Source: an uncultured Erysipelothrix sp. (lineage in GTDB: Bacteria; Bacillota_I; Bacilli_A; Erysipelotrichales; Erysipelotrichaceae). Taken from it: a DNA stretch of 64,000 nt. The notes under the pieces are model-generated. The model had not been told where the DNA came from and searched no databases. It saw only the letters and a program-made list of their open reading frames with translations. The position numbers and the translations under genes are program-made. The DNA is taken from contig CAYZMP010000003.1 in assembly GCA_964479585.1 (NCBI GenBank), forward strand, positions 5,045 to 69,044, in the 5' to 3' direction. Position 1 is the stretch's first letter. Each line of letters opens with the position of its first letter. This document shows, in pieces, positions 1-64,000 of this stretch.

Positions 1-351
1 TACACCCTTCTCAATCTTTACTTCTCCTTTTGGTCCAACAAGTGTGCAACCATTTGTTCCTTCAATAGATCCTGACATTTTAACAAATGCTTGAATACCT
101 AATTGTCTTGCTTCGGTTAACGATACTTCCACTTGTGTTTCTGGACGTGTTGGGCCTAAAATCACTACATTTTTAATTGTATTTTTTGGACCTACAATAT
201 CAACACGCTCTTGACATGCGTATTGTCCAGGTTGTGATAAGTCTTTGGTTGGGGTTAATGTTGCATTATCTCCAAACAAAATCTCTAAGTGTTCTTGTGT
301 AACATGTACATGACGTGCTGAAATCTCTACTAATACTTCTTTTTTTGTCAT
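1..351 (-). CDS. pduL: PduL-type phosphate acyltransferase (phosphotransacetylase), N-terminal part; the gene runs off the left edge
   Basis: Own translation from ATG at 351: MTKKEVLVEISARHVHVTQEHLEILFGDNATLTPTKDLSQPGQYACQERVDIVGPKNTIKNVVILGPTRPETQVEVSLTEARQLGI... The SARHVH, LSQPGQ(F/Y)A and LGPxRxxTQVE motifs are PduL signatures. Truncated, so absent from the ORF track. Confidence 0.8.
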   Translation of the reverse strand, partial: MTKKEVLVEISARHVHVTQEHLEILFGDNATLTPTKDLSQPGQYACQERVDIVGPKNTIKNVVILGPTRPETQVEVSLTEARQLGIQAFVKMSGSIEGTNGCTLVGPKGEVKIEKGV

Positions 352-506
352 AATTTACTCCATTTCTTTACATGTTCATTATACTTTGATAGTGCTTTTT
401 TTTCAAACAAAACCCTTGTAACAACTATTTATCTTCTTATACTTTTTAGTTTAGTTTAAAGATAGCTGTGCTAATTTTATATGCTATAATTAAAACAGGT
501 GAAATT

Positions 507-1202
507 ATGTCATTTAAGAAATTTATGATCCGAAATTTTTCGAATAAACCTGTGTTAGTTTTTATTCATGGATTTAGTAGAAGAACATCACAACCATTAA
601 AAAAGGCAATCGATTATTTTAAACAACGTGGTTATTATGTCATTGTCCCTGAACTGTTTGATCCAAACAATGAAAATGATGATATTCCTATCCATTGGAT
701 TGATAATGCAAAAAAAGCAGTTGATGATGCTTTTTCAATAAAAGATCATGTTGTCGTTATTGGATTTTCTATGGGAGGAGTTATTGCAAGTGATATTGCT
801 GCAACTTATCCTGTAAAACTTTTAGTGTTATTAGCCCCTGCATTTGAGTATGTCACTCTTAAAGCGGTTAAAGAAACCATTAGTAAAAAAATCAATAAAC
901 GAAACATGCAAAAGATAAATCCAAAGAAACTCCCAGAAAACTTTGTAGAAGCATTTAAAGAAGTTGTTTTGCAATGCAAAGGTTCTATTTTCAATGTACA
1001 TTGCCCAACAATCATATTTCATGGTCTTGTTGATGAAACAATCCCGTCTCGATCTAGTGAGTTTGCCTATCATAATATCCCCACAGAACAAAAAAAATTA
1101 TTCATGTTAGATAATGTTAACCATAATATCATTGAAGATTCTCTTTATGGTGATGATATTATTCAACTTATTGAAACAAACATAGAACAATTGAACCATT
1201 AA
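507..1202 (+). CDS. alpha/beta-fold hydrolase (esterase/lipase family)
   Basis: ORF 468..1202. Start moved to ATG 507, which is preceded by AGGTGA. Contains the VFIHGF oxyanion region, a GFSMGG nucleophile elbow (GxSxG) and C-terminal HGxxD plus His. Confidence 0.8.
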   Translation: MSFKKFMIRNFSNKPVLVFIHGFSRRTSQPLKKAIDYFKQRGYYVIVPELFDPNNENDDIPIHWIDNAKKAVDDAFSIKDHVVVIGFSMGGVIASDIAATYPVKLLVLLAPAFEYVTLKAVKETISKKINKRNMQKINPKKLPENFVEAFKEVVLQCKGSIFNVHCPTIIFHGLVDETIPSRSSEFAYHNIPTEQKKLFMLDNVNHNIIEDSLYGDDIIQLIETNIEQLNH

Positions 1203-1230
1203 CGAATAGTTAGTGGTTTTTATATAAAAA

Positions 1231-1251
1231 AACACTAGAGCTCTAGTGTTT
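1231..1251. terminator. bidirectional rho-independent terminator between the hydrolase gene and tRNA-His
   Basis: Perfect palindrome AACACTAGAG/CTCTAGTGTT flanked by an A-run upstream and T-rich sequence downstream. Confidence 0.6.
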
Positions 1252-1263
1252 GTTTGAAAACTA

Positions 1264-1341
1264 TGGGGCGACCGACGGGACTTGAACCCGCGAATGCCGG
1301 AGCCACAACCCGGTGCGTTAACCAACTTCGCCACGACCGCC
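1264..1341 (-). tRNA. tRNA-His (GUG)
   Basis: Reverse complement GGCGGTCGTGGCGAAGTTGGTTAACGCACCGGGTTGTGGCTCCGGCATTCGCGGGTTCAAGTCCCGTCGGTCGCCCCA folds as a cloverleaf. Anticodon loop is TTGTGGC (GTG). The extra G-1 pairs with C73, as expected for His, and CCA is encoded. Confidence 0.9.
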
Positions 1342-1358
1342 ATTTGTCTTGCTTTGTT

Positions 1359-1387
1359 ATTTTACTCTATTTACATTTTTTTGTAAA
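1359..1387 (-). promoter_or_regulatory. sigma-70 type promoter for tRNA-His
   Basis: Minus strand reads TTTACA, 17 nt, TAAAAT, ending about 18 nt upstream of the tRNA 5' end. Confidence 0.5.
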
Positions 1388-1459
1388 GGCGTTTACGTGT
1401 ATTTTTAATCAGTTGTTAATCTATCATTGTTGCATTCAAAAAATACCCTGTTAAGGGTA

Positions 1460-2047
1460 CTATTTTAATTGTTTTGTTTTTGCTTGTGGATAAATTCTCC
1501 ACAGCACATGGACTAGCGGTAATGTTAGAATAACCGCTGCAACTGCCTCCACTATCGTATTTGATAACACGATTGTAAAGACAAACACTAACCATTCATT
1601 TATTTGTGTAAGCAAGTCTCCAGTATATCCTAAAAAGAAATACAATGTTCCTAACACAAAAACTGCATGCAGGATAGTTGATATAAAAGCAGTAAGTCCA
1701 ATAGATACGTTTTCATTCCATTTAAAATTTTTCGCTAAGTTCCATAATAATGCAATTACTAAACCAAAAGCTAATCGTGGAAGCACGGACAGCACTGGAT
1801 TAGCAAACAAGACATCAATCGGCGTTACAGCTCTTGTCATTGCCACAAACATTGTGCTTAAACCAAAAGCTGCACTTGTAATCAATGCTGATTTCATACC
1901 AAATGCAATACCTGCCACAATAACAGGAATATGTAAAATTGTAATGGATATCGGTCCTATGGTAATAATTCCTAAGTTTGGAATAAGTGCCATGATTGCG
2001 ACAATAGCTATAAACATAGCGTTAAATGTAATTTCTTTAGTACTCAT
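1460..2047 (-). CDS. ECF-transporter S-component-like membrane protein, possibly pantothenate-specific (PanT-like)
   Basis: 195 aa with about six hydrophobic helices. Its start overlaps the coaX stop by 11 nt, a gene pairing typical of vitamin-uptake S components. Function inferred from context only. Confidence 0.55.
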   Translation of the reverse strand: MSTKEITFNAMFIAIVAIMALIPNLGIITIGPISITILHIPVIVAGIAFGMKSALITSAAFGLSTMFVAMTRAVTPIDVLFANPVLSVLPRLAFGLVIALLWNLAKNFKWNENVSIGLTAFISTILHAVFVLGTLYFFLGYTGDLLTQINEWLVFVFTIVLSNTIVEAVAAVILTLPLVHVLWRIYPQAKTKQLK

Positions 2048-2807
2048 GTTTCACCTTCTTGTTTTTAAATAAATAATACAAACCATCGTTAACTAAATTC
2101 GGTTCAAATTCAAAATCTTTCATGCTTTGGTGTACGATATTTGCAAATCCACCTGTTAAAATCTTATGGTGTTTTTTGCCCAATTGTTTTTCAATACGAT
2201 ATGCAATACCTTCTACACTCCCTATCACTCCATATAATAACCCAGATTGCATAGATGATATAGTGTCATGCCCAATAATACACTGTGGTAGCTCTAGTTT
2301 AATCTCTGGCAAGTGAGGAATAAACTGTGTTAACGCCTGACTTGATATACCAATCCCAGGGATAATAACACCACCTAAAAATTGTTGATTTTCGTTAATA
2401 ATGCTCAACTTAGTAGCACTACCCATATCTGCTATAATAGCAGGAACTTTTTCTTTGGCAATAGCTCCATATGCTGAAGCAATAAAATCAGCCCCTAATT
2501 CATTAGGATTGTCTAAGTGAATTTTAAACTCAGGAACATTGGTTGTTTTTATGTTGAATGGTTTTACACCAAACACATTTTCTAAGATTTTTAAGACGTT
2601 CATTGTGACTGATGGTACAACACTTGCTAGTACCACACCTTCACACGATTGATGTACATTTTGCTTTATATCATTAAAATAAGTTGTGTATATCTGGTCT
2701 ATATTATTTTTTTCAGTTTCTTCCCGTTTTTGATAAAGAATTTGACCTTTGTTATTATACACAACTATTACTACATTCGAATTTCCTATATCTATTGTTA
2801 CAATCAT
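2037..2807 (-). CDS. coaX: type III pantothenate kinase
   Basis: N-terminus MIVTIDIGNSNVV (DxGNS phosphate-1 motif), then ADMGSATK and GGVIIPG motifs. The 256 aa length is typical for CoaX. Confidence 0.9.
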   Translation of the reverse strand: MIVTIDIGNSNVVIVVYNNKGQILYQKREETEKNNIDQIYTTYFNDIKQNVHQSCEGVVLASVVPSVTMNVLKILENVFGVKPFNIKTTNVPEFKIHLDNPNELGADFIASAYGAIAKEKVPAIIADMGSATKLSIINENQQFLGGVIIPGIGISSQALTQFIPHLPEIKLELPQCIIGHDTISSMQSGLLYGVIGSVEGIAYRIEKQLGKKHHKILTGGFANIVHQSMKDFEFEPNLVNDGLYYLFKNKKVKHEY

Positions 2808-2854
2808 ATTGCACCTCTATACTAGTTTACACGATTCTTATTTGAAATACCAAT

Positions 2855-2880
2855 GAAAAAGCCAGCATTGTCTGCTGGCT
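2855..2880 (-). terminator. rho-independent terminator of the tad-like operon
   Basis: Minus strand GCCAGCA-GACAA-TGCTGGC followed by TTTTT. The hairpin abuts the stop codon of the last tad gene. Confidence 0.7.
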
Positions 2881-3209
2881 TATGAAACAGGTACAGTGTA
2901 ACCAGATACATGTCCTTGCATCTTTAACTGTGCAAATAGGATTGTTATCGGAAACGCTACCGTAACTTGGTATCGATTCATGTTTGCTTCAACTATTGAA
3001 AAAGTACATTTTTGACATCTAATTTTATTTGAGATATCAATCTCTACATCACGATCATATTTATTATGATATTCTACAATTGAAACAATCTTCTCTTGCA
3101 CAAAACGAGCATTATTGTATGAAATCATGACGCCTACAACAGAAATACTTACCATTAATAACATCATTGTAAACGATAAAACTAATGATAGCTCAATTCC
3201 ACCTTTCAT
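2880..3209 (-). CDS. TadE-like pseudopilin / membrane-anchored pilus protein
   Basis: 109 aa. N-terminus MKGGIELSLVLSFTMMLLMV has a short basic leader, Gly, Glu and a hydrophobic helix. GAGGTGG RBS. Its ATG overlaps the stop of the upstream small pilin ORF (TAATG). Confidence 0.5.
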   Translation of the reverse strand: MKGGIELSLVLSFTMMLLMVSISVVGVMISYNNARFVQEKIVSIVEYHNKYDRDVEIDISNKIRCQKCTFSIVEANMNRYQVTVAFPITILFAQLKMQGHVSGYTVPVS

Positions 3210-3358
3210 TAACTACCCACCTCGGTTGTAATGTTATTCCATTGAGTTTCAATACTCTCACGTAATGTTAGTTTAAAGGTATCCGAAAAAGAAATCATAC
3301 CAACTGCTATCACAGTCACAACTAATACTAACCCATATTCTTCAAAAAATGCTTTCAT
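3209..3358 (-). CDS. Flp-family-like pilin, 49 aa, without a recognisable leader peptide
   Basis: Not in the ORF track (<60 aa). Own translation: MKAFFEEYGLVLVVTVIAVGMISFSDTFKLTLRESIETQWNNITTEVGS. It has the EYGL core plus hydrophobic helix of Flp pilins (G/xxxxEYGL). GGGGGTGA RBS lies 5 nt upstream. It sits between the tadC-like and tadE-like genes. Confidence 0.6.
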   Translation of the reverse strand: MKAFFEEYGLVLVVTVIAVGMISFSDTFKLTLRESIETQWNNITTEVGS

Positions 3359-3362
3359 TTGT

Positions 3363-4124
3363 TCACCCCCTTTCTAATAATGCCACAAATGTTTGCATCA
3401 TCATGGTAATAAAGACAATAGTAACTCCAAACAACGGCAACATCCCCCACCATTGTTTCATTTGAGATTGACTATCTTGATTGTCAAGACGTTGTTCACG
3501 TAGCCATTTTGATGTAGAAGCAATCATGCGATTAAGTTGTTTCATTGAATCTTCTTTACCTACACTGTTGTATCGATAAAGTAGTTTCATTGCTCGTTCA
3601 ACTTCAACACATTCATAATCCTCTAAAAACCCAATATATGTTAACAAATTCTGTGGATCCAAACGTAATTTCTCAATAAAACTTAACAAATGATTTTGAA
3701 TTAACACTGGTGCAAAGTGATGTGATTTTTGTAAGGAAACAACCACAGTATTGTTTTGCAATAATATTTGAAGTTGTCTTAACCAAATTGGAAACTCATA
3801 TTTTAATTGTTTAACTTTTTTATTGAACTCCGATTTAAGTCGAAAGTATGGCATTTTATAAACCACTATAGCAACCACTACCCAAATAAGCACATACAGT
3901 AACTCCCACTGATAGTAAATGGAAAGAACGACAAGCAGTACAATAGATAGTGAGTGAAGTAGTCGCCGATCCTGAAATTTCTCTGATGACTTGTTGCTTG
4001 TCATTTTTAGCAATTGATCTACGTCATTTTCTTTGACTAAATGTGAGAGCACATCTCTGTTAATCATTAACAACACCCACACAAGTAAAATGCTCCCTAT
4101 TAGGATGATTTTTTCCACAAACAC
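3363..4124 (-). CDS. TadC-like inner-membrane pilus platform protein (T2SS-F family)
   Basis: About 250 aa polytopic membrane protein directly after the tadB-like gene and the TadA ATPase. The likely real start is GTG at 4118, 7 nt after AAGGAGA. Family assignment rests on context and topology. Confidence 0.55.
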   Translation of the reverse strand: MFVEKIILIGSILLVWVLLMINRDVLSHLVKENDVDQLLKMTSNKSSEKFQDRRLLHSLSIVLLVVLSIYYQWELLYVLIWVVVAIVVYKMPYFRLKSEFNKKVKQLKYEFPIWLRQLQILLQNNTVVVSLQKSHHFAPVLIQNHLLSFIEKLRLDPQNLLTYIGFLEDYECVEVERAMKLLYRYNSVGKEDSMKQLNRMIASTSKWLREQRLDNQDSQSQMKQWWGMLPLFGVTIVFITMMMQTFVALLERG

Positions 4125-4969
4125 TCTCCTTTAGAAATCCAGCTCTCCTTTAAAAATCTGTAGACCATCATCATAGTAAATAAGATGATAAGTAAAAATA
4201 CAAAGATTACATTATGGTAAATTTGGTGTGTTTTTAATTCCATAAATGCTTTAAGCATAGTTTGATTAAACATTGCAATGATGATAGAGAGCATACATAA
4301 TGTAAGGATTTTATTTTTCATTTGATGTAGTGACATAACATGTAAATGAGTGTCTTCAATCCAATCATCAATATCATCTTCTAACAGCTCAACAGCCTCT
4401 TTGCAATCGTCTACACCGTACATTTCCGCTGAAGTAATCCAAGTTTGAATGTTATATACAATAAAGTGTGGATACTTTGATGCAATAACGTCAAACGCTT
4501 TTGCTGCATCTCCACTTTCTTCCAATACGTCAATCGCATTATCTACCAAAGTTTTAAGTTCATCTTTTGCATATTCTTTGCTTTCATACAACGCTAATAG
4601 GACTTTGTTGGATGATTTAAAATGAGCTAGAAAGTGTTGAAGAAAGGATGTTATTTGCTCATAATCACTTGCGTGATAACGATACTGAAGTTGCCATAAA
4701 AGAAAGACAGGATAGCTTATCCAAGTAAACATTAGTAATAGTACAATATAGTCTTTCGGCAAATAAAATAGTAATGATAATACAATGATAATAATGCTAA
4801 GCATTGTTAACATAAAGCATTGGTATTTTAGACTAAAGACAAAATTATTCTTAACATAAATTCTTTTGATGGAAGATATCTTCCCTTTAAAAAGATAGGA
4901 TAGCGGGATATCACTTTTTACTAATAAAACAAAGACAACAATTGCCACACCACTAATCATCCATCTCAT
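4100..4969 (-). CDS. TadB-like inner-membrane pilus platform protein (T2SS-F family)
   Basis: 289 aa: N-terminal TM helices, a central soluble helical segment and C-terminal TM helices. Overlaps the ATPase stop by 4 nt. Confidence 0.55.
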   Translation of the reverse strand: MRWMISGVAIVVFVLLVKSDIPLSYLFKGKISSIKRIYVKNNFVFSLKYQCFMLTMLSIIIIVLSLLFYLPKDYIVLLLMFTWISYPVFLLWQLQYRYHASDYEQITSFLQHFLAHFKSSNKVLLALYESKEYAKDELKTLVDNAIDVLEESGDAAKAFDVIASKYPHFIVYNIQTWITSAEMYGVDDCKEAVELLEDDIDDWIEDTHLHVMSLHQMKNKILTLCMLSIIIAMFNQTMLKAFMELKTHQIYHNVIFVFLLIILFTMMMVYRFLKESWISKGECLWKKSS

Positions 4970-5973
4970 GAGCTTTTAATCCTGTTTTCATAGAGTTTCT
5001 TTTTTTCGCTTAGTTTTTCTGGAAGTACATCAATCATCTCAGTGGTGTCTTCATGCTTATAAATCGTCGTGTACAGTGGTTTATCCCCTTTAATCTCATA
5101 AACAATAACTTCTTTTATGTATCGTTTTATCCCTTTTTTACTTATGCTTGCTTCAATGTGGATGCCCACATCTATAACATCACAAATCATTTGATTTAAC
5201 ACCTCATTACTTAACTCAACCCCAGGAAACATATGGAGTAATCGTCTTGGTATGTGTCTTGCTGAAGGAGCATGAATGGTACTCAGTAAATTGGCTCCTG
5301 TAGAAACACTTTGAAATAAGTTAACAACTTCTTTACCTCTAACTTCTGAAACTAGCATCCAATCTGGTCGTTGTCTTAAACAAGCTTTAATAGCTGCAGG
5401 ATAATCAAACCGATCATTCACTTTTAGTGACACACAATCCGACTTAGGATGTAAATCTGCATATCTAAGTTCATAGGTATCTTCAATGGTAATAACACGT
5501 TGATTAGCTTCGATATATTGTGATAAATACTTTACTAATTCGGTCTTTCCAGCTCCTGGTAAACCACTTACAATAATGTTGCATTTTATCTTGACACATT
5601 CTATTAAGAACTTAATAACCCACATAGGAGCATAATTTTGTCTTTTTAATAAACGATCATTTAATCGCATTACCGTAGGTGTCTTTCTAATTGATATACT
5701 AATTTTTTTGCACACACTACTGTGTATCAAGCTGATTCTAAGTTGATCTGTTTCTGCTTCTACTACAGGAGAAACAGCATTAAATGTTAAATTAGCATAG
5801 TTGGCAAAGCGATATCCAATTTGCATGCATTCATGATGTTGATCAAAATCATTGATCATGTATCTTCCTTTTTTTAAATGGTCTACCCACAATTGTTCAC
5901 CATTGTAATTAATGTCGGTAATGTAATCATCTTCAATGTATGGATTTAAGACTGTGAAGTCAAAATCATTCAT
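4966..5973 (-). CDS. TadA/CpaF-type secretion ATPase (type II/IV secretion NTPase)
   Basis: Walker A SGLPGAGKTE, Asp box ITIEDTYEL, Walker B RPDWMLVSEVRG and His box STIHA. 335 aa. Confidence 0.85.
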   Translation of the reverse strand: MNDFDFTVLNPYIEDDYITDINYNGEQLWVDHLKKGRYMINDFDQHHECMQIGYRFANYANLTFNAVSPVVEAETDQLRISLIHSSVCKKISISIRKTPTVMRLNDRLLKRQNYAPMWVIKFLIECVKIKCNIIVSGLPGAGKTELVKYLSQYIEANQRVITIEDTYELRYADLHPKSDCVSLKVNDRFDYPAAIKACLRQRPDWMLVSEVRGKEVVNLFQSVSTGANLLSTIHAPSARHIPRRLLHMFPGVELSNEVLNQMICDVIDVGIHIEASISKKGIKRYIKEVIVYEIKGDKPLYTTIYKHEDTTEMIDVLPEKLSEKKKLYENRIKSS

Positions 5974-6676
5974 ATAAATAACTCCAAATTATTGATGATT
6001 CATTTATTATCGCTTCCTGATTTGGTGGCTCATTTAACAATACTGGTACTAAATCAAAACTACCTTTGTTTTCTGCCAAATAAAAGGAGTTAGCATCTTT
6101 ATGATTCAAAGAAAGCAATATAACATGTGGTGTCTTTTGACTTTGTGGATGATTCATGTCTAGACCATACCGATCCTTTAGTGCTAAGATACGAACGTTT
6201 TTATATATAGTATCCACAATTGGATTCTCATTTCGAACAGGATAGGTATACACTAAATCAACATATTGCCCAGGTAATAATGTATTTCCTAATGACTTAA
6301 TAACATCAACACTTAATGATACTGCTACTTGATTTTCTTTTAAGCGTAGTAAAGGTGCATCGTTACTTTTTATTGGATCATCAAGTGCTTCCTTAAAAAA
6401 GAACATTCCTTGATAAATACTAGAGTCATATGAAACAACCTGACCGATAATGTCTTCTTTACTTGTAAAAATGTTGTTTGGTATTAAATTACTCGGTAAT
6501 GATATTGTTTGAATGTCGTCTTCGGTAATAGGATTTCTTGGGACAAGTGTTGTTTTCGCAACATAGACATCTGTACTTTTTGTTAGTGTTTTAACGATGA
6601 GAAACGATACACTAACATTGATTGCAATCATTAAAGCAATACTAATTACAATTATTGATTTCTTTTTATTATTCAT
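5966..6676 (-). CDS. CpaB/RcpC-like Flp pilus assembly protein (N-terminal TM anchor plus SAF-like domain)
   Basis: ORF 5966..6682. The ATG at 6676 lies 6 nt after AGGAGA. N-terminal anchor SIIVISIALMIAINV, then a VPRNPITEDDI...IIGQVV SAF-like segment. It sits immediately upstream of tadA, as in tad loci. Confidence 0.6.
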   Translation of the reverse strand: MNNKKKSIIVISIALMIAINVSVSFLIVKTLTKSTDVYVAKTTLVPRNPITEDDIQTISLPSNLIPNNIFTSKEDIIGQVVSYDSSIYQGMFFFKEALDDPIKSNDAPLLRLKENQVAVSLSVDVIKSLGNTLLPGQYVDLVYTYPVRNENPIVDTIYKNVRILALKDRYGLDMNHPQSQKTPHVILLSLNHKDANSFYLAENKGSFDLVPVLLNEPPNQEAIINESSIIWSYLYE

Positions 6677-7034
6677 AGTCAATCTCCTGAATCATGGTTT
6701 CATCAGAGGTGATAAAAATCGGGAAATAGGAACTCATGTTTTTAACGTTTACTGATACACGTATAAGTAGTGGATGATGATTAAATCCCATTAAATGCCA
6801 ACTTGCTTCATCATACTGATTTACTGATGTAGAAAAGTATTCACCAAATAGGTTAAATGCTGTTTTTGAATCACACGACATGGTCAAGCATGTGTTCATT
6901 GTAGAACGTAAAGATTGTTTGTGCGCTCTTACAACTTGATTTCTAGTGTGTTCAAAATTAAACAACCATATCATTGATCCAATCATAATCATTAACAAAA
7001 TCCATAACACTGCACTCATGATAATCCCTTTCAT
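6669..7034 (-). CDS. membrane-anchored protein of unknown function; first gene of the tad-like operon
   Basis: 121 aa. N-terminal helix MSAVLWILLMIMIGSMIWLF. GAGGTGA RBS. Overlaps the cpaB-like start. Confidence 0.45.
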   Translation of the reverse strand: MKGIIMSAVLWILLMIMIGSMIWLFNFEHTRNQVVRAHKQSLRSTMNTCLTMSCDSKTAFNLFGEYFSTSVNQYDEASWHLMGFNHHPLLIRVSVNVKNMSSYFPIFITSDETMIQEIDYE

Positions 7035-7058
7035 TATTCACCTCACAGTGTATTATTG

Positions 7059-7088
7059 AAAAAAAAACAACATGTTCCTACATGTTGT
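7059..7088 (-). terminator. rho-independent terminator after the Ca2+/Na+ antiporter gene
   Basis: Minus strand ACAACATG-TAGGAA-CATGTTGT followed by a T8 run. Confidence 0.7.
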
Positions 7089-8026
7089 TACAAAATTGTT
7101 TGAATTATATAAAATAAATAGCTTACGATGAGTAATACACCTTGCCATCGATAGAAGCGTTTTTTAAACAAGGATGGAATAATGGTAATCACCATAAACC
7201 ATAATGAGAAAGGAATATCAACACTTATTGTCTCTGGACGTGTTATTAGTTGACCTGAAGAAGCTATAACCGATGCTGGTATCGCAAAACTCATGTTTAA
7301 GACATTAGCACCAATAATGTTCCCAATGGATAACCCTGATTCTTTTTTAATAAGTGCCATTATCGTCGTAACAAACTCTGGTAAGGATGTCCCTAATGCG
7401 ACTATCGTTAATCCTACAACTGCTTGTGGTACCGATAAAATCTCAGCTAACTCACTAGCACTACTTACAAGCAGTTCAGCACCAACCACAACCATTATTG
7501 CACCAAGTAAAAAAAGAATGATTTGCTTTTTCGTGTTTGTTGGTTGTACTTTTTCAATCGGATTGTCTTCTTGATCTTTAACTTCAAGCAAATTTAACCA
7601 TAAAAATCCTACAAGCATAACCCATAAAATGATACTTTCTTGATTAGATAAAATTAAGTCTCTCATTAAAACAAGTGATATGAGAGTTAATCCGATCATG
7701 AAAAATCCTTTTTGAAAGACACCTCTACTTACATTTTTTGAAGGAGAAACGGATAATGAAATTCCTAGTATTAATCCTAAGTTAGCAATAACTGAACCAA
7801 ATGCATTACCGATAGCTAAATCCACATTACCTACAGAAGATGCAAGCACTGAGACTAAGACCTCTGGTAAAGTGGTTGCTAAAGAGACAATAGTGGCACC
7901 AATAATAAAACTTGGTATCCCAGTGATTTTTGCAACATAAACTGCTGCATCTACAAACCAGTCTCCACCTTTAATGATTAAAATAAATCCTACAATTAAC
8001 CAAAATACTAACAAAAGAATATCCAT
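7088..8026 (-). CDS. Ca2+/cation antiporter (CaCA / YrbG family sodium-calcium exchanger)
   Basis: Two internally repeated halves, each with an alpha-repeat (GATIVSLATTLPE and LTIVALGTSLPE). Start moved to the ATG at 8026, which follows AAGGGGA. Confidence 0.85.
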   Translation of the reverse strand: MDILLLVFWLIVGFILIIKGGDWFVDAAVYVAKITGIPSFIIGATIVSLATTLPEVLVSVLASSVGNVDLAIGNAFGSVIANLGLILGISLSVSPSKNVSRGVFQKGFFMIGLTLISLVLMRDLILSNQESIILWVMLVGFLWLNLLEVKDQEDNPIEKVQPTNTKKQIILFLLGAIMVVVGAELLVSSASELAEILSVPQAVVGLTIVALGTSLPEFVTTIMALIKKESGLSIGNIIGANVLNMSFAIPASVIASSGQLITRPETISVDIPFSLWFMVITIIPSLFKKRFYRWQGVLLIVSYLFYIIQTIL

Positions 8027-8092
8027 ATAATCCCCTTTTTTACAACAAAAAGAATATATCATTTTTCACTATTAAAAGCAAAAGAAATCCAT

Positions 8093-8130
8093 TAAAAAAG
8101 TCGAGGCACACATGATTTGTCACTCGACTT
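8093..8130 (-). terminator. rho-independent terminator of the rnf operon
   Basis: Minus strand AAGTCGAG, 17-nt loop, CTCGACTT followed by TTTTTT. Confidence 0.6.
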
Positions 8131-8136
8131 TCATCT

Positions 8137-8445
8137 TTATGGTTTTATATTTGTTGCTTTTCCTTTTTCCTTAAAATATTCTTTAAGATACTCAGCAATT
8201 TTTACTCGTGTTTCTTGATTAGAAGGTTTACACAATGACACAGACTCTGCATCTTGATCAATAAAGGCTTCCGCTAATCCAGCACAGCCTGGATAACCAC
8301 AAGCACCACAATTAAGTCCCGGTAACATTGTCATAACATCATCAAACGCCGGATCTGGTTCAACATAAAACCTTTCAGATGCGTATCCAAGGCCAACACC
8401 CAATAAAGCACCGAGTGCTAACATAATAAGAACTGATTCAATCAT
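8137..8445 (-). CDS. rnfB: RnfB, truncated form: TM anchor plus N-terminal Fe-S domain only, no 4Fe-4S ferredoxin domains
   Basis: 102 aa. TM helix, then ..FYVEPDP..LPGLNCGACGYPGCAGLAEAF...LCKP, the RnfB N-terminal Cys cluster. The ORF then ends, and no CxxCxxCxxxCP motifs are present. Confidence 0.75.
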   Translation of the reverse strand: MIESVLIMLALGALLGVGLGYASERFYVEPDPAFDDVMTMLPGLNCGACGYPGCAGLAEAFIDQDAESVSLCKPSNQETRVKIAEYLKEYFKEKGKATNIKP

Positions 8446-8446
8446 A

Positions 8447-8623
8447 TTACACTACACTCCCTTCTTGACGTTGATTGGGATGCAAAGCACATGATGCAAT
8501 AGCACATCCGTTACAACTTTGTGTTAAATCTTCACACCCTTCTGGTACAGGTGTTTTATGATTTAAGAAATACACTCCTGCATAAAATAATACTAACGCT
8601 CCTGCAAATAACAACGGTTCCAT
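8447..8623 (-). CDS. small Cys-rich single-pass membrane protein (58 aa) encoded between rnfA and rnfB
   Basis: Not in the ORF track. Own translation: MEPLLFAGALVLFYAGVYFLNHKTPVPEGCEDLTQSCNGCAIASCALHPNQRQEGSVV. Its ATG overlaps the rnfA stop (TAATG), and its stop lies 1 nt before the rnfB ATG. Confidence 0.55.
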   Translation of the reverse strand: MEPLLFAGALVLFYAGVYFLNHKTPVPEGCEDLTQSCNGCAIASCALHPNQRQEGSVV

Positions 8624-9195
8624 TAAACGATTCCTGCCAATCCACTAAATGCAAGTGCCATTAACGCAGCAACAATCATAGCGATTGGATTACCTTTAAA
8701 TGGTAATGGTGTTTCAGCAAAATCAAGTCGTTCTCTAATAGCTGAGAACAAGAATAACACTAAGGTAAAACCTACAGGAACAGCAATGGCGTGTGTTAGC
8801 ATTTCAATAAAATCAAACCCCTGAGCAATGTTTTGTAACGCTACAAATAGAACTGCACAGTTGGTCGTAATTAGAGGTAAAAAGATACCTAATGATTTAT
8901 ACAACTTTGGAGAAAACTTTTTAATAATTAATTCTGTTAATTGAACAAATGATGCAATAACTAAAATAAATGTAATTAATTGCATGTATTCAAGTCCACG
9001 TGGCTCTAAAATTAAGTGGTAAATTCCATAGGTAACAAGAGATGCACCTAACACTACAAAGGTAACTGCTCCACCCATACCAACAGCAGAGCTTGTTTTT
9101 CTAGAAACACCCATAAATGGACATACGCCTAAGAAACGACTTAAGACGATGTTGTTAATAAATATGGCTGAAATAAATAGTGCGAATAGTTCCAT
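8623..9195 (-). CDS. rnfA: Rnf electron transport complex subunit A
   Basis: 190 aa. MELFALFISAIFINNIVLSRFLGVCPFMGVS is the canonical RnfA/NqrE N-terminus. Confidence 0.92.
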   Translation of the reverse strand: MELFALFISAIFINNIVLSRFLGVCPFMGVSRKTSSAVGMGGAVTFVVLGASLVTYGIYHLILEPRGLEYMQLITFILVIASFVQLTELIIKKFSPKLYKSLGIFLPLITTNCAVLFVALQNIAQGFDFIEMLTHAIAVPVGFTLVLFLFSAIRERLDFAETPLPFKGNPIAMIVAALMALAFSGLAGIV

Positions 9196-9196
9196 A

Positions 9197-9847
9197 TTAT
9201 TTCACCTCTTTCGTACTTACTTTTGATGCTTCTTTTTGTTTATACGCTTCAAAAGCTGCTGCGATTAGAGCAAAGGTAATAAATGCTCCCGCAGGTTGGT
9301 TAAACATTGATATTGTAAACTCACTTGGAATGATACTTAAATCAAAGATAACTGCTTGATTAAACGGATTCACTAAGTTCAGTCCACCAGTCGCAATTAA
9401 CTGACGAATAGAAGCTAAAATGACCAAGCTAAATGTAAATGCTAAGCCCATTCCAACACCATCAATGGCTGAATCAACAACTTTATTTTTAGAAGCAAAT
9501 GACTCTGCACGCCCTAAAATAATACAGTTAACAACAATTAATGGAATAAATACACCTAATGCGGCATATAATTCTACTGTAAATGCTTGCATGATCATTT
9601 CGACCATCGTAACTAGTGTTGCAATAATAACAATATAAACTGGAATGCGAACATCCATTGGTGTAATTTTTCTTAACAAAGAAACCATAACATTAGCAAT
9701 AGTGAGTACAACAATAACCGCTGCTCCCATACCTAATGCATTGTTTAATGTTGTCGAAATCGCCAAGGCTGGACACAAACCAAGATACAATGCAAATGCT
9801 GGGTTTTCTTTTATAAATCCCTTTTTGAAATTTTCAAATTTATTCAT
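9197..9847 (-). CDS. rnfE: Rnf electron transport complex subunit E
   Basis: 216 aa. ..NPAFALYLGLCPALAIST.. is the RnfE/NqrD signature. Confidence 0.92.
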   Translation of the reverse strand: MNKFENFKKGFIKENPAFALYLGLCPALAISTTLNNALGMGAAVIVVLTIANVMVSLLRKITPMDVRIPVYIVIIATLVTMVEMIMQAFTVELYAALGVFIPLIVVNCIILGRAESFASKNKVVDSAIDGVGMGLAFTFSLVILASIRQLIATGGLNLVNPFNQAVIFDLSIIPSEFTISMFNQPAGAFITFALIAAAFEAYKQKEASKVSTKEVK

Positions 9848-9857
9848 GGTTTGCCTC

Positions 9858-10796
9858 CTATTCTTCTAAACCAATTGCAGCGCGAACGGCACGAGCTGCA
9901 GATACTGCTGTGACTGTTGCGCCTGCAACAGCATCAATAGAAATTTCACTATCTGTAATATCTAAACCAACAAATTGATCAAAGAACTCTTCATCATCAA
10001 TTTTGTCACCAATACCCGTTGTATCATTCATCTCTACTAATTTAACAGAAACAATAGTATTGTCTGCTGTGTTGATAACTACTTCAAAGATGTTTGGCTC
10101 TGCATCTTCATATCCACCTTCTAAGACAGCATATCCACGAGATGAAACAACGTATGTAACTACATCTCCATCTGCAGACTCTTCCAAAATCTCACCAGCT
10201 ACACGCTCTGTTTGATTTGTGAAAATTCCAACACTTGCACCAAATTGAATTGGTGGTGTTTCAATTACAGCTCCTGAACCATCATCTTCAATTCCTTGAG
10301 ATTCATTAAATAACGTTTTCGCTGCATTAATACCATTAACAACAGCTCCCGATGTTACAGTTGCGCCAGATAATACTGGAATTCCTTCTGTGGTTGATTT
10401 ACCAATGACATTATCAGAAAACTCAGGGTTTTCAATACGATCACCAATACCTGGTGTATCATTCAAATCTAAAACTTGAAACCCAATAATTTCTGCATCA
10501 TCAGATATGCCTACCATAAATACGATTGGATTAGCATACCCTTGCACTTCTACTTTGTATGCCATCCCAGATCCTACTGCCTCATAAACTCCAACAACAA
10601 GACCACTTTCATCTTCAAAGTCTTCAATAATTAAAAACTCATCAGTGTCTGGGAATATTAGCTCTAAGTTTGCACGCTCACTAGCAATTGCATTTTCAGC
10701 AATAATTGGTGCTGTAATATTGTTAACAGCAGAAAGTGCACCACCAGCTAGTGCAGCAACAATCGCTAAAAACAATCCAATTTTTAATACTTTCAT
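9858..10796 (-). CDS. rnfG: Rnf subunit G with two tandem FMN_bind modules
   Basis: ORF 9858..10841. The start ATG at 10796 follows AAGGAGG. N-terminal anchor, then two FMN-binding modules ending in LSGATVTS and DAVAGATVTA (ApbE flavinylation motifs). 312 aa against roughly 200 for typical RnfG. Confidence 0.85.
   Translation of the reverse strand: MKVLKIGLFLAIVAALAGGALSAVNNITAPIIAENAIASERANLELIFPDTDEFLIIEDFEDESGLVVGVYEAVGSGMAYKVEVQGYANPIVFMVGISDDAEIIGFQVLDLNDTPGIGDRIENPEFSDNVIGKSTTEGIPVLSGATVTSGAVVNGINAAKTLFNESQGIEDDGSGAVIETPPIQFGASVGIFTNQTERVAGEILEESADGDVVTYVVSSRGYAVLEGGYEDAEPNIFEVVINTADNTIVSVKLVEMNDTTGIGDKIDDEEFFDQFVGLDITDSEISIDAVAGATVTAVSAARAVRAAIGLEE
9861..10247 (-). repeat. paralogous FMN_bind module, copy 1 (C-terminal domain of RnfG)
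   Basis: Protein about 60 percent identical by eye to the RnfD C-terminal module (shared SSRGYAVLEGGY.DAEPNIFEV, DNTIVSV, VEMNDT). DNA stretches such as acttcaaagatgtttggctctgcatcttcatatccaccttctaa recur nearly unchanged at 11030-11075. Confidence 0.8.
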
Positions 10797-10797
10797 G

Positions 10798-12315
10798 TTA
10801 TTCGCCTCCTTGTAGTGCATCAATGGCGGTTCTAACTGCACGATTTGCAGAAACAGAAGTCATTGTAGCACCAGCAACGGAATCAACTGTAATACTATCA
10901 TCATCAAAGGATAATCCTTCATATTGTTCTAAGTAAGTTGTTGTATTAATAGGATCACTAATACCAGGAGTATCGTTCATCTCTACTACAACAACAGACA
11001 CTATTGTATTATCGGATGTGTTTAATGCAACTTCAAAGATATTTGGCTCTGCATCATCATATCCACCTTCTAATACTGCATAACCTCTAGAAGAAATTGT
11101 ATATGTAATCACATCACCATCTTCACTTTGATTTACAACCTCACCAGCAACACGTGCGGTGATATCATCAAATATTCCAATTGGTTCTCCAAAGTTAACA
11201 GTAATATCACCATTATCTCCGTTATCTCCATTAGAAGGATCTTCAGCTGCTACAGCTTCCATTTGTGTCGCTACACCACCCATCAGTAACATGCCAACAA
11301 CTAGTGTAACCACAAAAGCTGTAATATACTTTTTCTCTTTTTCATATTGCCAACCATCGGTAAATCTTTCGATTGTTGGTGTTAAAATGTTCATTAATAA
11401 GATGGAATACACAACTCCACCTGGAAGATTTGCTTGTACACGAATTAAAACGGTAATAATTGCAGCCCCAACTGCAAAGATAATTCTTCCTGAAGCTGAT
11501 GTAGGGTTTGTAACTGGATCTGTTAGCATAAAAACTGCTCCAAATACAGCTCCACCTGCAATTACATGATATGTTGGATACCAAATGCCAACACCATGGA
11601 CAAGTGCAATAACCCAAGCTAATACGAAAATTGTTCCTAAATAGAATACTGGTATACGCCAATCAAGAACTTTTCTAAAGGCTAAGATAGCACCAACAAC
11701 AAGTAGAAGTAGTGCACTTGTTTCACCTAATGCTCCAGGATACCATCCTACAAATAAATTAAACAATCCACCGAAACTTTCTAAGAAAGCTTCTGTAGCA
11801 ACTGCATCGGTGATTAACCAGCCACGTTGAGCAATAGAAGCAATTGGTGTTGCAGATGTCGTTAAGTCAGCAGCTACACGACCTGCAAAAGCAGTTAAGA
11901 TTACAGTACGACCTACTGCAGCTGGATTAAAAATATTATGACCAAATCCACCAAACAATAGTTTACCAATTAATATAGCAAACACAGTTCCAACACCCAT
12001 AGCATAAAAAGTCATGTTAATTGGAACCATTAATACTAGTATAATCGCTGTTACCCAAGGAAATGATCCTTGTAAATGTTTGCCAATTGGCTTTTTAAGA
12101 ACTAGACACCAAAGAACTTCAGTGACTAAAGACACCCCTACCGCTGTTGCAAACAACAACAGTGCGTGGATAACATAACTCATATCATATTCAACATAGT
12201 AGTAAGCTAAGCTGAAAATAAACACAGCAAGCAACCCAAGGGTTAGTTCAAACATGATGTTTTGAGTTGATTGTCTAATACGTTGATTTGGTGACACTCT
12301 AAATGTAAATTTCAT
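10798..12315 (-). CDS. rnfD: Rnf subunit D fused to an extra TM helix and a C-terminal FMN_bind domain
   Basis: 505 aa. The RnfD/NqrB core has the DLTTSATPI flavinylation site and TDPVT. It is followed by the helix YITAFVVTLVVGMLLMGGVA, an NGDNGDNGD linker and an FMN_bind module ending in DSVAGATMTS. Confidence 0.85.
   Translation of the reverse strand: MKFTFRVSPNQRIRQSTQNIMFELTLGLLAVFIFSLAYYYVEYDMSYVIHALLLFATAVGVSLVTEVLWCLVLKKPIGKHLQGSFPWVTAIILVLMVPINMTFYAMGVGTVFAILIGKLLFGGFGHNIFNPAAVGRTVILTAFAGRVAADLTTSATPIASIAQRGWLITDAVATEAFLESFGGLFNLFVGWYPGALGETSALLLLVVGAILAFRKVLDWRIPVFYLGTIFVLAWVIALVHGVGIWYPTYHVIAGGAVFGAVFMLTDPVTNPTSASGRIIFAVGAAIITVLIRVQANLPGGVVYSILLMNILTPTIERFTDGWQYEKEKKYITAFVVTLVVGMLLMGGVATQMEAVAAEDPSNGDNGDNGDITVNFGEPIGIFDDITARVAGEVVNQSEDGDVITYTISSRGYAVLEGGYDDAEPNIFEVALNTSDNTIVSVVVVEMNDTPGISDPINTTTYLEQYEGLSFDDDSITVDSVAGATMTSVSANRAVRTAIDALQGGE
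10801..11193 (-). repeat. paralogous FMN_bind module, copy 2 (C-terminal extension of RnfD)
   Basis: See copy 1. The alignment covers GEPIGIF...AGATMTSVSANRAVRTAI against GASVGIF...AGATVTAVSAARAVRAAI. Confidence 0.8.
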
Positions 12316-12318
12316 GTT

Positions 12319-13614
12319 TTACGCCCCTTTCCTTAGTTGTAATGCTTTTTTAGCACGTTTAACACCTTCGGTTACATCTAAACGTGATGGACATACATAA
12401 GAACATAATCCACATTCGATACATTGATCAGCACGAAGTTGTGCAATAAGATCAACATTTTTTGTTTCTTCTGCATTGTTTATACGTACTGGCAACAATC
12501 CTGCTGGACAGTAGTCGTTACATTTACCACAACGTAAACAAGCAATTGGATCTAAAGGTTTTGTTTTTAATATTGTGATTGCATTGGTGTATGGAGTTAC
12601 AACAAATTGATCATTAACAATCGTTTTCCCCATCATTGGTCCACCAGCGATACAACTAATTTGTTCGCCTGTATAACCACCAAGTTGAGCTACAATATCG
12701 GATGTTGGTGTACCAACAGCCACAAATACATTAGAAGGTTTTGAAACACCATCACCACTTACGGTAACCATTTTATATGTTGGTGTTTCACCTTTTGTTA
12801 ATGCTTGACCAAAAGCGATGGCTGTCGTTGCATTATTAACAACCAAGCCTAACTCACTTGGTAACTTGTCATAACGTTTTTTAAATATTTGATAAACCAG
12901 TGTTCTTTCCCAACCCATTGGATACACATCTGGTACTGCTTTAATTTCAATAGTTGGATAATTTTCAACAGCTTTCTCTAATTTTGCAATTAAAGCCTTT
13001 TTTGTCTTTTTAACAGAAATCATTGCTTTTTGAGCCTGTGCCATTTTTATCATCGCAGAAGTACCTACAAGTAAATCCTCTAAGTAGTTTTCCATCATTC
13101 GATAATCAGCAGTAATATATGGTTCACACTCAACACCGTTAATAACGATGGTATGAATATCTTTTGCGAATTTATATTTAATATAAGATGGGAATCCAGC
13201 TCCTCCCATTCCTACTATTCCTGCATTCATCATAAAATCAATTAATTCTTCACGAGAAGCACTTTCATAGTTTACTGGTTCTAATGTTTGAGCTTTCTCA
13301 TTTTGTCCATCATTTTCAATTACGATATGGTCTATAGGTTTTAAAGAAGCATGCATTACTTTCTTAATGCCCTTTACTACACCTGAGACTGGCGAGAACA
13401 ATGGTACTGTAAAATTATCGTTTCTAACTGCAAGCTTTGTGTTCACAAAAACACGGTCATTTTCTTTCACTAATACTTCGAAACTTGTAGAAAGTCCGTT
13501 TATTAATGGGATGTAGACCGTCTTAGGAGCTTGTATAGTTACGATATCATTGTAGTTGGTCAACTCCTTATGTCCATCGACATGTAATTGGCTTGGACCG
13601 ATCCATACTGACAT
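12319..13614 (-). CDS. rnfC: Rnf subunit C (NADH-binding, two 4Fe-4S clusters)
   Basis: ORF 12319..13671. The ATG at 13614 follows AGGTGG and gives MSVWIGPSQLHVDGHKELT, matching the usual RnfC N-terminal spacing. Contains GMGGAGFP, CLRCGKCNDYCP and CIECGLCSYVCP. Confidence 0.9.
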   Translation of the reverse strand: MSVWIGPSQLHVDGHKELTNYNDIVTIQAPKTVYIPLINGLSTSFEVLVKENDRVFVNTKLAVRNDNFTVPLFSPVSGVVKGIKKVMHASLKPIDHIVIENDGQNEKAQTLEPVNYESASREELIDFMMNAGIVGMGGAGFPSYIKYKFAKDIHTIVINGVECEPYITADYRMMENYLEDLLVGTSAMIKMAQAQKAMISVKKTKKALIAKLEKAVENYPTIEIKAVPDVYPMGWERTLVYQIFKKRYDKLPSELGLVVNNATTAIAFGQALTKGETPTYKMVTVSGDGVSKPSNVFVAVGTPTSDIVAQLGGYTGEQISCIAGGPMMGKTIVNDQFVVTPYTNAITILKTKPLDPIACLRCGKCNDYCPAGLLPVRINNAEETKNVDLIAQLRADQCIECGLCSYVCPSRLDVTEGVKRAKKALQLRKGA

Positions 13615-13815
13615 AAATCCACCTAATCCTTTCCTATTAAATACAGTTGAAATATGCAAAACACTTGACATGTTAACATTTTATTTCTAACTTATTATAA
13701 CACAGAAATGTTAGAGTGAAAGCTACGTTTTGACGTTTTTATAATTTTTTCACAAATCAACTTATTTTAGATTTTATGCATTTTATTAAGAATAATATTA
13801 ATCTACAATAAGCTA

Positions 13816-13824
13816 TGATATAAT
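13816..13824 (+). promoter_or_regulatory. extended -10 promoter element for apbE
   Basis: TGATATAAT (TGnTATAAT) lies 15 nt upstream of the apbE ATG region, followed by a GGTGA RBS. Confidence 0.5.
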
Positions 13825-13839
13825 GACGGCGGTGATAAA

Positions 13840-14970
13840 ATGAAAAGAATTATTGTTGGCTTTATGAGCCTTTTACTTATATTAAGTGCATGTACTCCCA
13901 CTCAACGTAGTGAGTATCAACGATTTGATCAATCGACTTTTGATGCTGGGTTTGATACGGTCATACGTTTAATTGCTTATACAAAAGATAGACAAGAATT
14001 TGATGATTATTTTGAACAAATGACCATTGATTTCTTTTATCTCAACACGTTATTTGATAAGTACAATGATTATGAAGGCATTAATAATATTAAAACAATC
14101 AACGATAATGCTGGGGTTGCTCCAGTTGAAGTTGATCCATTTATTATTGATTTATTAAAAATGAGTAAATATTGGTATGATAATGGCGAACAATTAATGG
14201 ATGTCACTTTTGGTGCTGTATTAAATATATGGCATGACTATCGTGAATTAGGATTAGCTGAAAACAACGATGGTAACGGTGGACCAATTCCTTCAGTTAA
14301 TATTTTAGAAGAAGCTGCACAGTGTACTGGTTTTGAGTTTTTAGAAATTAACGAAGAAGAGAGCACGGTATTTCTAACACAACCATGTGCTTCATTAGAT
14401 GTCGGTGCAACAGCAAAAGGATATGCAACGGAAGTAGTCGCAAGAAGTCTTGAGTCTGCTGGAATGAAGTATGGTTTGCTTAGTGCAGGTGGAAATGTTC
14501 GTAGTATTAATACTCGTGATGATGGTGAAGCTTGGGGTGTAGGTATCGAACTTCCTGAAATGTTTTCACAACGTTCTGCAGACACACTTCGGATCCCATC
14601 TTCAATATCTATTGTGACTAGCGGTGACTATCAACGATACTATGAAGGTGTTGATGGCAATCGATATCACCATTTAATTAATCCAAGAACGTTGTTTCCC
14701 GAATCATATTTCCATAGTGTAACTGCTGTAACAGAAGATTCTGGTATTGCGGATGCATTATCAACTATTTTATTTTTAATGGATTATGATGAAGGAATTA
14801 ACTTCATTAATAAAATACAATCTGAGAATCCTGACGAGCTTATTGGTGCATTTTGGATTTTCCATAAAGACCAAGAAGCACCTACAAATGCAATTATTGC
14901 AGAAAGTGAAGGATATATGGTCGCTATAACAGAGTCCTTAATCCCTTACTCTCGAGTTTTTAATCCATAG
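13840..14970 (+). CDS. apbE: ApbE-family FAD:protein FMN transferase, lipoprotein
   Basis: Signal peptide with lipobox LLILSAC. ApbE-like core (..DVGATAKGYA.., ..AGGNV.., TSGDYQRY, HHLINPRT, ADALST). Divergent from rnfC. Confidence 0.88.
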   Translation: MKRIIVGFMSLLLILSACTPTQRSEYQRFDQSTFDAGFDTVIRLIAYTKDRQEFDDYFEQMTIDFFYLNTLFDKYNDYEGINNIKTINDNAGVAPVEVDPFIIDLLKMSKYWYDNGEQLMDVTFGAVLNIWHDYRELGLAENNDGNGGPIPSVNILEEAAQCTGFEFLEINEEESTVFLTQPCASLDVGATAKGYATEVVARSLESAGMKYGLLSAGGNVRSINTRDDGEAWGVGIELPEMFSQRSADTLRIPSSISIVTSGDYQRYYEGVDGNRYHHLINPRTLFPESYFHSVTAVTEDSGIADALSTILFLMDYDEGINFINKIQSENPDELIGAFWIFHKDQEAPTNAIIAESEGYMVAITESLIPYSRVFNP

Positions 14971-14981
14971 GAGTAAAGTTT

Positions 14982-16952
14982 ATGAATAAAAAGACATTTG
15001 TATATTGGATTTTGTATTCATTATCCTTTATTTATACAGAGACACTCTTTGTTGTTTTAAGCGAGTTTAGTTTTTTCTCCATCAGTAGAGTTCGAATGCT
15101 TTTATTTGTCTTAAGTTTTAGTTTACTACTCGCAATTATCACTAGTTTACTGCCTAAAAAAATAGCTGGATTGTTTTTGTTTTTCACATTATTTTTGTAC
15201 TCGTTTTATGTTCTGTTTCAATCTTCCTTTTATGATTACATGGGATATTACTTAAGTGTAAATACTGCAAAAACAACAGCTGGAAATGTCAGTGAGTTTG
15301 TGTTGGATTTTATTAGAGCTATCCAACCTTTGTACTTATTGTATTTTGTGCCTCTTATTGTTTTGTTTTTATCCATTAAAACTAAGTTTCTTATTCTACC
15401 TACGTGGAAGGTTTCAATAAAACAGACTTTTACTTCCATTCTACTGTTAGTGCTTGTTCACTTTCTTTCTTTAGGAAGTTTATATATTTTACATAACCCT
15501 ACACAAATGTATACGCCAGTAGAGTTGTATAAAAATCCTGCTCAATCTTTTTTAGCCATTCAAGAGCTTGGTGTAAATCGATATGGTGTTCGAGATTTTT
15601 GGACTTTGTTTAATGGCAATGACAATAACCCTGTGATTGTAGATCCTACAATTCCTAATGATGATACACCAATTGACCAACCTGAGCCTGAAGATGATTT
15701 TGATAGAGTAGTTTTAACCGACAAATGGAAAGAGCTGCGAGATAATGAGACAAACTCAAGAATCAAGCAAATTGATGATTATTTATTGGCAAAAGATATA
15801 GTACCAAAAAATGACAAAACCGGGTTGTTTAAAGATAAAAATCTCGTGTTTATTATGGTTGAAGCTTTGGATTATATGGCTATTCATCCTGAGTTAACAC
15901 CAACATTGTATTCAATCACTACAGAGGGATGGCATTTTAACAACCATCATGCTGTTCGAGCATCATGTACAACAGGAGAAAGTGAGTTTATGGGTCTTCT
16001 TTCCATCATACCTTCTGTTTCAGTATGCTCACCTTATGAATACGCTGATAATGAATATACGTTGTCCGCCTTCAATTTATTTAAAGATAATGGGTATTCG
16101 GTGTCTTCATACCATAGTTATTTTGATCAATTTTATCCAAGAAGTGAGTGGCATGAGAATATGGGGAGTGAGTTTTATCATAGTGATCACATGGATATTC
16201 AAGTCCTACAAGGATGGCCAAGTGACTACAATCTATTTGAAGAGTCATATAAGAAAATAAGAACTTATTCTGAACCTTTTATGTCATTTATCACTACTGC
16301 TGCTATGCATTTTCCATATGATGCTGATTCGGTGCTTGGTAATCGTTACTTGCAAGAAGTAAATCAAGTGTATCCTGATGCTCCTATCGAAGTTAAAAGG
16401 TATTTATCAAAAGCAATTGATTTTGACAAAGGCTTAGCACGACTATTTGAGTTATTAAAGGAAGATGGGAAGTTTGATGACACTGTATTTGTACTATATG
16501 GTGACCATCATCCATTTCGTATGAATGGAAACTTCATTAACCAATATACAGCTGATATTGACCGTTTTGATGGTTTCAACATGGATTTAAATCCTTTGCT
16601 AATATACAACAGTGAAATTGAGGCGAAAACTTATTCAATGTTAAGTTGGCAAATTGATTTGTTGCCAACTATTGCTAATCTTTTTGATTTAGATTATGAT
16701 CCACGATTGTATATGGGAAAAGATTTGTTTGATTCAAACGATAACATTATCATATTTACAAATAGCAGTTGGAAAACAAACAAAGGGAATTTCTACGCAA
16801 CCACACAACAATTTATCCCTAATAATGAAAACAACACTTACACTACCGAAGAAATTGTGGCCATCAACCAATTTGTTAGAAATCAGTTTTTAATTAGTGA
16901 GGAAATACTTGATACTGATTACTACGCTTACCGTAAAGAAATTATTCCATAA
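14982..16952 (+). CDS. LtaS-family polyglycerolphosphate (lipoteichoic acid) synthase / sulfatase-domain membrane protein
   Basis: 656 aa. About five N-terminal TM helices, then an extracellular sulfatase-type domain (VFIMVEALD, ..TTGESEF.., YGDHHP). Confidence 0.75.
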   Translation: MNKKTFVYWILYSLSFIYTETLFVVLSEFSFFSISRVRMLLFVLSFSLLLAIITSLLPKKIAGLFLFFTLFLYSFYVLFQSSFYDYMGYYLSVNTAKTTAGNVSEFVLDFIRAIQPLYLLYFVPLIVLFLSIKTKFLILPTWKVSIKQTFTSILLLVLVHFLSLGSLYILHNPTQMYTPVELYKNPAQSFLAIQELGVNRYGVRDFWTLFNGNDNNPVIVDPTIPNDDTPIDQPEPEDDFDRVVLTDKWKELRDNETNSRIKQIDDYLLAKDIVPKNDKTGLFKDKNLVFIMVEALDYMAIHPELTPTLYSITTEGWHFNNHHAVRASCTTGESEFMGLLSIIPSVSVCSPYEYADNEYTLSAFNLFKDNGYSVSSYHSYFDQFYPRSEWHENMGSEFYHSDHMDIQVLQGWPSDYNLFEESYKKIRTYSEPFMSFITTAAMHFPYDADSVLGNRYLQEVNQVYPDAPIEVKRYLSKAIDFDKGLARLFELLKEDGKFDDTVFVLYGDHHPFRMNGNFINQYTADIDRFDGFNMDLNPLLIYNSEIEAKTYSMLSWQIDLLPTIANLFDLDYDPRLYMGKDLFDSNDNIIIFTNSSWKTNKGNFYATTQQFIPNNENNTYTTEEIVAINQFVRNQFLISEEILDTDYYAYRKEIIP

Positions 16953-16981
16953 AAAACTGCTCAATATCATTAGCAGTTTTT

Positions 16982-17854
16982 TTATTGTGCTAAGAATTCT
17001 TCATAAGTACAATTACACTCATAAATTTTCGCTGCTAATTCTTTACCTACAAATCGAAAATGCCAAGGTTCATGTATATATCCTGTGATATGCGTTTTAT
17101 TTTGTGGATATCTTAGAATAAAGCCAAAGTGATGAGCATTTTGACTTAACCACTTCCCTTCCTCTGTATTACCAAACTGATGACTAATTCCACCAATTTC
17201 AGCTGAGGATAAATCAACTGCTAGTCCTGTTTGATGTTCACTATGACCAGCTCGAGCACTGTAAGTATCAGCTGAAGTTTGACCATTTCGACTTACGTAG
17301 TTTTGATAAATAGTTGCTTGTGTATTATAACTTCGATACGCTGATACAATGACAATGATGTAACCGTGTGTTTCTTTTGCACTTAAAATCATCTCACTTA
17401 ATGCATAATAAGCCACATCCCTTAAATAGTGCTTACGGTTGTCTAATTGATACATCGTTGACAATACTAAATTATTGGGGACATAATCACTAGGAAGTTG
17501 GTTTTGCTTGTTAACTAAAACATCTATTGTAGCTGGGTTACTTATTAGTTGAATATGTTGATAAAATGGGTCTTCGTACGACTTGTTTTCATTTTTTTCT
17601 CTTGCAATACGTTCTTGCTGTTCACGAATTTTTTTATCTTGCAACAAACGTTCTTGTCGTAAGAATTCTTGTTGATTATTATACTCAATTCTTTGTTGAA
17701 TATCGTTTTTATACTCTTTAATAGGCTTAATTAGTTCGAAACTTCGTTTAGGAAAAAGCGATTTATCCACGATATATTTTTGTTCATCTTTATTTTGTGT
17801 ACAACTAAAAAGTGCTGCTACGACAATCACTATTACGATCCATCTTTGTCTCAT
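16982..17854 (-). CDS. D-alanyl-D-alanine carboxypeptidase, VanY/M15B family, lipoprotein
   Basis: Lipobox ALFSC. SAYRSY, SEHQTGLAVD and EPWHFRF zinc-peptidase motifs. Confidence 0.85.
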   Translation of the reverse strand: MRQRWIVIVIVVAALFSCTQNKDEQKYIVDKSLFPKRSFELIKPIKEYKNDIQQRIEYNNQQEFLRQERLLQDKKIREQQERIAREKNENKSYEDPFYQHIQLISNPATIDVLVNKQNQLPSDYVPNNLVLSTMYQLDNRKHYLRDVAYYALSEMILSAKETHGYIIVIVSAYRSYNTQATIYQNYVSRNGQTSADTYSARAGHSEHQTGLAVDLSSAEIGGISHQFGNTEEGKWLSQNAHHFGFILRYPQNKTHITGYIHEPWHFRFVGKELAAKIYECNCTYEEFLAQ

Positions 17855-17909
17855 CTAATCACCTACTATTTCTTACTTTATCATAATCACCTTATCCCTT
17901 TCTTCCTTA

Positions 17910-17933
17910 TAAAAAAGCCTGCTTTAACAGGCT
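17910..17933 (-). terminator. rho-independent terminator after pgi
   Basis: Minus strand AGCCTG-TTAAAG-CAGGCT followed by TTTTTT. Confidence 0.65.
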
Positions 17934-19216
17934 TAATCTTCTTTCTTTAATAGTTTGAACATGTTTCTTTTGTACACTTCAACACCTGGTTGATTAAATG
18001 GATTAACATCCATTAAGTAAACACTCATTGCTACTGCTTTAAAATAGAAGTAGATGAGATAACCAAAGGTATACGCATTATCATTTGGGATATTGATAAT
18101 AATATTGGGTACTTCACCTTCTTGTGTATGTGCTAATAAAGTTCCTTGCATGGCTTGTTCGTTAATCCAATGTAAATTTTTTCCTACAAGATAATTTAAC
18201 TTGTCATCATCATTACGTAGTGCTGGAACTACAGCATCCATTTTTGGTGTTTCAACATTTAAGATGGTTTCAAAGAAGATTTTCTTTCCTTCTTGAATAA
18301 ACTGTCCCATGGAATGTAAGTCGGTGGAGAAAATGACAGAGGCTGGAAATAATCCTTTTCCTTCTTTACCTTCTGATTCTCCAAAGAGTTGTTTCCACCA
18401 TTCTGCTAACATGGCATAATGGCTTTCATATCCAACAAATATTTCCACATCTTTGTTTTGCTTTTCAATTAGTTTTCTTGCTAATCCATATTGATATGCA
18501 GGATTTTTTTCTAAATCACTTGTGTTTAAATCTTCAAAAGCTTGTTTTGATCCTTCCATTAATTGATCAATGTCTATACCTGCACAAGCAATAGGTAATA
18601 ATCCTACTGATGTAAAGACTGAATATCTTCCACCAATATCATCAGGAATGCTTAACTTTTCATAATTGTATGTTTGATTTTTAACCAACTCATATAACGT
18701 ACCTTTGTTTTTGTCGGTTGTGGCTATAATGCGCTTAGCACTTTCTTCCACACCGTAACGATTTTCCATGTAATTACGAATCATGCGAAATGCTAGTGCT
18801 GTTTCTGTTGTGGTACCTGATTTTGAAATTACGTTTAAAAATACTGACTTGTTTCTGATTCTTTCAAGGATTTGAACCAATGCGGTGGATGAAAATGTAT
18901 TCCCAACATAAATAATTTCTAATTTATCATCACCATATAGTCCATTAACAAACTCAATTGCTGCTCGTGCACCTAAGTATGAGCCACCAATACCACAGAC
19001 TAATAAAACATCTCCTTTTTCACGAATGTTCTTTGCAAGAGATTTTACTTTAGCAAACTCATCTTTATCATAGTTAATTGGCCAGTCAACCCATCCTAGA
19101 TAATCATTTCCCTTATGTGTTTTTTCATGAATCCAATGATGAATCTTGTCAACTTCTGATTGATACTCATTCAAATTTTGTTTTAACTTCGCATGTGATA
19201 AATCAACTTTAATCAT
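17933..19216 (-). CDS. pgi: glucose-6-phosphate isomerase
   Basis: 427 aa. GIGGSYLGARA, SKSGTTTE, GGRYS and ESEGK motifs of Firmicute-type PGI. Confidence 0.93.
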   Translation of the reverse strand: MIKVDLSHAKLKQNLNEYQSEVDKIHHWIHEKTHKGNDYLGWVDWPINYDKDEFAKVKSLAKNIREKGDVLLVCGIGGSYLGARAAIEFVNGLYGDDKLEIIYVGNTFSSTALVQILERIRNKSVFLNVISKSGTTTETALAFRMIRNYMENRYGVEESAKRIIATTDKNKGTLYELVKNQTYNYEKLSIPDDIGGRYSVFTSVGLLPIACAGIDIDQLMEGSKQAFEDLNTSDLEKNPAYQYGLARKLIEKQNKDVEIFVGYESHYAMLAEWWKQLFGESEGKEGKGLFPASVIFSTDLHSMGQFIQEGKKIFFETILNVETPKMDAVVPALRNDDDKLNYLVGKNLHWINEQAMQGTLLAHTQEGEVPNIIINIPNDNAYTFGYLIYFYFKAVAMSVYLMDVNPFNQPGVEVYKRNMFKLLKKED

Positions 19217-19571
19217 TATGTTCTTCCTTCCATTGTTTAATCCATTGAGGTAGAAGTTTAGATAGTGTTTGAAATCCTAAATTGCTTTCTGGAAGCTTTT
19301 GATCCTTTAATTTAGTACGATATCGACGCATAGGACGCTGATAAATCTGCTTTAATGACAGCTTTAATTTGTTTTGGTTTTCATTTACCTCTAATATTTT
19401 TAGATGCAAACAATCACCAATTTGAACATACTGGCTAATATCTTTTACATAGTTGTCTGCCAACTCTGAGATATGAATTAATCCAGATGTTTCTTTATCA
19501 ATATAAACAAATGCTCCATATGGTTGAATGCCTGTAACATACCCAACTACAACTTGTCCTACTCTATACAT
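19209..19571 (-). CDS. S1 RNA-binding domain protein (YabR/CvfD-like)
   Basis: 120 aa. GQVVVGYVTGIQPYGAFVYI...GLIHISEL is an S1 fold signature. Confidence 0.8.
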   Translation of the reverse strand: MYRVGQVVVGYVTGIQPYGAFVYIDKETSGLIHISELADNYVKDISQYVQIGDCLHLKILEVNENQNKLKLSLKQIYQRPMRRYRTKLKDQKLPESNLGFQTLSKLLPQWIKQWKEEHND

Positions 19572-19647
19572 CGCCTACTACCTCTGTTTGAAGTAATTAT
19601 ATCACATACAAAACTATCATGTGATATAATCAAAAAGAGGTGAAAAT

Positions 19648-20103
19648 ATGTTAGGTGCTATGTATCCATTTTGGGCAGCATTGATTGCAAATGTTGCAGC
19701 TCAAAGCTTAAAGCCAGTGTTTTATTACATACGAACTAAACAGTGGCGGCCCAAGTTATTTATCGAGAGCGGAGGATTTCCGAGTTCTCACACATCGATG
19801 GTTACTGCGCTGACACTTGCGGTTGGTTTGCAAGAACAATTTTCATCAAGTCTTTTTGCTGTAACTCTAACATTTGGATTGATTGTTGCATATGATGCGG
19901 CTAATGTTCGATATTATGCAGGACAAAACATACGAATAACACAACAATTAATCAAAGACATTCAATTACTAACACAAACTAAGTTAGATGACCCGATTTA
20001 CTTAATGAAAGTTAAAGAAGTACTAGGTCATCGTTGGATCGAAGTTATTGGTGGATTTGTCTTAGGAATTGTGTTAGCATTATTAATATTTCTAATTAAA
20101 TAG
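19648..20103 (+). CDS. divergent PAP2 family membrane protein (YuiD/DUF212-like)
   Basis: 151 aa. GGFPSSHTS and YDAANVR motifs. Confidence 0.75.
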   Translation: MLGAMYPFWAALIANVAAQSLKPVFYYIRTKQWRPKLFIESGGFPSSHTSMVTALTLAVGLQEQFSSSLFAVTLTFGLIVAYDAANVRYYAGQNIRITQQLIKDIQLLTQTKLDDPIYLMKVKEVLGHRWIEVIGGFVLGIVLALLIFLIK

Positions 20104-20112
20104 GAGGTTGTT

Positions 20113-20352
20113 ATGAAAGAGCAATTTGTTGAAGAAATTATCGAAACTCTCGATAAAATTCGTCCATATATCCAACGTGACGGTGGCGACGTTGAGTTTG
20201 TAGATGTCACCGATGAAGGTGTAGTTTCTGTACGTATGCTTGGTGCTTGCGTAGGATGTGGATTAGTTGATGACACTATTAAACTTGGTGTTGAAGCTAT
20301 CCTAACTGATGAAATACCTTTTGTTACAGAAGTAATCGTAGTAGAAGAATAA
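20113..20352 (+). CDS. NifU C-terminal domain (Nfu-type) Fe-S cluster carrier
   Basis: 79 aa. IRPYIQRDGGDVEFVDV...MLGACVGC CxxC motif. Confidence 0.85.
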   Translation: MKEQFVEEIIETLDKIRPYIQRDGGDVEFVDVTDEGVVSVRMLGACVGCGLVDDTIKLGVEAILTDEIPFVTEVIVVEE

Positions 20353-20375
20353 GAACTAGCGTCTCGCTAGTTCTT

Positions 20376-21527
20376 TTATTTTTCTTTATTAGTTAAATTG
20401 ATATCCTTCTCTTTTAATCTGAAATGTACTATTTCTTTTACAATAACATAAACGATAGCAAATATCGGAACACCTAAAAACATACCAATTAATCCAAAAA
20501 AGCCTCCGCCAACGATAATGGCAAACATAATCCATAATCCTGGAAGACCTACAGAATCTCCCAAAATCATTGGGCCAATGAAGTTTCCATCCAATTGTTG
20601 TAAAAATAACACGAATAATGCAAACCAAATGGTATACATTGGATTTACAATAAACAAAATAAATATAGAAGGTATAGCACCAATAAATGGGCCAAATACT
20701 GGAATCATGTTTGTAATACCAATGATAAAACTAATTAGTACTGCATAGGGCCAATTAAATATTGTCATCCCAATAAAACAAAGCAATCCAATAATGATGG
20801 AATCAATTGTCTTACCAACAATAAAGTTGTTAAATGTCTTTGAACTTAAATTTGCTAGAGAAACTAAACGATCTGCATCTTTTTTATGTAAAATAGCATA
20901 GGTGACTTTTTTAAATTGGAGACCAAAACGTTCACGTTCAACTAAAATGTATAATGCGATGATTAGTCCTAAAAATATTCTGAAAATCAAATTAGCAAGT
21001 TGAAAGGAATATGTTAAGATTCTTGGTAAATACTCTCTTACTAATCCACCTAGAGAATCAAGAATATCTTCACCAGATCCAATAAGTATATCAGTAAACT
21101 CTTCTCGCACATTTAACTGTAATATTAAATCATTAATGTATCGTTCAGCAGCAGTTATATAAGCGGGTAATTGAATGGTTAATGTGTTAATTGATGATAT
21201 TAGTTGAGGTAATAGTATGTAGACTCCAAGTGCCATAATGCCAACAACAATAATCATGGCACTTATGGCAGAAATAACACGTTTTACTTTTGCTTTTATT
21301 TTAATATCATACAATAACTTTGCTTCAATATAGTTCATTAATGGAGCAACTAAAAAAGCAATAGCAAAACCAACCACAAACGGTAGTAAAACAGAAAAAA
21401 ATTCAGATATTTTTGCAGAAATTACAGGCATGTTTTGAATTAAGAAATAAAAAATCAAAACTATTATCCCTGCAACAGCTAATGCAATTGTTTGGTCTTT
21501 TTGCTCAGGTTTAAATTTGTATCTCAT
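20376..21527 (-). CDS. AI-2E family transporter (PerM/YdiK-like permease)
   Basis: 383 aa polytopic protein. C-terminal ..NMIPVFGPFIGAIP.. and QQLDGNFIGP motifs. Confidence 0.8.
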   Translation of the reverse strand: MRYKFKPEQKDQTIALAVAGIIVLIFYFLIQNMPVISAKISEFFSVLLPFVVGFAIAFLVAPLMNYIEAKLLYDIKIKAKVKRVISAISAMIIVVGIMALGVYILLPQLISSINTLTIQLPAYITAAERYINDLILQLNVREEFTDILIGSGEDILDSLGGLVREYLPRILTYSFQLANLIFRIFLGLIIALYILVERERFGLQFKKVTYAILHKKDADRLVSLANLSSKTFNNFIVGKTIDSIIIGLLCFIGMTIFNWPYAVLISFIIGITNMIPVFGPFIGAIPSIFILFIVNPMYTIWFALFVLFLQQLDGNFIGPMILGDSVGLPGLWIMFAIIVGGGFFGLIGMFLGVPIFAIVYVIVKEIVHFRLKEKDINLTNKEK

Positions 21528-21538
21528 AGTATCTCCAT

Positions 21539-23332
21539 TTATATATCAAATATTTCTAATGATGTTAGTCCTTGATTTTCACGTAAATCACTTCCAAATG
21601 CACCTCTACTCACAAGAACAATAGGTGGCATTTGAATCCTTTTAAATACGCCAAGTTCTACTTGTCTTAATACCCATTTCAAATCATTAATAAAATCATT
21701 ATACGTGGTAAGGTTATAAATCTCCAACCATTTCTTTAAATTACTATCGATTACGTTGTTTGTCTTCACTTGTTGAATAATATCCTGTATTTCATAAGTA
21801 GGGTACTCTGTTATCTTTTCAATCAAATAATCATGATAACCCCACTTCATTGGATCTTGTTGATTCTCTTTTAGTTCTGCAGATGGCATAAAATCAAACT
21901 CTAAACCATGTTCTGTCTCTGTTGGTATTAAATTGATTGGAATTATTTCATTTTCAAAATATTCATTTAGTTGCTTGGCTAGTTCAAATACTTGCATCTT
22001 TGTACAATCCCCAAGAGGAGATAGTGCACCTATAGTATCGCCATATAGTGTGCAATAACCTAATGCAGTTTCTACCTTATTCCCGTTATTAACAATTACG
22101 CCATTTCGTAAAGCTGCTAAGGTAGATAGCAAATGACCACGGACTCGAGCTTGAACATTTTCTAAAATGAATTCGTGCTCTTTCGAGTCATTTAGTGAGA
22201 GTGTATTCTTTGTGGCTTCCACTAATTTTTCAATGGAATGTTCAACATACTCAATATTTAAGTTTTTTGCTGTTTGCTTGGCATTGTTAATACTAATGGA
22301 TTGATTGTATTTACTAGGCATGTTAACTGCAATGATTCGATGTGAACCTAATGCTTTGCTTAGTAATGCAATAGAAACAGTGCTATCAATACCTCCGGAT
22401 AACCCTACAATCCACTTTTTGCTTTGTTGAAACATTTGCTGATCAAATGCTTTAATTGCATATACAATTGCATCCATCATCTTGTTGTTTGTTATGGCTT
22501 TATGCATTTGATGTGAAAGTGTTAGCTCTTGATAAAACGAGTCATTGCTTTGGGTTGTAATTTCTCCATTGTGATTACAGATAAATGATCCACCATCAAA
22601 CACGACTACATTCTTGCCCGTATTTTGCATGCCAACAACATTAACATACACGAATGTTTTTATTTGATATCGTTTTGACTTATTTAATGCATGTCGAACT
22701 CTTGCTTTCTCTTTATTGTTAGACCACGGAGAACTTGATACATTAATTAACACATCAAGATTTTGAGTGGCCCAGTTTTGTGTTGGATTACTTTGATAAT
22801 GCTCATCCCACAAGTCTTCACACACTTCTAATCCGACTTTTTGAGGTTGACCTTGAACCATAACAACAAATGGGGAAAACATGTCTTGCTTACTAAGCTG
22901 TTGCCCTGAAACAAAATATCTTTCATCGTCAAATATCCGGTAATTTGGTAACAAATGCTTTATATAAGGTAAAGAAGAACCGTTTTCTCTGTTAACGAAT
23001 GTTTTGTTTTGCGCAACAAACCCACAATTGTAAATTGCCATTCGTCCACTATGATGTGTACAGTCTTTTTTTAAGTTAGTCGCAATATTTCCCCATACGA
23101 TAATAATACCATCGGCCAATTTAACAATTTCATCATTGTATGATTCACACGTGGAAACAAACGCATCATTAAACCATGTATCGCCAATTAAATATCCACT
23201 AATTACAAGTTCACCAAAAACAATACAATCAACATGATTGTCTTTGGCTTGTTGGATCATTTTTTTCATTGTCTCGAAGTTTTTGCTTGGTTGTTTAGCA
23301 ATAACTTCCATTTGTGCTAATGCTATATTCAT
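21539..23332 (-). CDS. nadE: glutamine-dependent NAD+ synthetase (CN-hydrolase domain plus NAD synthase domain)
   Basis: 597 aa. N-terminal nitrilase-like domain (FGELVISGY, ..CEDLW..) and C-terminal GLSGGIDS PP-loop. Confidence 0.88.
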   Translation of the reverse strand: MNIALAQMEVIAKQPSKNFETMKKMIQQAKDNHVDCIVFGELVISGYLIGDTWFNDAFVSTCESYNDEIVKLADGIIIVWGNIATNLKKDCTHHSGRMAIYNCGFVAQNKTFVNRENGSSLPYIKHLLPNYRIFDDERYFVSGQQLSKQDMFSPFVVMVQGQPQKVGLEVCEDLWDEHYQSNPTQNWATQNLDVLINVSSSPWSNNKEKARVRHALNKSKRYQIKTFVYVNVVGMQNTGKNVVVFDGGSFICNHNGEITTQSNDSFYQELTLSHQMHKAITNNKMMDAIVYAIKAFDQQMFQQSKKWIVGLSGGIDSTVSIALLSKALGSHRIIAVNMPSKYNQSISINNAKQTAKNLNIEYVEHSIEKLVEATKNTLSLNDSKEHEFILENVQARVRGHLLSTLAALRNGVIVNNGNKVETALGYCTLYGDTIGALSPLGDCTKMQVFELAKQLNEYFENEIIPINLIPTETEHGLEFDFMPSAELKENQQDPMKWGYHDYLIEKITEYPTYEIQDIIQQVKTNNVIDSNLKKWLEIYNLTTYNDFINDLKWVLRQVELGVFKRIQMPPIVLVSRGAFGSDLRENQGLTSLEIFDI

Positions 23333-23357
23333 TCAAACCCTCTTTTTTATTATACCA

Positions 23358-24077
23358 TTAAATGTTTGCGGATTTTCTTTGTCTTACAACTTCAAAAGCC
23401 AATACGGCGCTAGCTGATACTGATGTGAGTGCTACTTTAACAGTATTATCATAAACCACATGAACAAAAACATCACTTGCTTCAATAACTGGTTTTGAAA
23501 GCCCTCTTTTTTCTCCACCAATACATAAACAGATTCTATTTGGGTATGTTACTTGATCATACTCCATAGAATTTTTTGAACGAAGTGCACTATAAATAGG
23601 AATATTATCTTGTTTGAGCTTAGATAGAATGTCATCAAAGCTATCTACTGCTATCCAATGGATAGCCTCACTTGTACCTGCTGAAGCTTTTAATATGATC
23701 GCTTCATTGTCGTTATACTCTCGATAATTTGTAATAACTGTAGAAAATCCTGCTGCTGTGGCTGTACGTATAACCATCCCAAGGTTATATGGATCTTCTA
23801 TTCCTTCAATTAGCATTATATCACTTGATGGAGCAAAATCTTCTTGATAAGTACGATAACCTACCTTTGCAAGTACACCACCATGAGTATTCCCTACTGC
23901 CATTTCAGTTGCTTCTTCTTTACTAATCAAAGAAAATTCGATGTTGTTTTTGTAGCACAAATGACGAATGTATTGAATATCTTTCGTATGTTTTTTTGAT
24001 GGCAAATAGACGTGATATACATCACGATTCTCATACTTTAGTGCTGCTTTTACTGATAATGCTCCTTCAATAATCAT
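23358..24077 (-). CDS. TrmH/SpoU-family RNA 2'-O-methyltransferase
   Basis: 239 aa. IEDPYNLGMVIRTA, ..GGEKRGLS.. and C-terminal SLNVS-like (LTSVSASA) SpoU knot motifs. Confidence 0.8.
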   Translation of the reverse strand: MIIEGALSVKAALKYENRDVYHVYLPSKKHTKDIQYIRHLCYKNNIEFSLISKEEATEMAVGNTHGGVLAKVGYRTYQEDFAPSSDIMLIEGIEDPYNLGMVIRTATAAGFSTVITNYREYNDNEAIILKASAGTSEAIHWIAVDSFDDILSKLKQDNIPIYSALRSKNSMEYDQVTYPNRICLCIGGEKRGLSKPVIEASDVFVHVVYDNTVKVALTSVSASAVLAFEVVRQRKSANI

Positions 24078-25276
24078 TTTTTTATCTTTCTAACAAAGTC
24101 ACCTTCATCTACTTTGATTGGGATGTGCAACTTGATTATTTCCATTGGTTTATATACTCGTTCTACTTGTTCATTATCGCTGTTGACTATTGTAGTGACA
24201 ACAAACTGAAACGGTTCATGATGTGGTCCAAACACTTCACATGTTGTATCTACATCAAAATGATTTCTAACTTGGAATGTTGCCATTCTAGTTTCTTGAT
24301 CATAACTCAACACAATTCCTAAAAACTCTTGAGTGACACCTGCTCCATTAACACCATAAAGATGACCATGCTCATTTGGTCTTTCATTATAAAAGCCTGA
24401 GAATGTTGGTCTGTTTTCGGCTTTTGCTAGCTCTTCATGCGTTTTTTGAATGAGTGTTTTAGAATCCATTGTATTTATGTTATCTAAAAACATACGATAT
24501 GAAGATACCACAGTTGCTAAATAGTACTCCGACTTCATTCGACCTTCAATTTTTAAGCTTGCTACATTATGATCGACAAGTTGTTCTAGCACATCGGTAG
24601 CGTTTAAATCTTTAGAACTCATCGAAAACAACACTTCTTCATCATGAATAGCTTTTTTATGTTGATCAAATACTTCATACTTCCAACGACAACTTTGTGC
24701 GCAACCTCCACGATTAGCATCTCTTAATGTCATGTAATTACTCAATGTACATCGACCAGAAATATTGACGCACATTCCTCCATGTATAAAGACTTCTGTT
24801 GGTAAAATGCTTTTCTCATTAATCATAATGACATCTTGCAGCGAACACTCACGAGCTAATACGACACGATCAACACCAAGTTGTTTATAAAACTCTAGTG
24901 CATAAGAGTTTGTTGCGGATAACTGGGTGCTCAGATGAATTTCCATGTTTTTTGTTACTTCTTTAGCTAATTTAATAACATAATAAGAAGCTACGATGAT
25001 AGCATCCACACCAATGGAATCAAGTAGTATTAAATACTCTTTTAATCCTTTTAAATCTTCTTTATGAAATATCATATTAACAGTAACATATACTTTTTTA
25101 TTAAACTTATGAGCATATTCAACAGCTTCTTGGATGTCGCTAATCTCAAAGTTACTCGCTCTTGCTCGAAGTGAATACGATTTCCCACCTAAAAATACTG
25201 CATCAGCTCCAAAATCAATGGCTGTCTTAAGTCTGTTCAAATCTCCAGCAGGAGCTAATAATTCTGTTTGTTTCAT
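24074..25276 (-). CDS. peptidase U32 family protein (YrrO/TrhP-like, tRNA U34 hydroxylation family)
   Basis: 400 aa. ELLAPAG, ADAVF.GG, and E..IHG..C...SGRC..S U32 signature. Confidence 0.8.
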   Translation of the reverse strand: MKQTELLAPAGDLNRLKTAIDFGADAVFLGGKSYSLRARASNFEISDIQEAVEYAHKFNKKVYVTVNMIFHKEDLKGLKEYLILLDSIGVDAIIVASYYVIKLAKEVTKNMEIHLSTQLSATNSYALEFYKQLGVDRVVLARECSLQDVIMINEKSILPTEVFIHGGMCVNISGRCTLSNYMTLRDANRGGCAQSCRWKYEVFDQHKKAIHDEEVLFSMSSKDLNATDVLEQLVDHNVASLKIEGRMKSEYYLATVVSSYRMFLDNINTMDSKTLIQKTHEELAKAENRPTFSGFYNERPNEHGHLYGVNGAGVTQEFLGIVLSYDQETRMATFQVRNHFDVDTTCEVFGPHHEPFQFVVTTIVNSDNEQVERVYKPMEIIKLHIPIKVDEGDFVRKIKK

Positions 25277-26163
25277 TTTATCTTATCCTTTGCTAGAGTT
25301 GTATCTTGATAATTTAGTCCACTTGAAAATTGGTGGTTTTGACTTTGTTGATGCAAATATAGATTGATTTCATCATTTGTTATCTTGTTTGAAAAGTAAG
25401 CAATTACATTTGCTATGATGTCATCTTCAATAAAATTAGTGTCTATCCAACCATACTTCAATCCTATGTTTTCAAGATTAATCTTCTCATCAATTAAATG
25501 AACAATTGTATCAGTAAACATTGAAAACCCATGTTGATCTTCAAATCCTATATATTTCTGATCTCTTTGATCCTCTTTAAAATAGAACTTCTCATAATGT
25601 GATGGGTTTGTTTGATTAATCTGATTGAAATAATTCGTAAGTAAAGGTCGATATGATTTAGACATCACTTGATATCCGAAGATTGGTAACATGATTTGTT
25701 TTGGACATTGTGCAACGATGTCTACTTTTTTTTCATACGTAATTTCCCTTGCAGGCATTATTAAGGTTGCACCATTTTCTAAAAGCATCATCGCATCATT
25801 GGCATTAGCAATGGTTGTATCTGAATGAAAATAGATGTTTTTTGTTAGTTTTGTTTTTAGATAAAACATCACCCCAACATCGCTAACTATAAAATAGTCA
25901 AAGGACACTTTTTGTAGTATATCATTGATTTCCTTAATGAGGGTGTCAAACTCACTTTCTAATATTACCCTATTTATAAGTAAGCCTAGCTTGCTTTGAA
26001 ATTTATCCGCCATGCTTTTTAGTGAGTTTAGGTTATCAATGTGTGTTGGGTTTATGATTGCACTTGAAAGAAATGCAGTTGTAATTACAAAATTTCTACA
26101 ACCGCTTTGGGCAAATAGATCAATTTGTTCAGAATTGTTTACGTGTACGATAGTTTCAATCAT
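25273..26163 (-). CDS. peptidase U32 family protein (YrrN-like partner)
   Basis: 296 aa, weaker U32-like TIM-barrel pattern. 4-nt overlap with the downstream U32 gene, the arrangement of the Bacillus yrrN-yrrO pair. Confidence 0.6.
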   Translation of the reverse strand: MIETIVHVNNSEQIDLFAQSGCRNFVITTAFLSSAIINPTHIDNLNSLKSMADKFQSKLGLLINRVILESEFDTLIKEINDILQKVSFDYFIVSDVGVMFYLKTKLTKNIYFHSDTTIANANDAMMLLENGATLIMPAREITYEKKVDIVAQCPKQIMLPIFGYQVMSKSYRPLLTNYFNQINQTNPSHYEKFYFKEDQRDQKYIGFEDQHGFSMFTDTIVHLIDEKINLENIGLKYGWIDTNFIEDDIIANVIAYFSNKITNDEINLYLHQQSQNHQFSSGLNYQDTTLAKDKIK

Positions 26164-27503
26164 TAGACTTCAATAAACTCCTTGTTTTTGTTTCTAAATA
26201 CAATCGCAATAAAGAGTGTAACTACAACCACAATAGTACTTATTGCTGTAAATACCATTTGATATAACTCACTGCCCTCAAATGTTGAAGGTATTAACTG
26301 TAAAATAAGTGCATACACTTTATCACCATAATATATACCAACTGCAAAAAACGTTTGGTAAATACCCATACTAACTTCACGCAGTCTAACTTCAAATGGT
26401 TGTAGTGCAAGTCCTAATAAGACATTGTATAGAATTCCATATCCAAACCCATTTAACCCATAAACAAAAAACAGTAATACAGAGTTTGTCGATGTAGCAC
26501 TTATAATTGAAAACATAAAGACGCTTAACAAACCTATATACAATGTGTTTTTGGTCCCCAGTTTTTTCTTTAAATATAAGCCAGCAATAACACCAGCAAC
26601 AAGTTGAAATATTGAAAACATAACATCTAAATATGCCACAAGAACATCATTCATTAAAACTAGTTCACTTGTAGCATAAGCAACCATGTTTGCTTGTCCA
26701 GATGCAAATCGCACAAAGGACACAATAACACCTAATAAGGACACCATTAAGAAACGAACATCGGTTAATACTGTTTTGAATCTTTCTAAAGTGAAATTTT
26801 TCTGTTTCTGTTTGTTATCCTTAATGGTAAGTAGAAAAACAAATGCTACTAACGCTAGCAATCCACTTAGCAACCATAAAATATTGTAGTTTTTGATTGT
26901 ATCTTGTGTCAGTAATGATTGTATTGGTGCGACTAAAAACTCAGCTAATAATGGAGCAATAGATAGTATTGATACTGAAACCATTGCTTGCTTGGCATTA
27001 AAAGTTTCGGAAAACATGACATTAAATAGTGCAAGTATACTTGCTCCTAATCCTAGAGCTAGAGATGATGCAAACAAGGTATAAGCATCCGCATTTAAAA
27101 ATACTGCAAATGAAGTTAATGCAATAAATACCAATGCAAATCCTATAATCTTTTTTCGTGATGTTAAATAATCACTCGTTATAAAAACAGGAAGTCTAGC
27201 AAACATCGAGATTAGACCATACGCTGCAACGATGTTAGCTGCAACAATTCCATCTAAACCTAATCCTCCCAAATCCATGGGTGTCGTGGCATATACTTTG
27301 CGATAAGCACGAATGATGTTAATGCTTGCCCAAAACAAAACTAGTAACACAAAAATTAGTAATTGATATTTTGTTAAATTGTACTTTTTATATATGTAGT
27401 AAATTAACCCAAGTGAAAATAGTACGGTAATTATATATACAAATGGTTTAAGATCTATCAAATTAAACATATCAAACAATTGGTTATTCTCCTTTTCTAT
27501 CAT
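26163..27503 (-). CDS. MFS transporter
   Basis: 446 aa, about 12 TM helices. The stop overlaps the start of the U32 gene by 1 nt. Confidence 0.75.
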   Translation of the reverse strand: MIEKENNQLFDMFNLIDLKPFVYIITVLFSLGLIYYIYKKYNLTKYQLLIFVLLVLFWASINIIRAYRKVYATTPMDLGGLGLDGIVAANIVAAYGLISMFARLPVFITSDYLTSRKKIIGFALVFIALTSFAVFLNADAYTLFASSLALGLGASILALFNVMFSETFNAKQAMVSVSILSIAPLLAEFLVAPIQSLLTQDTIKNYNILWLLSGLLALVAFVFLLTIKDNKQKQKNFTLERFKTVLTDVRFLMVSLLGVIVSFVRFASGQANMVAYATSELVLMNDVLVAYLDVMFSIFQLVAGVIAGLYLKKKLGTKNTLYIGLLSVFMFSIISATSTNSVLLFFVYGLNGFGYGILYNVLLGLALQPFEVRLREVSMGIYQTFFAVGIYYGDKVYALILQLIPSTFEGSELYQMVFTAISTIVVVVTLFIAIVFRNKNKEFIEV

Positions 27504-27575
27504 GTATAAGTTTAAACGAATTGATTGAGAAAATAAAGGTGAATGTTATAATGTAGTCATTATTGAGGTATTTTT

Positions 27576-28607
27576 ATGAAAACTATCGATTTAAGAAGTG
27601 ATACAGTCACAAAACCAACCAGTAAAATGCGTGATGCTATGACGAATGCTGAGGTTGGTGACGATGTTTATGGCGATGATCCTACAGTTAAACAACTAGA
27701 GCTCTTATCTGCAGAAATGACAGGGTTTGAAGACGCTCTTTTTGTAGCAAGTGGCACGATGGGTAATCAATTAGCAATAATGACACACACAAGCAAAGGC
27801 GATGAGATTATTACAGGAAAGATTCATCACATAGTCAACTATGAGGTTGGTGCAATGGCTGTCTTATCTTCAGTTAATGTTAAAGTAATTGATGAAGTTG
27901 TAATAACACCTGATGCCATCAAAGATAGTATCCGACAAAACAATATTCATTTTCCACGAACTTCTTTGGTGGTTTTAGAAAATGCTTTATCAAGTGGGCA
28001 AGTCATAGATAAAGCACATTTTCAAGAGTGTATAAAAGTTGCTAAAGAGAACAATCTTGCTGTTCATGTCGATGGTGCTCGAATTTTCAATGCATCTATT
28101 GCTTTAAAAACTTCTGTCCATGAGTTAGTTGCTCATGCAGATTCTATGATGTTTTGCTTATCAAAAGGCTTAGGAGCTCCTATTGGATCTATGCTTGTAG
28201 GAAGCAAAGCCTTTATCGCTAAGGCTCGAAAATATCGTAAAATGCTTGGTGGGGGATGGAGACAAGCGGGAGTTATTGCATCTTGTGGGATTGTAGCATT
28301 AACTGAAATGGTTGATCGATTAGAAATTGATCATCAAAATGCGACACTTTTAGCAACATTGTTAACTCAAGATAACTCAATTATCGTAGATTTAGACAAA
28401 CTGGATATCAATATGGTGTTTTACAAACTTCCTGTTTTTATTGATGAAAATGATTATGTTAACACTGCTCGAGACAATGGATTTTTAATAAATCCACCTA
28501 AAAATGGTAAGTTTCGAGTTATGACACACATTAATGTTGATGTTAAGGATGTTGAGCAGTTTGCTCAATTTACAATTGCATATGTACAAAAAAACCGTGA
28601 GATTTAA
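27576..28607 (+). CDS. ltaE: low-specificity L-threonine aldolase
   Basis: DLRSDTVTKPT..MR.AM..AEVGDDVYGDDPTV N-terminus and the SKGLGAP PLP-lysine region. Confidence 0.88.
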   Translation: MKTIDLRSDTVTKPTSKMRDAMTNAEVGDDVYGDDPTVKQLELLSAEMTGFEDALFVASGTMGNQLAIMTHTSKGDEIITGKIHHIVNYEVGAMAVLSSVNVKVIDEVVITPDAIKDSIRQNNIHFPRTSLVVLENALSSGQVIDKAHFQECIKVAKENNLAVHVDGARIFNASIALKTSVHELVAHADSMMFCLSKGLGAPIGSMLVGSKAFIAKARKYRKMLGGGWRQAGVIASCGIVALTEMVDRLEIDHQNATLLATLLTQDNSIIVDLDKLDINMVFYKLPVFIDENDYVNTARDNGFLINPPKNGKFRVMTHINVDVKDVEQFAQFTIAYVQKNREI

Positions 28608-28613
28608 TCACGG

Positions 28614-29075
28614 TTATTTTAATTCGTCGATTGCCTTTAATACCAGGTCTACATCAGTTTTTGGATCAACATTTTCAAATATTTCTTCAATAACTCCGTT
28701 TCTTATAATAAATGTTGTTCGAACAATTCCCATGTATCTATTACCAAAACGATTTTTTTCTTGCCATACACCGTAGCGTTGAACGACATTTGTGTCTGGA
28801 TCACTTAGTATTGGAAAGTTTAAATTGTACTTCTCTTTAAATCGAACGTGGCTTTTTACGTCATCTTTGCTCACACCAATTACTTCCACGTTACGCTTAT
28901 CAAATTCTTCTTTATGATCTCTATATGAACATGCCTGTGTTGTGCATCCTGGTGTATCGTCTTTCGGGTAAAAATAAAGAACAATTGTTTGATTATCATA
29001 ATCTGACAATGATACTAAATCTCCATTTTGATCCATTAGAGTAAATGCAGGTGCTTTTGATTTTTTTTCTAACAT
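28614..29075 (-). CDS. bcp: thiol peroxidase Bcp (peroxiredoxin)
   Basis: FYPKDDTPGCTTQAC active-site motif. 153 aa. Confidence 0.9.
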   Translation of the reverse strand: MLEKKSKAPAFTLMDQNGDLVSLSDYDNQTIVLYFYPKDDTPGCTTQACSYRDHKEEFDKRNVEVIGVSKDDVKSHVRFKEKYNLNFPILSDPDTNVVQRYGVWQEKNRFGNRYMGIVRTTFIIRNGVIEEIFENVDPKTDVDLVLKAIDELK

Positions 29076-29130
29076 ACTTTCCTCCTGTTTGTATCATATC
29101 AAATTGTTTTGTATTACCCTATTAAGATGC

Positions 29131-29985
29131 CTATATTTTATCAAGAAGTTTAGTGAGCCATTTATTACTATTTAAGAAAGGTTCATTGTGTTGTCCTATC
29201 TCAATGTTGGGTTTGTTTATACCATGATAATCACTTCCACATGTTATTAACATGTCTCTATTATTTGCATATTGTATAACTTTCTTTACTTGCTCTTTGT
29301 CATGGTAGGAGCAACACGCTTCGATGCCATCTATTGTTTTAAGTGAGTCATAATAAGACAAATCTACGCCCATAATCATAGGATGTGCAATGATGGAAAC
29401 TCCGTTTGTGTCATGAATTAAATCAATTATATCATTTGTATTTGGTAAATCTAATGGTACATAGGCAGCTTTATCAATAGAACAATAATCCCAGTAAAAA
29501 TTTGCTATCGCGTTATTCTTTTTCTCTCCTATAAGATAGGGTTTAAATGCATCGTGATCAAAGTGCTTAAACATGTATTTTGTCATTTCAACGTTTGTTA
29601 TGATTTTATTTGGATACTCTTTAGCTATTTCACTTAAATTCAACTTGATCTTAAATAAACTATTAAAGACATCGATTCTCTTTTGTGTAGCAATCATTAA
29701 CTCATTCATATAATGTGTTTTAATCTGCTGAAAACGATAATCTTTTAAGTTACAACCATAGCCTAGAATATGGTGTACTATTTCACCATCGTAACAATCA
29801 ATTTCTATACCACTAATACTTTGGATTTTTTCTGATTGAGACAGCTCTAATGATCCGAGAGTTTCATTGTGGTCGCAAATTGAGATAAAATCGATACCTT
29901 TGTTTAACGCTTGCTCAATTATTTCATTTACTGGTTTTTCACCATCAAAACTATACTCGCTATGAATGTGTAAATCAGCTTTCAT
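29131..29985 (-). CDS. PHP-domain metal-dependent phosphoesterase
   Basis: MKADLHIHSEYSFDG, ICDHN, IAHP and GSDYHG PHP motifs. Confidence 0.8.
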   Translation of the reverse strand: MKADLHIHSEYSFDGEKPVNEIIEQALNKGIDFISICDHNETLGSLELSQSEKIQSISGIEIDCYDGEIVHHILGYGCNLKDYRFQQIKTHYMNELMIATQKRIDVFNSLFKIKLNLSEIAKEYPNKIITNVEMTKYMFKHFDHDAFKPYLIGEKKNNAIANFYWDYCSIDKAAYVPLDLPNTNDIIDLIHDTNGVSIIAHPMIMGVDLSYYDSLKTIDGIEACCSYHDKEQVKKVIQYANNRDMLITCGSDYHGINKPNIEIGQHNEPFLNSNKWLTKLLDKI

Positions 29986-31669
29986 AATCTAATACCTCTA
30001 CAACAATGGATTCATATGCTCTTAACACCATTTTTTGGCTTATGTGTGGTTTGTTTGGATAATTGTGTACAACGATTCGATCAGAAGTGGATATCATGTT
30101 TTGTTTGAATGTTGCAATTTTATCAGATAGGTTAATAACAACATAATACGTTTTATTTTTTTGACTATCATGTCTATAGTAAGAAAATATTTGCTTATGT
30201 TTCATATGAGTTGATTCAAAGTCACTAAATGCATTTATGTTTGTTTCTCTTACAAACTGAATGAGGGATTTATAAAACGTCAATACACTTGTATTTTCTT
30301 GTTGTTGATCTTCCACATTGATATTCTTATAATTATCATTTACTTTTATCCATGGTTTGACCATTGAAAAACCAGCATTTTCTTTACTACTCCATTGCAT
30401 TGGTGTTCTTGCATGATCTCGTGTCATTTTTGATACAACTTTTTTCGCTAGAAAAGTTGGAAGATGCATCATTTCTTGTAGAACTTTATATGCATTAATC
30501 GACTCATAATCTCTCCATTCTTCTTTATCAAACGATGCATTTGTCATTCCTATTTCTTCTCCTTGATAAATAATTGGTGTTCCTTTTAGAGTCATGTTTA
30601 ATACTGCTAGCGCTTTTGCACTTACTTGTCTATGCTTTTTGTCATTTCCAAAACGTGAAACGTGTCTTGGTTGATCATGATTGGATAAATAGTTTGCCAT
30701 CCAATACTTGTTTTGTTGCATATCAACTTGCCAACTGTTGATAACATCCTTAAATTGATTTATATTCCAATAATATAGTTTTCTAAAATCGAACTTCCCA
30801 AGTGGACCACAACCTAGCATATGAATGTCAAAATGAATCATCATGTCTAATATTGGATGGTTGATATCGCTATATTTTGCTGCTGCTTCTTGGCTCATTA
30901 ACATACCTTCGCCGATTGTTATGATGTCTTTTTGTGTTTTATTTTGAAGTTCTTCCATCATATACTTGGCAAACTCAATAGACTTAGGACGATTGATAAT
31001 ATAATCATCTGCAAACTGGTATCCTTTTTTCTTTGGGTTTTTATCAGGATAACCTTCTTTTTTTGAGATTGTGTTGATGACATCTAAACGAAACCCAGCA
31101 ATGCCTAGATTAATCCAATACTCCATAATGTTTACAACTTCATCACGAACTTCTTTATTATCCCAATTTAAATCTGCTTGATTTGGGGTAAATAGCGTTA
31201 GTGCATATGTATTTTCTTCGATATGCGTCCATGCACTACCACCAAAAATCGATATCCAGTTGTTCGGCTCTTTGTTGTTTCTTCCTTCTTTAAAGATGTA
31301 GTAATCGCGATATTTTGAATTTTTGTCTTCTATTGCTTGCTTAAACCAAGGATGGTCTGTTGAAGTGTGATTAGCGACAAGATCCATAATAATGGATACT
31401 CCTTTTTGATTTGCCTTATGTATAAGTTCTATCATGTCATCCATAGTCCCAAATTGTGGATGAATGGCATAGTAATCAGATACATCGTAACCAAAATCTT
31501 TATTTGGACTAGCATACAAAGGAGAAATCCAAACATGTGTGACTTTGAGTTCTGCTATATAATCTAGTTTTTGGATAATCCCTTGAATATCACCAATACC
31601 ATCATTGTTGCTATCATAAAATGAACGAGGCCAAATCTGGTATATGACTGAGTTGTATTTATCTTTCAT
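29975..31669 (-). CDS. GH13 alpha-glucosidase / oligo-1,6-glucosidase
   Basis: VIYQIWPRSF.DSN.DGIGD, DLVANHTS, GFRLDVIN, GEGM and SNHDQPR catalytic regions I-IV. Confidence 0.9.
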   Translation of the reverse strand: MKDKYNSVIYQIWPRSFYDSNNDGIGDIQGIIQKLDYIAELKVTHVWISPLYASPNKDFGYDVSDYYAIHPQFGTMDDMIELIHKANQKGVSIIMDLVANHTSTDHPWFKQAIEDKNSKYRDYYIFKEGRNNKEPNNWISIFGGSAWTHIEENTYALTLFTPNQADLNWDNKEVRDEVVNIMEYWINLGIAGFRLDVINTISKKEGYPDKNPKKKGYQFADDYIINRPKSIEFAKYMMEELQNKTQKDIITIGEGMLMSQEAAAKYSDINHPILDMMIHFDIHMLGCGPLGKFDFRKLYYWNINQFKDVINSWQVDMQQNKYWMANYLSNHDQPRHVSRFGNDKKHRQVSAKALAVLNMTLKGTPIIYQGEEIGMTNASFDKEEWRDYESINAYKVLQEMMHLPTFLAKKVVSKMTRDHARTPMQWSSKENAGFSMVKPWIKVNDNYKNINVEDQQQENTSVLTFYKSLIQFVRETNINAFSDFESTHMKHKQIFSYYRHDSQKNKTYYVVINLSDKIATFKQNMISTSDRIVVHNYPNKPHISQKMVLRAYESIVVEVLDYES

Positions 31670-31711
31670 GGTTTATCTCTTTTCTTTAGGTTAAGTGTTT
31701 GCTTTTAATGA

Positions 31712-31717
31712 TATAAT
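31712..31717 (+). promoter_or_regulatory. -10 element (TGATATAAT extended -10) only 6 nt upstream of the yggS ATG
   Basis: aatgaTATAATgtctctATG. There is no room for a Shine-Dalgarno sequence. Confidence 0.45.
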
Positions 31718-31723
31718 GTCTCT

Positions 31724-32374
31724 ATGAAAAATCGTAAAGCATTTATCCAAGAATTGCAACAACAAGTCGTAGTTATGGGTGTGAGTAAAAATCGTAGTTT
31801 GGATGAGATTAATGATCTTTATAAAGAAGGCATTACAATTTTTGGTGAGAATAAAGTACAAGAACTTCGTGATAAGTTCATGGAAGATCAACCTTGGCAG
31901 TGGCATTTTATTGGTCACTTACAAAAGAACAAAGTAAAATATGTGGTCAAAATGGTTAGTATGATTCATTCTGTTGATTCAATTGAATTAGTAGATGTTA
32001 TTGAAAAACATGCTGCTAAACTTGATAAAGTAATCAATGTTTTAATTCAAGTGAATGTTGTTAGTGAAAAAAGTAAGTTTGGTTGCTCATTAAATCAAGT
32101 GGAAGAACTAGTGAATCATATTGAACAATGTAGGTATGTTACTCTTAAGGGATTTATGAGTATGGGTCCAGCAAGTCAAGATGAAGAATTAACTAAGGAA
32201 GTGTTTATAAAAACAAATCAGTTGTTTGAACATTACAAAAAAACTCATGCTACCATGGATACGTTATCTATGGGAATGAGTTCTGATTATAAACTAGCTA
32301 TTAAGTATGGTTCAACAATTGTCCGTATTGGTAGTTTATTATTTAATTATTCAAAGAATACCCATCCACAGTAA
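31724..32374 (+). CDS. yggS: YggS-family pyridoxal-phosphate homeostasis protein
   Basis: VMGVSKNRS (PLP lysine), FGENKVQEL, HFIGHLQKNKVKY, SMGMS.D and VRIGS motifs. Confidence 0.9.
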   Translation: MKNRKAFIQELQQQVVVMGVSKNRSLDEINDLYKEGITIFGENKVQELRDKFMEDQPWQWHFIGHLQKNKVKYVVKMVSMIHSVDSIELVDVIEKHAAKLDKVINVLIQVNVVSEKSKFGCSLNQVEELVNHIEQCRYVTLKGFMSMGPASQDEELTKEVFIKTNQLFEHYKKTHATMDTLSMGMSSDYKLAIKYGSTIVRIGSLLFNYSKNTHPQ

Positions 32375-32709
32375 ATTATCACGCCATATAATAATGCATT
32401 ATTTTTAGTAATTATATCTAAAAATGATACATATTGATTAAACTCAGCAATATTAAGTTGTGTAATCACAATTATAAACATAACTAAAGAAATGATGACT
32501 TTCTTAACCCAAGATCGGTTGTTTCTTCTATTTTTTGATAAAAGCATTCCGAAAACAAACAAGCCTAATATGATGATCAGATTGTTAACAATGATGTTTA
32601 AGTTCCCACTTAAAAAAGAATTTGAAACCATTAACGATAACGCTAATGCAATTAATACTAATAGTGGGTTGATTAATTTTGCTAATTTGTCCATTATTTT
32701 TTTCTCCAT
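32347..32709 (-). CDS. small membrane protein, unknown function
   Basis: 120 aa, about four hydrophobic helices. The 3' end overlaps the yggS 3' end convergently by 28 nt. Confidence 0.4.
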   Translation of the reverse strand: MEKKIMDKLAKLINPLLVLIALALSLMVSNSFLSGNLNIIVNNLIIILGLFVFGMLLSKNRRNNRSWVKKVIISLVMFIIVITQLNIAEFNQYVSFLDIITKNNALLYGVIIYCGWVFFE

Positions 32710-33188
32710 TGTGGTTCACATATAAGTCTAATAAATGAACCTATCATAAAGCCAATTGCTGGGGGTATCGATGTTAAGACAAGCTCAATGGCATGTAAGT
32801 CTTCAATATTCATAATAGAATTGAAGATGATTGCAGTCGGATAATTAGCAATCACATAGATTAACCAAATATTTCGTTGTGCCCCATTTATACTCAGTGT
32901 TCGTGTCACTGCCCAAATAATCATTAAAATAAGTGTAAAAATTAATGAGGCTAATGCTACTTTTGAAAAAAGTCTCGATTTATTTTCTTTTGCTATTACA
33001 AATAAGTATCCTCCTAAAACATAAAGTAGGGTTGCTAGAGTAGCACTTGATGTAATAATAGGGTATAAGTCTGCAATTATGTATTGTGATGAAAAGGGAT
33101 GATTGGTCCCAAATACCAAAGCAAATCCTATAGTAATGACAACATGAATGATAATTAAGGAGATGTATGTCTTGCGAAAATCTTTCAT
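32694..33188 (-). CDS. membrane protein, unknown function
   Basis: 164 aa, about five hydrophobic helices. Follows the aminotransferase gene in an operon-like arrangement. Confidence 0.45.
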   Translation of the reverse strand: MKDFRKTYISLIIIHVVITIGFALVFGTNHPFSSQYIIADLYPIITSSATLATLLYVLGGYLFVIAKENKSRLFSKVALASLIFTLILMIIWAVTRTLSINGAQRNIWLIYVIANYPTAIIFNSIMNIEDLHAIELVLTSIPPAIGFMIGSFIRLICEPQWRKK

Positions 33189-33199
33189 TAACTGTTCTC

Positions 33200-34339
33200 C
33201 TATCTACTCAAAAATGATGCGAATCTTCTAACGCCTTCAACAACTTTATCATAATCTGTGCAAAATGATATTCTCACAAAAGAATCAGATTTTTTTGAGA
33301 ATACTTCTCCAGGCACAACAGCTACTTTTTCTTCAAAAAGTAAAGCTCTAGCGAAATCCCATGAATTTTTGTTTGATTTTGATATATCAATAAATAAGTA
33401 AAATGCACCTTGAGGTTTTACATATTCAATTTTATACTCTTCAAGTATTTGAGTTGCGGCTATGTAGTTTTTCTTATATTGATCAACAATTGGTTTTACA
33501 TCCACGTCAAAAGCTTTGATTGCTGCAATTTGAATAAATGGTGGGATTCCAGCAGCCATAAACTGCTGTAGTTTCATCGCTTGTTTAATGATTGCTTGGT
33601 CTGCCATCACATAACCTATACGCCAACCTGTCATTGCGTATGGTTTTGAGAGTGATTGACAGTATATGATTTGTGCTTTGTATTTCTGTTTTTGAACAAT
33701 ATAAGATGGTGTTCCTTCATATACTAATTGATTATATACATCATCCGTTATTACATAGACATTATGTTCATCCATTATTCTTTCAAGAATTTGTAGAGAT
33801 TTATCATTATAAATGGCTCCTGTTGGATTATTTGGGGAATTTACAATGATTGCTTTTGTTTTTGGTGTAATTGCATCTTTTATTTTTGTATATGAAAGTT
33901 GAAAATTCTCAGCTGTTGTATCAATAACAACTGGATTTGCTTTAAATGTTCTTACGATAGGGTAGTAAGCAATGTATGACGGATCAAAAATGATTACTTC
34001 TTCATCCGGATTAAGTATTGCACCTAATGCAGTAAATAAAGCTCCACTTGCGCCTTGGGTCACTAGTACTTCATCGATACTATAATCAATGTTTTGAAAC
34101 TTCTTTTCAAATGATATTATTGATTGTCTTAGCTCTAGCATACCTTGATATGATGGATACTTTGTATTGTCATCGTTTATTGCAGAAATAGCCGCTTCTT
34201 TTACTTGATCAGGAGTATTGAACATCGGTTCTCCAATTGTTAAAGAAATAACTTCATCAACTTTATTTGCTTCTTGACTTAATACTCTAATTCCACTCAT
34301 TTCTAAGTCTTCAATGTTATTATTTAATCGATGTTTCAT
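33200..34339 (-). CDS. class I/II PLP-dependent aminotransferase (aspartate/aromatic type)
   Basis: ORF 33200..34363. The ATG at 34339 follows AAAGGA. NSPNNPTG and SLSKPYAMTGWRIGY PLP-lysine motifs. Confidence 0.85.
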   Translation of the reverse strand: MKHRLNNNIEDLEMSGIRVLSQEANKVDEVISLTIGEPMFNTPDQVKEAAISAINDDNTKYPSYQGMLELRQSIISFEKKFQNIDYSIDEVLVTQGASGALFTALGAILNPDEEVIIFDPSYIAYYPIVRTFKANPVVIDTTAENFQLSYTKIKDAITPKTKAIIVNSPNNPTGAIYNDKSLQILERIMDEHNVYVITDDVYNQLVYEGTPSYIVQKQKYKAQIIYCQSLSKPYAMTGWRIGYVMADQAIIKQAMKLQQFMAAGIPPFIQIAAIKAFDVDVKPIVDQYKKNYIAATQILEEYKIEYVKPQGAFYLFIDISKSNKNSWDFARALLFEEKVAVVPGEVFSKKSDSFVRISFCTDYDKVVEGVRRFASFLSR

Positions 34340-34991
34340 AATTATCCTTTCTATATTCCTCAATTAGCTGTCTTACATTAAGAGAAAACTGGCAGCCACA
34401 ATACGTTTGTCGATACATATTGTGTTTTCTACTAATTTGTATCGATTTATTGTATCCATCATTTTTTTTGAAGTTAGAATACAAATATTTCACATGTGGA
34501 TAACTTTTTTGCAGCCTTTCTCCAATTTGATTTAAAACAACAGAATCTTTGTGTCTGCTTATTGTCATAACTGTTGTCATATAATCATACTGATGATCAG
34601 CGGCGTATCGAATGGCTTCTCTCATTCTTAGCGCAAAACACATAGAGCATCTATTGCCACCTTCTTTATCCTCCGCCCTATGTTTTAGCATTTGATAATA
34701 GTTATCGTTATCATATGTTGTTTGTACAACATCTATAACTACAGCGTATTCATTTTTAAACCATTCAACATATTTTAATAATTCCGCAAATCTTCGATTA
34801 TACTCTGCTTCAGGATATATATTGTGATTATTAAAGTATAGTGTTAAATCAAAATATTCAGATAAGTATTCCATGGGATATGTATTGCAGGGACCACAAC
34901 ATGAATGTAAAAGAAGTCTTGGTTTTGAATCAAGTTTTTTTACTATTTCAATTTCCTTTAGTTGTAATTCGTAATACAATTTTCCATTCAT
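34320..34991 (-). CDS. queH: epoxyqueuosine reductase QueH (DUF208)
   Basis: LLHSCCGPC, ..GGNRCSMCF.. and ..YCGC.. cysteine motifs of QueH. The ATG at 34991 lies 5 nt after AGGTGA. Confidence 0.85.
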   Translation of the reverse strand: MNGKLYYELQLKEIEIVKKLDSKPRLLLHSCCGPCNTYPMEYLSEYFDLTLYFNNHNIYPEAEYNRRFAELLKYVEWFKNEYAVVIDVVQTTYDNDNYYQMLKHRAEDKEGGNRCSMCFALRMREAIRYAADHQYDYMTTVMTISRHKDSVVLNQIGERLQKSYPHVKYLYSNFKKNDGYNKSIQISRKHNMYRQTYCGCQFSLNVRQLIEEYRKDNYETSIK

Positions 34992-34996
34992 TTTAA

Positions 34997-36021
34997 TCAC
35001 CTATATAAGAACATACTATCTCCAAATGAGAAAAACCGATACTTTTCTTGTACAGCTAATTGATAAAATTGCTTTGTGAATTCTAGTCCTGCAAATGCAC
35101 TGATCATCATAAGCAAAGTTGATTTTGGAAGATGAAAATTAGTTATTAGGGCATCAATTGCCTTAAAGCTATATCCTGGATAAATAAAGATCTCACTATA
35201 TCCTTCATCTTGTACTATTTTATCATATTTTGATGCTACTGTTTCAAGCACTCTAGCACTTGTTGTTCCAACTGCAATAATTCTTCGGTTTTCATTTTTA
35301 GCTTTCTGAATGATTTCAGCATTTTCTTTGCTAATTTCATAATATTCAGAATGCATTTTGTGATTGGTAATGTCATCAACTTCAACTGGTTTAAAAGTTC
35401 CTAGTCCTATATGAAGGGTTACATCAACAAATAAGATTCCATTATCTTTTAATTCATCAATTAGTGCTTCGCTAAAATGTAATCCTGCTGTTGGGGCTGC
35501 ACTACTACCTTCTTTTTGAGCATATACTGTTTGATATCTGGAAACATCTTGATTTGTTTGCTTTATATATGGTGGCAATGGTATTTTCCCTATCATATAA
35601 AGGACATCCATTAAAGGATAATCACTTTTCATTTCAAAGACTCGTAATCCCTCTTCTTTAACCTCGACACATGTACCACTTAAATATTTCTCATCAAAAA
35701 TAACCGTTGTGTTAATTTTTACTGCTTTTGCATTTTTCACCATGCACTCCCATCGATTATTCTCAATTTTTAATATTAATACTTCAATTTTTGCATTAGT
35801 TTTTTCTTTGTATCCATACAATCTGGCTGGGATTACTTTAGTATTGTTAACTACTAAAACATCACCCTCTTTTAAATAAGATTTTATATCTTTGAAAATA
35901 TGGTGTTTAATTTCATTAGTATTTACGTTTATTGCCATTAGTTTAGATTCACTTCTTTTATCCGACGGATGTTGTGCTATTAACTCCTTTGGAAGGATAT
36001 AATCAAATTCGTTTGTTTTCA

Positions 36022-36022
<1 letters not shown>
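34997..36022 (-). CDS. queA: S-adenosylmethionine:tRNA ribosyltransferase-isomerase
   Basis: FDY.LP.ELIAQHP...R..S.L, NNTKVIPARL, PLPPYI, AAPTAGLHF and AVGTTS motifs. Confidence 0.93.
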
Positions 36023-37188
<1,166 letters not shown>

Positions 37189-37359
37189 TTATGAAAGATT
37201 TGTGCTTAAACTATTTTCTACATATGTTATTCGTTGCTTTTATTAAGTGTCCTTAACAATGTTTACACTAAATATCTAATTAAAAAACATGGTTCCATTA
37301 TATCACAACACATTAAATACTCCGATAGTGAAAGTTTAGTGAAAACAAATGAATGTAAA

Positions 37360-37388
37360 TTGAATATTTTTACATACCATGCTATATT
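37360..37388 (+). promoter_or_regulatory. candidate promoter of an intergenic sRNA
   Basis: TTGAAT, 17 nt, TATATT on the plus strand, inside the 446-bp tgt-mutY gap. Confidence 0.4.
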
Positions 37389-37394
37389 ATAACC

Positions 37395-37566
37395 ACAACA
37401 CAAATAAGTGTTGCATACTTTAAGAGCTAATAGCTTCGAAATGTAAATCTTCCCTCCTTGTTTCGATAATGCTCTTGACAATATTAGCTTATAGTCAAAT
37501 TTACTCTTAAGGTTAAAATTCAAAAAAAGAAGAAAAAAGTGAGCAGCACACTTTTTTCTTTTTTGA
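37395..37566 (+). ncRNA. candidate ~170-nt structured sRNA with an anti-Shine-Dalgarno loop (CUUCCCUCCUUG)
   Basis: From the predicted TSS: a 5' hairpin CAACAC-AAATAA-GTGTTG (37396-37413). Then a compound hairpin AAGAGC...[TCGAAA, 19-nt loop, TTTCGA]...GCTCTT (37422-37476), a hairpin TTGAC..GTCAA, and a 12-bp terminator AAGAAAAAAGTG-AGCAGCA-CACTTTTTTCTT plus T-run (37530-37564). No credible ORF on this strand. Confidence 0.35.
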
Positions 37567-37604
37567 TACAATAGAGAAGCAATACTATAGATAGGTTGAT
37601 TAAA

Positions 37605-38612
37605 ATGTACATAAACATAGTTAATTGGTATTCTCGTCATAAGCGTGATTTAGCATTTAGAAAATATAATGATCCTTATGCCGTGTGGGTAAGTGAAATT
37701 ATGGCACAGCAAACAAAAATTGATACTATGTTACCATATTTTGATCGTTGGATGACTACACTCCCTACCATTGAAAAATGTGCTAATGCTTCTATTGAAG
37801 AAATTTTGAAACTGTGGGAAGGTCTTGGCTATTACAGAAGAGCAAGACTGTTGCATGAAGGATGCATCTACCTCAAAAACAATTTTAACTCCATATTCCC
37901 AGAGAACTATGACGAAGTCATAAAAATACCTGGTATTGGAGAATACTCTGCAGCAGCAATTTGTTCTATTGTTTTTAATCATTCGATTCCAGCAATTGAT
38001 GGCAATGTTATGAGAATAGTAACTAGAATGCAAATGATAGACCAAGATATTTCAAAATTATCAACTAAGAAAAAAGTGAAAGAAGTCGTAAACGATTGGA
38101 TTTCTATTGAAACTGAAAAAGACATGAGTTCATTCACACAAGGATTAATGGAAATAGGAGCACTAGTATGTACTCCTAAAAATCCTAAATGTGAATCATG
38201 CCCATTAAATATAAATTGTCTATCATTTAAACACAACGTCCAACATGATTTCCCTGTTAAGAAAAAGAAACCTAAATCTCCAATATTCAATTACTCCGTT
38301 TTGATTATTATTGAGAATAATCAAATCTTAGTTAGTAATGATTGGTCGGATGGTTTAATGAAAGGATTGCTTCGATTGCCTCAGGTTGATAGTCAAGCTT
38401 TGTCTAATTTCTATAACGTAAAAATGTTAGACTCATTTAACCACGTTTTTTCCCATAAAGTATGGTCTTTAGATGTTTATACATGTTCTTTAAAGAGTAC
38501 ACATCAAGTTCTCATTAATTCAAACTGGTATTGGTTAAATCTTAATGAGATTGACTCACAAGCGTGGATTACAGCACATAAAAAAATTATAACTTCATTT
38601 GTAAAAGTATAG
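37605..38612 (+). CDS. mutY: A/G-specific adenine DNA glycosylase
   Basis: WY...R.L.FR...DPY.VWVSEIMAQQT, PGIG.Y.A.AI, and the Cys cluster C..P.C..CP....C. Start taken at ATG 37605. Confidence 0.9.
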   Translation: MYINIVNWYSRHKRDLAFRKYNDPYAVWVSEIMAQQTKIDTMLPYFDRWMTTLPTIEKCANASIEEILKLWEGLGYYRRARLLHEGCIYLKNNFNSIFPENYDEVIKIPGIGEYSAAAICSIVFNHSIPAIDGNVMRIVTRMQMIDQDISKLSTKKKVKEVVNDWISIETEKDMSSFTQGLMEIGALVCTPKNPKCESCPLNINCLSFKHNVQHDFPVKKKKPKSPIFNYSVLIIIENNQILVSNDWSDGLMKGLLRLPQVDSQALSNFYNVKMLDSFNHVFSHKVWSLDVYTCSLKSTHQVLINSNWYWLNLNEIDSQAWITAHKKIITSFVKV

Positions 38613-38691
38613 AAGTATGCGTCAATACAATGAGAATTCAAAAATTTTTATTTACTTGAAAGCATACTTTTTTATATTTGAGAAAATCAGT

Positions 38692-39507
38692 TTATAAACC
38701 AAACTTCTCTTTTGCTAAAATATCAGGATGACTTCCTATTCTTTGATTTTTATTTAGTCCATTTATCAAACTCATATCTTCATCTTCAATTATAAAATCA
38801 AATATATCAAGATTTTCACTTATTCTGGATTTATTTGCTGATTTAGGAATAATAACTAGATTCCTTTGAAGATGCCATCGGAGTGTCAATTGTGCAGGTG
38901 ATTTTTTGTATTTTTTTGCTAGTTCTACAATAATATCTACTTCAGTTACCTTTCCTTTCATAATCGGACTCCATGACTCAGTTTGAATACCATGGTTCTT
39001 ATTAAATTCCACCAACTCTTCTTGACTCAGGAAAGGATGCAGTTCAATTTGGTTAACAGAAGGTATAATTGAAGAGTTCTCCATTAGTTTTAATAAGTGA
39101 TGTTGGTGGAAATTACTTACGCCTATAGATTTAATTCTGCCTTGAGAATACAGCTCTTCCATGGCATTCCACTGTTCTAAAAAATTCTCTGTTGGCCAAT
39201 GAATTAAATACAAGTCTATATAATCTGTATTTAGTTTTTGACAAGATTGTTCAAAAGCTTTGATAACATCATTGTATTTTTGAACTTCTAGCCAAAGCTT
39301 TGTTGTCAAAAATATATCTTCTCTTGATATTCTGCTCTTTTTTATCCCTCTGCCTACTCCAGACTCATTATCATAAATTGCTGCAGTATCTATGTGTCGA
39401 TATCCAACATCCAATGCATACTCGACTGCATCTTCAACATCTAAATCAGATATTCTGAATGTTCCAAATCCTAAACTTGGAATATCTTTTGAATTATTCA
39501 ATTTCAT
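38692..39507 (-). CDS. aldo/keto reductase
   Basis: LGFGTF, YRHIDTAAIYDNE, LHWP and IPKS motifs. 271 aa. Confidence 0.88.
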   Translation of the reverse strand: MKLNNSKDIPSLGFGTFRISDLDVEDAVEYALDVGYRHIDTAAIYDNESGVGRGIKKSRISREDIFLTTKLWLEVQKYNDVIKAFEQSCQKLNTDYIDLYLIHWPTENFLEQWNAMEELYSQGRIKSIGVSNFHQHHLLKLMENSSIIPSVNQIELHPFLSQEELVEFNKNHGIQTESWSPIMKGKVTEVDIIVELAKKYKKSPAQLTLRWHLQRNLVIIPKSANKSRISENLDIFDFIIEDEDMSLINGLNKNQRIGSHPDILAKEKFGL

Positions 39508-39522
39508 AAAATTTTAATCCTC

Positions 39523-40467
39523 CTATTTTATCTTATTTACAAACTTTTCACTATTTATAAATGCTTCTATATTTTCCAAAATCAAGTTTTCTAGTCGCTC
39601 CATGTGTTGATCTGATGCAAAGGAGTTATGTGGTGAAATGAAAATATTTGGAGTATCCCAAAGAGGATTATTTTTAGCTAGTGGTTCTTCATTAACAACA
39701 TCTAAATAAAATGACAAATTAGAAATTTCTAACTTCATATACTCTACTAAATCTTTTTCATTGATTAAAGTCCCTCTACCCACATTAATTACAACTGCAT
39801 TATCATTCAATCTTTTTAACATATCTTTGTTTACATAATCAATTGTTTCTTTATTTGAAGGTAATCCAAAAATTAAAATATCATAATTGCCAACTTCTTC
39901 TTTTGAATTTTTTAAAGAAAAACACTTTGAAAATCCAGATACTTTTCTACCATTACTATTGACACCATGAATAATACATCCAAAGGGAGTCAATCTTCTC
40001 ACAATTTCTTGGCCAATACTTCCAGTTCCAAACAACAACACTTTTTTATTTGAAAGCTCTTGAATACTATAATTTGGTTTCCATTTTTTAGTTTTTGCAT
40101 TTTCAAAAAAGTATGGCAATTTTTTATAATGTGCGATTATTATGCCTATGACCCACTCAGATATAGGTATACTATACACACCCTTAGCATTTAATACTAT
40201 TACATTATTTGAATGTAAAGAATCATAATCTAAAAAATCATAGCCAGAGCTAATCGTTTGAATGATTTTGAGCTTTGGCCACTTTGCCATATCAAGATCT
40301 TTTAGTTCTGTAGCTCCTACAATAAAATCAAAAGAGTGATATTCTTTACTTTTTTGAAACGCTGAAAATTCGTTTGCTTTAATTGTAGTTATGTTAATGT
40401 TTAACTCTCTTAGTTTATCTGTATTTTTATCCTTCAATAAATTTTCACGTATTAGTAATATGTTCAT
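39523..40467 (-). CDS. D-isomer-specific 2-hydroxyacid dehydrogenase family, NAD-binding
   Basis: GTGSIGQEI Rossmann motif, ..NVGRG.LI.. and SPHNS catalytic-His region. Confidence 0.85.
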   Translation of the reverse strand: MNILLIRENLLKDKNTDKLRELNINITTIKANEFSAFQKSKEYHSFDFIVGATELKDLDMAKWPKLKIIQTISSGYDFLDYDSLHSNNVIVLNAKGVYSIPISEWVIGIIIAHYKKLPYFFENAKTKKWKPNYSIQELSNKKVLLFGTGSIGQEIVRRLTPFGCIIHGVNSNGRKVSGFSKCFSLKNSKEEVGNYDILIFGLPSNKETIDYVNKDMLKRLNDNAVVINVGRGTLINEKDLVEYMKLEISNLSFYLDVVNEEPLAKNNPLWDTPNIFISPHNSFASDQHMERLENLILENIEAFINSEKFVNKIK

Positions 40468-40479
40468 GTTTTCACCTAA

Positions 40480-40700
40480 AGGAATTATATCATGAATTAG
40501 TTTAAAGGGGGTTCAAACCTCGTGCTAAATTATTAAAGCCTAGCATGGCTTATCCTATAACAGTGCATATAGCATTATAGGCTAGTCCGAAGACTATAGA
40601 TGGTTATTTAAAATATTCAAAGCACCTACAATGTCTCTATGATTTGAATATCCACAACTGCATATGTATTTTCTTTTTTGGCTATTATTTATTCTAAAGC
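40480..40700 (-). ncRNA. candidate TnpB guide RNA (omega/right-end RNA) scaffold overlapping the tnpB 3' end; ends are approximate
   Basis: On the minus strand, three consecutive hairpins start at the tnpB stop codon. They are TAGTC-TTCG-GACTA (40583-40596), CCTATAA-14 nt-TTATAGG (40554-40581) and AAGCC-ATGCTA-GGCTT (40536-40551). AGCACGAGGTTTGAACCCCC (40507-40526) follows. The 126-bp non-coding gap is far more structured than its neighbours. Confidence 0.4.
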
Positions 40701-41622
40701 AATTAGGACATTTCTTTGATGTGTTTTTTGGATTTACCCAAAGAATAATAATTCCGTTTCTTTTAGCTTTATAGACGATATAATTCTGTAATCTTCTATA
40801 TGACCAAGAGCTAACTCCATTTAATTTTGCATTATTTTTCTGCAAATTGTTTAAATTTTCTAATTTTATGTATTTTACTTTCTCTTGATTTGCAAAATCA
40901 ATAATTTGCTTACTAATCTTGTGATCAATATCTTTAAGCTTATTACTCCATTTCTTCTTGTGAATCACTTTGCAATCTAGATTTTTCAGTGCCTCTTTAT
41001 TGTTTTTTGCTTGTTTTGTGTGTATATATCTCTTTTTCCTTCCATTTCCAAAAAATCGAATTTTCCCAGTGCTAGTTGCTACAACAGCAGGAATTTTTAT
41101 ACCTAAATCTATTGCCATCATATTTCCGTTGTCGTTTTTCGCTTGAGGAATATCATAAGTTATGTTTCCAATCCACTTGTTGTTTCGTATGAAGATTTTG
41201 AATGAAGTTATTTTTACTTTTTGATTATTTATTTGTGACCAAATATATTCATTTATACGTGTTTCTAACAATGTTTCTTCTTTCATAAATGTTTGTATTA
41301 ATATTTTGTCAGAGTTTAAAAATTGACAGTTAATGTTTGTCCACTTGCAATAATCGATCTTCACCTCATTTCTTGTAAAATTATTGCTAACTATTTGCAA
41401 ATATAATTCCTTCGCTACTTTAATTACTTCAATCTTTGAATCCCATGGTATAGTATTATTTATTTCTTTGAATCTAATATCATAAACCATTTCGGCTTGC
41501 AAAAATTTCGATATCACCCTGTTTACTTCAATATCAAAATTATCTATCAATTTGATTAAGTAGTATTGTTGGTTGCTATTTGGATACAATCTAAAGTTAT
41601 GGCTTAAATACATTTTCATCAC
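40594..41622 (-). CDS. tnpB: TnpB (IS605 OrfB-family RNA-guided DNA endonuclease), compact ~340 aa
   Basis: N-terminus (M)YLSHNFRLYPNSNQ. RuvC-I AIDLGIK, RuvC-II YIKLENL, zinc ribbon CPNC-x12-CSC and RuvC-III NHRDIVGALNILN. The likely true start is the ATG at 41613, 5 nt after AGGTGA. Confidence 0.85.
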   Translation of the reverse strand: MMKMYLSHNFRLYPNSNQQYYLIKLIDNFDIEVNRVISKFLQAEMVYDIRFKEINNTIPWDSKIEVIKVAKELYLQIVSNNFTRNEVKIDYCKWTNINCQFLNSDKILIQTFMKEETLLETRINEYIWSQINNQKVKITSFKIFIRNNKWIGNITYDIPQAKNDNGNMMAIDLGIKIPAVVATSTGKIRFFGNGRKKRYIHTKQAKNNKEALKNLDCKVIHKKKWSNKLKDIDHKISKQIIDFANQEKVKYIKLENLNNLQKNNAKLNGVSSWSYRRLQNYIVYKAKRNGIIILWVNPKNTSKKCPNCFRINNSQKRKYICSCGYSNHRDIVGALNILNNHL

Positions 41623-41643
41623 CTATAACATAATTGTATAAAA

Positions 41644-41675
41644 ACAAAAAAAGTCCTAATAAATGGACTTTATTT
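41644..41675 (-). terminator. rho-independent terminator of the six-tRNA operon (may double as the IS left-end hairpin)
   Basis: Minus strand AAAGTCC-ATTTATTA-GGACTTT followed by T7, 5-30 nt after tRNA-Gly. Confidence 0.65.
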
Positions 41676-41679
41676 TTAA

Positions 41680-41753
<74 letters not shown>

Positions 41754-41755
41754 CG

Positions 41756-41831
41756 CTGGTGACCCGTGTAGGACTCGAACCTACGACCCACTGATTAAAA
41801 GTCAGTTGCTCTACCACCTGAGCTAACGGGT
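41756..41831 (-). tRNA. tRNA-Lys (UUU)
   Basis: GACCCGTTAGCTCAGGTGGTAGAGCAACTGACTTTTAATCAGTGGGTCGTAGGTTCGAGTCCTACACGGGTCACCA. Anticodon loop CTTTTAA. Confidence 0.9.
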
Positions 41832-41835
41832 CACA

Positions 41836-41910
41836 ATGGCTGGGGTACCTGGGATCGAACCAGGGAATGTCAGAGTCAAAGTCTGATGCCTTACCGCTTG
41901 GCTATACCCC
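41836..41910 (-). tRNA. tRNA-Gln (UUG)
   Basis: TGGGGTATAGCCAAGCGGTAAGGCATCAGACTTTGACTCTGACATTCCCTGGTTCGATCCCAGGTACCCCAGCCA. Anticodon loop CTTTGAC. Close to the E. coli tRNA-Gln layout. Confidence 0.9.
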
Positions 41911-41929
41911 AAAGTAAAATATTGATAAG

Positions 41930-42014
41930 ATGGTGGAAGGAGAGGGTTTCGAACCCCCGAACCCGTAGGGAGTAGATTTACAGTCTACCGCGTTTAGCCA
42001 CTTCGCTATCCTTC
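41930..42014 (-). tRNA. tRNA-Tyr (GUA), long variable arm
   Basis: GGAAGGATAGCGAAGTGGCTAAACGCGGTAGACTGTAAATCTACTCCCTACGGGTTCGGGGGTTCGAAACCCTCTCCTTCCACCA. Anticodon loop CTGTAAA. Confidence 0.9.
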
Positions 42015-42021
42015 CAGATAA

Positions 42022-42097
42022 ATGGTGCCGACTATAGGACTCGAACCTACAACCTACTGATTACAAATCAGTTGCTCTGCCAGTTGAGCTAAGTCGG
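42022..42097 (-). tRNA. tRNA-Thr (UGU)
   Basis: GCCGACTTAGCTCAACTGGCAGAGCAACTGATTTGTAATCAGTAGGTTGTAGGTTCGAGTCCTATAGTCGGCACCA. Anticodon loop TTTGTAA. Confidence 0.9.
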
Positions 42098-42108
42098 CGG
42101 CAATAAAA

Positions 42109-42184
42109 ATGGTGGAGGTTGACGGGCTCGAACCGCCGACCCTCTGCTTGTAAGGCAGATGCTCTCCCAACTGAGCTAAACCTC
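42109..42184 (-). tRNA. tRNA-Val (UAC)
   Basis: GGAGGTTTAGCTCAGTTGGGAGAGCATCTGCCTTACAAGCAGAGGGTCGGCGGTTCGAGCCCGTCAACCTCCACCA. Anticodon loop CTTACAA. Confidence 0.9.
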
Positions 42185-42209
42185 CACATCACACGTCGTA
42201 GTGCCTTAA

Positions 42210-42239
42210 TAATATACCATACTATAGAAGTTATAGTCA
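42210..42239 (-). promoter_or_regulatory. promoter of the tRNA Val-Thr-Tyr-Gln-Lys-Gly operon
   Basis: Minus strand TTGACT, 18 nt, TATATT with an upstream TG (TGGTATATT), about 25 nt before tRNA-Val. Confidence 0.55.
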
Positions 42240-42327
42240 ACAACTTTAGGTAGAGTAATTTGTTTTTTTTGCTTTTGCGAATTACTAATTTCATTTATAT
42301 GATATACTATAAAAATCAGGAGGACTT

Positions 42328-42756
42328 ATGCTGAAAGTTTTTAACACAAATTCATTAGGACAAAACGAGAGATTTTTAAAAGCAGTGCTTTTTGGAATTC
42401 CATTATCACTTGTTTTATCAATCTTATTTGCAATTATTCAAAGATTATTAGGAATTAGATTTTCTTTATTATATTTGGGATTAGGATATTCAATTGCATA
42501 TGTATTAAGAAAATATGGAAGAGGTGTTCAACCAAAATTCGCCTTTTTAGGTTTAGCTCTAACTTTTTCTGCAATGCTACTAGGTGATATATTTACACTA
42601 ACTGGATTTATGATTTTGAGTAATCCATCAATATTTGTTGATGCACTAATAATTACACTCAACTCATGGATAAGTATCAATATCAACAATCTATTAACAT
42701 TACTATTTAGAGTGTATTCATTATATATTGCATACACTAGCTCAAGAATAATATAG
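42328..42756 (+). CDS. membrane protein, unknown function
   Basis: 142 aa with four hydrophobic helices. AGGAGG RBS. Sits 7 nt upstream of alr. Confidence 0.5.
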   Translation: MLKVFNTNSLGQNERFLKAVLFGIPLSLVLSILFAIIQRLLGIRFSLLYLGLGYSIAYVLRKYGRGVQPKFAFLGLALTFSAMLLGDIFTLTGFMILSNPSIFVDALIITLNSWISININNLLTLLFRVYSLYIAYTSSRII

Positions 42757-42763
42757 GTAAAAT

Positions 42764-43873
42764 ATGCGTTATAGACAAACATTTGCAGAAATTGATTTGG
42801 ACAATTTAGATTATAACTTAAACACCATACATGCAAACTGTAGAAAACAGTTATTTTGTGTTGTTAAAGCAAACGCATATGGTCATGGTGCTATAGAAAT
42901 ATCACAATTTATTGAAAAGATTGATTATGTCGCTTATCTCTGCGTATCATCTATTGATGAAGCTATTGATCTCAGAGAAGCAGGTATTACAGCTCCAATA
43001 ATTAATTTGGGATATACAAATCCATCTCATTTATATTTGTGTATAGAAAGAGAGATAACTGTTTCAATCATTTCTCTTGATTGGCTTATCGAAGCTTTAG
43101 AAGCTAATAGAAACTTAGAAAATTTAAAGTGTCATATAAAAGTTGATACTGGTATGAATAGACTTGGAATAAAAACATACAATGATTTTGCAAAAGTCAT
43201 TAACATTGCTACCGAAAATAAAATTGACCTAGAAGGTATTTTTACACATTATCATAGTGCTGATGCAAAGGAAAATACCGACTCACTTAATCAACTTGAG
43301 TTATTTAAAGGATTCTTAAATTACACCGATTATACTTTCCAATGGATTCACATTGCTAACTCTGATGCATTGATTGATATTAAAGAGAACATATCAAATG
43401 CCGTTCGTTGTGGAATTGCTATGTATGGATATTCTACCAAAACAAAAATTTTTAAACCTGTTCTAAGGTTACATACAAACATTACCCAAGCAAAAGAACT
43501 ACAACCTGGTGATGTAGTTAGTTATTCTGCAACTTATAAAGCTACTGAAAATATGAGAATAGGTATCTTACCAATTGGATACGCAGATGGTATTAACAGA
43601 AAGCTTCAAAACCATTACTTTTATATCAATGATACACCAGTCAGGATTCTAGGGAGAATCTGTATGGATCAGATTATTATTGAGTATCCGTTGTCATTGA
43701 CTTCTTTAAAAGTTGAAATTATCGGAAAAAATCAGTCTTGCTTAGATATTGCAAATATTCTTGATACTATTCCTTATGAAGTACTAACTAACTTAAGTGA
43801 TAGAATTACACGACGTTACATTTATAAGCAAAAGATTATTAAAGAAACGAATTTAAGATATCGTTTTCTATAA
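42764..43873 (+). CDS. alr: alanine racemase
   Basis: VVKANAYGHG PLP-lysine motif, HIKVDTGMNRLG, ..YGY.. and RICMDQ. Confidence 0.92.
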   Translation: MRYRQTFAEIDLDNLDYNLNTIHANCRKQLFCVVKANAYGHGAIEISQFIEKIDYVAYLCVSSIDEAIDLREAGITAPIINLGYTNPSHLYLCIEREITVSIISLDWLIEALEANRNLENLKCHIKVDTGMNRLGIKTYNDFAKVINIATENKIDLEGIFTHYHSADAKENTDSLNQLELFKGFLNYTDYTFQWIHIANSDALIDIKENISNAVRCGIAMYGYSTKTKIFKPVLRLHTNITQAKELQPGDVVSYSATYKATENMRIGILPIGYADGINRKLQNHYFYINDTPVRILGRICMDQIIIEYPLSLTSLKVEIIGKNQSCLDIANILDTIPYEVLTNLSDRITRRYIYKQKIIKETNLRYRFL

Positions 43874-43875
43874 AA

Positions 43876-43899
43876 GGAAAAAAGGCACTAGGCCTTTTT
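43876..43899. terminator. bidirectional rho-independent terminator (alr on plus; MFS gene / candidate sRNA on minus)
   Basis: AAAAGGC-ACTAG-GCCTTTT with A-run and T-run flanks on both strands. Confidence 0.6.
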
Positions 43900-43976
43900 T
43901 TCTTATTTTATAAGGGGAAAGAATTTTGTATGGTCTTTAAGGGGATATTATGTAGGAGAAGAGGACCTATACAAGC
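43876..43976 (-). ncRNA. candidate ~100-nt C-rich sRNA (RsaE/RoxS-like layout), possibly derived from the MFS 3' UTR
   Basis: Minus strand: TATAAT at 43983-43988. Then a hairpin TTGTAT(A)GGTC...GACCATACAA enclosing a 28-nt loop CUCUUCUCCUACAUAAUAUCCCCUUAAA. A single-stranded UUCUUUCCCCUUAUAAA follows, then the terminator. There are two CCCCUU motifs plus CUCCU. Confidence 0.35.
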
Positions 43977-44046
43977 AAGTTTATTATATCTTGCAACTAT
44001 AATTTATCATTTACTAGACGCAAAAATTCTTTTTAACTATGTGAAA

Positions 44047-45207
44047 TTATGTGAATCTGTTTATCTTACTGTATATGAAAGATAACATTAATGGTATAAA
44101 AAGAATCGAAGTAAATATTAGAAGTGTATAATCAAATCCTACAGTATTGATAAGTAATCCAGACACGACAGGAGTAAGCAATGCTGATAATCCCCCATAC
44201 AATGAAATAGCTAGCATTTGACCCGTAGATTTTAAATGCTCGGGAGATTCATTTGCTACTAATACTTTTTGAGAAATCATCAAAAGCGGGAATGTTATTG
44301 ATTGCAAACTAGTAATTAGTATTATTTGTGTAGCACTTGTCGCTAAAGTATATAGAGAAAATCTAATAATAAACATTGAAATTGATATAATCAACATTTT
44401 CATTGCACCGATTTTTTTTAAAAGCAAATATCCAAAGAAAAATAACGGAAGCTCTACTACAGCCTGAAATGACCATTTAAATGCAATTTGATTGTTTGAT
44501 GCACCTAAAAATATCATTTTATCTATTACTGTGTACATATCTGCAGTGAACACGAAATTAACAAAAATTAAAATAAACACTAATAAAACATATGTTCGGT
44601 TTGATAAAAGTTGTTTAACATCACTGATTCTGAGCATTTTTTTACTTTCAACCTTATCAGCATCAGGCATTGCTATTGAAAATATCATACTAAAAAAAGC
44701 CAAAATCGCAAAAGAAAATCCGATGGTCCTGTACCCATAGTTTTCTATAAGAAGAGATGTAAGTGGTGCACCTATTGCCCATCCTATTGCTCCAAAAGCT
44801 CGTATCGGACCAAATCTATCTTTGATATAATCATTAACTTCTAATGTCCAAGTCTCGACTAATCCAGCAACAATTCTAAACAGTCCTCCAACAAAAGCAA
44901 ACAATAATAGATGAATAAAAAAATTGTTTTCACTGTATGAGTACATAATTGCATTAAGTAATATAAAAGAAAACAACAACAAGTGATAAAACTTTTTAAT
45001 AGAATTATATTTGTCACACAAATAACCAACAAACATTTGCCCAATTATTGCGATCACAGAAATCGATGACAATATAATACCTCTTTCAACCGGTGAATAA
45101 CCAATACTAGTCAAAAATGGTATCACTTGAGTATTAGTCATAGCCATTGCCATGAAAATAATGGTATATAAATAGATCTGCTTTTTAAGTATATTTCGAT
45201 TACTCAT
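44047..45207 (-). CDS. MFS transporter
   Basis: 386 aa, about 12 TM helices. Confidence 0.75.
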   Translation of the reverse strand: MSNRNILKKQIYLYTIIFMAMAMTNTQVIPFLTSIGYSPVERGIILSSISVIAIIGQMFVGYLCDKYNSIKKFYHLLLFSFILLNAIMYSYSENNFFIHLLLFAFVGGLFRIVAGLVETWTLEVNDYIKDRFGPIRAFGAIGWAIGAPLTSLLIENYGYRTIGFSFAILAFFSMIFSIAMPDADKVESKKMLRISDVKQLLSNRTYVLLVFILIFVNFVFTADMYTVIDKMIFLGASNNQIAFKWSFQAVVELPLFFFGYLLLKKIGAMKMLIISISMFIIRFSLYTLATSATQIILITSLQSITFPLLMISQKVLVANESPEHLKSTGQMLAISLYGGLSALLTPVVSGLLINTVGFDYTLLIFTSILFIPLMLSFIYSKINRFT

Positions 45208-45241
45208 AACTTACCTCATACCATCATATTCTAACATAAAG

Positions 45242-45267
45242 AAAAACAATCGCATATGCGATTGTTT
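45242..45267 (-). terminator. terminator of the suf operon
   Basis: Palindrome AACAATCGCATATGCGATTGTT followed by a T-run on the minus strand. Overlaps the sufB stop. Confidence 0.65.
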
Positions 45268-46666
45268 AACCAATAGAACCTTCCATTTCTAAACGAAGAA
45301 GCTGATTCAACTCAACAGCATATTCCATTGGTAATTCTCTTGTAAACGGCTCTAAAAACCCCAATATTATGGTCTCAGCTGCTTGTTCTTCTGTTAACCC
45401 TCTTGACATTAAATAGAATAGTTGTTCTTCCGATATCTTAGACACCGATGCTTCATGTTCAACAATTGATTGATTGTTACTTACAATATTAGTTGGTAAT
45501 GTATCACTAGTTGACTGATCATCTAAAAGTAATGTATCACATTCAATCTTCGATTTAGCTCCTATAGCTGATGGTGTGTGTTTAATCATTCCTCGATAAT
45601 TTACAGAACCTGAATTTCTAGCAATAGATTTAGAAATAATTGTGCTAGAAGTGTTTGCTCCAGTATGAATCATTTTTGCTCCAGCATCAAGAATCTGATT
45701 TTTTCCAGCAACTGCGATAGATATGGTCAACCCACGAGCATATTCTCCAACAAGTACACAAGAAGGATATTTCATGGTTATGCTTGAACCAATATTTCCG
45801 TCTATCCACTCCATTACACCATGATCAAGAACTTTTGCACGCTTGGTAACAAGATTCAATACATTTGTTGACCAGTTTTGAACAGTAGTATATCGACATT
45901 TCGCATTTTTATGCACAATAATTTCGACAACTGCAGCATGTAATGAATCCTTTTGATAAATAGGTGCTGTACACCCTTCAACATAATGAACATCAGCACC
46001 TTCATCAACAATGATTAATGTTCTTTCAAACTGACCCATGCTCTCACTATTAATTCTAAAATAAGATTGTAATGGTTTATCTAAACTTACCCCAGGAGGA
46101 ACATATATAAATGATCCACCAGACCAAACCGCACTATTTAATGCAGCAAACTTATTATCATAATAAGGTACAACAGTTCCGAAAAACTTCTTAAACAACT
46201 CAGGATGTTCCCTTAAAGCAGTGTCTGTATCCAAGAATATTATTCCCTTATCCTCTACCTCTTTTAACATGTTATGATATACAACCTCTGAATCATACTG
46301 TGTAGAAATTCCTGATAAAAACTTCTGTTCTGCTTCAGGTAATCCTAACTTGTTAAACGTGTCCTTTATAGTATCTGGAACGTCATCCCAGCTTTTTTCA
46401 CTACGCTCACTTGGCTTAATATAGTATGTATATTCATCAAAATCTATACCAGATAAATCAGCACCCCACTCTGGCATTTTTTTGTCTGCAAAAGCTTCGT
46501 AAGACTTCACACGAAACTCTCTCATCCAATCAGGTTCTCCCTTTATTTTCGAAATTTCTTCAACAATCTCTTTAGAAATTCCCTTTTTAGTTCTATATAT
46601 ACTGACATCTTTATCAGCAAACCCATATTTATATTCATCTTTTGGGATATTAATATTATCAGTCAT
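45266..46666 (-). CDS. sufB: Fe-S cluster assembly scaffold SufB
   Basis: Start at ATG 46666 ([16 protein letters not shown]). YVPPGV, IIVDEGA..HYVEGC and the conserved C-terminal SRGL.EE.A motif. Confidence 0.93.
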
Positions 46667-47102
46667 TGTTATCCTCACTTTCCTCAATAATCTGTTTAAA
46701 TGCGTTCCATCCAATGGTTGCACATTTTATTCGATTCGCCTGTTTGCCTACGTTTTTAAAAGCAATTGCTTCTTCTAACGGTTCATAATTCACTGCTTTT
46801 AAGTCAATCATATCAAAATATAACTCAAGAAGATTCTTTGCTTCTTCAATCGATTTATTTTTCATTAACTCGGTTAATATTGATGTTGATGCAGTAGATA
46901 TAGTACAAGCAATACCATCAAAACAAATATCTTTTATGATACCATCTTCGATTACTGCTTGAACCTGAATATCATCTATACAAGATTCAGTTGCCATATG
47001 TACCGTTTTGCATTGATTATGGTTACAAACCCGTTTATTTCTAGGAAACTGGTAGTGATCCATAATTATCTGACGCAACACCATTGGATCATCGATTTTC
47101 AT
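46659..47102 (-). CDS. sufU: SufU/IscU-like sulfur-transfer scaffold
   Basis: 147 aa. [11 protein letters not shown], ..ESCIDDI.., [10 protein letters not shown] and ..RIKCATIGW. Confidence 0.88.
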
Positions 47103-47114
47103 TTCATCACTCCT

Positions 47115-48347
47115 TTAAACATACAGTTCAACACACTTCTCTAATGTAATCTCACTTACAACTCTTAAAAATTCATCCACTTCTTCTTTTGTATTGTAAA
47201 AGTAAAAACTAGCACGAATTGTCTCTGATGTTTGTAATAAATCCATTAAAATTTTCGCACAATGATTACCAGCTCGAACAGCTATGTGATTTGCATTTAT
47301 ATAGCTCGCAGCATCTTGAGCAAAGATTCCTTTTACATTAAACGTAATAATACCTGTATCTGTATTTGGATTATACAGTTCAATATGATCCATTTTCTTT
47401 AGCTCTTCAATCACATATGTCCTTAAAGTGTGTTCATAAGATTGGATGTTCTCCATCCCTATATTCATTAAGTATTTCACAGCAGATTCAAAACCTAATA
47501 CTGCTTCAATTGCTGGAGTTCCAGCCTCGAACTTGTATGGTGGATTTTTTAGTAAGATATTTCCACAAATATCAAACCGAGCATTACTGCCTCCGCCCAA
47601 AATAAATGGATCTGTCTGCTCTAATAACTCATATTTCCCATATAGTGCACCAACTCCTGTTGGACCCACCATTTTATGTGCTGAAAACGCTAAAAAATCA
47701 ACGTCCCAATCCTTTACATCGGTTGGTATATGAGGCACTGATTGAGCTCCATCAACTACCACAATTGCACCATACTCATGTGCAATTTCAATAATTTCTT
47801 TTATAGGAGCAATATATCCTAACACGTTTGTAATACTTGCTAATGTGACAACTTTAACTTTTTCATTCATCACTTTTTTAAAGTTTTCAACAGTAAGCTC
47901 TCCTGATTTAGTAAGCGGAATAAACTCTAACACAGCTTTGGTTTCTTCAACCGTCTTAAACCATGGAAGAATATTTGATGCATGTTCTGCTTCTGTTGAT
48001 AAAACTATATCTCCTGGTTTTAAGTATTTTCTACCCCAACCATAAGCAACAAGATTCAATGAAGCAGACGCTCCTGAAGTAAACACAATTTCATTAGCTT
48101 GAGCATTTATAAACGTAGCTATTGTCTCACGTGCATTTTCGTATTCGTTAGAGACTTGATATGACAAATCATAATCACCACGATGAATATTTACGGATGC
48201 TTCAGTATAGTATCTTAAGACAGAATCAATTACTGACTGTGGTTTAAATGTTGTCGCTGCATTATCAAAATAGATAACGTTGTTTTCTTTACCATTTTTA
48301 TCTATTAACATTGGAAAATCTTTACGGATCTCCCTTACATCAAACAT
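47115..48347 (-). CDS. sufS: cysteine desulfurase SufS
   Basis: IYFDNAATT, HRG, FSAHKM.GPTG PLP-lysine and RAGNHCA active-site Cys loop. Confidence 0.93.
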   Translation of the reverse strand: MFDVREIRKDFPMLIDKNGKENNVIYFDNAATTFKPQSVIDSVLRYYTEASVNIHRGDYDLSYQVSNEYENARETIATFINAQANEIVFTSGASASLNLVAYGWGRKYLKPGDIVLSTEAEHASNILPWFKTVEETKAVLEFIPLTKSGELTVENFKKVMNEKVKVVTLASITNVLGYIAPIKEIIEIAHEYGAIVVVDGAQSVPHIPTDVKDWDVDFLAFSAHKMVGPTGVGALYGKYELLEQTDPFILGGGSNARFDICGNILLKNPPYKFEAGTPAIEAVLGFESAVKYLMNIGMENIQSYEHTLRTYVIEELKKMDHIELYNPNTDTGIITFNVKGIFAQDAASYINANHIAVRAGNHCAKILMDLLQTSETIRASFYFYNTKEEVDEFLRVVSEITLEKCVELYV

Positions 48348-49162
48348 GAATTACTCACTTTCTCTATTACTGCTTCTTTTAGTGTTTCTTTAACATTCTC
48401 ATCTTCTATAACATCCACTATAGGTAGTAAATACCCAAGTGAGATTAATTTTAGAGCTTCTCCTTTAGCCATTCCTCTTGATTGTAAATAGTAAACCTGT
48501 AGGGGATCTGGCTGACCCATCGAAGCGGCATGAGATGCTTCAACATCATTCTCATCAATGATTAACTTTGGATTAACTGATGTCTTAGGCTTTAATCCGA
48601 AGTTCATCACGCGACTAATCTGGTGTGTTTTAGAGTTTTTTGCTGCTTTTTCAATTTGACCAATAACATCAAGTGTATATTCACATTCTTGTAAAACAAT
48701 TCCATAGTTGTCTAATTGTGCAAAGGTGTTTCCCTTGTAATGAATAACCTTCATTTCGGTTAATAGTTTAGATTGAACTAGGTTTGCTCCCCGAACATTT
48801 ATCGAAGAGCCCTCTTCAAATAGATGATACAGAATTTTCTTAGAATGATTACCTGTCGTTAATTCACCGATCGCTAGTTGGACATTTGCATTTTTCTTTA
48901 AGTTCCAATTTTCAACAAAAGAAATAGCTTCATCACTTTCATTCATCATCAAAACTGACCAGTTTGCATTTTCAAGCACCGATACTGTCAAATTTAAAGT
49001 TCCATTACCTCGAACTTTTATATAGCAACTACCAAATGTATTCTCACCAATTGTGATCTGTAAATCCATCTCATCTTGAACATAAACATCAACAATCTGT
49101 AAAGAATCATCTTTTAAAGTAATTGTCTTTGATTCATTTACAGAAATGTTAGATGTTGTCAT
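48335..49162 (-). CDS. sufD: SufD-like Fe-S assembly protein (short, 275 aa)
   Basis: C-terminal beta-helix and helical region with ..HAASMGQ.D..QVYYLQSRGM... Sits between sufC and sufS. Confidence 0.8.
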   Translation of the reverse strand: MTTSNISVNESKTITLKDDSLQIVDVYVQDEMDLQITIGENTFGSCYIKVRGNGTLNLTVSVLENANWSVLMMNESDEAISFVENWNLKKNANVQLAIGELTTGNHSKKILYHLFEEGSSINVRGANLVQSKLLTEMKVIHYKGNTFAQLDNYGIVLQECEYTLDVIGQIEKAAKNSKTHQISRVMNFGLKPKTSVNPKLIIDENDVEASHAASMGQPDPLQVYYLQSRGMAKGEALKLISLGYLLPIVDVIEDENVKETLKEAVIEKVSNSCLM

Positions 49163-49991
49163 TTTTGTTACCTCTTGGTTGATTTACCGCACAAGAAACA
49201 ATGCTTACCGTCTTTTTCTTCTCGACTTCTTCACTTGCTATTTGAACTCCAACTTCATCTGCAACCCATTCATAACCTTCTTGGTCAATTCTGGTTACAA
49301 GTGATGCGTCAGAGCTCATTACAATTCGACCATCAAGCATTACATGCGTGTGTGTCGGTGTAATTAAATGGAAAAATCGTTCATAGTGTGAAACGATAAT
49401 CATTCCCATTTCTCTTTCATTAACCATATCATTGATAACATTAGCTACAATACGTAATGCATCAATGTCTAGACCTGAATCGATTTCATCAAGCATTGCA
49501 ATTTTTGGATTCAATAACAACATTTGCAAAATCTCATTACGTTTTTTCTCTCCACCTGAAAAACCTTCATTAACATATCGATGTGCTAAATCCGATTTCA
49601 TCTCAAGCTTATCAATTGCACCTTCCATTTCTTTAATAAATGAAAACAGTGACACTGGTGTCTCTCTACGTGCATTCATTGCAGCTTTAAGAAAGTCTGA
49701 ATTAGTTACTCCAGAAACTTCCTGTGGGTATTGCATCCCTAAAAACAAACCAACTTTACTTCTTTCATCAACTTCCATGGCTAACACATCCTCACCATCG
49801 AAAGTAATCGTACCTTCTGTTACCTCATATTTGGGATGTCCCATTATAGTAGAAACTAATGTTGATTTACCATTACCATTAGGTCCCATAAGAGCATGAA
49901 TTTCATTTGACTTAACTGTTAAATCAACGCCCTTTAGAATTTTATTTCCTTCAATCTCTACATGTAGATTTTCAATTTTTAATACTGACAT
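49149..49991 (-). CDS. sufC: Fe-S cluster assembly ATPase SufC
   Basis: Start at ATG 49991 (MSVLKIENLHV). Walker A GPNGNGKST, signature FSGGEKKR and Walker B AMLDEIDSGLD. Confidence 0.93.
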   Translation of the reverse strand: MSVLKIENLHVEIEGNKILKGVDLTVKSNEIHALMGPNGNGKSTLVSTIMGHPKYEVTEGTITFDGEDVLAMEVDERSKVGLFLGMQYPQEVSGVTNSDFLKAAMNARRETPVSLFSFIKEMEGAIDKLEMKSDLAHRYVNEGFSGGEKKRNEILQMLLLNPKIAMLDEIDSGLDIDALRIVANVINDMVNEREMGMIIVSHYERFFHLITPTHTHVMLDGRIVMSSDASLVTRIDQEGYEWVADEVGVQIASEEVEKKKTVSIVSCAVNQPRGNKNDNI

Positions 49992-50015
49992 TATATACCT
50001 ATCCTTCCTTAGCAT

Positions 50016-50044
50016 ATTCTACCAAAATGTCAACCTTGACTCAA
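50016..50044 (-). promoter_or_regulatory. suf operon promoter with an embedded palindromic operator
   Basis: Minus strand TTGAGT, 17 nt, TAGAAT. The spacer/-35 region contains the 12-bp palindrome GTCAAGGTTGAC (50029-50040). Confidence 0.45.
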
Positions 50045-50174
50045 TGAAAACGATTATATTAATTACATTAAACGTATTATCATCAAAAGTCATGAGTTGC
50101 ACTTTTAAACAAGCATCTTTCATTGCATTTATGGTCTGTTTCTTTTATAATGGATGAGTTACAAGGAGGTTTGT

Positions 50175-51161
50175 ATGCAAGAAATATTAAAGAAGTTTTG
50201 GTTTGTCATCCTTGTTGGTATCTTATTCTCTATTGCAATTGGATACTACGTTGTTGATCAAAGCAAAAATATATTAAAAGGAAAAACTGTCGACGGTAAT
50301 GATATCGTCTTTGAAATTAACAATCAAGATATAACTGCTGATGAGTTTTATTATGAGTTAATAGATCAGATTGGCATTTCTGCTGCTTATTCATTAATTG
50401 AAAGAGCTGTTGTTGAACAACTTGGTGAGATTGATCAAGATACACAGTCAGAAGCAAGAATACAATCAGAACTATTGATTGAAAACTTTAAAAATCAATA
50501 TGGGGATGGTTATGAAGCAATCTTATTGCGATCATTACAAGCAGTAGGTTATCAAACGATTGATGGATTAACTGATTACTTTGAACATTTATATAAGCTT
50601 GATGAGTTGACCTTAGAATATTTATTCGGCAATGAAAGTGAATTCATCACTCCATTTGTTGAAGATTCTAAACCAAGAAAAGTAAGTCATATTCTCATAG
50701 CTATGGATGATCCAAATAATCCCACTGAAGAAGAACAAACAAAATGGGACAATGCAATTGCAGCATTGGAATCCAACGAAACATTTGAAGAGGTCGCAAC
50801 AACATATTCTGATGATGTGCAAAGCGCAGCAAACAATGGTAGTCTAGGTTACATGGATGCAAGCACACAATTTGTTCCTGAATTTTTAAATGCTGCTTTA
50901 GCACTTGAAAATGTCAACGACCTAAGTGATTGGGTGAAAACATCCTACGGTTATCATTTAATTCGATTGGATGCTGTAGCTCTAAGTGAACTAAGAGAAG
51001 AAAACTCATTTAAAGAAGCTCTAATCTCATTCAATGTTTCAGCACAGCAACAAATGATTTTGAATTATGCTAAAGAACTAGGTCTTTCATTTAATGGTGA
51101 ACAACTTGAAAGTTTAATGGAACAATTAGAAAATTTCATCAATCCAACGGAGGTAGAGTAA
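50175..51161 (+). CDS. PpiC/parvulin-type peptidyl-prolyl isomerase (PrsA-like, membrane-anchored)
   Basis: ATG 50175 follows AGGAGG. N-terminal anchor. Parvulin core VSHILIAM...GSLGYMD...FVPEF...SYGYHLIRL. Confidence 0.85.
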   Translation: MQEILKKFWFVILVGILFSIAIGYYVVDQSKNILKGKTVDGNDIVFEINNQDITADEFYYELIDQIGISAAYSLIERAVVEQLGEIDQDTQSEARIQSELLIENFKNQYGDGYEAILLRSLQAVGYQTIDGLTDYFEHLYKLDELTLEYLFGNESEFITPFVEDSKPRKVSHILIAMDDPNNPTEEEQTKWDNAIAALESNETFEEVATTYSDDVQSAANNGSLGYMDASTQFVPEFLNAALALENVNDLSDWVKTSYGYHLIRLDAVALSELREENSFKEALISFNVSAQQQMILNYAKELGLSFNGEQLESLMEQLENFINPTEVE

Positions 51162-51162
51162 T

Positions 51163-52026
51163 ATGAAAAAACTATTAATCGTGTTAATTATGTCCGTTGC
51201 ATTAGTAGGTTGCTCTGATGCGGTGGTTAATGTAACAAACCCAAAAGAAACAGCAATCACAGTTGGTGATGTATCCTTTACTAAAGAACACCTGTTTTCA
51301 TTATTGAAGAATCAAGATCCAGCAACACTAGTCGTTGAAATGGCCAAGAGAAAAATACTTGATGAAAAACAACCTGTTGATGATGATATCCGTGCAAAAG
51401 CACAAGAAGAGCTTGATTATGTAAAGGAAGTGTTTGGAGATTCATTCTCAAATTCCCTTGCTTCGTATGGATTTAGTAGCGAAGAAGAATACTTAGAAAA
51501 AGCTCTTATTCCCAATGCTCAAGAAGTTGCACTAGTATCTAACTTCATTAATGAAAATTTTGATTTGATGATTACTACTTACAACCCTAAACAAGTAAGA
51601 ATTATTGAATTTACAGAAATCACTGATGCAACAGAAGCATTACAAGCAATTCGTGATGGAGAAAATGTTGAGGAAGTAGCTGAACGTTTATCAAACTCAT
51701 TATCATACAATGGGACATTACGATTGGTTCATACTGAAACATCATTACCAAGTGAAGTAAAAGATTTTATTACACAAAATGAAGTTCCTACACTTACCGC
51801 TAATCCTATCGAAGATGCTAATTCAGGAAGATATTATGTAGTTCAAATCATAGAAGTAAATCCTTCCAGATTTCAAGAAGAAACGATAGAGGAACTATCA
51901 AATTTAAACTCCATCAACGAAATGATGTTCATCGATTATTTCGAGCAAGGAAACTTTAATGTTTATGATAAAACAATTTACGATGCTATGATGCAATCTT
52001 ACAGAAATTATTTACCAAACCGCTAG
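51163..52026 (+). CDS. lipoprotein, SurA-N/PrsA-N-like chaperone domain without a parvulin core
   Basis: Lipobox ALVGCS. Helical acidic protein located 1 nt after the prsA-like gene. Confidence 0.55.
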   Translation: MKKLLIVLIMSVALVGCSDAVVNVTNPKETAITVGDVSFTKEHLFSLLKNQDPATLVVEMAKRKILDEKQPVDDDIRAKAQEELDYVKEVFGDSFSNSLASYGFSSEEEYLEKALIPNAQEVALVSNFINENFDLMITTYNPKQVRIIEFTEITDATEALQAIRDGENVEEVAERLSNSLSYNGTLRLVHTETSLPSEVKDFITQNEVPTLTANPIEDANSGRYYVVQIIEVNPSRFQEETIEELSNLNSINEMMFIDYFEQGNFNVYDKTIYDAMMQSYRNYLPNR

Positions 52027-52068
52027 TAAAAGCGGTTTTTTTTTATTATGATAAGAATAGGAGGTATA

Positions 52069-52470
52069 GTTATGTGTTTATTTTGTAAGATTTCCAACAA
52101 GGACATACCAGCAAAAATTGTTTATGAAGATGAACATGTCATGGCATTTTTAGATATTTCTCAAACAACAAAAGGACATACTTTAGTGATTCCAAAAATC
52201 CATACTAACAACTTTTTGGAATGCCCTCCAGAGTACTTGAATCATGTCGCCATTGCTAGTTCAATGATTAGTAATCATTTAATGCAGAAATTAAATGCTA
52301 AAGGAATGAATGTAATAACTAACATCGAAAAAGCTGCAGGGCAAACAATTATGCACTATCATGTTCATCTTATTCCAAGATATGATGAGACCGATGGTAT
52401 TACTTTAAACTTTAAAGAAAACAAAAACATCGATTTAGACGAACTATTATTAAACATTAAAATAGATTGA
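52069..52470 (+). CDS. HIT-family nucleotide hydrolase (Hint-like)
   Basis: MCLFCKI..DIPAKIVYEDEHVMAFLDI and the HYHVHLIP histidine triad. AGGAGG RBS. Confidence 0.9.
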   Translation, partial: VMCLFCKISNKDIPAKIVYEDEHVMAFLDISQTTKGHTLVIPKIHTNNFLECPPEYLNHVAIASSMISNHLMQKLNAKGMNVITNIEKAAGQTIMHYHVHLIPRYDETDGITLNFKENKNIDLDELLLNIKID

Positions 52471-52471
52471 T

Positions 52472-52520
52472 AAAAAAACAGTTGCTTTAGACCATTAGGT
52501 TTAATCACAACTGTTTTTTA
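52472..52520. terminator. bidirectional terminator between the hit and yhaM genes
   Basis: AACAGTTG...CAACTGTT stem with an inner imperfect stem, flanked by an A-run and a T-run. Confidence 0.5.
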
Positions 52521-53447
52521 CTATTTACTTCTATAAAAACTTCTATTTTCTAGTGAGAATATTCTAGGGGAGAAAGATTTAGGTTCTGTTGATTCGATCA
52601 TTTTTTCAAACATATTTATTCTTGCATCTAAATTATCAATGATGTTAAGTATCTCAGCCTCTGGTACCATCGGCAGTACCGGAGAACCATATTCATATTG
52701 CCCATGATGAGACAACACTAAATGCATTAATAAGATTGTTTGTTCTTCTTCGTGTACAGAAAGGCTTTTTGCTACTTCATAAATAATGGAAGACATCATC
52801 GAGATATGACCAAGCAGTTTACCTTTTAAAGTGTATTCCGTAACTATTGGACCAGATAACTCGAACACCTTACCAATATCATGAAGCAAGATTCCAGAAA
52901 CTAACAAGTCACGATTAATGATTTCATGTTTAGTTGCTAAAAACTCACCAATTTCAACCATAGAAGCAACGTGCGTTGCTAGCCCACCTAATGAATCATG
53001 ATGGTTTTTCGATGCAGCTGGAAACTCAAAGAATTCAACATGATATCTTTTAAATATTTCCTTTGTTATTGCTTTATAAACAGGATCATTTATTGACTCA
53101 ATTGTTTTTGAAATTTGTGCCTTTAAATCTTCAATCGGTACATTTGTCTTTTCAACAAAATCTTCTAGTTCAAAGTTTTCATTGCATTCTAACACATTAT
53201 GAATTCGAACTTGCAATGTATTTCTATACTTTAAAACCTCTCCAACTACTTGAATTATAGATCCTGGTTTAATAATTGATAATTGCTCATCCTTTACATC
53301 CCATAGTTTGCCATCAATTGTACCACTTTTATCTTGTAAAACTACTGAAAGATAAGGCGCTCCAGATGTTGTAATTCCTTGGGTTAACTGTGAAACAAGC
53401 AAAGGTTGGTCAATCTTCTCTTTTTCTTTAAACTGATTAATCGTCAT
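52521..53447 (-). CDS. yhaM: 3'-5' exoribonuclease YhaM (OB-fold plus HD domain)
   Basis: N-terminal OB fold (..DKSG.IDGKLWD..) and HD-domain motifs HH.S.GGLA.H, LLHDIGK and SHHG. Confidence 0.85.
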   Translation of the reverse strand: MTINQFKEKEKIDQPLLVSQLTQGITTSGAPYLSVVLQDKSGTIDGKLWDVKDEQLSIIKPGSIIQVVGEVLKYRNTLQVRIHNVLECNENFELEDFVEKTNVPIEDLKAQISKTIESINDPVYKAITKEIFKRYHVEFFEFPAASKNHHDSLGGLATHVASMVEIGEFLATKHEIINRDLLVSGILLHDIGKVFELSGPIVTEYTLKGKLLGHISMMSSIIYEVAKSLSVHEEEQTILLMHLVLSHHGQYEYGSPVLPMVPEAEILNIIDNLDARINMFEKMIESTEPKSFSPRIFSLENRSFYRSK

Positions 53448-55437
53448 AATTAAACTCCCCTTCTATTTCTCTCATTATCTCTGAAACTAAACTAAGTTCA
53501 AATCCTTTTTTGGCAACCGCAGATGCAATTTTCCTTCGTTTAGACTTTGGATCTTTAATATTCAAACGAGTGTAATACTCTTGCATTTTTAAAGCATACT
53601 TCATACAGTTCTCTCGTTCACTTTTCTCTAGTTTTGAGTAGTTTAATGCCGCAACGGCATTATCCGCAATAATACTATCATATCCTCTATATATCAATTT
53701 TCTTCTTATTTTTTCCTTAGCACTATAAACAGAAGGCTCATTGATATTTTTCAATAATTGTCGAGCATATTTGATTGCTGATTCTCTTTCAACCTTAAAA
53801 TCATGTCGATATAAATACTTATCGATTAATTCAGTAGGGATTCCTCTATTTCGAAGATCTAATACAATTTTATGCTTACCCAGCAATTTTTCACTCATTG
53901 AATCAAATTGATCTTTAACGATGCTTTCATCATCAATTAAGTTCTGTGCTTTTAAAATGGAAACCACCAAATTCATTTGTTGTGCATTGAGACCAGTTTT
54001 TTCCATTAAATAATCATAAACTTCTTTTTGAGTTCTGTCTTTATATGAAATTTTCCGAACACAAATTTGATATGCCGATGCAACTTTTTCATCCTCTAAC
54101 AATTGAGAAAGATCGTCTTTAGTAATCATTTTACCTTCTTCCATCTTCTTTTTTTCACATGTTTCTTTAAAAATCGTCAACTCAATATTATCATATGGGC
54201 TAGTTAATTCAAGTTTAGCATACTTAGTTGAGTAATGTATTTTTTGAATTGTATAATTTGAGTTGTAAATTTTGTGAGCCATAATATAAGCTTCAACTAT
54301 TCTATCAGAAAATGTCCTTTTATCATATATCTGTACTTTATTTTTCGCACAAAGCAACATTTCTCTTTGCTTATTTTCATCAATAGTAAAATATTCTAAA
54401 ATTCTATGTGCTAGTGAGCAATAATCCTCAAAATAGAAACCTGTTTCATCATTAATAATTAAGTCACTTATTGCCTCATCATACCTTGCAAAAACCATAA
54501 GACCACTTGCCATTGCTTCTACAAATGTAAGCCCTTGAGTTTCTGTTGTGGATGCTGAGACAAAGACATCTGCCATATGGTATATATCCGCAATTTCACT
54601 GTTGTCTATTTTACCAAGAAACAATACAGAATCTTGAAGATTTTTTACTTTAACAACATGTTTTAGTTCTTCTTCTGCAGGACCTGAACCAACAATAATA
54701 CACTTAATATTATTATTTATCTTTGCAATTTCTTCAAATCCATTGATGACTACATCAATACTTTTTTCTTTTGCTAAACGACCGACATAAAGAACAATTT
54801 TATCTTCATTGCTTAAACCTAGAGAATTTTTCATAGTATCAATTTTCTCTTGATTTTTATGTTCATTATCAAAACGCTCTAAATTGAGCCCTGTAGGTAT
54901 TACAACAATTTCTCGTTTAATGCCATATCGTACTAGCATCTCTTTTGTCTTATTTGAAGGTGCTATAATTACACTGCTTGATGACCCAAACAATCGACTT
55001 AGTTTAATGATTGCTTTTTTGGCTATACTTTCTACTGATTTTAAGTTGAAAGTATTCACATAATGGGTATAGTCTTCATATGTCGTATGATATGTGGATA
55101 CTATTGGTAGTTTTAACATCTTCCCGATCACATGACCAAAAACACCCACTCCAAATTCTGTATGCACATGAATAACATCTAAGTTCATTTCTTTAACGAT
55201 ACGATAAGCACGCAGTTGCACTGGTGTTGTAAGAACATAACCGTACATTCTCTTAATTTCAATTCCAGGTAAACGCAAAACATTGTTTTCATAAGACAAA
55301 TGGTACAACCCATGTTTTGTAGTTACAACAAAAACATCATGTCCTGCTTCAATGAGTGACTCCTGTAAAGTAACAATTGAGCTAACAACACCATTAATAT
55401 CTGGGGAATATGTATCACTAAATATACCAATTCTCAT
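53437..55437 (-). CDS. GT4 glycosyltransferase (alpha-monoglucosyl-diacylglycerol synthase-like) fused to a full-length RecX domain
   Basis: aa 1 to about 395: MRIGIFSDTYSPDINGVV... and the ..E.QGLTFVEAMASG.. GT4 EX7E region. aa about 400-666: Firmicute RecX pattern (YTIQKIHY..., ..ISYKDRTQKEVYDYLMEK.., ..LIDDESIVKDQF.., ..LDLRNRGIPTELI.., three repeats). One uninterrupted ORF. Confidence 0.8.
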   Translation of the reverse strand: MRIGIFSDTYSPDINGVVSSIVTLQESLIEAGHDVFVVTTKHGLYHLSYENNVLRLPGIEIKRMYGYVLTTPVQLRAYRIVKEMNLDVIHVHTEFGVGVFGHVIGKMLKLPIVSTYHTTYEDYTHYVNTFNLKSVESIAKKAIIKLSRLFGSSSSVIIAPSNKTKEMLVRYGIKREIVVIPTGLNLERFDNEHKNQEKIDTMKNSLGLSNEDKIVLYVGRLAKEKSIDVVINGFEEIAKINNNIKCIIVGSGPAEEELKHVVKVKNLQDSVLFLGKIDNSEIADIYHMADVFVSASTTETQGLTFVEAMASGLMVFARYDEAISDLIINDETGFYFEDYCSLAHRILEYFTIDENKQREMLLCAKNKVQIYDKRTFSDRIVEAYIMAHKIYNSNYTIQKIHYSTKYAKLELTSPYDNIELTIFKETCEKKKMEEGKMITKDDLSQLLEDEKVASAYQICVRKISYKDRTQKEVYDYLMEKTGLNAQQMNLVVSILKAQNLIDDESIVKDQFDSMSEKLLGKHKIVLDLRNRGIPTELIDKYLYRHDFKVERESAIKYARQLLKNINEPSVYSAKEKIRRKLIYRGYDSIIADNAVAALNYSKLEKSERENCMKYALKMQEYYTRLNIKDPKSKRRKIASAVAKKGFELSLVSEIMREIEGEFNYDD

Positions 55438-55449
55438 ATCTTCACCTGT

Positions 55450-56454
55450 TTATTCGTTGTTTAAAACATACTCATATACTTTCTTTAATTCTTCCCCCAC
55501 AATGTGCAAACTTCTTTGTTGTGCAGTCTCATAGGCATTTCTATCTAGACTCTTCACTTGCTTGTTGACGACTTTACTTATAATATCAACAAAATCATCG
55601 TTTGTCTTTCCTTTATAACAATTAACTCCATCCACAAGCCAATCTTCATATACACCTATATCACGAACAATTATATCTTGTCTTGCGGCAAGTGCCTCAA
55701 GCACAACAATCCCTTCTGTTTCCTCATAGGATGGAAAAAAGAAAGCATCAGCACAGGAATATGCACCTTCAAATATCGGTCCTTTAATATAACCTGGCAT
55801 TATAACATTCTTAGGTAAATCACTAATTGCTTCTCTAACTTCTGTCAGTGTCGCAAACTTAGGTGTATGTCCAAACCAAATAAAGGTATATTCAGGTAAC
55901 TGTTTTGCAACTTGAATAAAATCAATAATTCCTTTTCGTTTGATTTGCATTCCTGCACTTATAATAACTTTGTCATTTTTCTTTAAATAAAAGTAGTTAT
56001 AGAACGCTTCTGCTTTATGTGGATCATATTGATACTTACTAGTATCTACACCATTACTTATTGCAAAGATTGGAATTTCGATATTATAGTTTTCCAACAA
56101 TTTTTTACTATATAAAGTTGGAGTAATAATGCAATCAGCACTTGAATACATGTTAGTCAAGTGTTTCTTAAACAGTGGCGCAATTTTGTTAGAGAGAATA
56201 AACGAATCTCGAAAATCTTCTTCTGTTGAATGTGCATGATAAATAACCTTTTTATTATGTCTTCTTGCTTGAGAGATAATCAATGGACTAGTAAATCCAA
56301 CAGTGTTTATATGAAGGATATCATAATCATCTTTAGGATCAATGGTATACTCAACATTTGCATAAGAAAGAGCAGCCATTTGATGTTTCATGGCTCTACC
56401 AATCCCTGATTTTGAGATGATGGATTCTCCCTCAAAATAAAGCAATACTTTCAT
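55450..56454 (-). CDS. GT4 glycosyltransferase (CpoA/diglycosyl-diacylglycerol synthase-like)
   Basis: 334 aa. SKSGIGRA N-terminus. FFFPSYEETEGIVVLEALA EX7E motif. Confidence 0.8.
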   Translation of the reverse strand: MKVLLYFEGESIISKSGIGRAMKHQMAALSYANVEYTIDPKDDYDILHINTVGFTSPLIISQARRHNKKVIYHAHSTEEDFRDSFILSNKIAPLFKKHLTNMYSSADCIITPTLYSKKLLENYNIEIPIFAISNGVDTSKYQYDPHKAEAFYNYFYLKKNDKVIISAGMQIKRKGIIDFIQVAKQLPEYTFIWFGHTPKFATLTEVREAISDLPKNVIMPGYIKGPIFEGAYSCADAFFFPSYEETEGIVVLEALAARQDIIVRDIGVYEDWLVDGVNCYKGKTNDDFVDIISKVVNKQVKSLDRNAYETAQQRSLHIVGEELKKVYEYVLNNE

Positions 56455-56464
56455 GCATCCTCCA

Positions 56465-56495
56465 CTTAAAAAATCAGAGTGCTTAGCACTCTGAT
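56465..56495 (-). terminator. rho-independent terminator after nifJ
   Basis: Minus strand 11-bp stem AATCAGAGTGC/GCACTCTGATT followed by TTTTT. Confidence 0.7.
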
Positions 56496-56505
56496 TGTTT
56501 TATCT

Positions 56506-59500
56506 TTAGTCTCTAGCTAGTTTCATTAATCGATTAAATCGATTTTTCGCATCTGTAGCTGCTTTGTCCAGTAACTTTTCTGCTTCAAATGGATTTGCAT
56601 TTGGCAGTTGATTGAATCGTGTCTCTGTCATTACAAAGTCACGGAACTTATCGAAATCTGGTTTAGCGTAATCCACAGTTAGTGGTTTCTCTGTGTTTTC
56701 AGGATTGTAACGATACAATGTCCAATATCCACATTCCACCGCTGCTTTTTGTGTGATTTGATGATTTGATAAACCACCTTTGATACCATGTTCAATACAT
56801 GGTGAATAAGCTATTACAACAGAAGGTCCATCGTATGCTTCAGCTTCTTTAAGTGCTTTAATGGTTTGAACACGGTTTGCACCCATCGCAATACTTGCAA
56901 CGTATACATGGCCATACATCATTGCCATTAGACCTAAGTCTTTCTTACCAGTTGGTTTACCACCTGCAGCAAACTTAGCGATAGAAGCCGCTTGAGATGC
57001 CTTAGATGATTGACCACCTGTGTTTGAATATACTTCTGTATCTAAGATTAAGATATTTACATTTAAGCTATTAGCAATAACATGATCAAGACCACCAAAC
57101 CCAATATCGTAAGCCCAACCATCTCCACCAATAATCCATACAGACTTACTAATGAAATCTCTAGAATCTTCTAGTAGTTTAGCAGCTTTTTCAGAACTTG
57201 ATTTTTCAAGAAGCTCAATCAATTGTGGAGCTACTTCTTTTTCTTTTTCACGATCGTTTTTCACTTCTAAGTATTGATCAACGATAGCTGCTAGTTCTGG
57301 TTCAAACTCATCTTTTGCTTCTTTAAAGCGATTAACTAGTTCTAATGCTTTATATTCTTGAGCAATTTTCATACCAAATCCATATTCAGCATTATCCTCA
57401 AATAATGAGTTAGCCCAAGCAACACCTTTTCCATCTTTATCTGTTACAAATGGTGATGATGGAGTTGATCCACAATAAATGGATGAACACCCTGTAGCAT
57501 TTGAAATCATCATGTCACTACCAAATAGTTGAGTTACTAAACGATAGTATGGTGTTTCTCCACAACCAGCACATGCTCCTGAAACCTCAAAGTAAGGCAT
57601 TAAGAACTGGCTACCTTTAATTGTATTTGTTGGGAAATATTCTGATTTGTATTTTGTTTCTTTATACAAGTAATTAGCAAGTGGTGCTTCATGAAGTTGT
57701 TCAGTTACATCAACCATTTCAAGAGCTTTTTTACCACCTTTACCTGGACACTCAACAGAACACAAGCCACAACCTACACAGTTATCTGGTGAAACCATAA
57801 CACGGTAGCGTAAATGATCAACACCTTTACCAGTAGGAGTTAGTGTTTCAAATTCCATTGGTGCATTTTTGACTTCGTTTTCATCAAGTAAGAATGTACG
57901 AATCGTTGCATGTGGACAAACAAATGAACAGAATCCACATTGAATACAGTTTTCAGGAATCCATTTTGGTACTTGAGTTGCAATTGTACGATGTTCATCG
58001 AAAGCAACGTTGTTTCTCATTGATCCATCAAGAACTGGGTTATCAATAAATGCACTTACTGGTAAATCATACCCTTCAAGTGAGTTAATAACATCTACAA
58101 ACTCATCAAAGTACTCATCACCTGTTGATTTACGAGTGTTTCCAATTTCTAAATCAGCCCATGCTGGATCTACTTTCACTTCAACTAATCCTTCTTTCCC
58201 CATGTCAATCGCTTCGTAATTTAACTTAACGATTTCTTCACCTTTTTTACCGTATGATTTTTCAGCAGCATCTTTCATAAAGGTCAATGCATCTTCATAA
58301 GGTAATATACTTGGATTTAATGCAAAGAATGAGGATTGTAAAATTGTGTTTGTACGACGCCCCATACCAATTGATTCAGCTATATGATTTGCATCGATGA
58401 TATAGAACTTCGCTTTTTTCTCTGCCAATTGTTTCTTAACACGTTTTGGCAAATGTTTTTCCATATCTTCTGCTTTGTAACTTGTAGAAAGTAAGAATGT
58501 ACCACCTTCTTTAAGGTTGCGAATCATGTCATATCTAAATAAATAAGAATCTAATGAGCATGAAATAAAGTCAGCTTTACGGATATAATAAGTTGAGCGA
58601 ATTGGTGATTTACCAAAACGTAAATTTGAACGAGTTGCACCACCAGCTTTTTTAGAGTCATAAGCAAAATATGCTTGTGAATATAAGTCAGTGTGATCTC
58701 CAATAATTTTAATGGAGTTTTTATTTGCTGAAACCGTTCCATCAGACCCTAATCCATAGAATAAGCATGCGGTGTAATCTGATTTTGTTTCAAAAGTTTT
58801 ATCTACTGGTAAAGATAGGTTAGTAACATCATCAGTAATACTAATTGTAAATCCAGTGAAAGGATTGTCACTATTTAAGTGATCATACACCGCTTTAATA
58901 TCTTCAGGTTGTGTATCTTTTGAAGATAGACCATAACGTCCACCAATAATTAGCTCAATGTCTTTATATCCTTTAAGTACTTCGTTCACTTCCATATATA
59001 GAGGCTCACGAGTTCCAACTTCTTTTGTACGATCTAACACAGCAATTTTCTTAACAGATGCAGGTAACACATCTTTTAAGAAATCAGCTCTAAATGGACG
59101 ATATAAGTGTACTTTAATCATACCTACTTTTTCGCCTTTAGCATTTAGAGTGTCAATAACTTCTGATGCTGTTTCAGTAACAGAACCCATAGCCACAACA
59201 ATTCTATCTGCTTCTGGATGACCATAGTATGTAAATGGTGCATAATGACGTCCTGTTAACTCAGAAATCTTTTTCATGTAATCAGCAACAACATCACCGA
59301 TTGCATCAAAATGTAAATTTTGAGCTTCTCTACCTTGGAAGTAGATATCATCATTTTCAGCGCCACCACGTGTAACTGGGTTTGTATGAGGGTTAAGTGC
59401 TCTTGCTCTGAATTTTGCAAGTGCTTCTTTATCTACTAAATTAGCTAAGTCTTCATAGTCTAAGACTTCGATTTTTTGTATTTCATGTGATGTTCTAAAA

Positions 59501-60018
59501 CCATCAAAGAAATGTAACATTGGAGCGGATGCTTTAATTGCACTTAAATGTGCAACTCCAGCTAAATCCATTGCTTCTTGGACAGAGTGTGATGCAATCA
59601 TACTTACGCCGGTTTGACGGGCAGCATAAATATCTTGGTGATCACCAAAGATTGACAACGCACGAGTTGCAATTGAACGAGCTGAAACATGTTGAACAGC
59701 AGGTAGTAACTCACCAACCCATTTGTACATGTTTGGAATCATTAACAACAGCCCTTGAGAAGCTGTAAATGTAGATGATAATGTGCCTCCTTGTAGTGCA
59801 CCGTGAACAACACCAGCGGCACCTGCTTCAGATTGCATCTCAACAACTTTAACTACTGAATTGAAGATATTTTTTCTTCCTTGAGATGCCCAAGCATCTA
59901 CTAATTCAGCCATTGTTGAGGACGGTGTGATAGGATAGATACCAGCAACTTCAGTGAAAGCATATGCTACATGAGATGTTGCAGTGTTTCCATCCATAGT
60001 CATAAATTTTTTGGACAT
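56506..60018 (-). CDS. nifJ: pyruvate:ferredoxin (flavodoxin) oxidoreductase
   Basis: 1170 aa single-chain PFOR. MDGN.A.AHVAY, two ferredoxin motifs CIQCGFCSFVCPH and CVGCGLCSVECP, and the GGDGWAYDIG TPP-binding region. Confidence 0.95.
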   Translation of the reverse strand: MSKKFMTMDGNTATSHVAYAFTEVAGIYPITPSSTMAELVDAWASQGRKNIFNSVVKVVEMQSEAGAAGVVHGALQGGTLSSTFTASQGLLLMIPNMYKWVGELLPAVQHVSARSIATRALSIFGDHQDIYAARQTGVSMIASHSVQEAMDLAGVAHLSAIKASAPMLHFFDGFRTSHEIQKIEVLDYEDLANLVDKEALAKFRARALNPHTNPVTRGGAENDDIYFQGREAQNLHFDAIGDVVADYMKKISELTGRHYAPFTYYGHPEADRIVVAMGSVTETASEVIDTLNAKGEKVGMIKVHLYRPFRADFLKDVLPASVKKIAVLDRTKEVGTREPLYMEVNEVLKGYKDIELIIGGRYGLSSKDTQPEDIKAVYDHLNSDNPFTGFTISITDDVTNLSLPVDKTFETKSDYTACLFYGLGSDGTVSANKNSIKIIGDHTDLYSQAYFAYDSKKAGGATRSNLRFGKSPIRSTYYIRKADFISCSLDSYLFRYDMIRNLKEGGTFLLSTSYKAEDMEKHLPKRVKKQLAEKKAKFYIIDANHIAESIGMGRRTNTILQSSFFALNPSILPYEDALTFMKDAAEKSYGKKGEEIVKLNYEAIDMGKEGLVEVKVDPAWADLEIGNTRKSTGDEYFDEFVDVINSLEGYDLPVSAFIDNPVLDGSMRNNVAFDEHRTIATQVPKWIPENCIQCGFCSFVCPHATIRTFLLDENEVKNAPMEFETLTPTGKGVDHLRYRVMVSPDNCVGCGLCSVECPGKGGKKALEMVDVTEQLHEAPLANYLYKETKYKSEYFPTNTIKGSQFLMPYFEVSGACAGCGETPYYRLVTQLFGSDMMISNATGCSSIYCGSTPSSPFVTDKDGKGVAWANSLFEDNAEYGFGMKIAQEYKALELVNRFKEAKDEFEPELAAIVDQYLEVKNDREKEKEVAPQLIELLEKSSSEKAAKLLEDSRDFISKSVWIIGGDGWAYDIGFGGLDHVIANSLNVNILILDTEVYSNTGGQSSKASQAASIAKFAAGGKPTGKKDLGLMAMMYGHVYVASIAMGANRVQTIKALKEAEAYDGPSVVIAYSPCIEHGIKGGLSNHQITQKAAVECGYWTLYRYNPENTEKPLTVDYAKPDFDKFRDFVMTETRFNQLPNANPFEAEKLLDKAATDAKNRFNRLMKLARD

Positions 60019-60094
60019 ATTTCCTCCTATAAGCCTTTTCTAACGTTATTATTATAACGCATTTGTTACATTATTACCATGCTAAATTTCTAAC

Positions 60095-61504
60095 TTATAC
60101 CCTGATCGACGTCCATTTCGCAGCTAGAAATCGCTTGCGTGTAATGATTAAACGAGCAATCTGATCTATCAGTACAGAAACCCAAGCACCCAGTAATCCC
60201 ATGTTTAAAGAATACGCAAAAATAAACGTCAATGTAGGTCTAAGCAAGGTAACGCTAAACAGCGACAATGCAGCAACAAACTTCACATCCCCTGCTCCTC
60301 TAAGTGCACCTGTAATAACCACTTGCAATATTTGAAACAATATTATGATTGATAAAACAATGAGCATGGTTGAACCAAGTTCGATAAGCGATTGTTCATT
60401 GGTAAAGAGATACATAACTTGCTTTCGAAACAATGCTAGTAGTGAACTGAAAATGATGGCAATGATCAGACCCATCGATTGAGATATCTTTCCATAGATG
60501 ATTGCTAAATCTTTACGCTTCGCACCTAAACTTTGACCAGTCAACGATGAGTTTGCAATGGATAATCCATCCCCTAGTGAAAAGGAGATTACCATAATGT
60601 TAGTAACAATTTGATGTGTTGCCAAAGCAGTAGTTCCTAGTCCTGCAACTGCTCGTATATACATTAAAAACCCAATTCTTAAAAAGATTTGTTCAATAAA
60701 AGCAGATTTGCTAATTCCATAAATTGTTTCAATAGTATGTTTATCAAAAGTGAAGAACTTTTTGAAGGCTAGGTACAAGTAACTATCTTTTTTACGTATC
60801 GATAATAATGCAATGACAAGTGCCACAAAATGACCAATCGTAGTAGCAAGTGCAGCTCCGGTTACTTCAAGTCTTGGGAAAATCCAGATACCATAAATCA
60901 AAAAGTAATTTAATACAACATTTACAAAATTAGCAATTAAGTTTGTTTTCATCGCTACAAACGTGTTTCCAACACCACGTTGTGCAGCGTTAATCGTAAG
61001 TGCTATTCCTAAAAAAACATTCCCAACTAAAATGATCCGAAGGTATGTCACTGATGTTTGAAGATACACTGCTTCTGCGCCTGCCAACACTAAAAATGGT
61101 TCTGCAAAAACAAAGCCAATAAAACTCAAAGAGACGCTTAGAAGTAATGACATCAACACTGAGTTTTTTAATGTATTGTTAGCCAAATCTTTTCTGTTTT
61201 GGCCTTTACGTCTTGATATGATTACCGTAACACCAATATTTAGAGCTAATATCGCAGATAGAAGGATAAATTTTGGCTGGTTTGTAATTCCAATAGCTGC
61301 GATAGCTTCTTGGCCTAATCGGCCAACCATCATCATATCTATTGCGCCTATAACACTTATTAAAAAAGCCTCCGTTGCAGATGGCCAAGCTATAGAAATT
61401 GTCTTCTTTACTAAATCTTTTTTGTATAAAGGAGATTGATTTTCTTCATTAACATTTTTATTAAACCAATTACGTATCTTTTTAATCATAATTAACAAAC
61501 TCAA
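60095..61504 (-). CDS. MATE-family efflux transporter
   Basis: 469 aa, 12 TM helices. ..P....F........D..MVG.LG..A.AA.G.. N-terminal MATE pattern. Start uncertain (61504 or 61489). Confidence 0.85.
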   Translation of the reverse strand: MSLLIMIKKIRNWFNKNVNEENQSPLYKKDLVKKTISIAWPSATEAFLISVIGAIDMMMVGRLGQEAIAAIGITNQPKFILLSAILALNIGVTVIISRRKGQNRKDLANNTLKNSVLMSLLLSVSLSFIGFVFAEPFLVLAGAEAVYLQTSVTYLRIILVGNVFLGIALTINAAQRGVGNTFVAMKTNLIANFVNVVLNYFLIYGIWIFPRLEVTGAALATTIGHFVALVIALLSIRKKDSYLYLAFKKFFTFDKHTIETIYGISKSAFIEQIFLRIGFLMYIRAVAGLGTTALATHQIVTNIMVISFSLGDGLSIANSSLTGQSLGAKRKDLAIIYGKISQSMGLIIAIIFSSLLALFRKQVMYLFTNEQSLIELGSTMLIVLSIIILFQILQVVITGALRGAGDVKFVAALSLFSVTLLRPTLTFIFAYSLNMGLLGAWVSVLIDQIARLIITRKRFLAAKWTSIRV

Positions 61505-62267
61505 TAATCAAATGATCCACTTTCTTTTTTAGTTTTGAAACGATATTTGCATCTGAAATCGCCCATGTACAAATCATACTATAAAATAGTTTCATCCACA
61601 CAAAGTATAAGACGATACTATAATGCACACTTATAAAATCTGATCGAGTATAAAAATTAAATCCATTGATGGTCAATAATACACGTGTAATAAGCTTGTG
61701 CTGTTTATCATTTAAAAAATTCTTAATAATTTGACCACGAATGACATCGGGAAAATATTTTTTAAAGTACGTTACAATCATAGGATGAAATGAACATATA
61801 GCATAATTGCCTTGATAATCTGAAAGATGTTCCATTACTAATGTACACACTTGATCTACTCTATTCGTTGGTTTTATTTCAATAATTAGATTAATCTGTC
61901 CATCCACTACATGCAATACTTGCTCAAATGTTGGAATATGTTCTTTTGTTTCTTTTAGTGAATACTCTTGAATAGCATCGTATGTCATGTTTTCAATTAA
62001 ACCATCTACGTTGCACATCCGATGAAGTGATTCATCATGAAAGACGACCAACACATTATCTGCGGTTATTCTAATGTCAATTTCAATATCTGCTTTCATC
62101 TTTATTGCTTCTACAATAGCAGCAATGCTATTTTCAGGAATACTTTGATCTTCACTAAATTTCCCACGATGAAACGAATAGCCTTTCATCCATTCCATCT
62201 TCTTATTTTTCTTTGTCGGTATTGTGGATATTAAAAAGAGCACCACAACAGCAAATATATAAATCAT
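61482..62267 (-). CDS. glycerophosphodiester phosphodiesterase (membrane-anchored)
   Basis: N-terminal TM helix. HRG...ENS..A, EIDIR.T.D...VVFHD and ..IEIK.. GDPD motifs. Confidence 0.85.
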   Translation of the reverse strand: MIYIFAVVVLFLISTIPTKKNKKMEWMKGYSFHRGKFSEDQSIPENSIAAIVEAIKMKADIEIDIRITADNVLVVFHDESLHRMCNVDGLIENMTYDAIQEYSLKETKEHIPTFEQVLHVVDGQINLIIEIKPTNRVDQVCTLVMEHLSDYQGNYAICSFHPMIVTYFKKYFPDVIRGQIIKNFLNDKQHKLITRVLLTINGFNFYTRSDFISVHYSIVLYFVWMKLFYSMICTWAISDANIVSKLKKKVDHLIIEFVNYD

Positions 62268-62362
62268 ACAAGCCTCATTTCTAATCTATTATATACCTAT
62301 TCTTTTGAAAATGTTGTTCAAAATCAAATAAATTTGATATTATGATTTTTGAGGTGATAGTA

Positions 62363-63223
62363 ATGAATAAGTTAAGAACAAACAAAGAGAAATGCATAAA
62401 AATAGCTGTTAGTGGTAAAGTACACCACCCAACAATGAAGCTACCTGGATATCGCATTTCAAGTGATGGAATTCCACGTATTGTTCCTGCGGTAGGTGGG
62501 ATAACCTACAATGCAAAGCTTGGAGATAGTTGCATGGGTATAAAAGGTGATCATATTGAACCAAGTGTTAGCATGAAAAACAGTGATGCAAAGGAAGATG
62601 CAGCACTTAACATTCTTGCATGTGTCGGTAATGAAGCTGTCGTTATCAGTGGTGATGCTAAAGGTAAAAAAGGTGTTGTAACTGGTAAACATGGTGGTAT
62701 TGATCATGTTATGGTTCATTTTGATGATGAAACTTTAGAACAAATGACAAGTGACGACAAAATTCAAATTAAAGCCTTTGGACAAGGATTAGAATTATTG
62801 GATTATCCTGAAGTGTTTGTCATGAATATTGATCCTGAAGTTTTAGCTAAATTGCCAATTAAACAGGAAGATAAAACACTACATGTACCTGTCAAAGCAA
62901 TTGTACCTGCAAAACTAATGGGTTCTGGTTTAGGTAGTAGTGACATGCATTCTGGTGATTATGACATCATGACTCGTGATGAAAGCACGCTAAAAGAATA
63001 TGGATTGGACAATCTTTGTTATGGAGATTTTGTATTTATTTTAGATCACTGTAATACATATGGCGCAGATTATATCCAAGGGGCTGGTACATTTGGAATA
63101 ATCATTCATAGTGATAGCTATGTTTCAGGACATGGACCTGGAGTTACTGTCTTACTTACAAGTAGAAAACCTCATCTCAAACCATTTATTGATGAAAACG
63201 CAAACTTAATCAACTATATTTAA
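62363..63223 (+). CDS. conserved hypothetical protein (resembles the DUF4438 family from memory; unverified)
   Basis: ATG 62363 follows GAGGTGA. 286 aa soluble Gly-rich protein with no recognisable catalytic motif. Confidence 0.5.
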   Translation: MNKLRTNKEKCIKIAVSGKVHHPTMKLPGYRISSDGIPRIVPAVGGITYNAKLGDSCMGIKGDHIEPSVSMKNSDAKEDAALNILACVGNEAVVISGDAKGKKGVVTGKHGGIDHVMVHFDDETLEQMTSDDKIQIKAFGQGLELLDYPEVFVMNIDPEVLAKLPIKQEDKTLHVPVKAIVPAKLMGSGLGSSDMHSGDYDIMTRDESTLKEYGLDNLCYGDFVFILDHCNTYGADYIQGAGTFGIIIHSDSYVSGHGPGVTVLLTSRKPHLKPFIDENANLINYI

Positions 63224-63254
63224 AAGAAATGATCCAACAAAAGGATCATTTCTT
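63224..63254. terminator. bidirectional terminator between the hypothetical gene and pyrR
   Basis: 12-bp stem AAGAAATGATCC-AACAAAA-GGATCATTTCTT. Confidence 0.7.
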
Positions 63255-63260
63255 TCTTAC

Positions 63261-63797
<537 letters not shown>

Positions 63798-63876
63798 TCA
63801 AATGATTTGTTGGAATATGAATAAATCGTTGAAATGATTTGTTTCCTATGGTATTATTTACTAGCGAATCACTTAT

Positions 63877-63950
63877 AGGGGTATAGTTCAATGGTAGAAT
63901 ACCGGTCTCCAAAACCGTTGATGTGGGTTCAACTCCTACTACCCCTGCCA
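63877..63950 (+). tRNA. tRNA-Trp (CCA)
   Basis: AGGGGTATAGTTCAATGGTAGAATACCGGTCTCCAAAACCGTTGATGTGGGTTCAACTCCTACTACCCCTGCCA. Anticodon loop CTCCAAA. Preceded by TTGAAA, 17 nt, TATTAT. Confidence 0.88.
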
Positions 63951-63960
63951 ACTTATAAAC

Positions 63961-63984
63961 AACCTGCAATAACGCAGGTTTTTT
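63961..63984 (+). terminator. rho-independent terminator after tRNA-Trp
   Basis: AACCTGC-AATAAC-GCAGGTT followed by TTTT. Confidence 0.7.
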
Positions 63985-64000
63985 CTTACTCTTTTTGTAA

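Follow-up and report, generated by a model that had tools for sequence, protein, structure and literature searches.

The 64-kb stretch of DNA analyzed here (the window) encodes an Rnf complex to which two FMN_bind modules have been added, one at the C terminus of RnfG and the other joined to RnfD by an additional transmembrane helix, both predicted to face the outside of the cell. This architecture is widespread rather than unique to the window and occurs in Erysipelotrichaceae-type bacteria. We consider the chances roughly even that it represents an Erysipelotrichales-type multi-flavinylated Rnf with a side branch to extracytoplasmic partners. If this is true, Rnf could exchange electrons with partners outside the cell.

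Pfam and NCBIfam profile searches located all six Rnf subunit genes in a single minus-strand operon, in the order rnfC-D-G-E-A-(58-amino-acid open reading frame [ORF])-B, with a lipoprotein ApbE gene lying divergently alongside. The NCBIfam cutoffs were passed by RnfC (12319-13671; TIGR01945, 361.8 bits against 245.95), RnfE (9197-9847; TIGR01948, 228.7 bits against 213.4), RnfA (8623-9195; TIGR01943, 245.5 bits against 229.3), and RnfB (TIGR01944). RnfD (195.4 bits against 207) and RnfG (TIGR01947; 100.1 against 102) scored marginally below theirs, probably because of their extra domains. In Pfam, the NADH-side subunit RnfC shows RnfC_N, the Complex1_51K FMN/NAD domain, SLBB, and two [4Fe-4S] sites. 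The only cysteines of RnfA are C25 and C113 and those of RnfE are C25 and C108; these pairs are the ligands of the intramembrane [2Fe-2S] cluster (PMC12174285). Since the NADH-side domains of RnfC, the FMN threonine of RnfD, the four RnfA/RnfE cysteines, and the canonical RnfG module are complete, and since RnfB keeps its shuttle domain with the [4Fe-4S] ligands, the membrane core of this Rnf looks fully functional. A pyruvate:ferredoxin oxidoreductase is encoded within the window, which makes a ferredoxin or flavodoxin pool likely in this organism.

RnfD (10798-12315, minus strand) has 505 residues. Pfam and the sequence agree with the preliminary description that it is composed of a canonical core, an added hydrophobic helix, a linker, and an FMN_bind domain. 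The core (residues 1-328; 11332-12315) matches PF03116 at residues 6 to 320 (E 3e-74), and residues 3 to 320 align to residues 7 to 302 of the 310-residue Clostridium tetanomorphum RnfD. This alignment includes the TTATP flavin site, the counterpart of the intramembrane FMN threonine T156 (codon 11848-11850, in DLTTSATPI). Foldseek comparison with the solved RnfD chains 9eri_D, 8ahx_D, and 7zc6_D gave target-normalized TM-scores of 0.76 to 0.85. The core is followed by the extra transmembrane helix (residues 329-352; 11260-11331; Kyte-Doolittle score 2.34), which spans residues 327 to 351 in the AF2 model, and by an acidic, disordered linker containing NGDNGDNGD (residues 353-374; 11194-11259), where the model has pLDDT values below 50 at residues 356 to 371. 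The fused module, D3 (residues 375-505; 10801-11193), was called FMN_bind by PF04205 at residues 427 to 498 (E 7e-9; 36.7 bits, cutoff 22) and by our own hidden Markov model (HMM; E 6e-32), as the domain scan proposed in the preliminary description was expected to do. AF2 models D3 as a beta-domain (pLDDT ~70-87), with the predicted flavinylation site T484 (codon 10864-10866, motif VDSVAGATMTS) at the N terminus of the last helix, and Foldseek matched it to NqrC chains with a probability of 1.0. The canonical RnfD C terminus is cytoplasmic (PMC9588780), and our RnfD alignment stops 8 residues short of the end of the C. tetanomorphum protein. Because a single further helix follows that cytoplasmic end, flanked by KEKK before it and an acidic stretch after it, D3 should lie outside the membrane, and the outer-face placement first proposed for it holds up.

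RnfG starts at an ATG at 10796 on the minus strand, behind an AAGGAGG ribosome-binding site. Its 312 residues contain two FMN_bind modules, as originally claimed, according to both Pfam and our own HMM (E 8e-41 and, for the second module, 1e-35). The anchor helix and first module, G1 (residues 1-166; 10299-10796), were identified by alignment to RnfG: residues 4 to 162 align to residues 7 to 180 of the 189-residue C. tetanomorphum protein, and G1 is, on sequence grounds, a complete canonical RnfG. Its threonine T146 (codon 10359-10361) lies in the LSGAT of IPVLSGATVTS; together with T156 of RnfD, this provides the two predicted covalent-FMN threonines characteristic of an Rnf. The anchor has an N-in, C-out topology, which the helix-plus-domain tether of RnfD shares. 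The second module, G2 (residues 178-312; 9861-10265), carries T294 (codon 9915-9917) in IDAVAGATVTA. An alignment of G2 with D3 over 126 residues gave 63% identity (E 4e-57), a resemblance that is not due to chance, and D3 is only 33% identical to G1. G2 and D3 are, by this comparison, paralogues that both keep the predicted flavin-accepting threonine. In a neighbor-joining ordering, extra-type modules mostly clustered together, away from canonical RnfG modules. With the linker repeat and all four motifs read in the sequence, the anatomy of three FMN_bind modules plus an intramembrane RnfD threonine is supported.

The ApbE flavin transferase (13840-14970, plus strand; PF02424, E 8e-57, 193 bits) begins MKRIIVGFMSLLLILSAC, in which the lipobox LSAC can be read; domain and lipobox together place an ApbE-family domain at a predicted extracytoplasmic location. 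Its gene is separated from rnfC, on the opposite strand, by a spacer of 168 bp, in line with the earlier estimate of about 170 bp, and a divergent ApbE upstream of rnfC is found in most Erysipelotrichaceae loci. As given in the accessible text of PMC12052999, the ApbE substrate motif is D-x-x-[S/T]-G-A-[S/T], and an Asp-to-Ala change in it is reported to be tolerated. The window sites read PVLSGAT in G1 (Pro for Asp), DAVAGAT in G2, DSVAGAT in D3, and DLTTSAT in RnfD, and the acceptor threonine is present at all four. Position -3 is Ala in both extra modules of the window (AGAT) and Ser or Thr in relatives. The acceptor threonine is kept in 74 of 75 RnfD-fused modules and in both RnfE-fused ones (2/2), and an acceptor is kept in 32 of 33 extra modules of RnfG (31 Thr, 1 Ser). 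Overall, of the more than 100 extra modules compared, ~97% retain the threonine and the D-x-x-x-G-A-T core in relatives that are only 30 to 85% identical, and this conservation suggests that the redox function of the extra modules is under selection.

The RnfD-FMN_bind fusion occurred in 120 of the 120 best database relatives of RnfD, and in the survey of related loci that the preliminary description called for, RnfB is short in 61 of 65. Both Erysipelotrichales and some Clostridia commonly have this architecture. Across 80 genomic loci, extra modules move among the C termini of RnfD, RnfG, and RnfE, with different genera tethering them to one or another of these subunits, and the number per RnfD ranges from none up to four or five; RnfD is 872 residues long with four extra modules (locus L082) and 855 with five, in operons that are otherwise alike. 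In loci with a separate rnfG, the extra modules supplement the canonical module rather than substitute for it. The nearest non-Rnf relatives of the extra module are multi-flavinylated proteins with 5 to 11 FMN_bind domains. At the genus level, extra modules are partially associated with signal-peptide flavin reductases. Holdemania (34 to 51 such reductases), Dielma (13 to 26), and Solobacterium (8 to 11) have two or three extra modules, and Holdemanella and Merdibacter have neither modules nor reductases; Massilimicrobiota, UBA636, Longicatena, and Erysipelothrix-like genomes have extra modules yet at most one reductase, as counted in genera of the same name. A literature search found no biochemical study of any Rnf from this Erysipelotrichales-type lineage.

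RnfB (8137-8445, minus strand) has only 102 residues, comprising an anchor helix and a single-[4Fe-4S] "FdI" domain (C46, C49, C54, and C72). In canonical RnfB, the anchor helix and a small [4Fe-4S] domain are followed by a ferredoxin-accepting C-terminal domain with two to seven [4Fe-4S] clusters. The window RnfB does not have this full architecture: PF04060 is its sole Pfam match, it has no C-terminal polyferredoxin domain, and its alignment to solved RnfB chains, which are 174 to 333 residues long, covers only their residues 1 to 89. Of 65 related loci, 61 encode short RnfB proteins of about 100 residues that likewise lack the C-terminal domain. The 58-amino-acid ORF (8447-8623, minus strand), located between rnfA and rnfB, encodes a transmembrane helix followed by the four-cysteine motif GCEDLx4CxGCx4C and shows translational coupling to both neighbors (TAATG after rnfA, TAAtATG before rnfB). 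It matched no curated family, an identical protein exists without a name in the public record, and gene callers called an equivalent ORF in loci L082 to L084. A conserved four-cysteine small ORF of this kind, usually placed between rnfA and rnfB, is present in 41 of the 61 loci with short RnfB, and the membrane protein may be a seventh Rnf subunit.

In the mechanism that we favor, the two paralogous modules would have been added at the outer face, and the four sites would all receive their flavins outside the membrane from the adjoining lipoprotein ApbE. The two tethered flavins would then form a short side branch off the FMN(RnfG)/FMN(RnfD) node. Electrons could enter from NADH via RnfC and RnfD; reduced ferredoxin or flavodoxin could also supply them, via the mini-RnfB and RnfAE. 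They could leave to extracytoplasmic partners such as flavinylated reductases, free flavins, or metals; the same branch might also admit electrons from outside. The Na+/H+-coupled Fd:NAD+ reaction would probably continue in parallel. The linkers of the extra modules are short, at about 20 residues, and would keep the flavins within a few nanometers of the complex, so that they cannot span the Gram-positive wall; the window modules do not resemble a surface flavin array that works over long distances. No conserved acceptor or partner gene was found beside the operon across the loci compared, and our HMM found no FMN_bind proteins besides RnfD and RnfG in the 64-kb window. These points count against a branch, as do the AGAT reading of both window modules and the genera that have extra modules but at most one signal-peptide flavin reductase. 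An extracytoplasmic electron branch, the main functional suggestion of the preliminary description, is a plausible proposal: the conservation of the acceptor threonine, the number of modules, and their multi-flavinylated kin are consistent with it, and the partial genus-level association with reductases and the ferredoxin source in the window also speak for it.

The extra flavins might instead act only within the normal U-shaped Fd:NAD+ path of an ordinary Rnf, bridging RnfAE, RnfG, and RnfD so that the mobile RnfG swings less, or storing electrons, with nothing leaving the complex. We regard this as possible though rather unlikely. Every canonical cofactor site scored is intact, RnfB's C-terminal domain aside, and the short linkers would hold the modules beside the complex; some genera that lack signal-peptide flavin reductases also have extra modules, and the neighborhood contains no conserved acceptor gene. 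However, the close relatives Holdemanella and Merdibacter run on a single canonical module, so the extras are unnecessary for the core cycle, and neither the four or five tandem modules on some RnfD proteins nor the kinship with 5- to 11-domain multi-flavinylated proteins is explained by an internal role.

Less probable still, and in our view unlikely, is that the RnfD helix and FMN_bind domain represent no more than the in-frame joining of an RnfG-like gene to rnfD, with no new function, the fusion being the sole RnfG of some Bacilli genomes and the window organism retaining both copies. The rnfD-rnfG gene order would favor such a fusion, its product has the RnfG topology (N-in, C-out), and 19 loci encode RnfD-FMN_bind without a separate rnfG (a single module in 12 loci, two modules in 7), which indicates that a fused module can act as RnfG. 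Against this, D3 clusters with extra-type rather than canonical RnfG modules, its identity is 63% to G2 and only 33% to G1, the canonical G1 is still present beside it, and in loci with a separate rnfG the extras supplement the canonical module instead of replacing it. That the extra modules are decaying, unflavinylated remnants or structural spacers is very improbable: the Ala at -3 of the ApbE motif in the window and the Holdemanella RnfD, which keeps the extra helix without an FMN_bind domain and so indicates that modules can be lost, would fit this, but ~97% of the extra modules (more than 100) conserve the acceptor threonine and motif core, and AF2 folds the domain at pLDDT ~70-87.

Compared with canonical Rnf complexes (C. 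tetanomorphum 7ZC6, Acetobacterium woodii 9ERI, and Azotobacter vinelandii 8AHX), the window has the same six subunit genes in the same order, a full-length RnfG in G1, the RnfA/RnfE cysteine pairs, and the complete RnfC domain set. The RnfD core shares 35 to 36% identity with the chains of C. tetanomorphum and A. woodii and 31% with that of A. vinelandii, and its FMN threonine is conserved. The window differs in its two additional, predicted extracytoplasmic FMN_bind modules (on RnfG and, via the extra helix, on RnfD), in an RnfB that lacks the whole C-terminal ferredoxin-accepting domain, and in the 58-residue four-cysteine membrane ORF in the rnfA-rnfB interval. The idea of an electron branch itself is already proposed for multi-flavinylated RnfG: the accessible text of Méheust et al. 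2021 (eLife, PMC8238504) describes RNF clusters of this type and a second pathway to extracytosolic acceptors. That text contained no mention of RnfD- or RnfE-FMN_bind fusions, module shuffling, or a truncated RnfB, and in the literature searched we found no description of the RnfD/RnfE fusions, the mini-RnfB, or the small ORF. Like the clusters as described there, the window combines an RNF cluster and ApbE with an RnfG of more than one FMN_bind domain; RnfB is present, RnfG has two such domains, and the lipobox of ApbE supplies the secretion or lipidation signal that also defines such clusters.

Flavin-based extracellular electron transfer (EET) in Listeria involves Ndh2, EetA/B, DMK, FmnB, and PplA, and its FMN_bind domains are flavinylated by a lipoprotein of the ApbE family outside the cytoplasm. 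The window shares with it an ApbE-family lipoprotein, outward FMN_bind domains (predicted here), and a Gram-positive envelope, whereas electrons would come from Rnf and not from Ndh2 and demethylmenaquinone, and Rnf subunits themselves contain the flavin modules, in place of a separate PplA lipoprotein. The PplA/FmnB analogy drawn in the preliminary description is thus functional only: the 64-kb window yielded no PplA-like lipoprotein and no other EET gene, and none of its 21 ORFs run against Pfam was an eet, ndh2, or dmk gene. The two-subunit NQR/RNF-like systems also resemble the window in having a C-terminal fusion to an RnfD-like protein (an NqrF NAD-binding domain) partnered with an FMN_bind protein. 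Those systems, however, have a cytosolic PF00175 domain at the fusion and have lost the RnfD threonine; in the window, the fused domain is a predicted extracytoplasmic FMN_bind (PF04205), T156 is retained, and the full set of six Rnf subunits is encoded. Methanosarcina acetivorans likewise has an Rnf with an added redox module, the multiheme cytochrome MmcA, which is believed to divert electrons toward acceptors in the membrane or outside the cell (PMC12174285); its hemes reside on a separate subunit, whereas the covalent flavins predicted in the window are fused to RnfD and RnfG.

Pfam and NCBIfam assignments and the sequence itself agreed throughout with the preliminary description of RnfD, RnfG, and ApbE, which had proposed an RnfG with two FMN_bind-type modules and an RnfD fused to a third, next to a divergently transcribed ApbE lipoprotein gene. 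In an operon on the minus strand, both databases identified rnfC (12319-13671), rnfD (10798-12315; 505 aa), rnfG (9858-10796; 312 aa from the ATG downstream of an AAGGAGG ribosome-binding site), rnfE (9197-9847), rnfA (8623-9195), and rnfB (8137-8445; 102 aa), with a small open reading frame (ORF) of 58 codons (8447-8623, minus strand) lying between rnfA and rnfB. The apbE gene (13840-14970, plus strand) starts 168 bp upstream of rnfC, and the ApbE N terminus is the lipoprotein signal MKRIIVGFMSLLLILSAC. The domain set of RnfC is complete. RnfA and RnfE contain exactly two cysteines apiece, located within the conserved LGxCP and xNC motifs, and these cysteines ligate the [2Fe-2S] cluster inside the membrane (PMC12174285).

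RnfD consists of a PF03116 domain at residues 6 to 320 (E = 3e-74) and a PF04205 FMN_bind domain at residues 427 to 498 (E = 7e-9). Its residues 3 to 320 align with residues 7 to 302 of the 310-residue Clostridium tetanomorphum RnfD, including the flavin threonine. Cryo-electron microscopy of the latter protein placed its final 10 residues in the cytoplasm, on RnfC (PMC9588780). Beyond this canonical end, the window's RnfD continues through KEKK into a hydrophobic helix (residues 329 to 352), an acidic linker with NGDNGDNGD, and a beta-rich domain of ∼130 residues, here called D3. An AF2 model built with 74 homologues (mean pLDDT of 77.8) showed a helix at residues 327 to 351, disorder at 356 to 371, and an FMN_bind-type fold at 375 to 501, with T484 at the N terminus of the last helix, the position of the flavinylated threonine of RnfG. 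In Foldseek searches, the core of the model matched solved RnfD chains (9eri_D, 8ahx_D, and 7zc6_D; target-normalized TM-scores of 0.76 to 0.85) and the C-terminal domain matched NqrC. Since the canonical C terminus is cytoplasmic and is followed by one extra helix, with positive charges before and negative charges after it, the fused domain is predicted, on good grounds, to lie outside the membrane.

The other extra module belongs to RnfG. Its residues 4 to 162 span residues 7 to 180 of the 189-residue C. tetanomorphum RnfG, so that the first FMN_bind stretch (G1) is the canonical RnfG and the second (G2, residues 178 to 312) is the addition. G2 and D3 share 63% identity (E = 4e-57), compared with only 33 to 39% between G1 and either of them. 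Each of the four predicted acceptor threonines is in place (T156 and T484 in RnfD and T146 and T294 in RnfG).

This arrangement proved to be widespread. When RnfD was searched against a database of 5.8 billion proteins, the 120 best matches, which we inspected, combined PF03116 with PF04205, except for two in which only PF03116 was recorded; some of them were ∼618 aa long, with two extra modules. Scanning one genome per species then yielded more than 590 RnfD relatives, and the best 80 loci (L001 to L080) were analyzed with phmmer and a purpose-built FMN_bind hidden Markov model (HMM). In the following counts, which leave out the window itself, the canonical arrangement of an RnfD without extra module and a one-module RnfG (as in Holdemanella and Merdibacter) was seen in 16 loci. 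The window type, one extra module on RnfD plus a two-module RnfG, was found in 13, among them Erysipelotrichaceae MAGs, Anaerorhabdus, Proteiniclasticum ruminis, and Youngiibacter fragilis. RnfD with one extra module also occurred where a separate rnfG was absent (12 loci) and with an RnfG of one (5 loci) or three (1 locus) modules. RnfD with two extra modules was accompanied by a one-module RnfG (7 loci), no separate rnfG (7 loci), or a two-module RnfG (3 loci, Solobacterium), and RnfD with three was accompanied by a one-module RnfG (2 loci). An RnfD without extra module was found alongside an RnfG of two (6 loci) or three (4 loci) modules, and in 2 loci no extra module was detected on RnfD and rnfG was not found. 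The last two loci combined a one-module RnfG and an RnfE with one extra module with an RnfD carrying two extra modules (Dielma fastidiosa, L009) or one (Traorella, L018). In both, RnfE (366 to 369 aa; 9384-10484 in L009) is fused to a C-terminal helix and an FMN_bind domain with the motif SGAT, showing that a third subunit is able to carry an extra flavin module. A clear extra helix was recognized by an automated test in 41 of 55 RnfD or RnfE fusions, the others being confounded by HMM envelopes that overlap the helix.

Longer chains were also found. Searching 1.84 billion cluster representatives with D3 returned only 322 relatives at E ≤ 0.001, comprising double-module RnfGs, RnfD fusions, and stand-alone proteins with 5 to 11 FMN_bind domains. 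The RnfD fusions among them include one of 872 aa with four modules and one of 855 aa with five. The former is encoded in an operon (L082) with the same frame as the window's, namely, ApbE, divergent from RnfC, RnfD, RnfG (310 aa), RnfE, RnfA, the small ORF, RnfB (90 aa), and RcpC. The 855-aa RnfD-family protein (L081, 9182-11749) directly follows tatA/tatB/tatC on a 12-kb contig where rnfC was not found upstream of it, and it may represent a stand-alone RnfD-flavin-wire system. At the other extreme, RnfD of Holdemanella (L025/L026, 7001-8143) and Merdibacter (L017 and L020) has 380 to 395 aa. In Holdemanella L025 (380 aa), the extra helix is kept and followed by ∼20 residues, and the FMN_bind domain is absent; the pattern resembles a secondary loss, and the genus also lacks secreted flavin reductases. 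Four further RnfDs of 564 to 627 aa (L062 and L074 to L076) have long C-terminal extensions missed by our HMM; those of L062 and L074 show SAGAT- or SGAS-like motifs after an extra helix. The extensions are probably divergent FMN_bind modules, so that fusions may outnumber the count given. The window is thus no singular oddity but an ordinary member of a large uncharacterized clade, and its host is an uncultured Erysipelotrichaceae relative whose nearest named kin are Erysipelothrix sp. MAGs.

The gene immediately after rnfB, also on the minus strand, belongs to the Na+/Ca2+ exchanger family (PF01699; 7088-8062) and is followed by a strong terminator-like hairpin (7066-7089); in relatives, the RcpC gene directly takes the position of this exchanger gene. 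Tad/Flp-pilus genes come after the rnf operon and occupy about 3363-6682 on the minus strand, including RcpC/CpaB (5966-6682), a T2SSE ATPase (4966-5973), and, upstream of these two, probably membrane components. An RcpC homologue immediately follows rnfB in 16 of the related loci and in L082, indicating conserved rnf-tad synteny. The neighbors of apbE (14982-17854) encode a 656-aa LtaS-type member of the sulfatase family together with a VanY d-Ala-d-Ala carboxypeptidase, which indicate a walled envelope of the Gram-positive type; the extra flavins would then sit between membrane and wall. The window also encodes a 1,170-aa pyruvate:ferredoxin/flavodoxin oxidoreductase (56506-60018, minus strand), so that a pool of low-potential carrier probably exists, and SufBD proteins (45266-46723, minus strand). 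Both are consistent with an anaerobe that makes such a carrier and needs to reoxidize it.

Rnf is generally viewed as a closed ferredoxin:NAD+ pump. Its core here would be a Na+/H+-coupled electron path that links the ferredoxin side (RnfB and RnfAE) to the NAD side (RnfD and RnfC) through flavins at the outer face. We argue from sequence comparison that the extra flavins would be redox-active as well, because the flavin site is under selection, because RnfD, RnfG, and RnfE can each serve as the tether of the modules, and because an RnfD carries from zero to five of them in otherwise identical operons. The acceptor threonine is kept in 74 of 75 RnfD-fused modules and in both RnfE-fused ones, and the acceptor is kept in 32 of 33 extra modules of RnfG (31 Thr and 1 Ser). 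We favor, at roughly even chances, a side branch that would connect the FMN(RnfG)/FMN(RnfD) node to extracytoplasmic partners, with electrons flowing out or in. The extra flavins might instead be an internal relay or electron buffer, which we consider unlikely, since a chain of variable length is hard to explain within a fixed internal path. Still less probable is that they are redundant products of a fusion between rnfD and an rnfG-like gene. This would suit the RnfG-less loci of 'Bacilli' or RF39-like MAGs (L050 to L071), whose sole FMN_bind carrier is an RnfD fusion with one or two modules that apparently replaces RnfG. However, G1 is still retained in the window, and D3 falls within the extra-type clade: in a neighbor-joining ordering, most extra-type modules grouped together, apart from the canonical first RnfG module, and those of RnfG-less loci formed their own cluster between the two groups. 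That the extra modules are nonredox remnants is contradicted by the motif conservation and seems very improbable.

A search of all ORFs in the window for possible partners of the side branch, with an HMM built from 126 modules, found no FMN_bind proteins besides RnfD and RnfG. Little et al. (bioRxiv 10.1101/2022.12.26.521950) showed that Erysipelotrichaceae of the gut use secreted flavin reductases to respire dozens of metabolites from the diet and the host. That preprint nowhere mentions Rnf or menaquinone and appears to leave open the membrane electron source of these reductases, for which multi-flavin Rnf is a concrete, testable candidate. We compared how many signal-peptide flavin reductases its supplement gives for each genome with the number of extra Rnf FMN_bind modules, matching genera by name across the two genome sets. 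Reductases went along with extra modules in Holdemania (34 to 51 reductases, 3 modules), Dielma (13 to 26, 3 modules), Solobacterium (8 to 11, 2 or 3 modules in most loci and 0 in L035), and Anaerorhabdus (3, 2 modules), and both numbers were 0 in Holdemanella and Merdibacter. Reductases numbered 0 in Massilimicrobiota (2 modules), UBA636 (3 modules), and Longicatena (1 module) and 0 to 1 in Erysipelothrix-like genomes (2 modules). The association is therefore partial, not tight, and, resting on genus names, suggestive. Tentatively, and with some doubt, we extend the side branch to a distinct quinone-independent, ion-pumping respiratory module that would take electrons from NADH or ferredoxin, pass them on to acceptors outside the cytoplasm, and be the missing membrane conduit for the tens of secreted flavin reductases in gut members of the Erysipelotrichaceae, for example, Holdemania and Dielma. 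Its parts would be the short RnfB, the small four-Cys subunit, and a flavin chain that varies in length and faces outward from RnfD, RnfG, or RnfE, with the window's organism carrying a basic version with two extra flavins. If true, an Rnf that has its own exit to the extracytoplasmic side would couple the redox balance of fermentation directly to outside electron acceptors and would need neither quinones nor cytochromes to do so.

The branch itself, which the preliminary description had suggested as electron transfer to or from an extracytoplasmic acceptor, is already a published hypothesis: Méheust et al. 2021 (PMC8238504) put it forward and reported RNF clusters with multi-flavinylated RnfG. 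Neither FMN_bind fusions of RnfD or RnfE, nor an RnfB of ∼100 aa, nor Erysipelotrichaceae Rnf is mentioned in the available portions of that paper, its follow-up (PMC10979944), an ApbE review (PMC12052999), or a 2025 RNF/NQR review (PMC12174285). Literature searches returned nothing specific on the RnfD-FMN_bind fusion, truncated RnfB, Rnf in Erysipelotrichaceae, or Proteiniclasticum with extracellular electron transfer and Rnf, and public annotations label the fusion proteins "RnfD" or "FMN-binding protein."

With its short RnfB and its conserved small Cys-rich ORF, this class of Rnf also poses the question of how ferredoxin feeds it at all. The window's RnfB retains the anchor helix and a single-cluster domain with its four cysteines, aligns only with residues 1 to 89 of solved RnfB chains (174 to 333 aa long), and is missing the C-terminal domain, which elsewhere holds two to seven [4Fe-4S] clusters and accepts ferredoxin (PMC12174285). 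RnfB has ∼90 to 125 aa in 61 of 65 related loci within L001 to L080, canonical single-flavin RnfG operons included. As for a split-off ferredoxin domain, no conserved ferredoxin-like gene was found downstream of the short rnfB; the recurrent gene of ∼235 codons there encodes the RcpC/CpaB Tad-pilus protein. The product of the small ORF has a transmembrane helix at its N terminus and then NHKTPVPEGCEDLTQSCNGCAIASC, with the four-Cys motif GCE[DN]Lx3-4CxGCx4C. The ORF is translationally coupled to both neighbors: its start codon overlaps the stop codon of rnfA, and a single nucleotide separates its own stop from the ATG of rnfB. Of the 61 short-RnfB loci, 41 have this ORF, among them canonical single-flavin operons; it is absent from the three loci with an RnfB of at least 268 aa and from the RnfG-less loci of L050 to L071. 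No curated family in Pfam or NCBIfam matched it above threshold; two of its relatives gave a weak subthreshold match to PF12669 (FeoB-associated Cys-rich membrane protein), and a word-indexed protein search returned only three close relatives, all unnamed. The small ORF may encode an extra, seventh Rnf subunit connected with the absence of a ferredoxin domain that RnfB has lost. A loose precedent for a Cys-motif membrane protein linked to Rnf is Escherichia coli RseC, which carries a CX5CX2CX5C motif and acts together with the Rsx (Rnf) complex (PMC11729352).

Follow-up and report, generated by a model that had tools for sequence, protein, structure and literature searches.

A candidate domesticated TnpB and its putative fixed guide RNA at one tRNA-linked site in the Erysipelotrichaceae

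The tnpB gene of the window, the whole 64-kb stretch of DNA analyzed here, is in our judgment, somewhat more likely than not, a domesticated TnpB that no longer moves and is accompanied by its guide RNA, rather than a stranded insertion sequence. Its catalytic site, its RNA scaffold and the initial 12 bases of its proposed guide have been kept at one spot, and this conservation suggests that the host uses the TnpB against a fixed target. We propose that the first 12 nucleotides of the guide (GAGGUUUGAACC) form a fixed guide held constant by selection; the guide of an ordinary TnpB is arbitrary flanking sequence. The ribonucleoprotein would recognize conserved DNA elsewhere beside a TAM and bind or cut it, and the intact RuvC site would act in cleavage, in the processing of its own RNA or in both. 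The gene has no recognizable promoter of its own and would probably be transcribed by read-through of the weak terminator of a tRNA operon, with the RNA running on towards the downstream 2-hydroxyacid dehydrogenase (2-HADH) gene.

The TnpB protein

The gene encodes a TnpB in which every catalytic and zinc-binding residue is conserved. The ORF list and the starts of homologues place the coding sequence on the minus strand at 40594..41613, giving 339 aa from the ATG at 41613 to the stop codon TAG at 40594-40596. An alternative GTG start at 41622 would extend the product to 342 aa (ORF 40594-41622, minus strand), but the ATG is the likely start because all homologues begin with MYL. In a profile search with the window protein, NCBIfam NF040570 (guided_TnpB) scored 119.9 bits against a cutoff of 100 and Pfam PF07282 (Cas12f1-like_TNB) 68 bits against a cutoff of 26.3 (E = 8e-19, residues 275-337), while Pfam PF01385 remained slightly below its cutoff (28.6 vs. 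30.5 bits).

The initial annotation of this DNA had described a compact TnpB whose RuvC triad seemed intact and had proposed the profile search as a check; with NF040570 and PF07282 above cutoff and PF01385 just under, and with the triad invariant in an alignment of 34 TnpB sequences (A1), that description holds. The motifs it had listed were all found at the coordinates given. They include the N-terminal NFRLYPN, the RuvC-I aspartate D169 (MAIDLG, 41107..41109, minus strand), which aligns with the catalytic Asp motif of Cas12f, the RuvC-II glutamate E252 (KLENL, 40858..40860, minus strand), aligned with Cas12f chains, and the RuvC-III aspartate D327 (HRDIVGALNI, 40633..40635, minus strand), aligned with the Cas12f NADxNAA motif. 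The zinc ribbon of the TNB domain (CPNC-x12-CSC, with C302-x2-C305 and C318-x-C320; 40654..40710, minus strand) has all four cysteines invariant in the same 34 sequences.

The AF2 model of the protein (mean pLDDT 85.9, pTM 0.70) and its Foldseek matches show the WED-REC-RuvC-TNB fold of TnpB, the best matches being AsCas12f (8j1j, TM 0.73), ISFba1 TnpB (8iaz, E = 1e-17) and ISDra2 TnpB (8h1j, E = 1.5e-14); the structures of the last (PDB 8H1J/8EXA) served as our reference for TnpB. Judged by its residues, the protein is a candidate RNA-guided, TAM-dependent dsDNA nuclease with an intact active site. The type V-F effectors Cas12f (AsCas12f 8J1J/7WJU, OsCas12f 9NZQ and CnCas12f1 8HR5) gave the best matches in both sequence (E = 7e-17) and structure (TM 0.73). 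In contrast to them, the window protein is 80-160 aa shorter and its guide RNA is single and fused to the 3' end of its gene; we found no CRISPR repeat array within 10 kb on either side of tnpB, and no cas1 or cas2 nearby.

The predicted guide RNA and the proposed position of its guide

From the stop codon onward, the predicted RNA has three stems and a pseudoknot that, by comparison of orthologues, are kept by compensatory changes. All elements lie on the minus strand. Stem 1 (UAGUC-UUCG-GACUA, 40583..40596) overlaps the stop codon; 98.5% of its alignment cells are paired and two of its five pairs change on both sides (UA/AU and AU/GC). Stem 2 (40554..40581) has 7 bp closing a 14-nt loop, UGCUAUAUGCACUG; its cells are 100% paired and one pair covaries (UA/CG), and its loop is 98.9% conserved and present in distant mobile relatives too. 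Stem 3 (AAGCC-AUGCUA-GGCUU, 40536..40551), which has equivalents in all other clades, changes on both sides in three of five pairs, and its loop provides the 5' strand of the pseudoknot (UGCUA, 40541-40545). The 3' strand, UAGCA at 40523..40527, is followed by a single C at 40522 (nucleotide -1). This fourth helix is 100% paired, with three of five pairs covarying and four pair types at one position. In total, 97.5% of the cells were paired across 13 orthologues and 9 of 22 pairs changed on both sides, a result matched by none of 500 shuffles. Folding of the single 3' flank was only weakly better than shuffles (z = -1.5); the real support comes from the comparative analysis. Covariation thus recovers, in a predicted RNA, the two marks of a TnpB omega-RNA: overlap with the 3' end of the gene and a pseudoknot just 5' of the guide. 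A comparison with Rfam gave no match to the region up to E = 10. Three back-to-back hairpins starting at the stop codon, the UUCG one overlapping it, had already been noted, and their conservation with homologous tnpB genes is now seen in the 13 orthologous RNAs, pseudoknot included.

The protein and RNA can be compared with those of mobile relatives, the IS608-like IS200/IS605 TnpBs of Bacillales and Clostridia, which have ~32% aa identity to the window TnpB. The two share protein family, fold, RuvC triad and zinc ribbon, both have an RNA that begins at the tnpB 3' end, and the stem-2 loop GCUAUAUGCACUG and the arrangement of stem 3 and pseudoknot are homologous. The mobile relatives, however, have tnpA, a TAM TTAC and a right end ...UCUCA-A (...TCAA) after which copies diverge, none of which the window gene has; they occur in several copies and varied contexts with guides differing per copy, unlike the window gene. 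The window scaffold also lacks their ~120-nt insertion, and the sequence that follows its pseudoknot is conserved.

Nucleotides -6 to -2 of the ISDra2 omega-RNA form the pseudoknot, followed by the single nucleotide -1 and then the guide; in all Cas12, too, a pseudoknot plus one nucleotide precedes the guide (PMC10097598). The homologous strand of the mobile relatives, UCUCA-A, lies directly against the right end. Since a single nucleotide separates pseudoknot and guide both in the ISDra2 structure and in these relatives, the guide of the window most likely begins, by analogy, at 40521. It would consist of a conserved TAM-proximal part of 12 nt, GAGGUUUGAACC, placed by its adjacency to the pseudoknot (40510..40521, minus strand), and of a variable distal part, nucleotides 13-16 (CCCU, 40506..40509, minus strand), the length of 16 nt being taken from ISDra2. 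The window has a single occurrence of AGCACGAGGTTTGAACCCCC, at 40507-40526.

The initial annotation had drawn this boundary elsewhere, including AGCACGAGGUUUGAACCCCC in the scaffold and assigning 40470-40505 to the guide, and the pseudoknot strand at 40523-40527 would move the start to 40521. It had also pointed to an overlap of the guide with the extended -10 promoter of 2-HADH. The box, TGATATAAT at 40484..40492 (minus strand), is present in the sequence, but it lies downstream of and outside the proposed guide; in orthologous loci, a TGnTATAAT box is found 14-20 nt past the conserved 12-mer. With the guide most likely starting at 40521, 12 nt of it conserved and hairpins following 13-23 nt on, the overlap is probably incidental. 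These hairpins or terminators are stable, occur in clades B-D and the L006 subclade, and lie at a median of 20 nt past the proposed guide start; a terminator scan found none after the proposed guide in the window itself. The small size of the TnpB keeps its practical interest, and the earlier boundary would yield wrong constructs.

The 12-mer is conserved well beyond its surroundings. Its mean pairwise identity among 13 species-level orthologues is 0.925, whereas the 8 nt that follow reach 0.42 and the linker 0.58. It is also present in three further single-locus clades within the Erysipelotrichales, the four clades (A-D) having a common register and the core G-N-G-N-N-U-Y-G-A-A-Y, and accompanies tnpB into clades with other downstream genes (pepT, Rrf2/cysK and dut). 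The conserved block is 1 nt longer in the L025 subclade, and an otherwise invariant G is C in L011. Only L005 has a tnpB interrupted by a premature stop, and there the 12-mer too carries a change, at an A that is invariant elsewhere.

Such conservation could also arise if the 12-mer were an extra piece of scaffold or a regulatory element, such as a site of protein binding or RNA processing, and the protein either had no DNA target or used the variable flank as its guide. We regard this as quite unlikely. It would fit with the lack of a target in our searches (below), with a near-palindrome within the 12-mer, GGUUUGAACC, as a possible structural motif, and with its ability to pair with the downstream UUUAAACU in the window. 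However, that downstream pairing is not conserved in orthologues, a search of the 3' end of the ORF gave no covarying partner, and an extra 12 nt between pseudoknot and guide would break the geometry of all TnpB and Cas12 RNAs, with only 1-11 nt left before the stable hairpin in other clades. We also considered and rejected two specific roles for the region: pairing of the 12-mer with the CGYxNHRD codons in a long-range helix, an 8-bp match in the window that is not conserved, and TTGAAC as a -35 box, which would be spaced 21-23 nt from the -10 and is also found in clades with a terminator after it.

One site and vertical descent

Several lines of comparison indicate that the gene, whose sequence suggests a fixed guide, has not moved. 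The tnpB neighbors in the window are tRNAs and metabolic or housekeeping genes: tRNA-Gly (41681-41754) lies upstream, followed by the terminator hairpin of the tRNA operon, which a terminator scan placed between tRNA-Gly and tnpB (41650..41671, minus strand), and the 2-HADH coding sequence (39523-40467) lies downstream. The orthologous loci are arranged alike. A metagenome scan returned mostly distant mobile relatives, and the close orthologues come from exact-protein look-ups. The identical protein is carried by eight contigs, all of them with the same locus, and a tRNA cluster and the 2-HADH, AKR and MutY genes are common to all 20 orthologous loci (32-95% aa identity); in every fetched close homologue over the same identity range, the order is tRNA-Lys/tRNA-Gly, tnpB and 2-HADH. 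The pairwise identities of TnpB and 2-HADH are strongly correlated (r = 0.90, 171 pairs) with similar means (45.9% and 44.9%), and the dN/dS of tnpB, 0.09 for L072 and L056 and 0.23 for the window and L172, is similar to or below that of its neighbors. In a neighbor-joining tree, the single-locus clades are separate from the mobile relatives.

Given the same flanks, the co-divergence with the neighboring gene and the dN/dS of 0.09-0.23, we infer that tnpB is inherited vertically at one site across the Erysipelotrichaceae, as judged from MAG contigs and identity correlations, and, under purifying selection, evolves about as fast as its neighbors.

These data bear on the reading of the locus as an ordinary nonautonomous, tnpB-only element of the IS1341 type, in which the scaffold would extend through ...GGUUUGAACCCCC, the guide would be the flank at 40470-40505, and the gene would persist selfishly, for instance by cutting the empty allele. 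TnpB-only copies are common, the protein and the scaffold are canonical, and the relatives are true IS608-like elements. In accordance with the initial annotation, tnpA was not found: a tblastn search of the whole 64-kb window with two Y1 transposases gave nothing better than E = 0.9. Yet the site is constant across a family, the gene co-diverges with its neighbors under strong purifying selection, and the gap of only ~35 nt between the tRNA-operon terminator and the start codon is too short to hold the left end of an element. The assumed boundary would leave the pseudoknot 12 nt upstream of it. Where the guide of a mobile element is arbitrary flank, the 12 nt past the pseudoknot are here 92.5% identical vs. 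42% beyond. Retention or homing would not account for this, as guide and target would then be one DNA and nothing would fix 12 nt while the neighbors drift. We consider this reading very unlikely, and calling the gene an orphan in the sense of a stranded copy does not fit its single syntenic site. The search for further copies that had been proposed for fixing the ends of an element found no second tnpB within the 64-kb window, and every orthologous locus has the identical context.

Search for a target of the proposed guide

If the proposed guide is indeed fixed, its target should be conserved as well. Neither the window nor 26 loci contained a perfect target for it, and we therefore infer, rather than observe, the function of the TnpB. 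Matches of at least 9 nt to the conserved guide were absent from 25 of the 26 loci and from the window; searches of the 26 loci with exact 9-mers and with the 12-mer at two mismatches gave no consistent local site, and second sites of the flank guide or the 12-mer in the window, at up to two mismatches, were at chance level.

The nearest known counterparts of our locus are the TldRs, TnpB derivatives that resemble it in having no transposon ends, a fixed genomic setting, a guide RNA encoded alongside and a guide whose sequence is shared from species to species (PMC10705468). A TldR-like repressor would bind without cutting at the 2-HADH promoter or a tRNA gene through a short effective guide, with RuvC retained only for processing its own RNA. 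The guides of oppF-associated TldRs are 9-11 nt long and act on the neighboring promoter (PMC10705468), short guides turn ISDge10 TnpB from cleavage to repression (PMC13507860), and the clade A RNA abuts the 2-HADH promoter. On the other hand, the RuvC triad is gone from TldRs, often together with the C-terminal zinc-finger/RuvC part, whereas D169, E252, D327 and the four cysteines are invariant in the 34 sequences; the downstream gene varies between clades while the guide core is constant. Whereas TldRs find their targets in a nearby promoter by a TAM, none of the 26 loci showed a match to the conserved guide close to a promoter, and the bases 5' of the guide at its own locus are the variable pseudoknot strand with no constant TAM. 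We consider a repressor of this kind unlikely. Wiegand et al. flag nuclease-active TnpBs in nonmobile contexts as unexplored (PMC10705468).

The only target lead from our sequence comparisons is a match to tRNA: the conserved guide is antisense to the T-arm consensus, positions 52-63, comprising the T loop and the 3' strand of the T stem. Every tRNA aligns with the 12-mer in one register with 8-11 of 12 matches. A neighboring tRNA as the exact target was rejected as a general rule: L063 matches tRNA-Ser(GCU) at 14 of 16 positions, but its sister locus L014 at only 8 of 12. In the literature, we found neither this Erysipelotrichaceae locus nor any TnpB described as having a fixed guide that resembles the T arm; the "fixed guide TnpB" of 10.1101/2025.08.27.672191 concerns Cas12k ancestry and engineered constructs, not this locus.

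Taken further, the lead would have the Erysipelotrichales carry a domesticated, nuclease-competent TnpB lineage of at least four single-locus clades, two of which can occur in a single genome, whose T-arm-antisense guide acts on tRNA genes or tRNA-like DNA, such as the tRNA genes or attachment sites of invaders, or regulates or maintains its own tRNA operon. We offer this as a tentative and rather doubtful extension. The established outcomes of TnpB domestication are two, the CRISPR effectors (Cas12) and the nuclease-dead repressors (TldR), and the T-arm reading, if true, would add a third. More generally, a real fixed guide would show bacteria to be able to retain an active transposon nuclease for one set task, on the chromosome or against invaders. 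The locus is a well-delimited candidate for this: the enzyme has 339 aa and an intact active site, 75 nt of scaffold are visible, and the guide appears constant over family-level divergence; with the proposed guide, its register and its natural variants at hand, the question of the target is directly testable.

Guides directed at tRNA are found elsewhere in the TnpB family, as the homing crRNAs of the Cas12k (type V-K) CRISPR-associated transposons target tRNA genes, Cas12k itself being nuclease-dead. Our locus differs in having no Tn7-like genes and in a T-arm match that points into the tRNA, not downstream of it. A TnpB-family effector, a putatively fixed tRNA-related guide and a position beside tRNA genes are common to both systems, a likeness that we take as resemblance only.

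Conservation and immobility of the tnpB locus

The tnpB gene of the window lies on the minus strand at 40594–41613 and encodes 339 aa from an ATG at 41613. An ORF finder chose a GTG at 41622, giving 342 aa; the MYL start that matches the ATG is common to all 33 aligned homologues. The product is a member of the TnpB protein family: it scored 119.9 bits against NCBIfam NF040570 ("RNA-guided endonuclease TnpB family"; cutoff 100) and 68 bits against Pfam Cas12f1-like_TNB, its best solved-structure matches were Cas12f proteins and TnpB, and an AlphaFold model computed from 34 sequences (mean pLDDT 85.9) superposed on AsCas12f (TM 0.73), ISFba1 TnpB, and ISDra2 TnpB. The hallmark motifs quoted in the initial annotation were all in place in the window sequence, and the subfamily alignment shows no variation at D169, E252, D327, or any of the four zinc-ribbon cysteines. 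The whole 64-kb window has no Y1 transposase and no second tnpB, no CRISPR array was found near the gene, and no Rfam family matches the region.

We collected homologues by protein search, by scanning one genome per species, and by exact-protein look-ups. Every relative from Erysipelothrix or Erysipelotrichaceae above ~32% identity was found in the same genomic place, the order being alanine racemase, a 142-aa membrane protein, a tRNA cluster ending Lys–Gly, a terminator hairpin, tnpB, 2-hydroxyacid dehydrogenase, aldo-keto reductase, and MutY; one subclade (L006–L010) has one additional gene ahead of the dehydrogenase. TnpB and dehydrogenase identities are correlated across 171 locus pairs (r = 0.90) and have equal means (45.9% and 44.9%). 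The dN/dS of tnpB was 0.09 for an unsaturated pair and 0.23 for the closest pair, comparable to or below that of the neighboring genes. In the window, the tRNA terminator (41650–41671) is only ~35 nt from the tnpB start codon and thus leaves no room for a left end.

The nearest relatives from Bacillales and Clostridia, at ~32% identity, are ordinary IS608-like elements with tnpA directly upstream of tnpB and TTAC as the TAM; in one genome, the sequences upstream of TTAC differ between two copies, and divergence downstream of ...GGGAGUCUCAA was likewise seen between copies. A neighbor-joining tree set the fixed clades apart from such mobile elements. From the sequence comparisons, we conclude that the window gene stems from one old insertion, kept since as a host gene.

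The 142-aa predicted membrane protein (window 42328–42756, plus strand) has no Pfam match and adjoins alanine racemase in all syntenic loci. Between the window and L172, the two closest strains, the dS of tnpB was 0.10, about half of the 0.20–0.24 of the adjacent genes, with few substitutions; this might come from RNA-level constraint or recombination. Beyond the window's clade, three further single-locus tnpB clades (B to D) were found in Erysipelotrichales. One clade-B genome has a tmRNA gene directly upstream of the same tRNA cluster (L018:1776–2152), and one Longicatena MAG, CGS1Y2-bin51, has two paralogous fixed loci, L046 of clade B and L063 of clade C, with unlike guide cores (ACGGTTCGAACC and GGGATTTGAACT). 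In Longicatena caecimuris (L049:1906–2379; also L123), the clade-B tnpB is separated from the tRNA cluster by an IS200-type Y1 transposase ORF of 157 aa. The sister loci L046, L084, and L085 lack this ORF, which seems to be an independent insertion rather than a partner of tnpB. In human-gut contigs, the clade-C tnpB has a gene for a large serine recombinase upstream (L014:704–2413), which may place this locus on or beside an integrated element.

The guide-RNA scaffold and the probable start of the guide

An alignment of 13 orthologues that begins at the stop codon resolves into four helices: stem 1 (UAGUC-UUCG-GACUA, 40583–40596), stem 2 (40554–40581), which closes the almost invariant loop UGCUAUAUGCACUG, stem 3 (40536–40551), and a pseudoknot pairing the stem-3 loop UGCUA (40541–40545) with UAGCA (40523–40527). 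Standard pairs made up 97.5% across the helices, and 9 of the 22 pairs showed two-sided changes, a number reached by none of 500 shuffles; slid controls were 28–42% paired. The pseudoknot helix is 100% paired in the orthologues (GCUA/UAGC, GCUG/CAGC, GUCA/UGAC, GACA/UGUC, and GGCA/UGCC), and its pairs in more distant clades are GAGG/CCUC, GGUG/CACC, and GGACG/CGUCC. The covariation of the helices, including the pseudoknot, therefore indicates that the three hairpins initially noticed in the 3' flank are real and functional, the pseudoknot being a feature beyond them.

In the structure of ISDra2 TnpB, the pseudoknot comprises nucleotides −6 to −2, and only nucleotide −1 lies between it and the guide; its authors describe a pseudoknot ahead of the guide as common to all Cas12 guide RNAs (PMC10097598). 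The mobile relatives fit ISDra2 exactly: a single A separates the right-end boundary from the 3' strand of their pseudoknot, which is UCUCA or, in covariation with the loop, UGUCA. For the window, we infer that −1 is the C at 40522 and that the guide starts at 40521 with GAGGUUUGAACCCCCU. The initial annotation had placed the guide at 40470–40505 and the bases from 40521 within the scaffold; pseudoknot register, conservation, distribution, and 3' structure all favor the earlier start. Among the 13 orthologues, identity was 92.5% in the 12 nt after −1 (40510–40521), 42% in the next 8 nt, and 58% in the linker preceding the pseudoknot. The same block appears in the same register (pseudoknot, 1 nt, 7 nt, GAA) in clades B to D, where the downstream genes differ (pepT, Rrf2/cysK, and dut), and it is therefore part of the tnpB unit and not of the dehydrogenase promoter. 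Downstream of the proposed guide start, these clades and the L006 subclade have a stable hairpin or terminator beginning at a distance of 13–23 nt (median 20), which suits a guide of 16–20 nt and would leave only 1–11 nt if the guide began after the block. Conserved pairing with another segment would assign the block to the scaffold; our search for such a partner was negative. In the window strain only, GGUUUGAA and UUUAAACU are complementary and flank CCCCC (40498–40519); they could form a hairpin inside the proposed guide that the orthologues lack.

Conservation of the proposed guide and its resemblance to the tRNA T-arm

For a role in transposon retention, a conserved guide is not expected, as guide and target would be one and the same piece of flank and free to drift together. 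Its conservation here implies some other constraint, of which a conserved target would be the simplest. The block reads G-R/N-G-N-N-U-Y-G-A-A-Y-C, and its complement, G53-T54-T55-C56-R57-A58-N-N-C61-N-N, is the consensus of the tRNA T-loop together with the G53:C61 pair that closes it, being invariant at invariant tRNA positions and variable at variable ones. For every tRNA and every locus, the best ungapped register set guide nucleotide 1 opposite tRNA position 63. Matches amounted to 8–11 of 12 and were never perfect for any tRNA in the loci examined. By our own estimate, a conserved 12-mer would by chance fit the seven specified T-loop positions, in any of a few registers and on either strand, with a probability of ~1 in 1,000; as this estimate is post hoc, we regard the resemblance as a lead and not as a finding. 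The best match, 14 of 16 between L063 and tRNA-Ser(GCU), was not repeated in the sister locus L014, and the window had no second site for the guide beyond chance.

The syntenic tnpB of an uncultured Erysipelotrichaceae MAG (L005:283–1296) is interrupted by an in-frame TGA immediately ahead of the RuvC-II motif, which reflects either decay of this copy or a fault in the assembly. This sole locus with a premature tnpB stop also has an A-to-G change in the block (GAGGTTTGAGCC), at an otherwise invariant A, while its pseudoknot still pairs.

Known systems and a possible mode of action

Comparison across loci shows a conserved, selected TnpB with an intact active site, a conserved and covarying guide-RNA scaffold, and immobility. 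The locus would function as a TnpB. It differs from a mobile IS200/IS605 element in having no TnpA, no ends, a constant context, and a constant guide. With TldRs it has the domesticated, fixed-guide logic in common but not their defining loss of nuclease; in sequence it comes nearest to Cas12f, but a CRISPR context is absent. Cas12, TranC, and TldR are the only domesticated forms listed in the literature covered, which is partial and includes a 2026 review; an earlier description is possible. The comparative evidence for a host-retained, nuclease-intact, fixed-guide TnpB is strong.

No promoter-like site was found between 41623 and 41650 of the window, and tnpB and the RNA would thus be transcribed by read-through of the weak tRNA-operon terminator. 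The protein would bind the RNA and trim it, and the ribonucleoprotein would use the fixed 12 nt as a seed to recognize a putative TAM-flanked conserved DNA site, which it would cut or occupy. The effective guide length in the ISDra2 structure is 12 nt, nucleotides 13–16 being disordered (PMC10097598). Repression without cleavage is possible: TldRs function with guides of 9–11 nt (PMC10705468), and a study on ISDge10 TnpB describes such repression with short guides (PMC13507860). The invariant triad argues that catalysis matters, be it on DNA or on the enzyme's own RNA.
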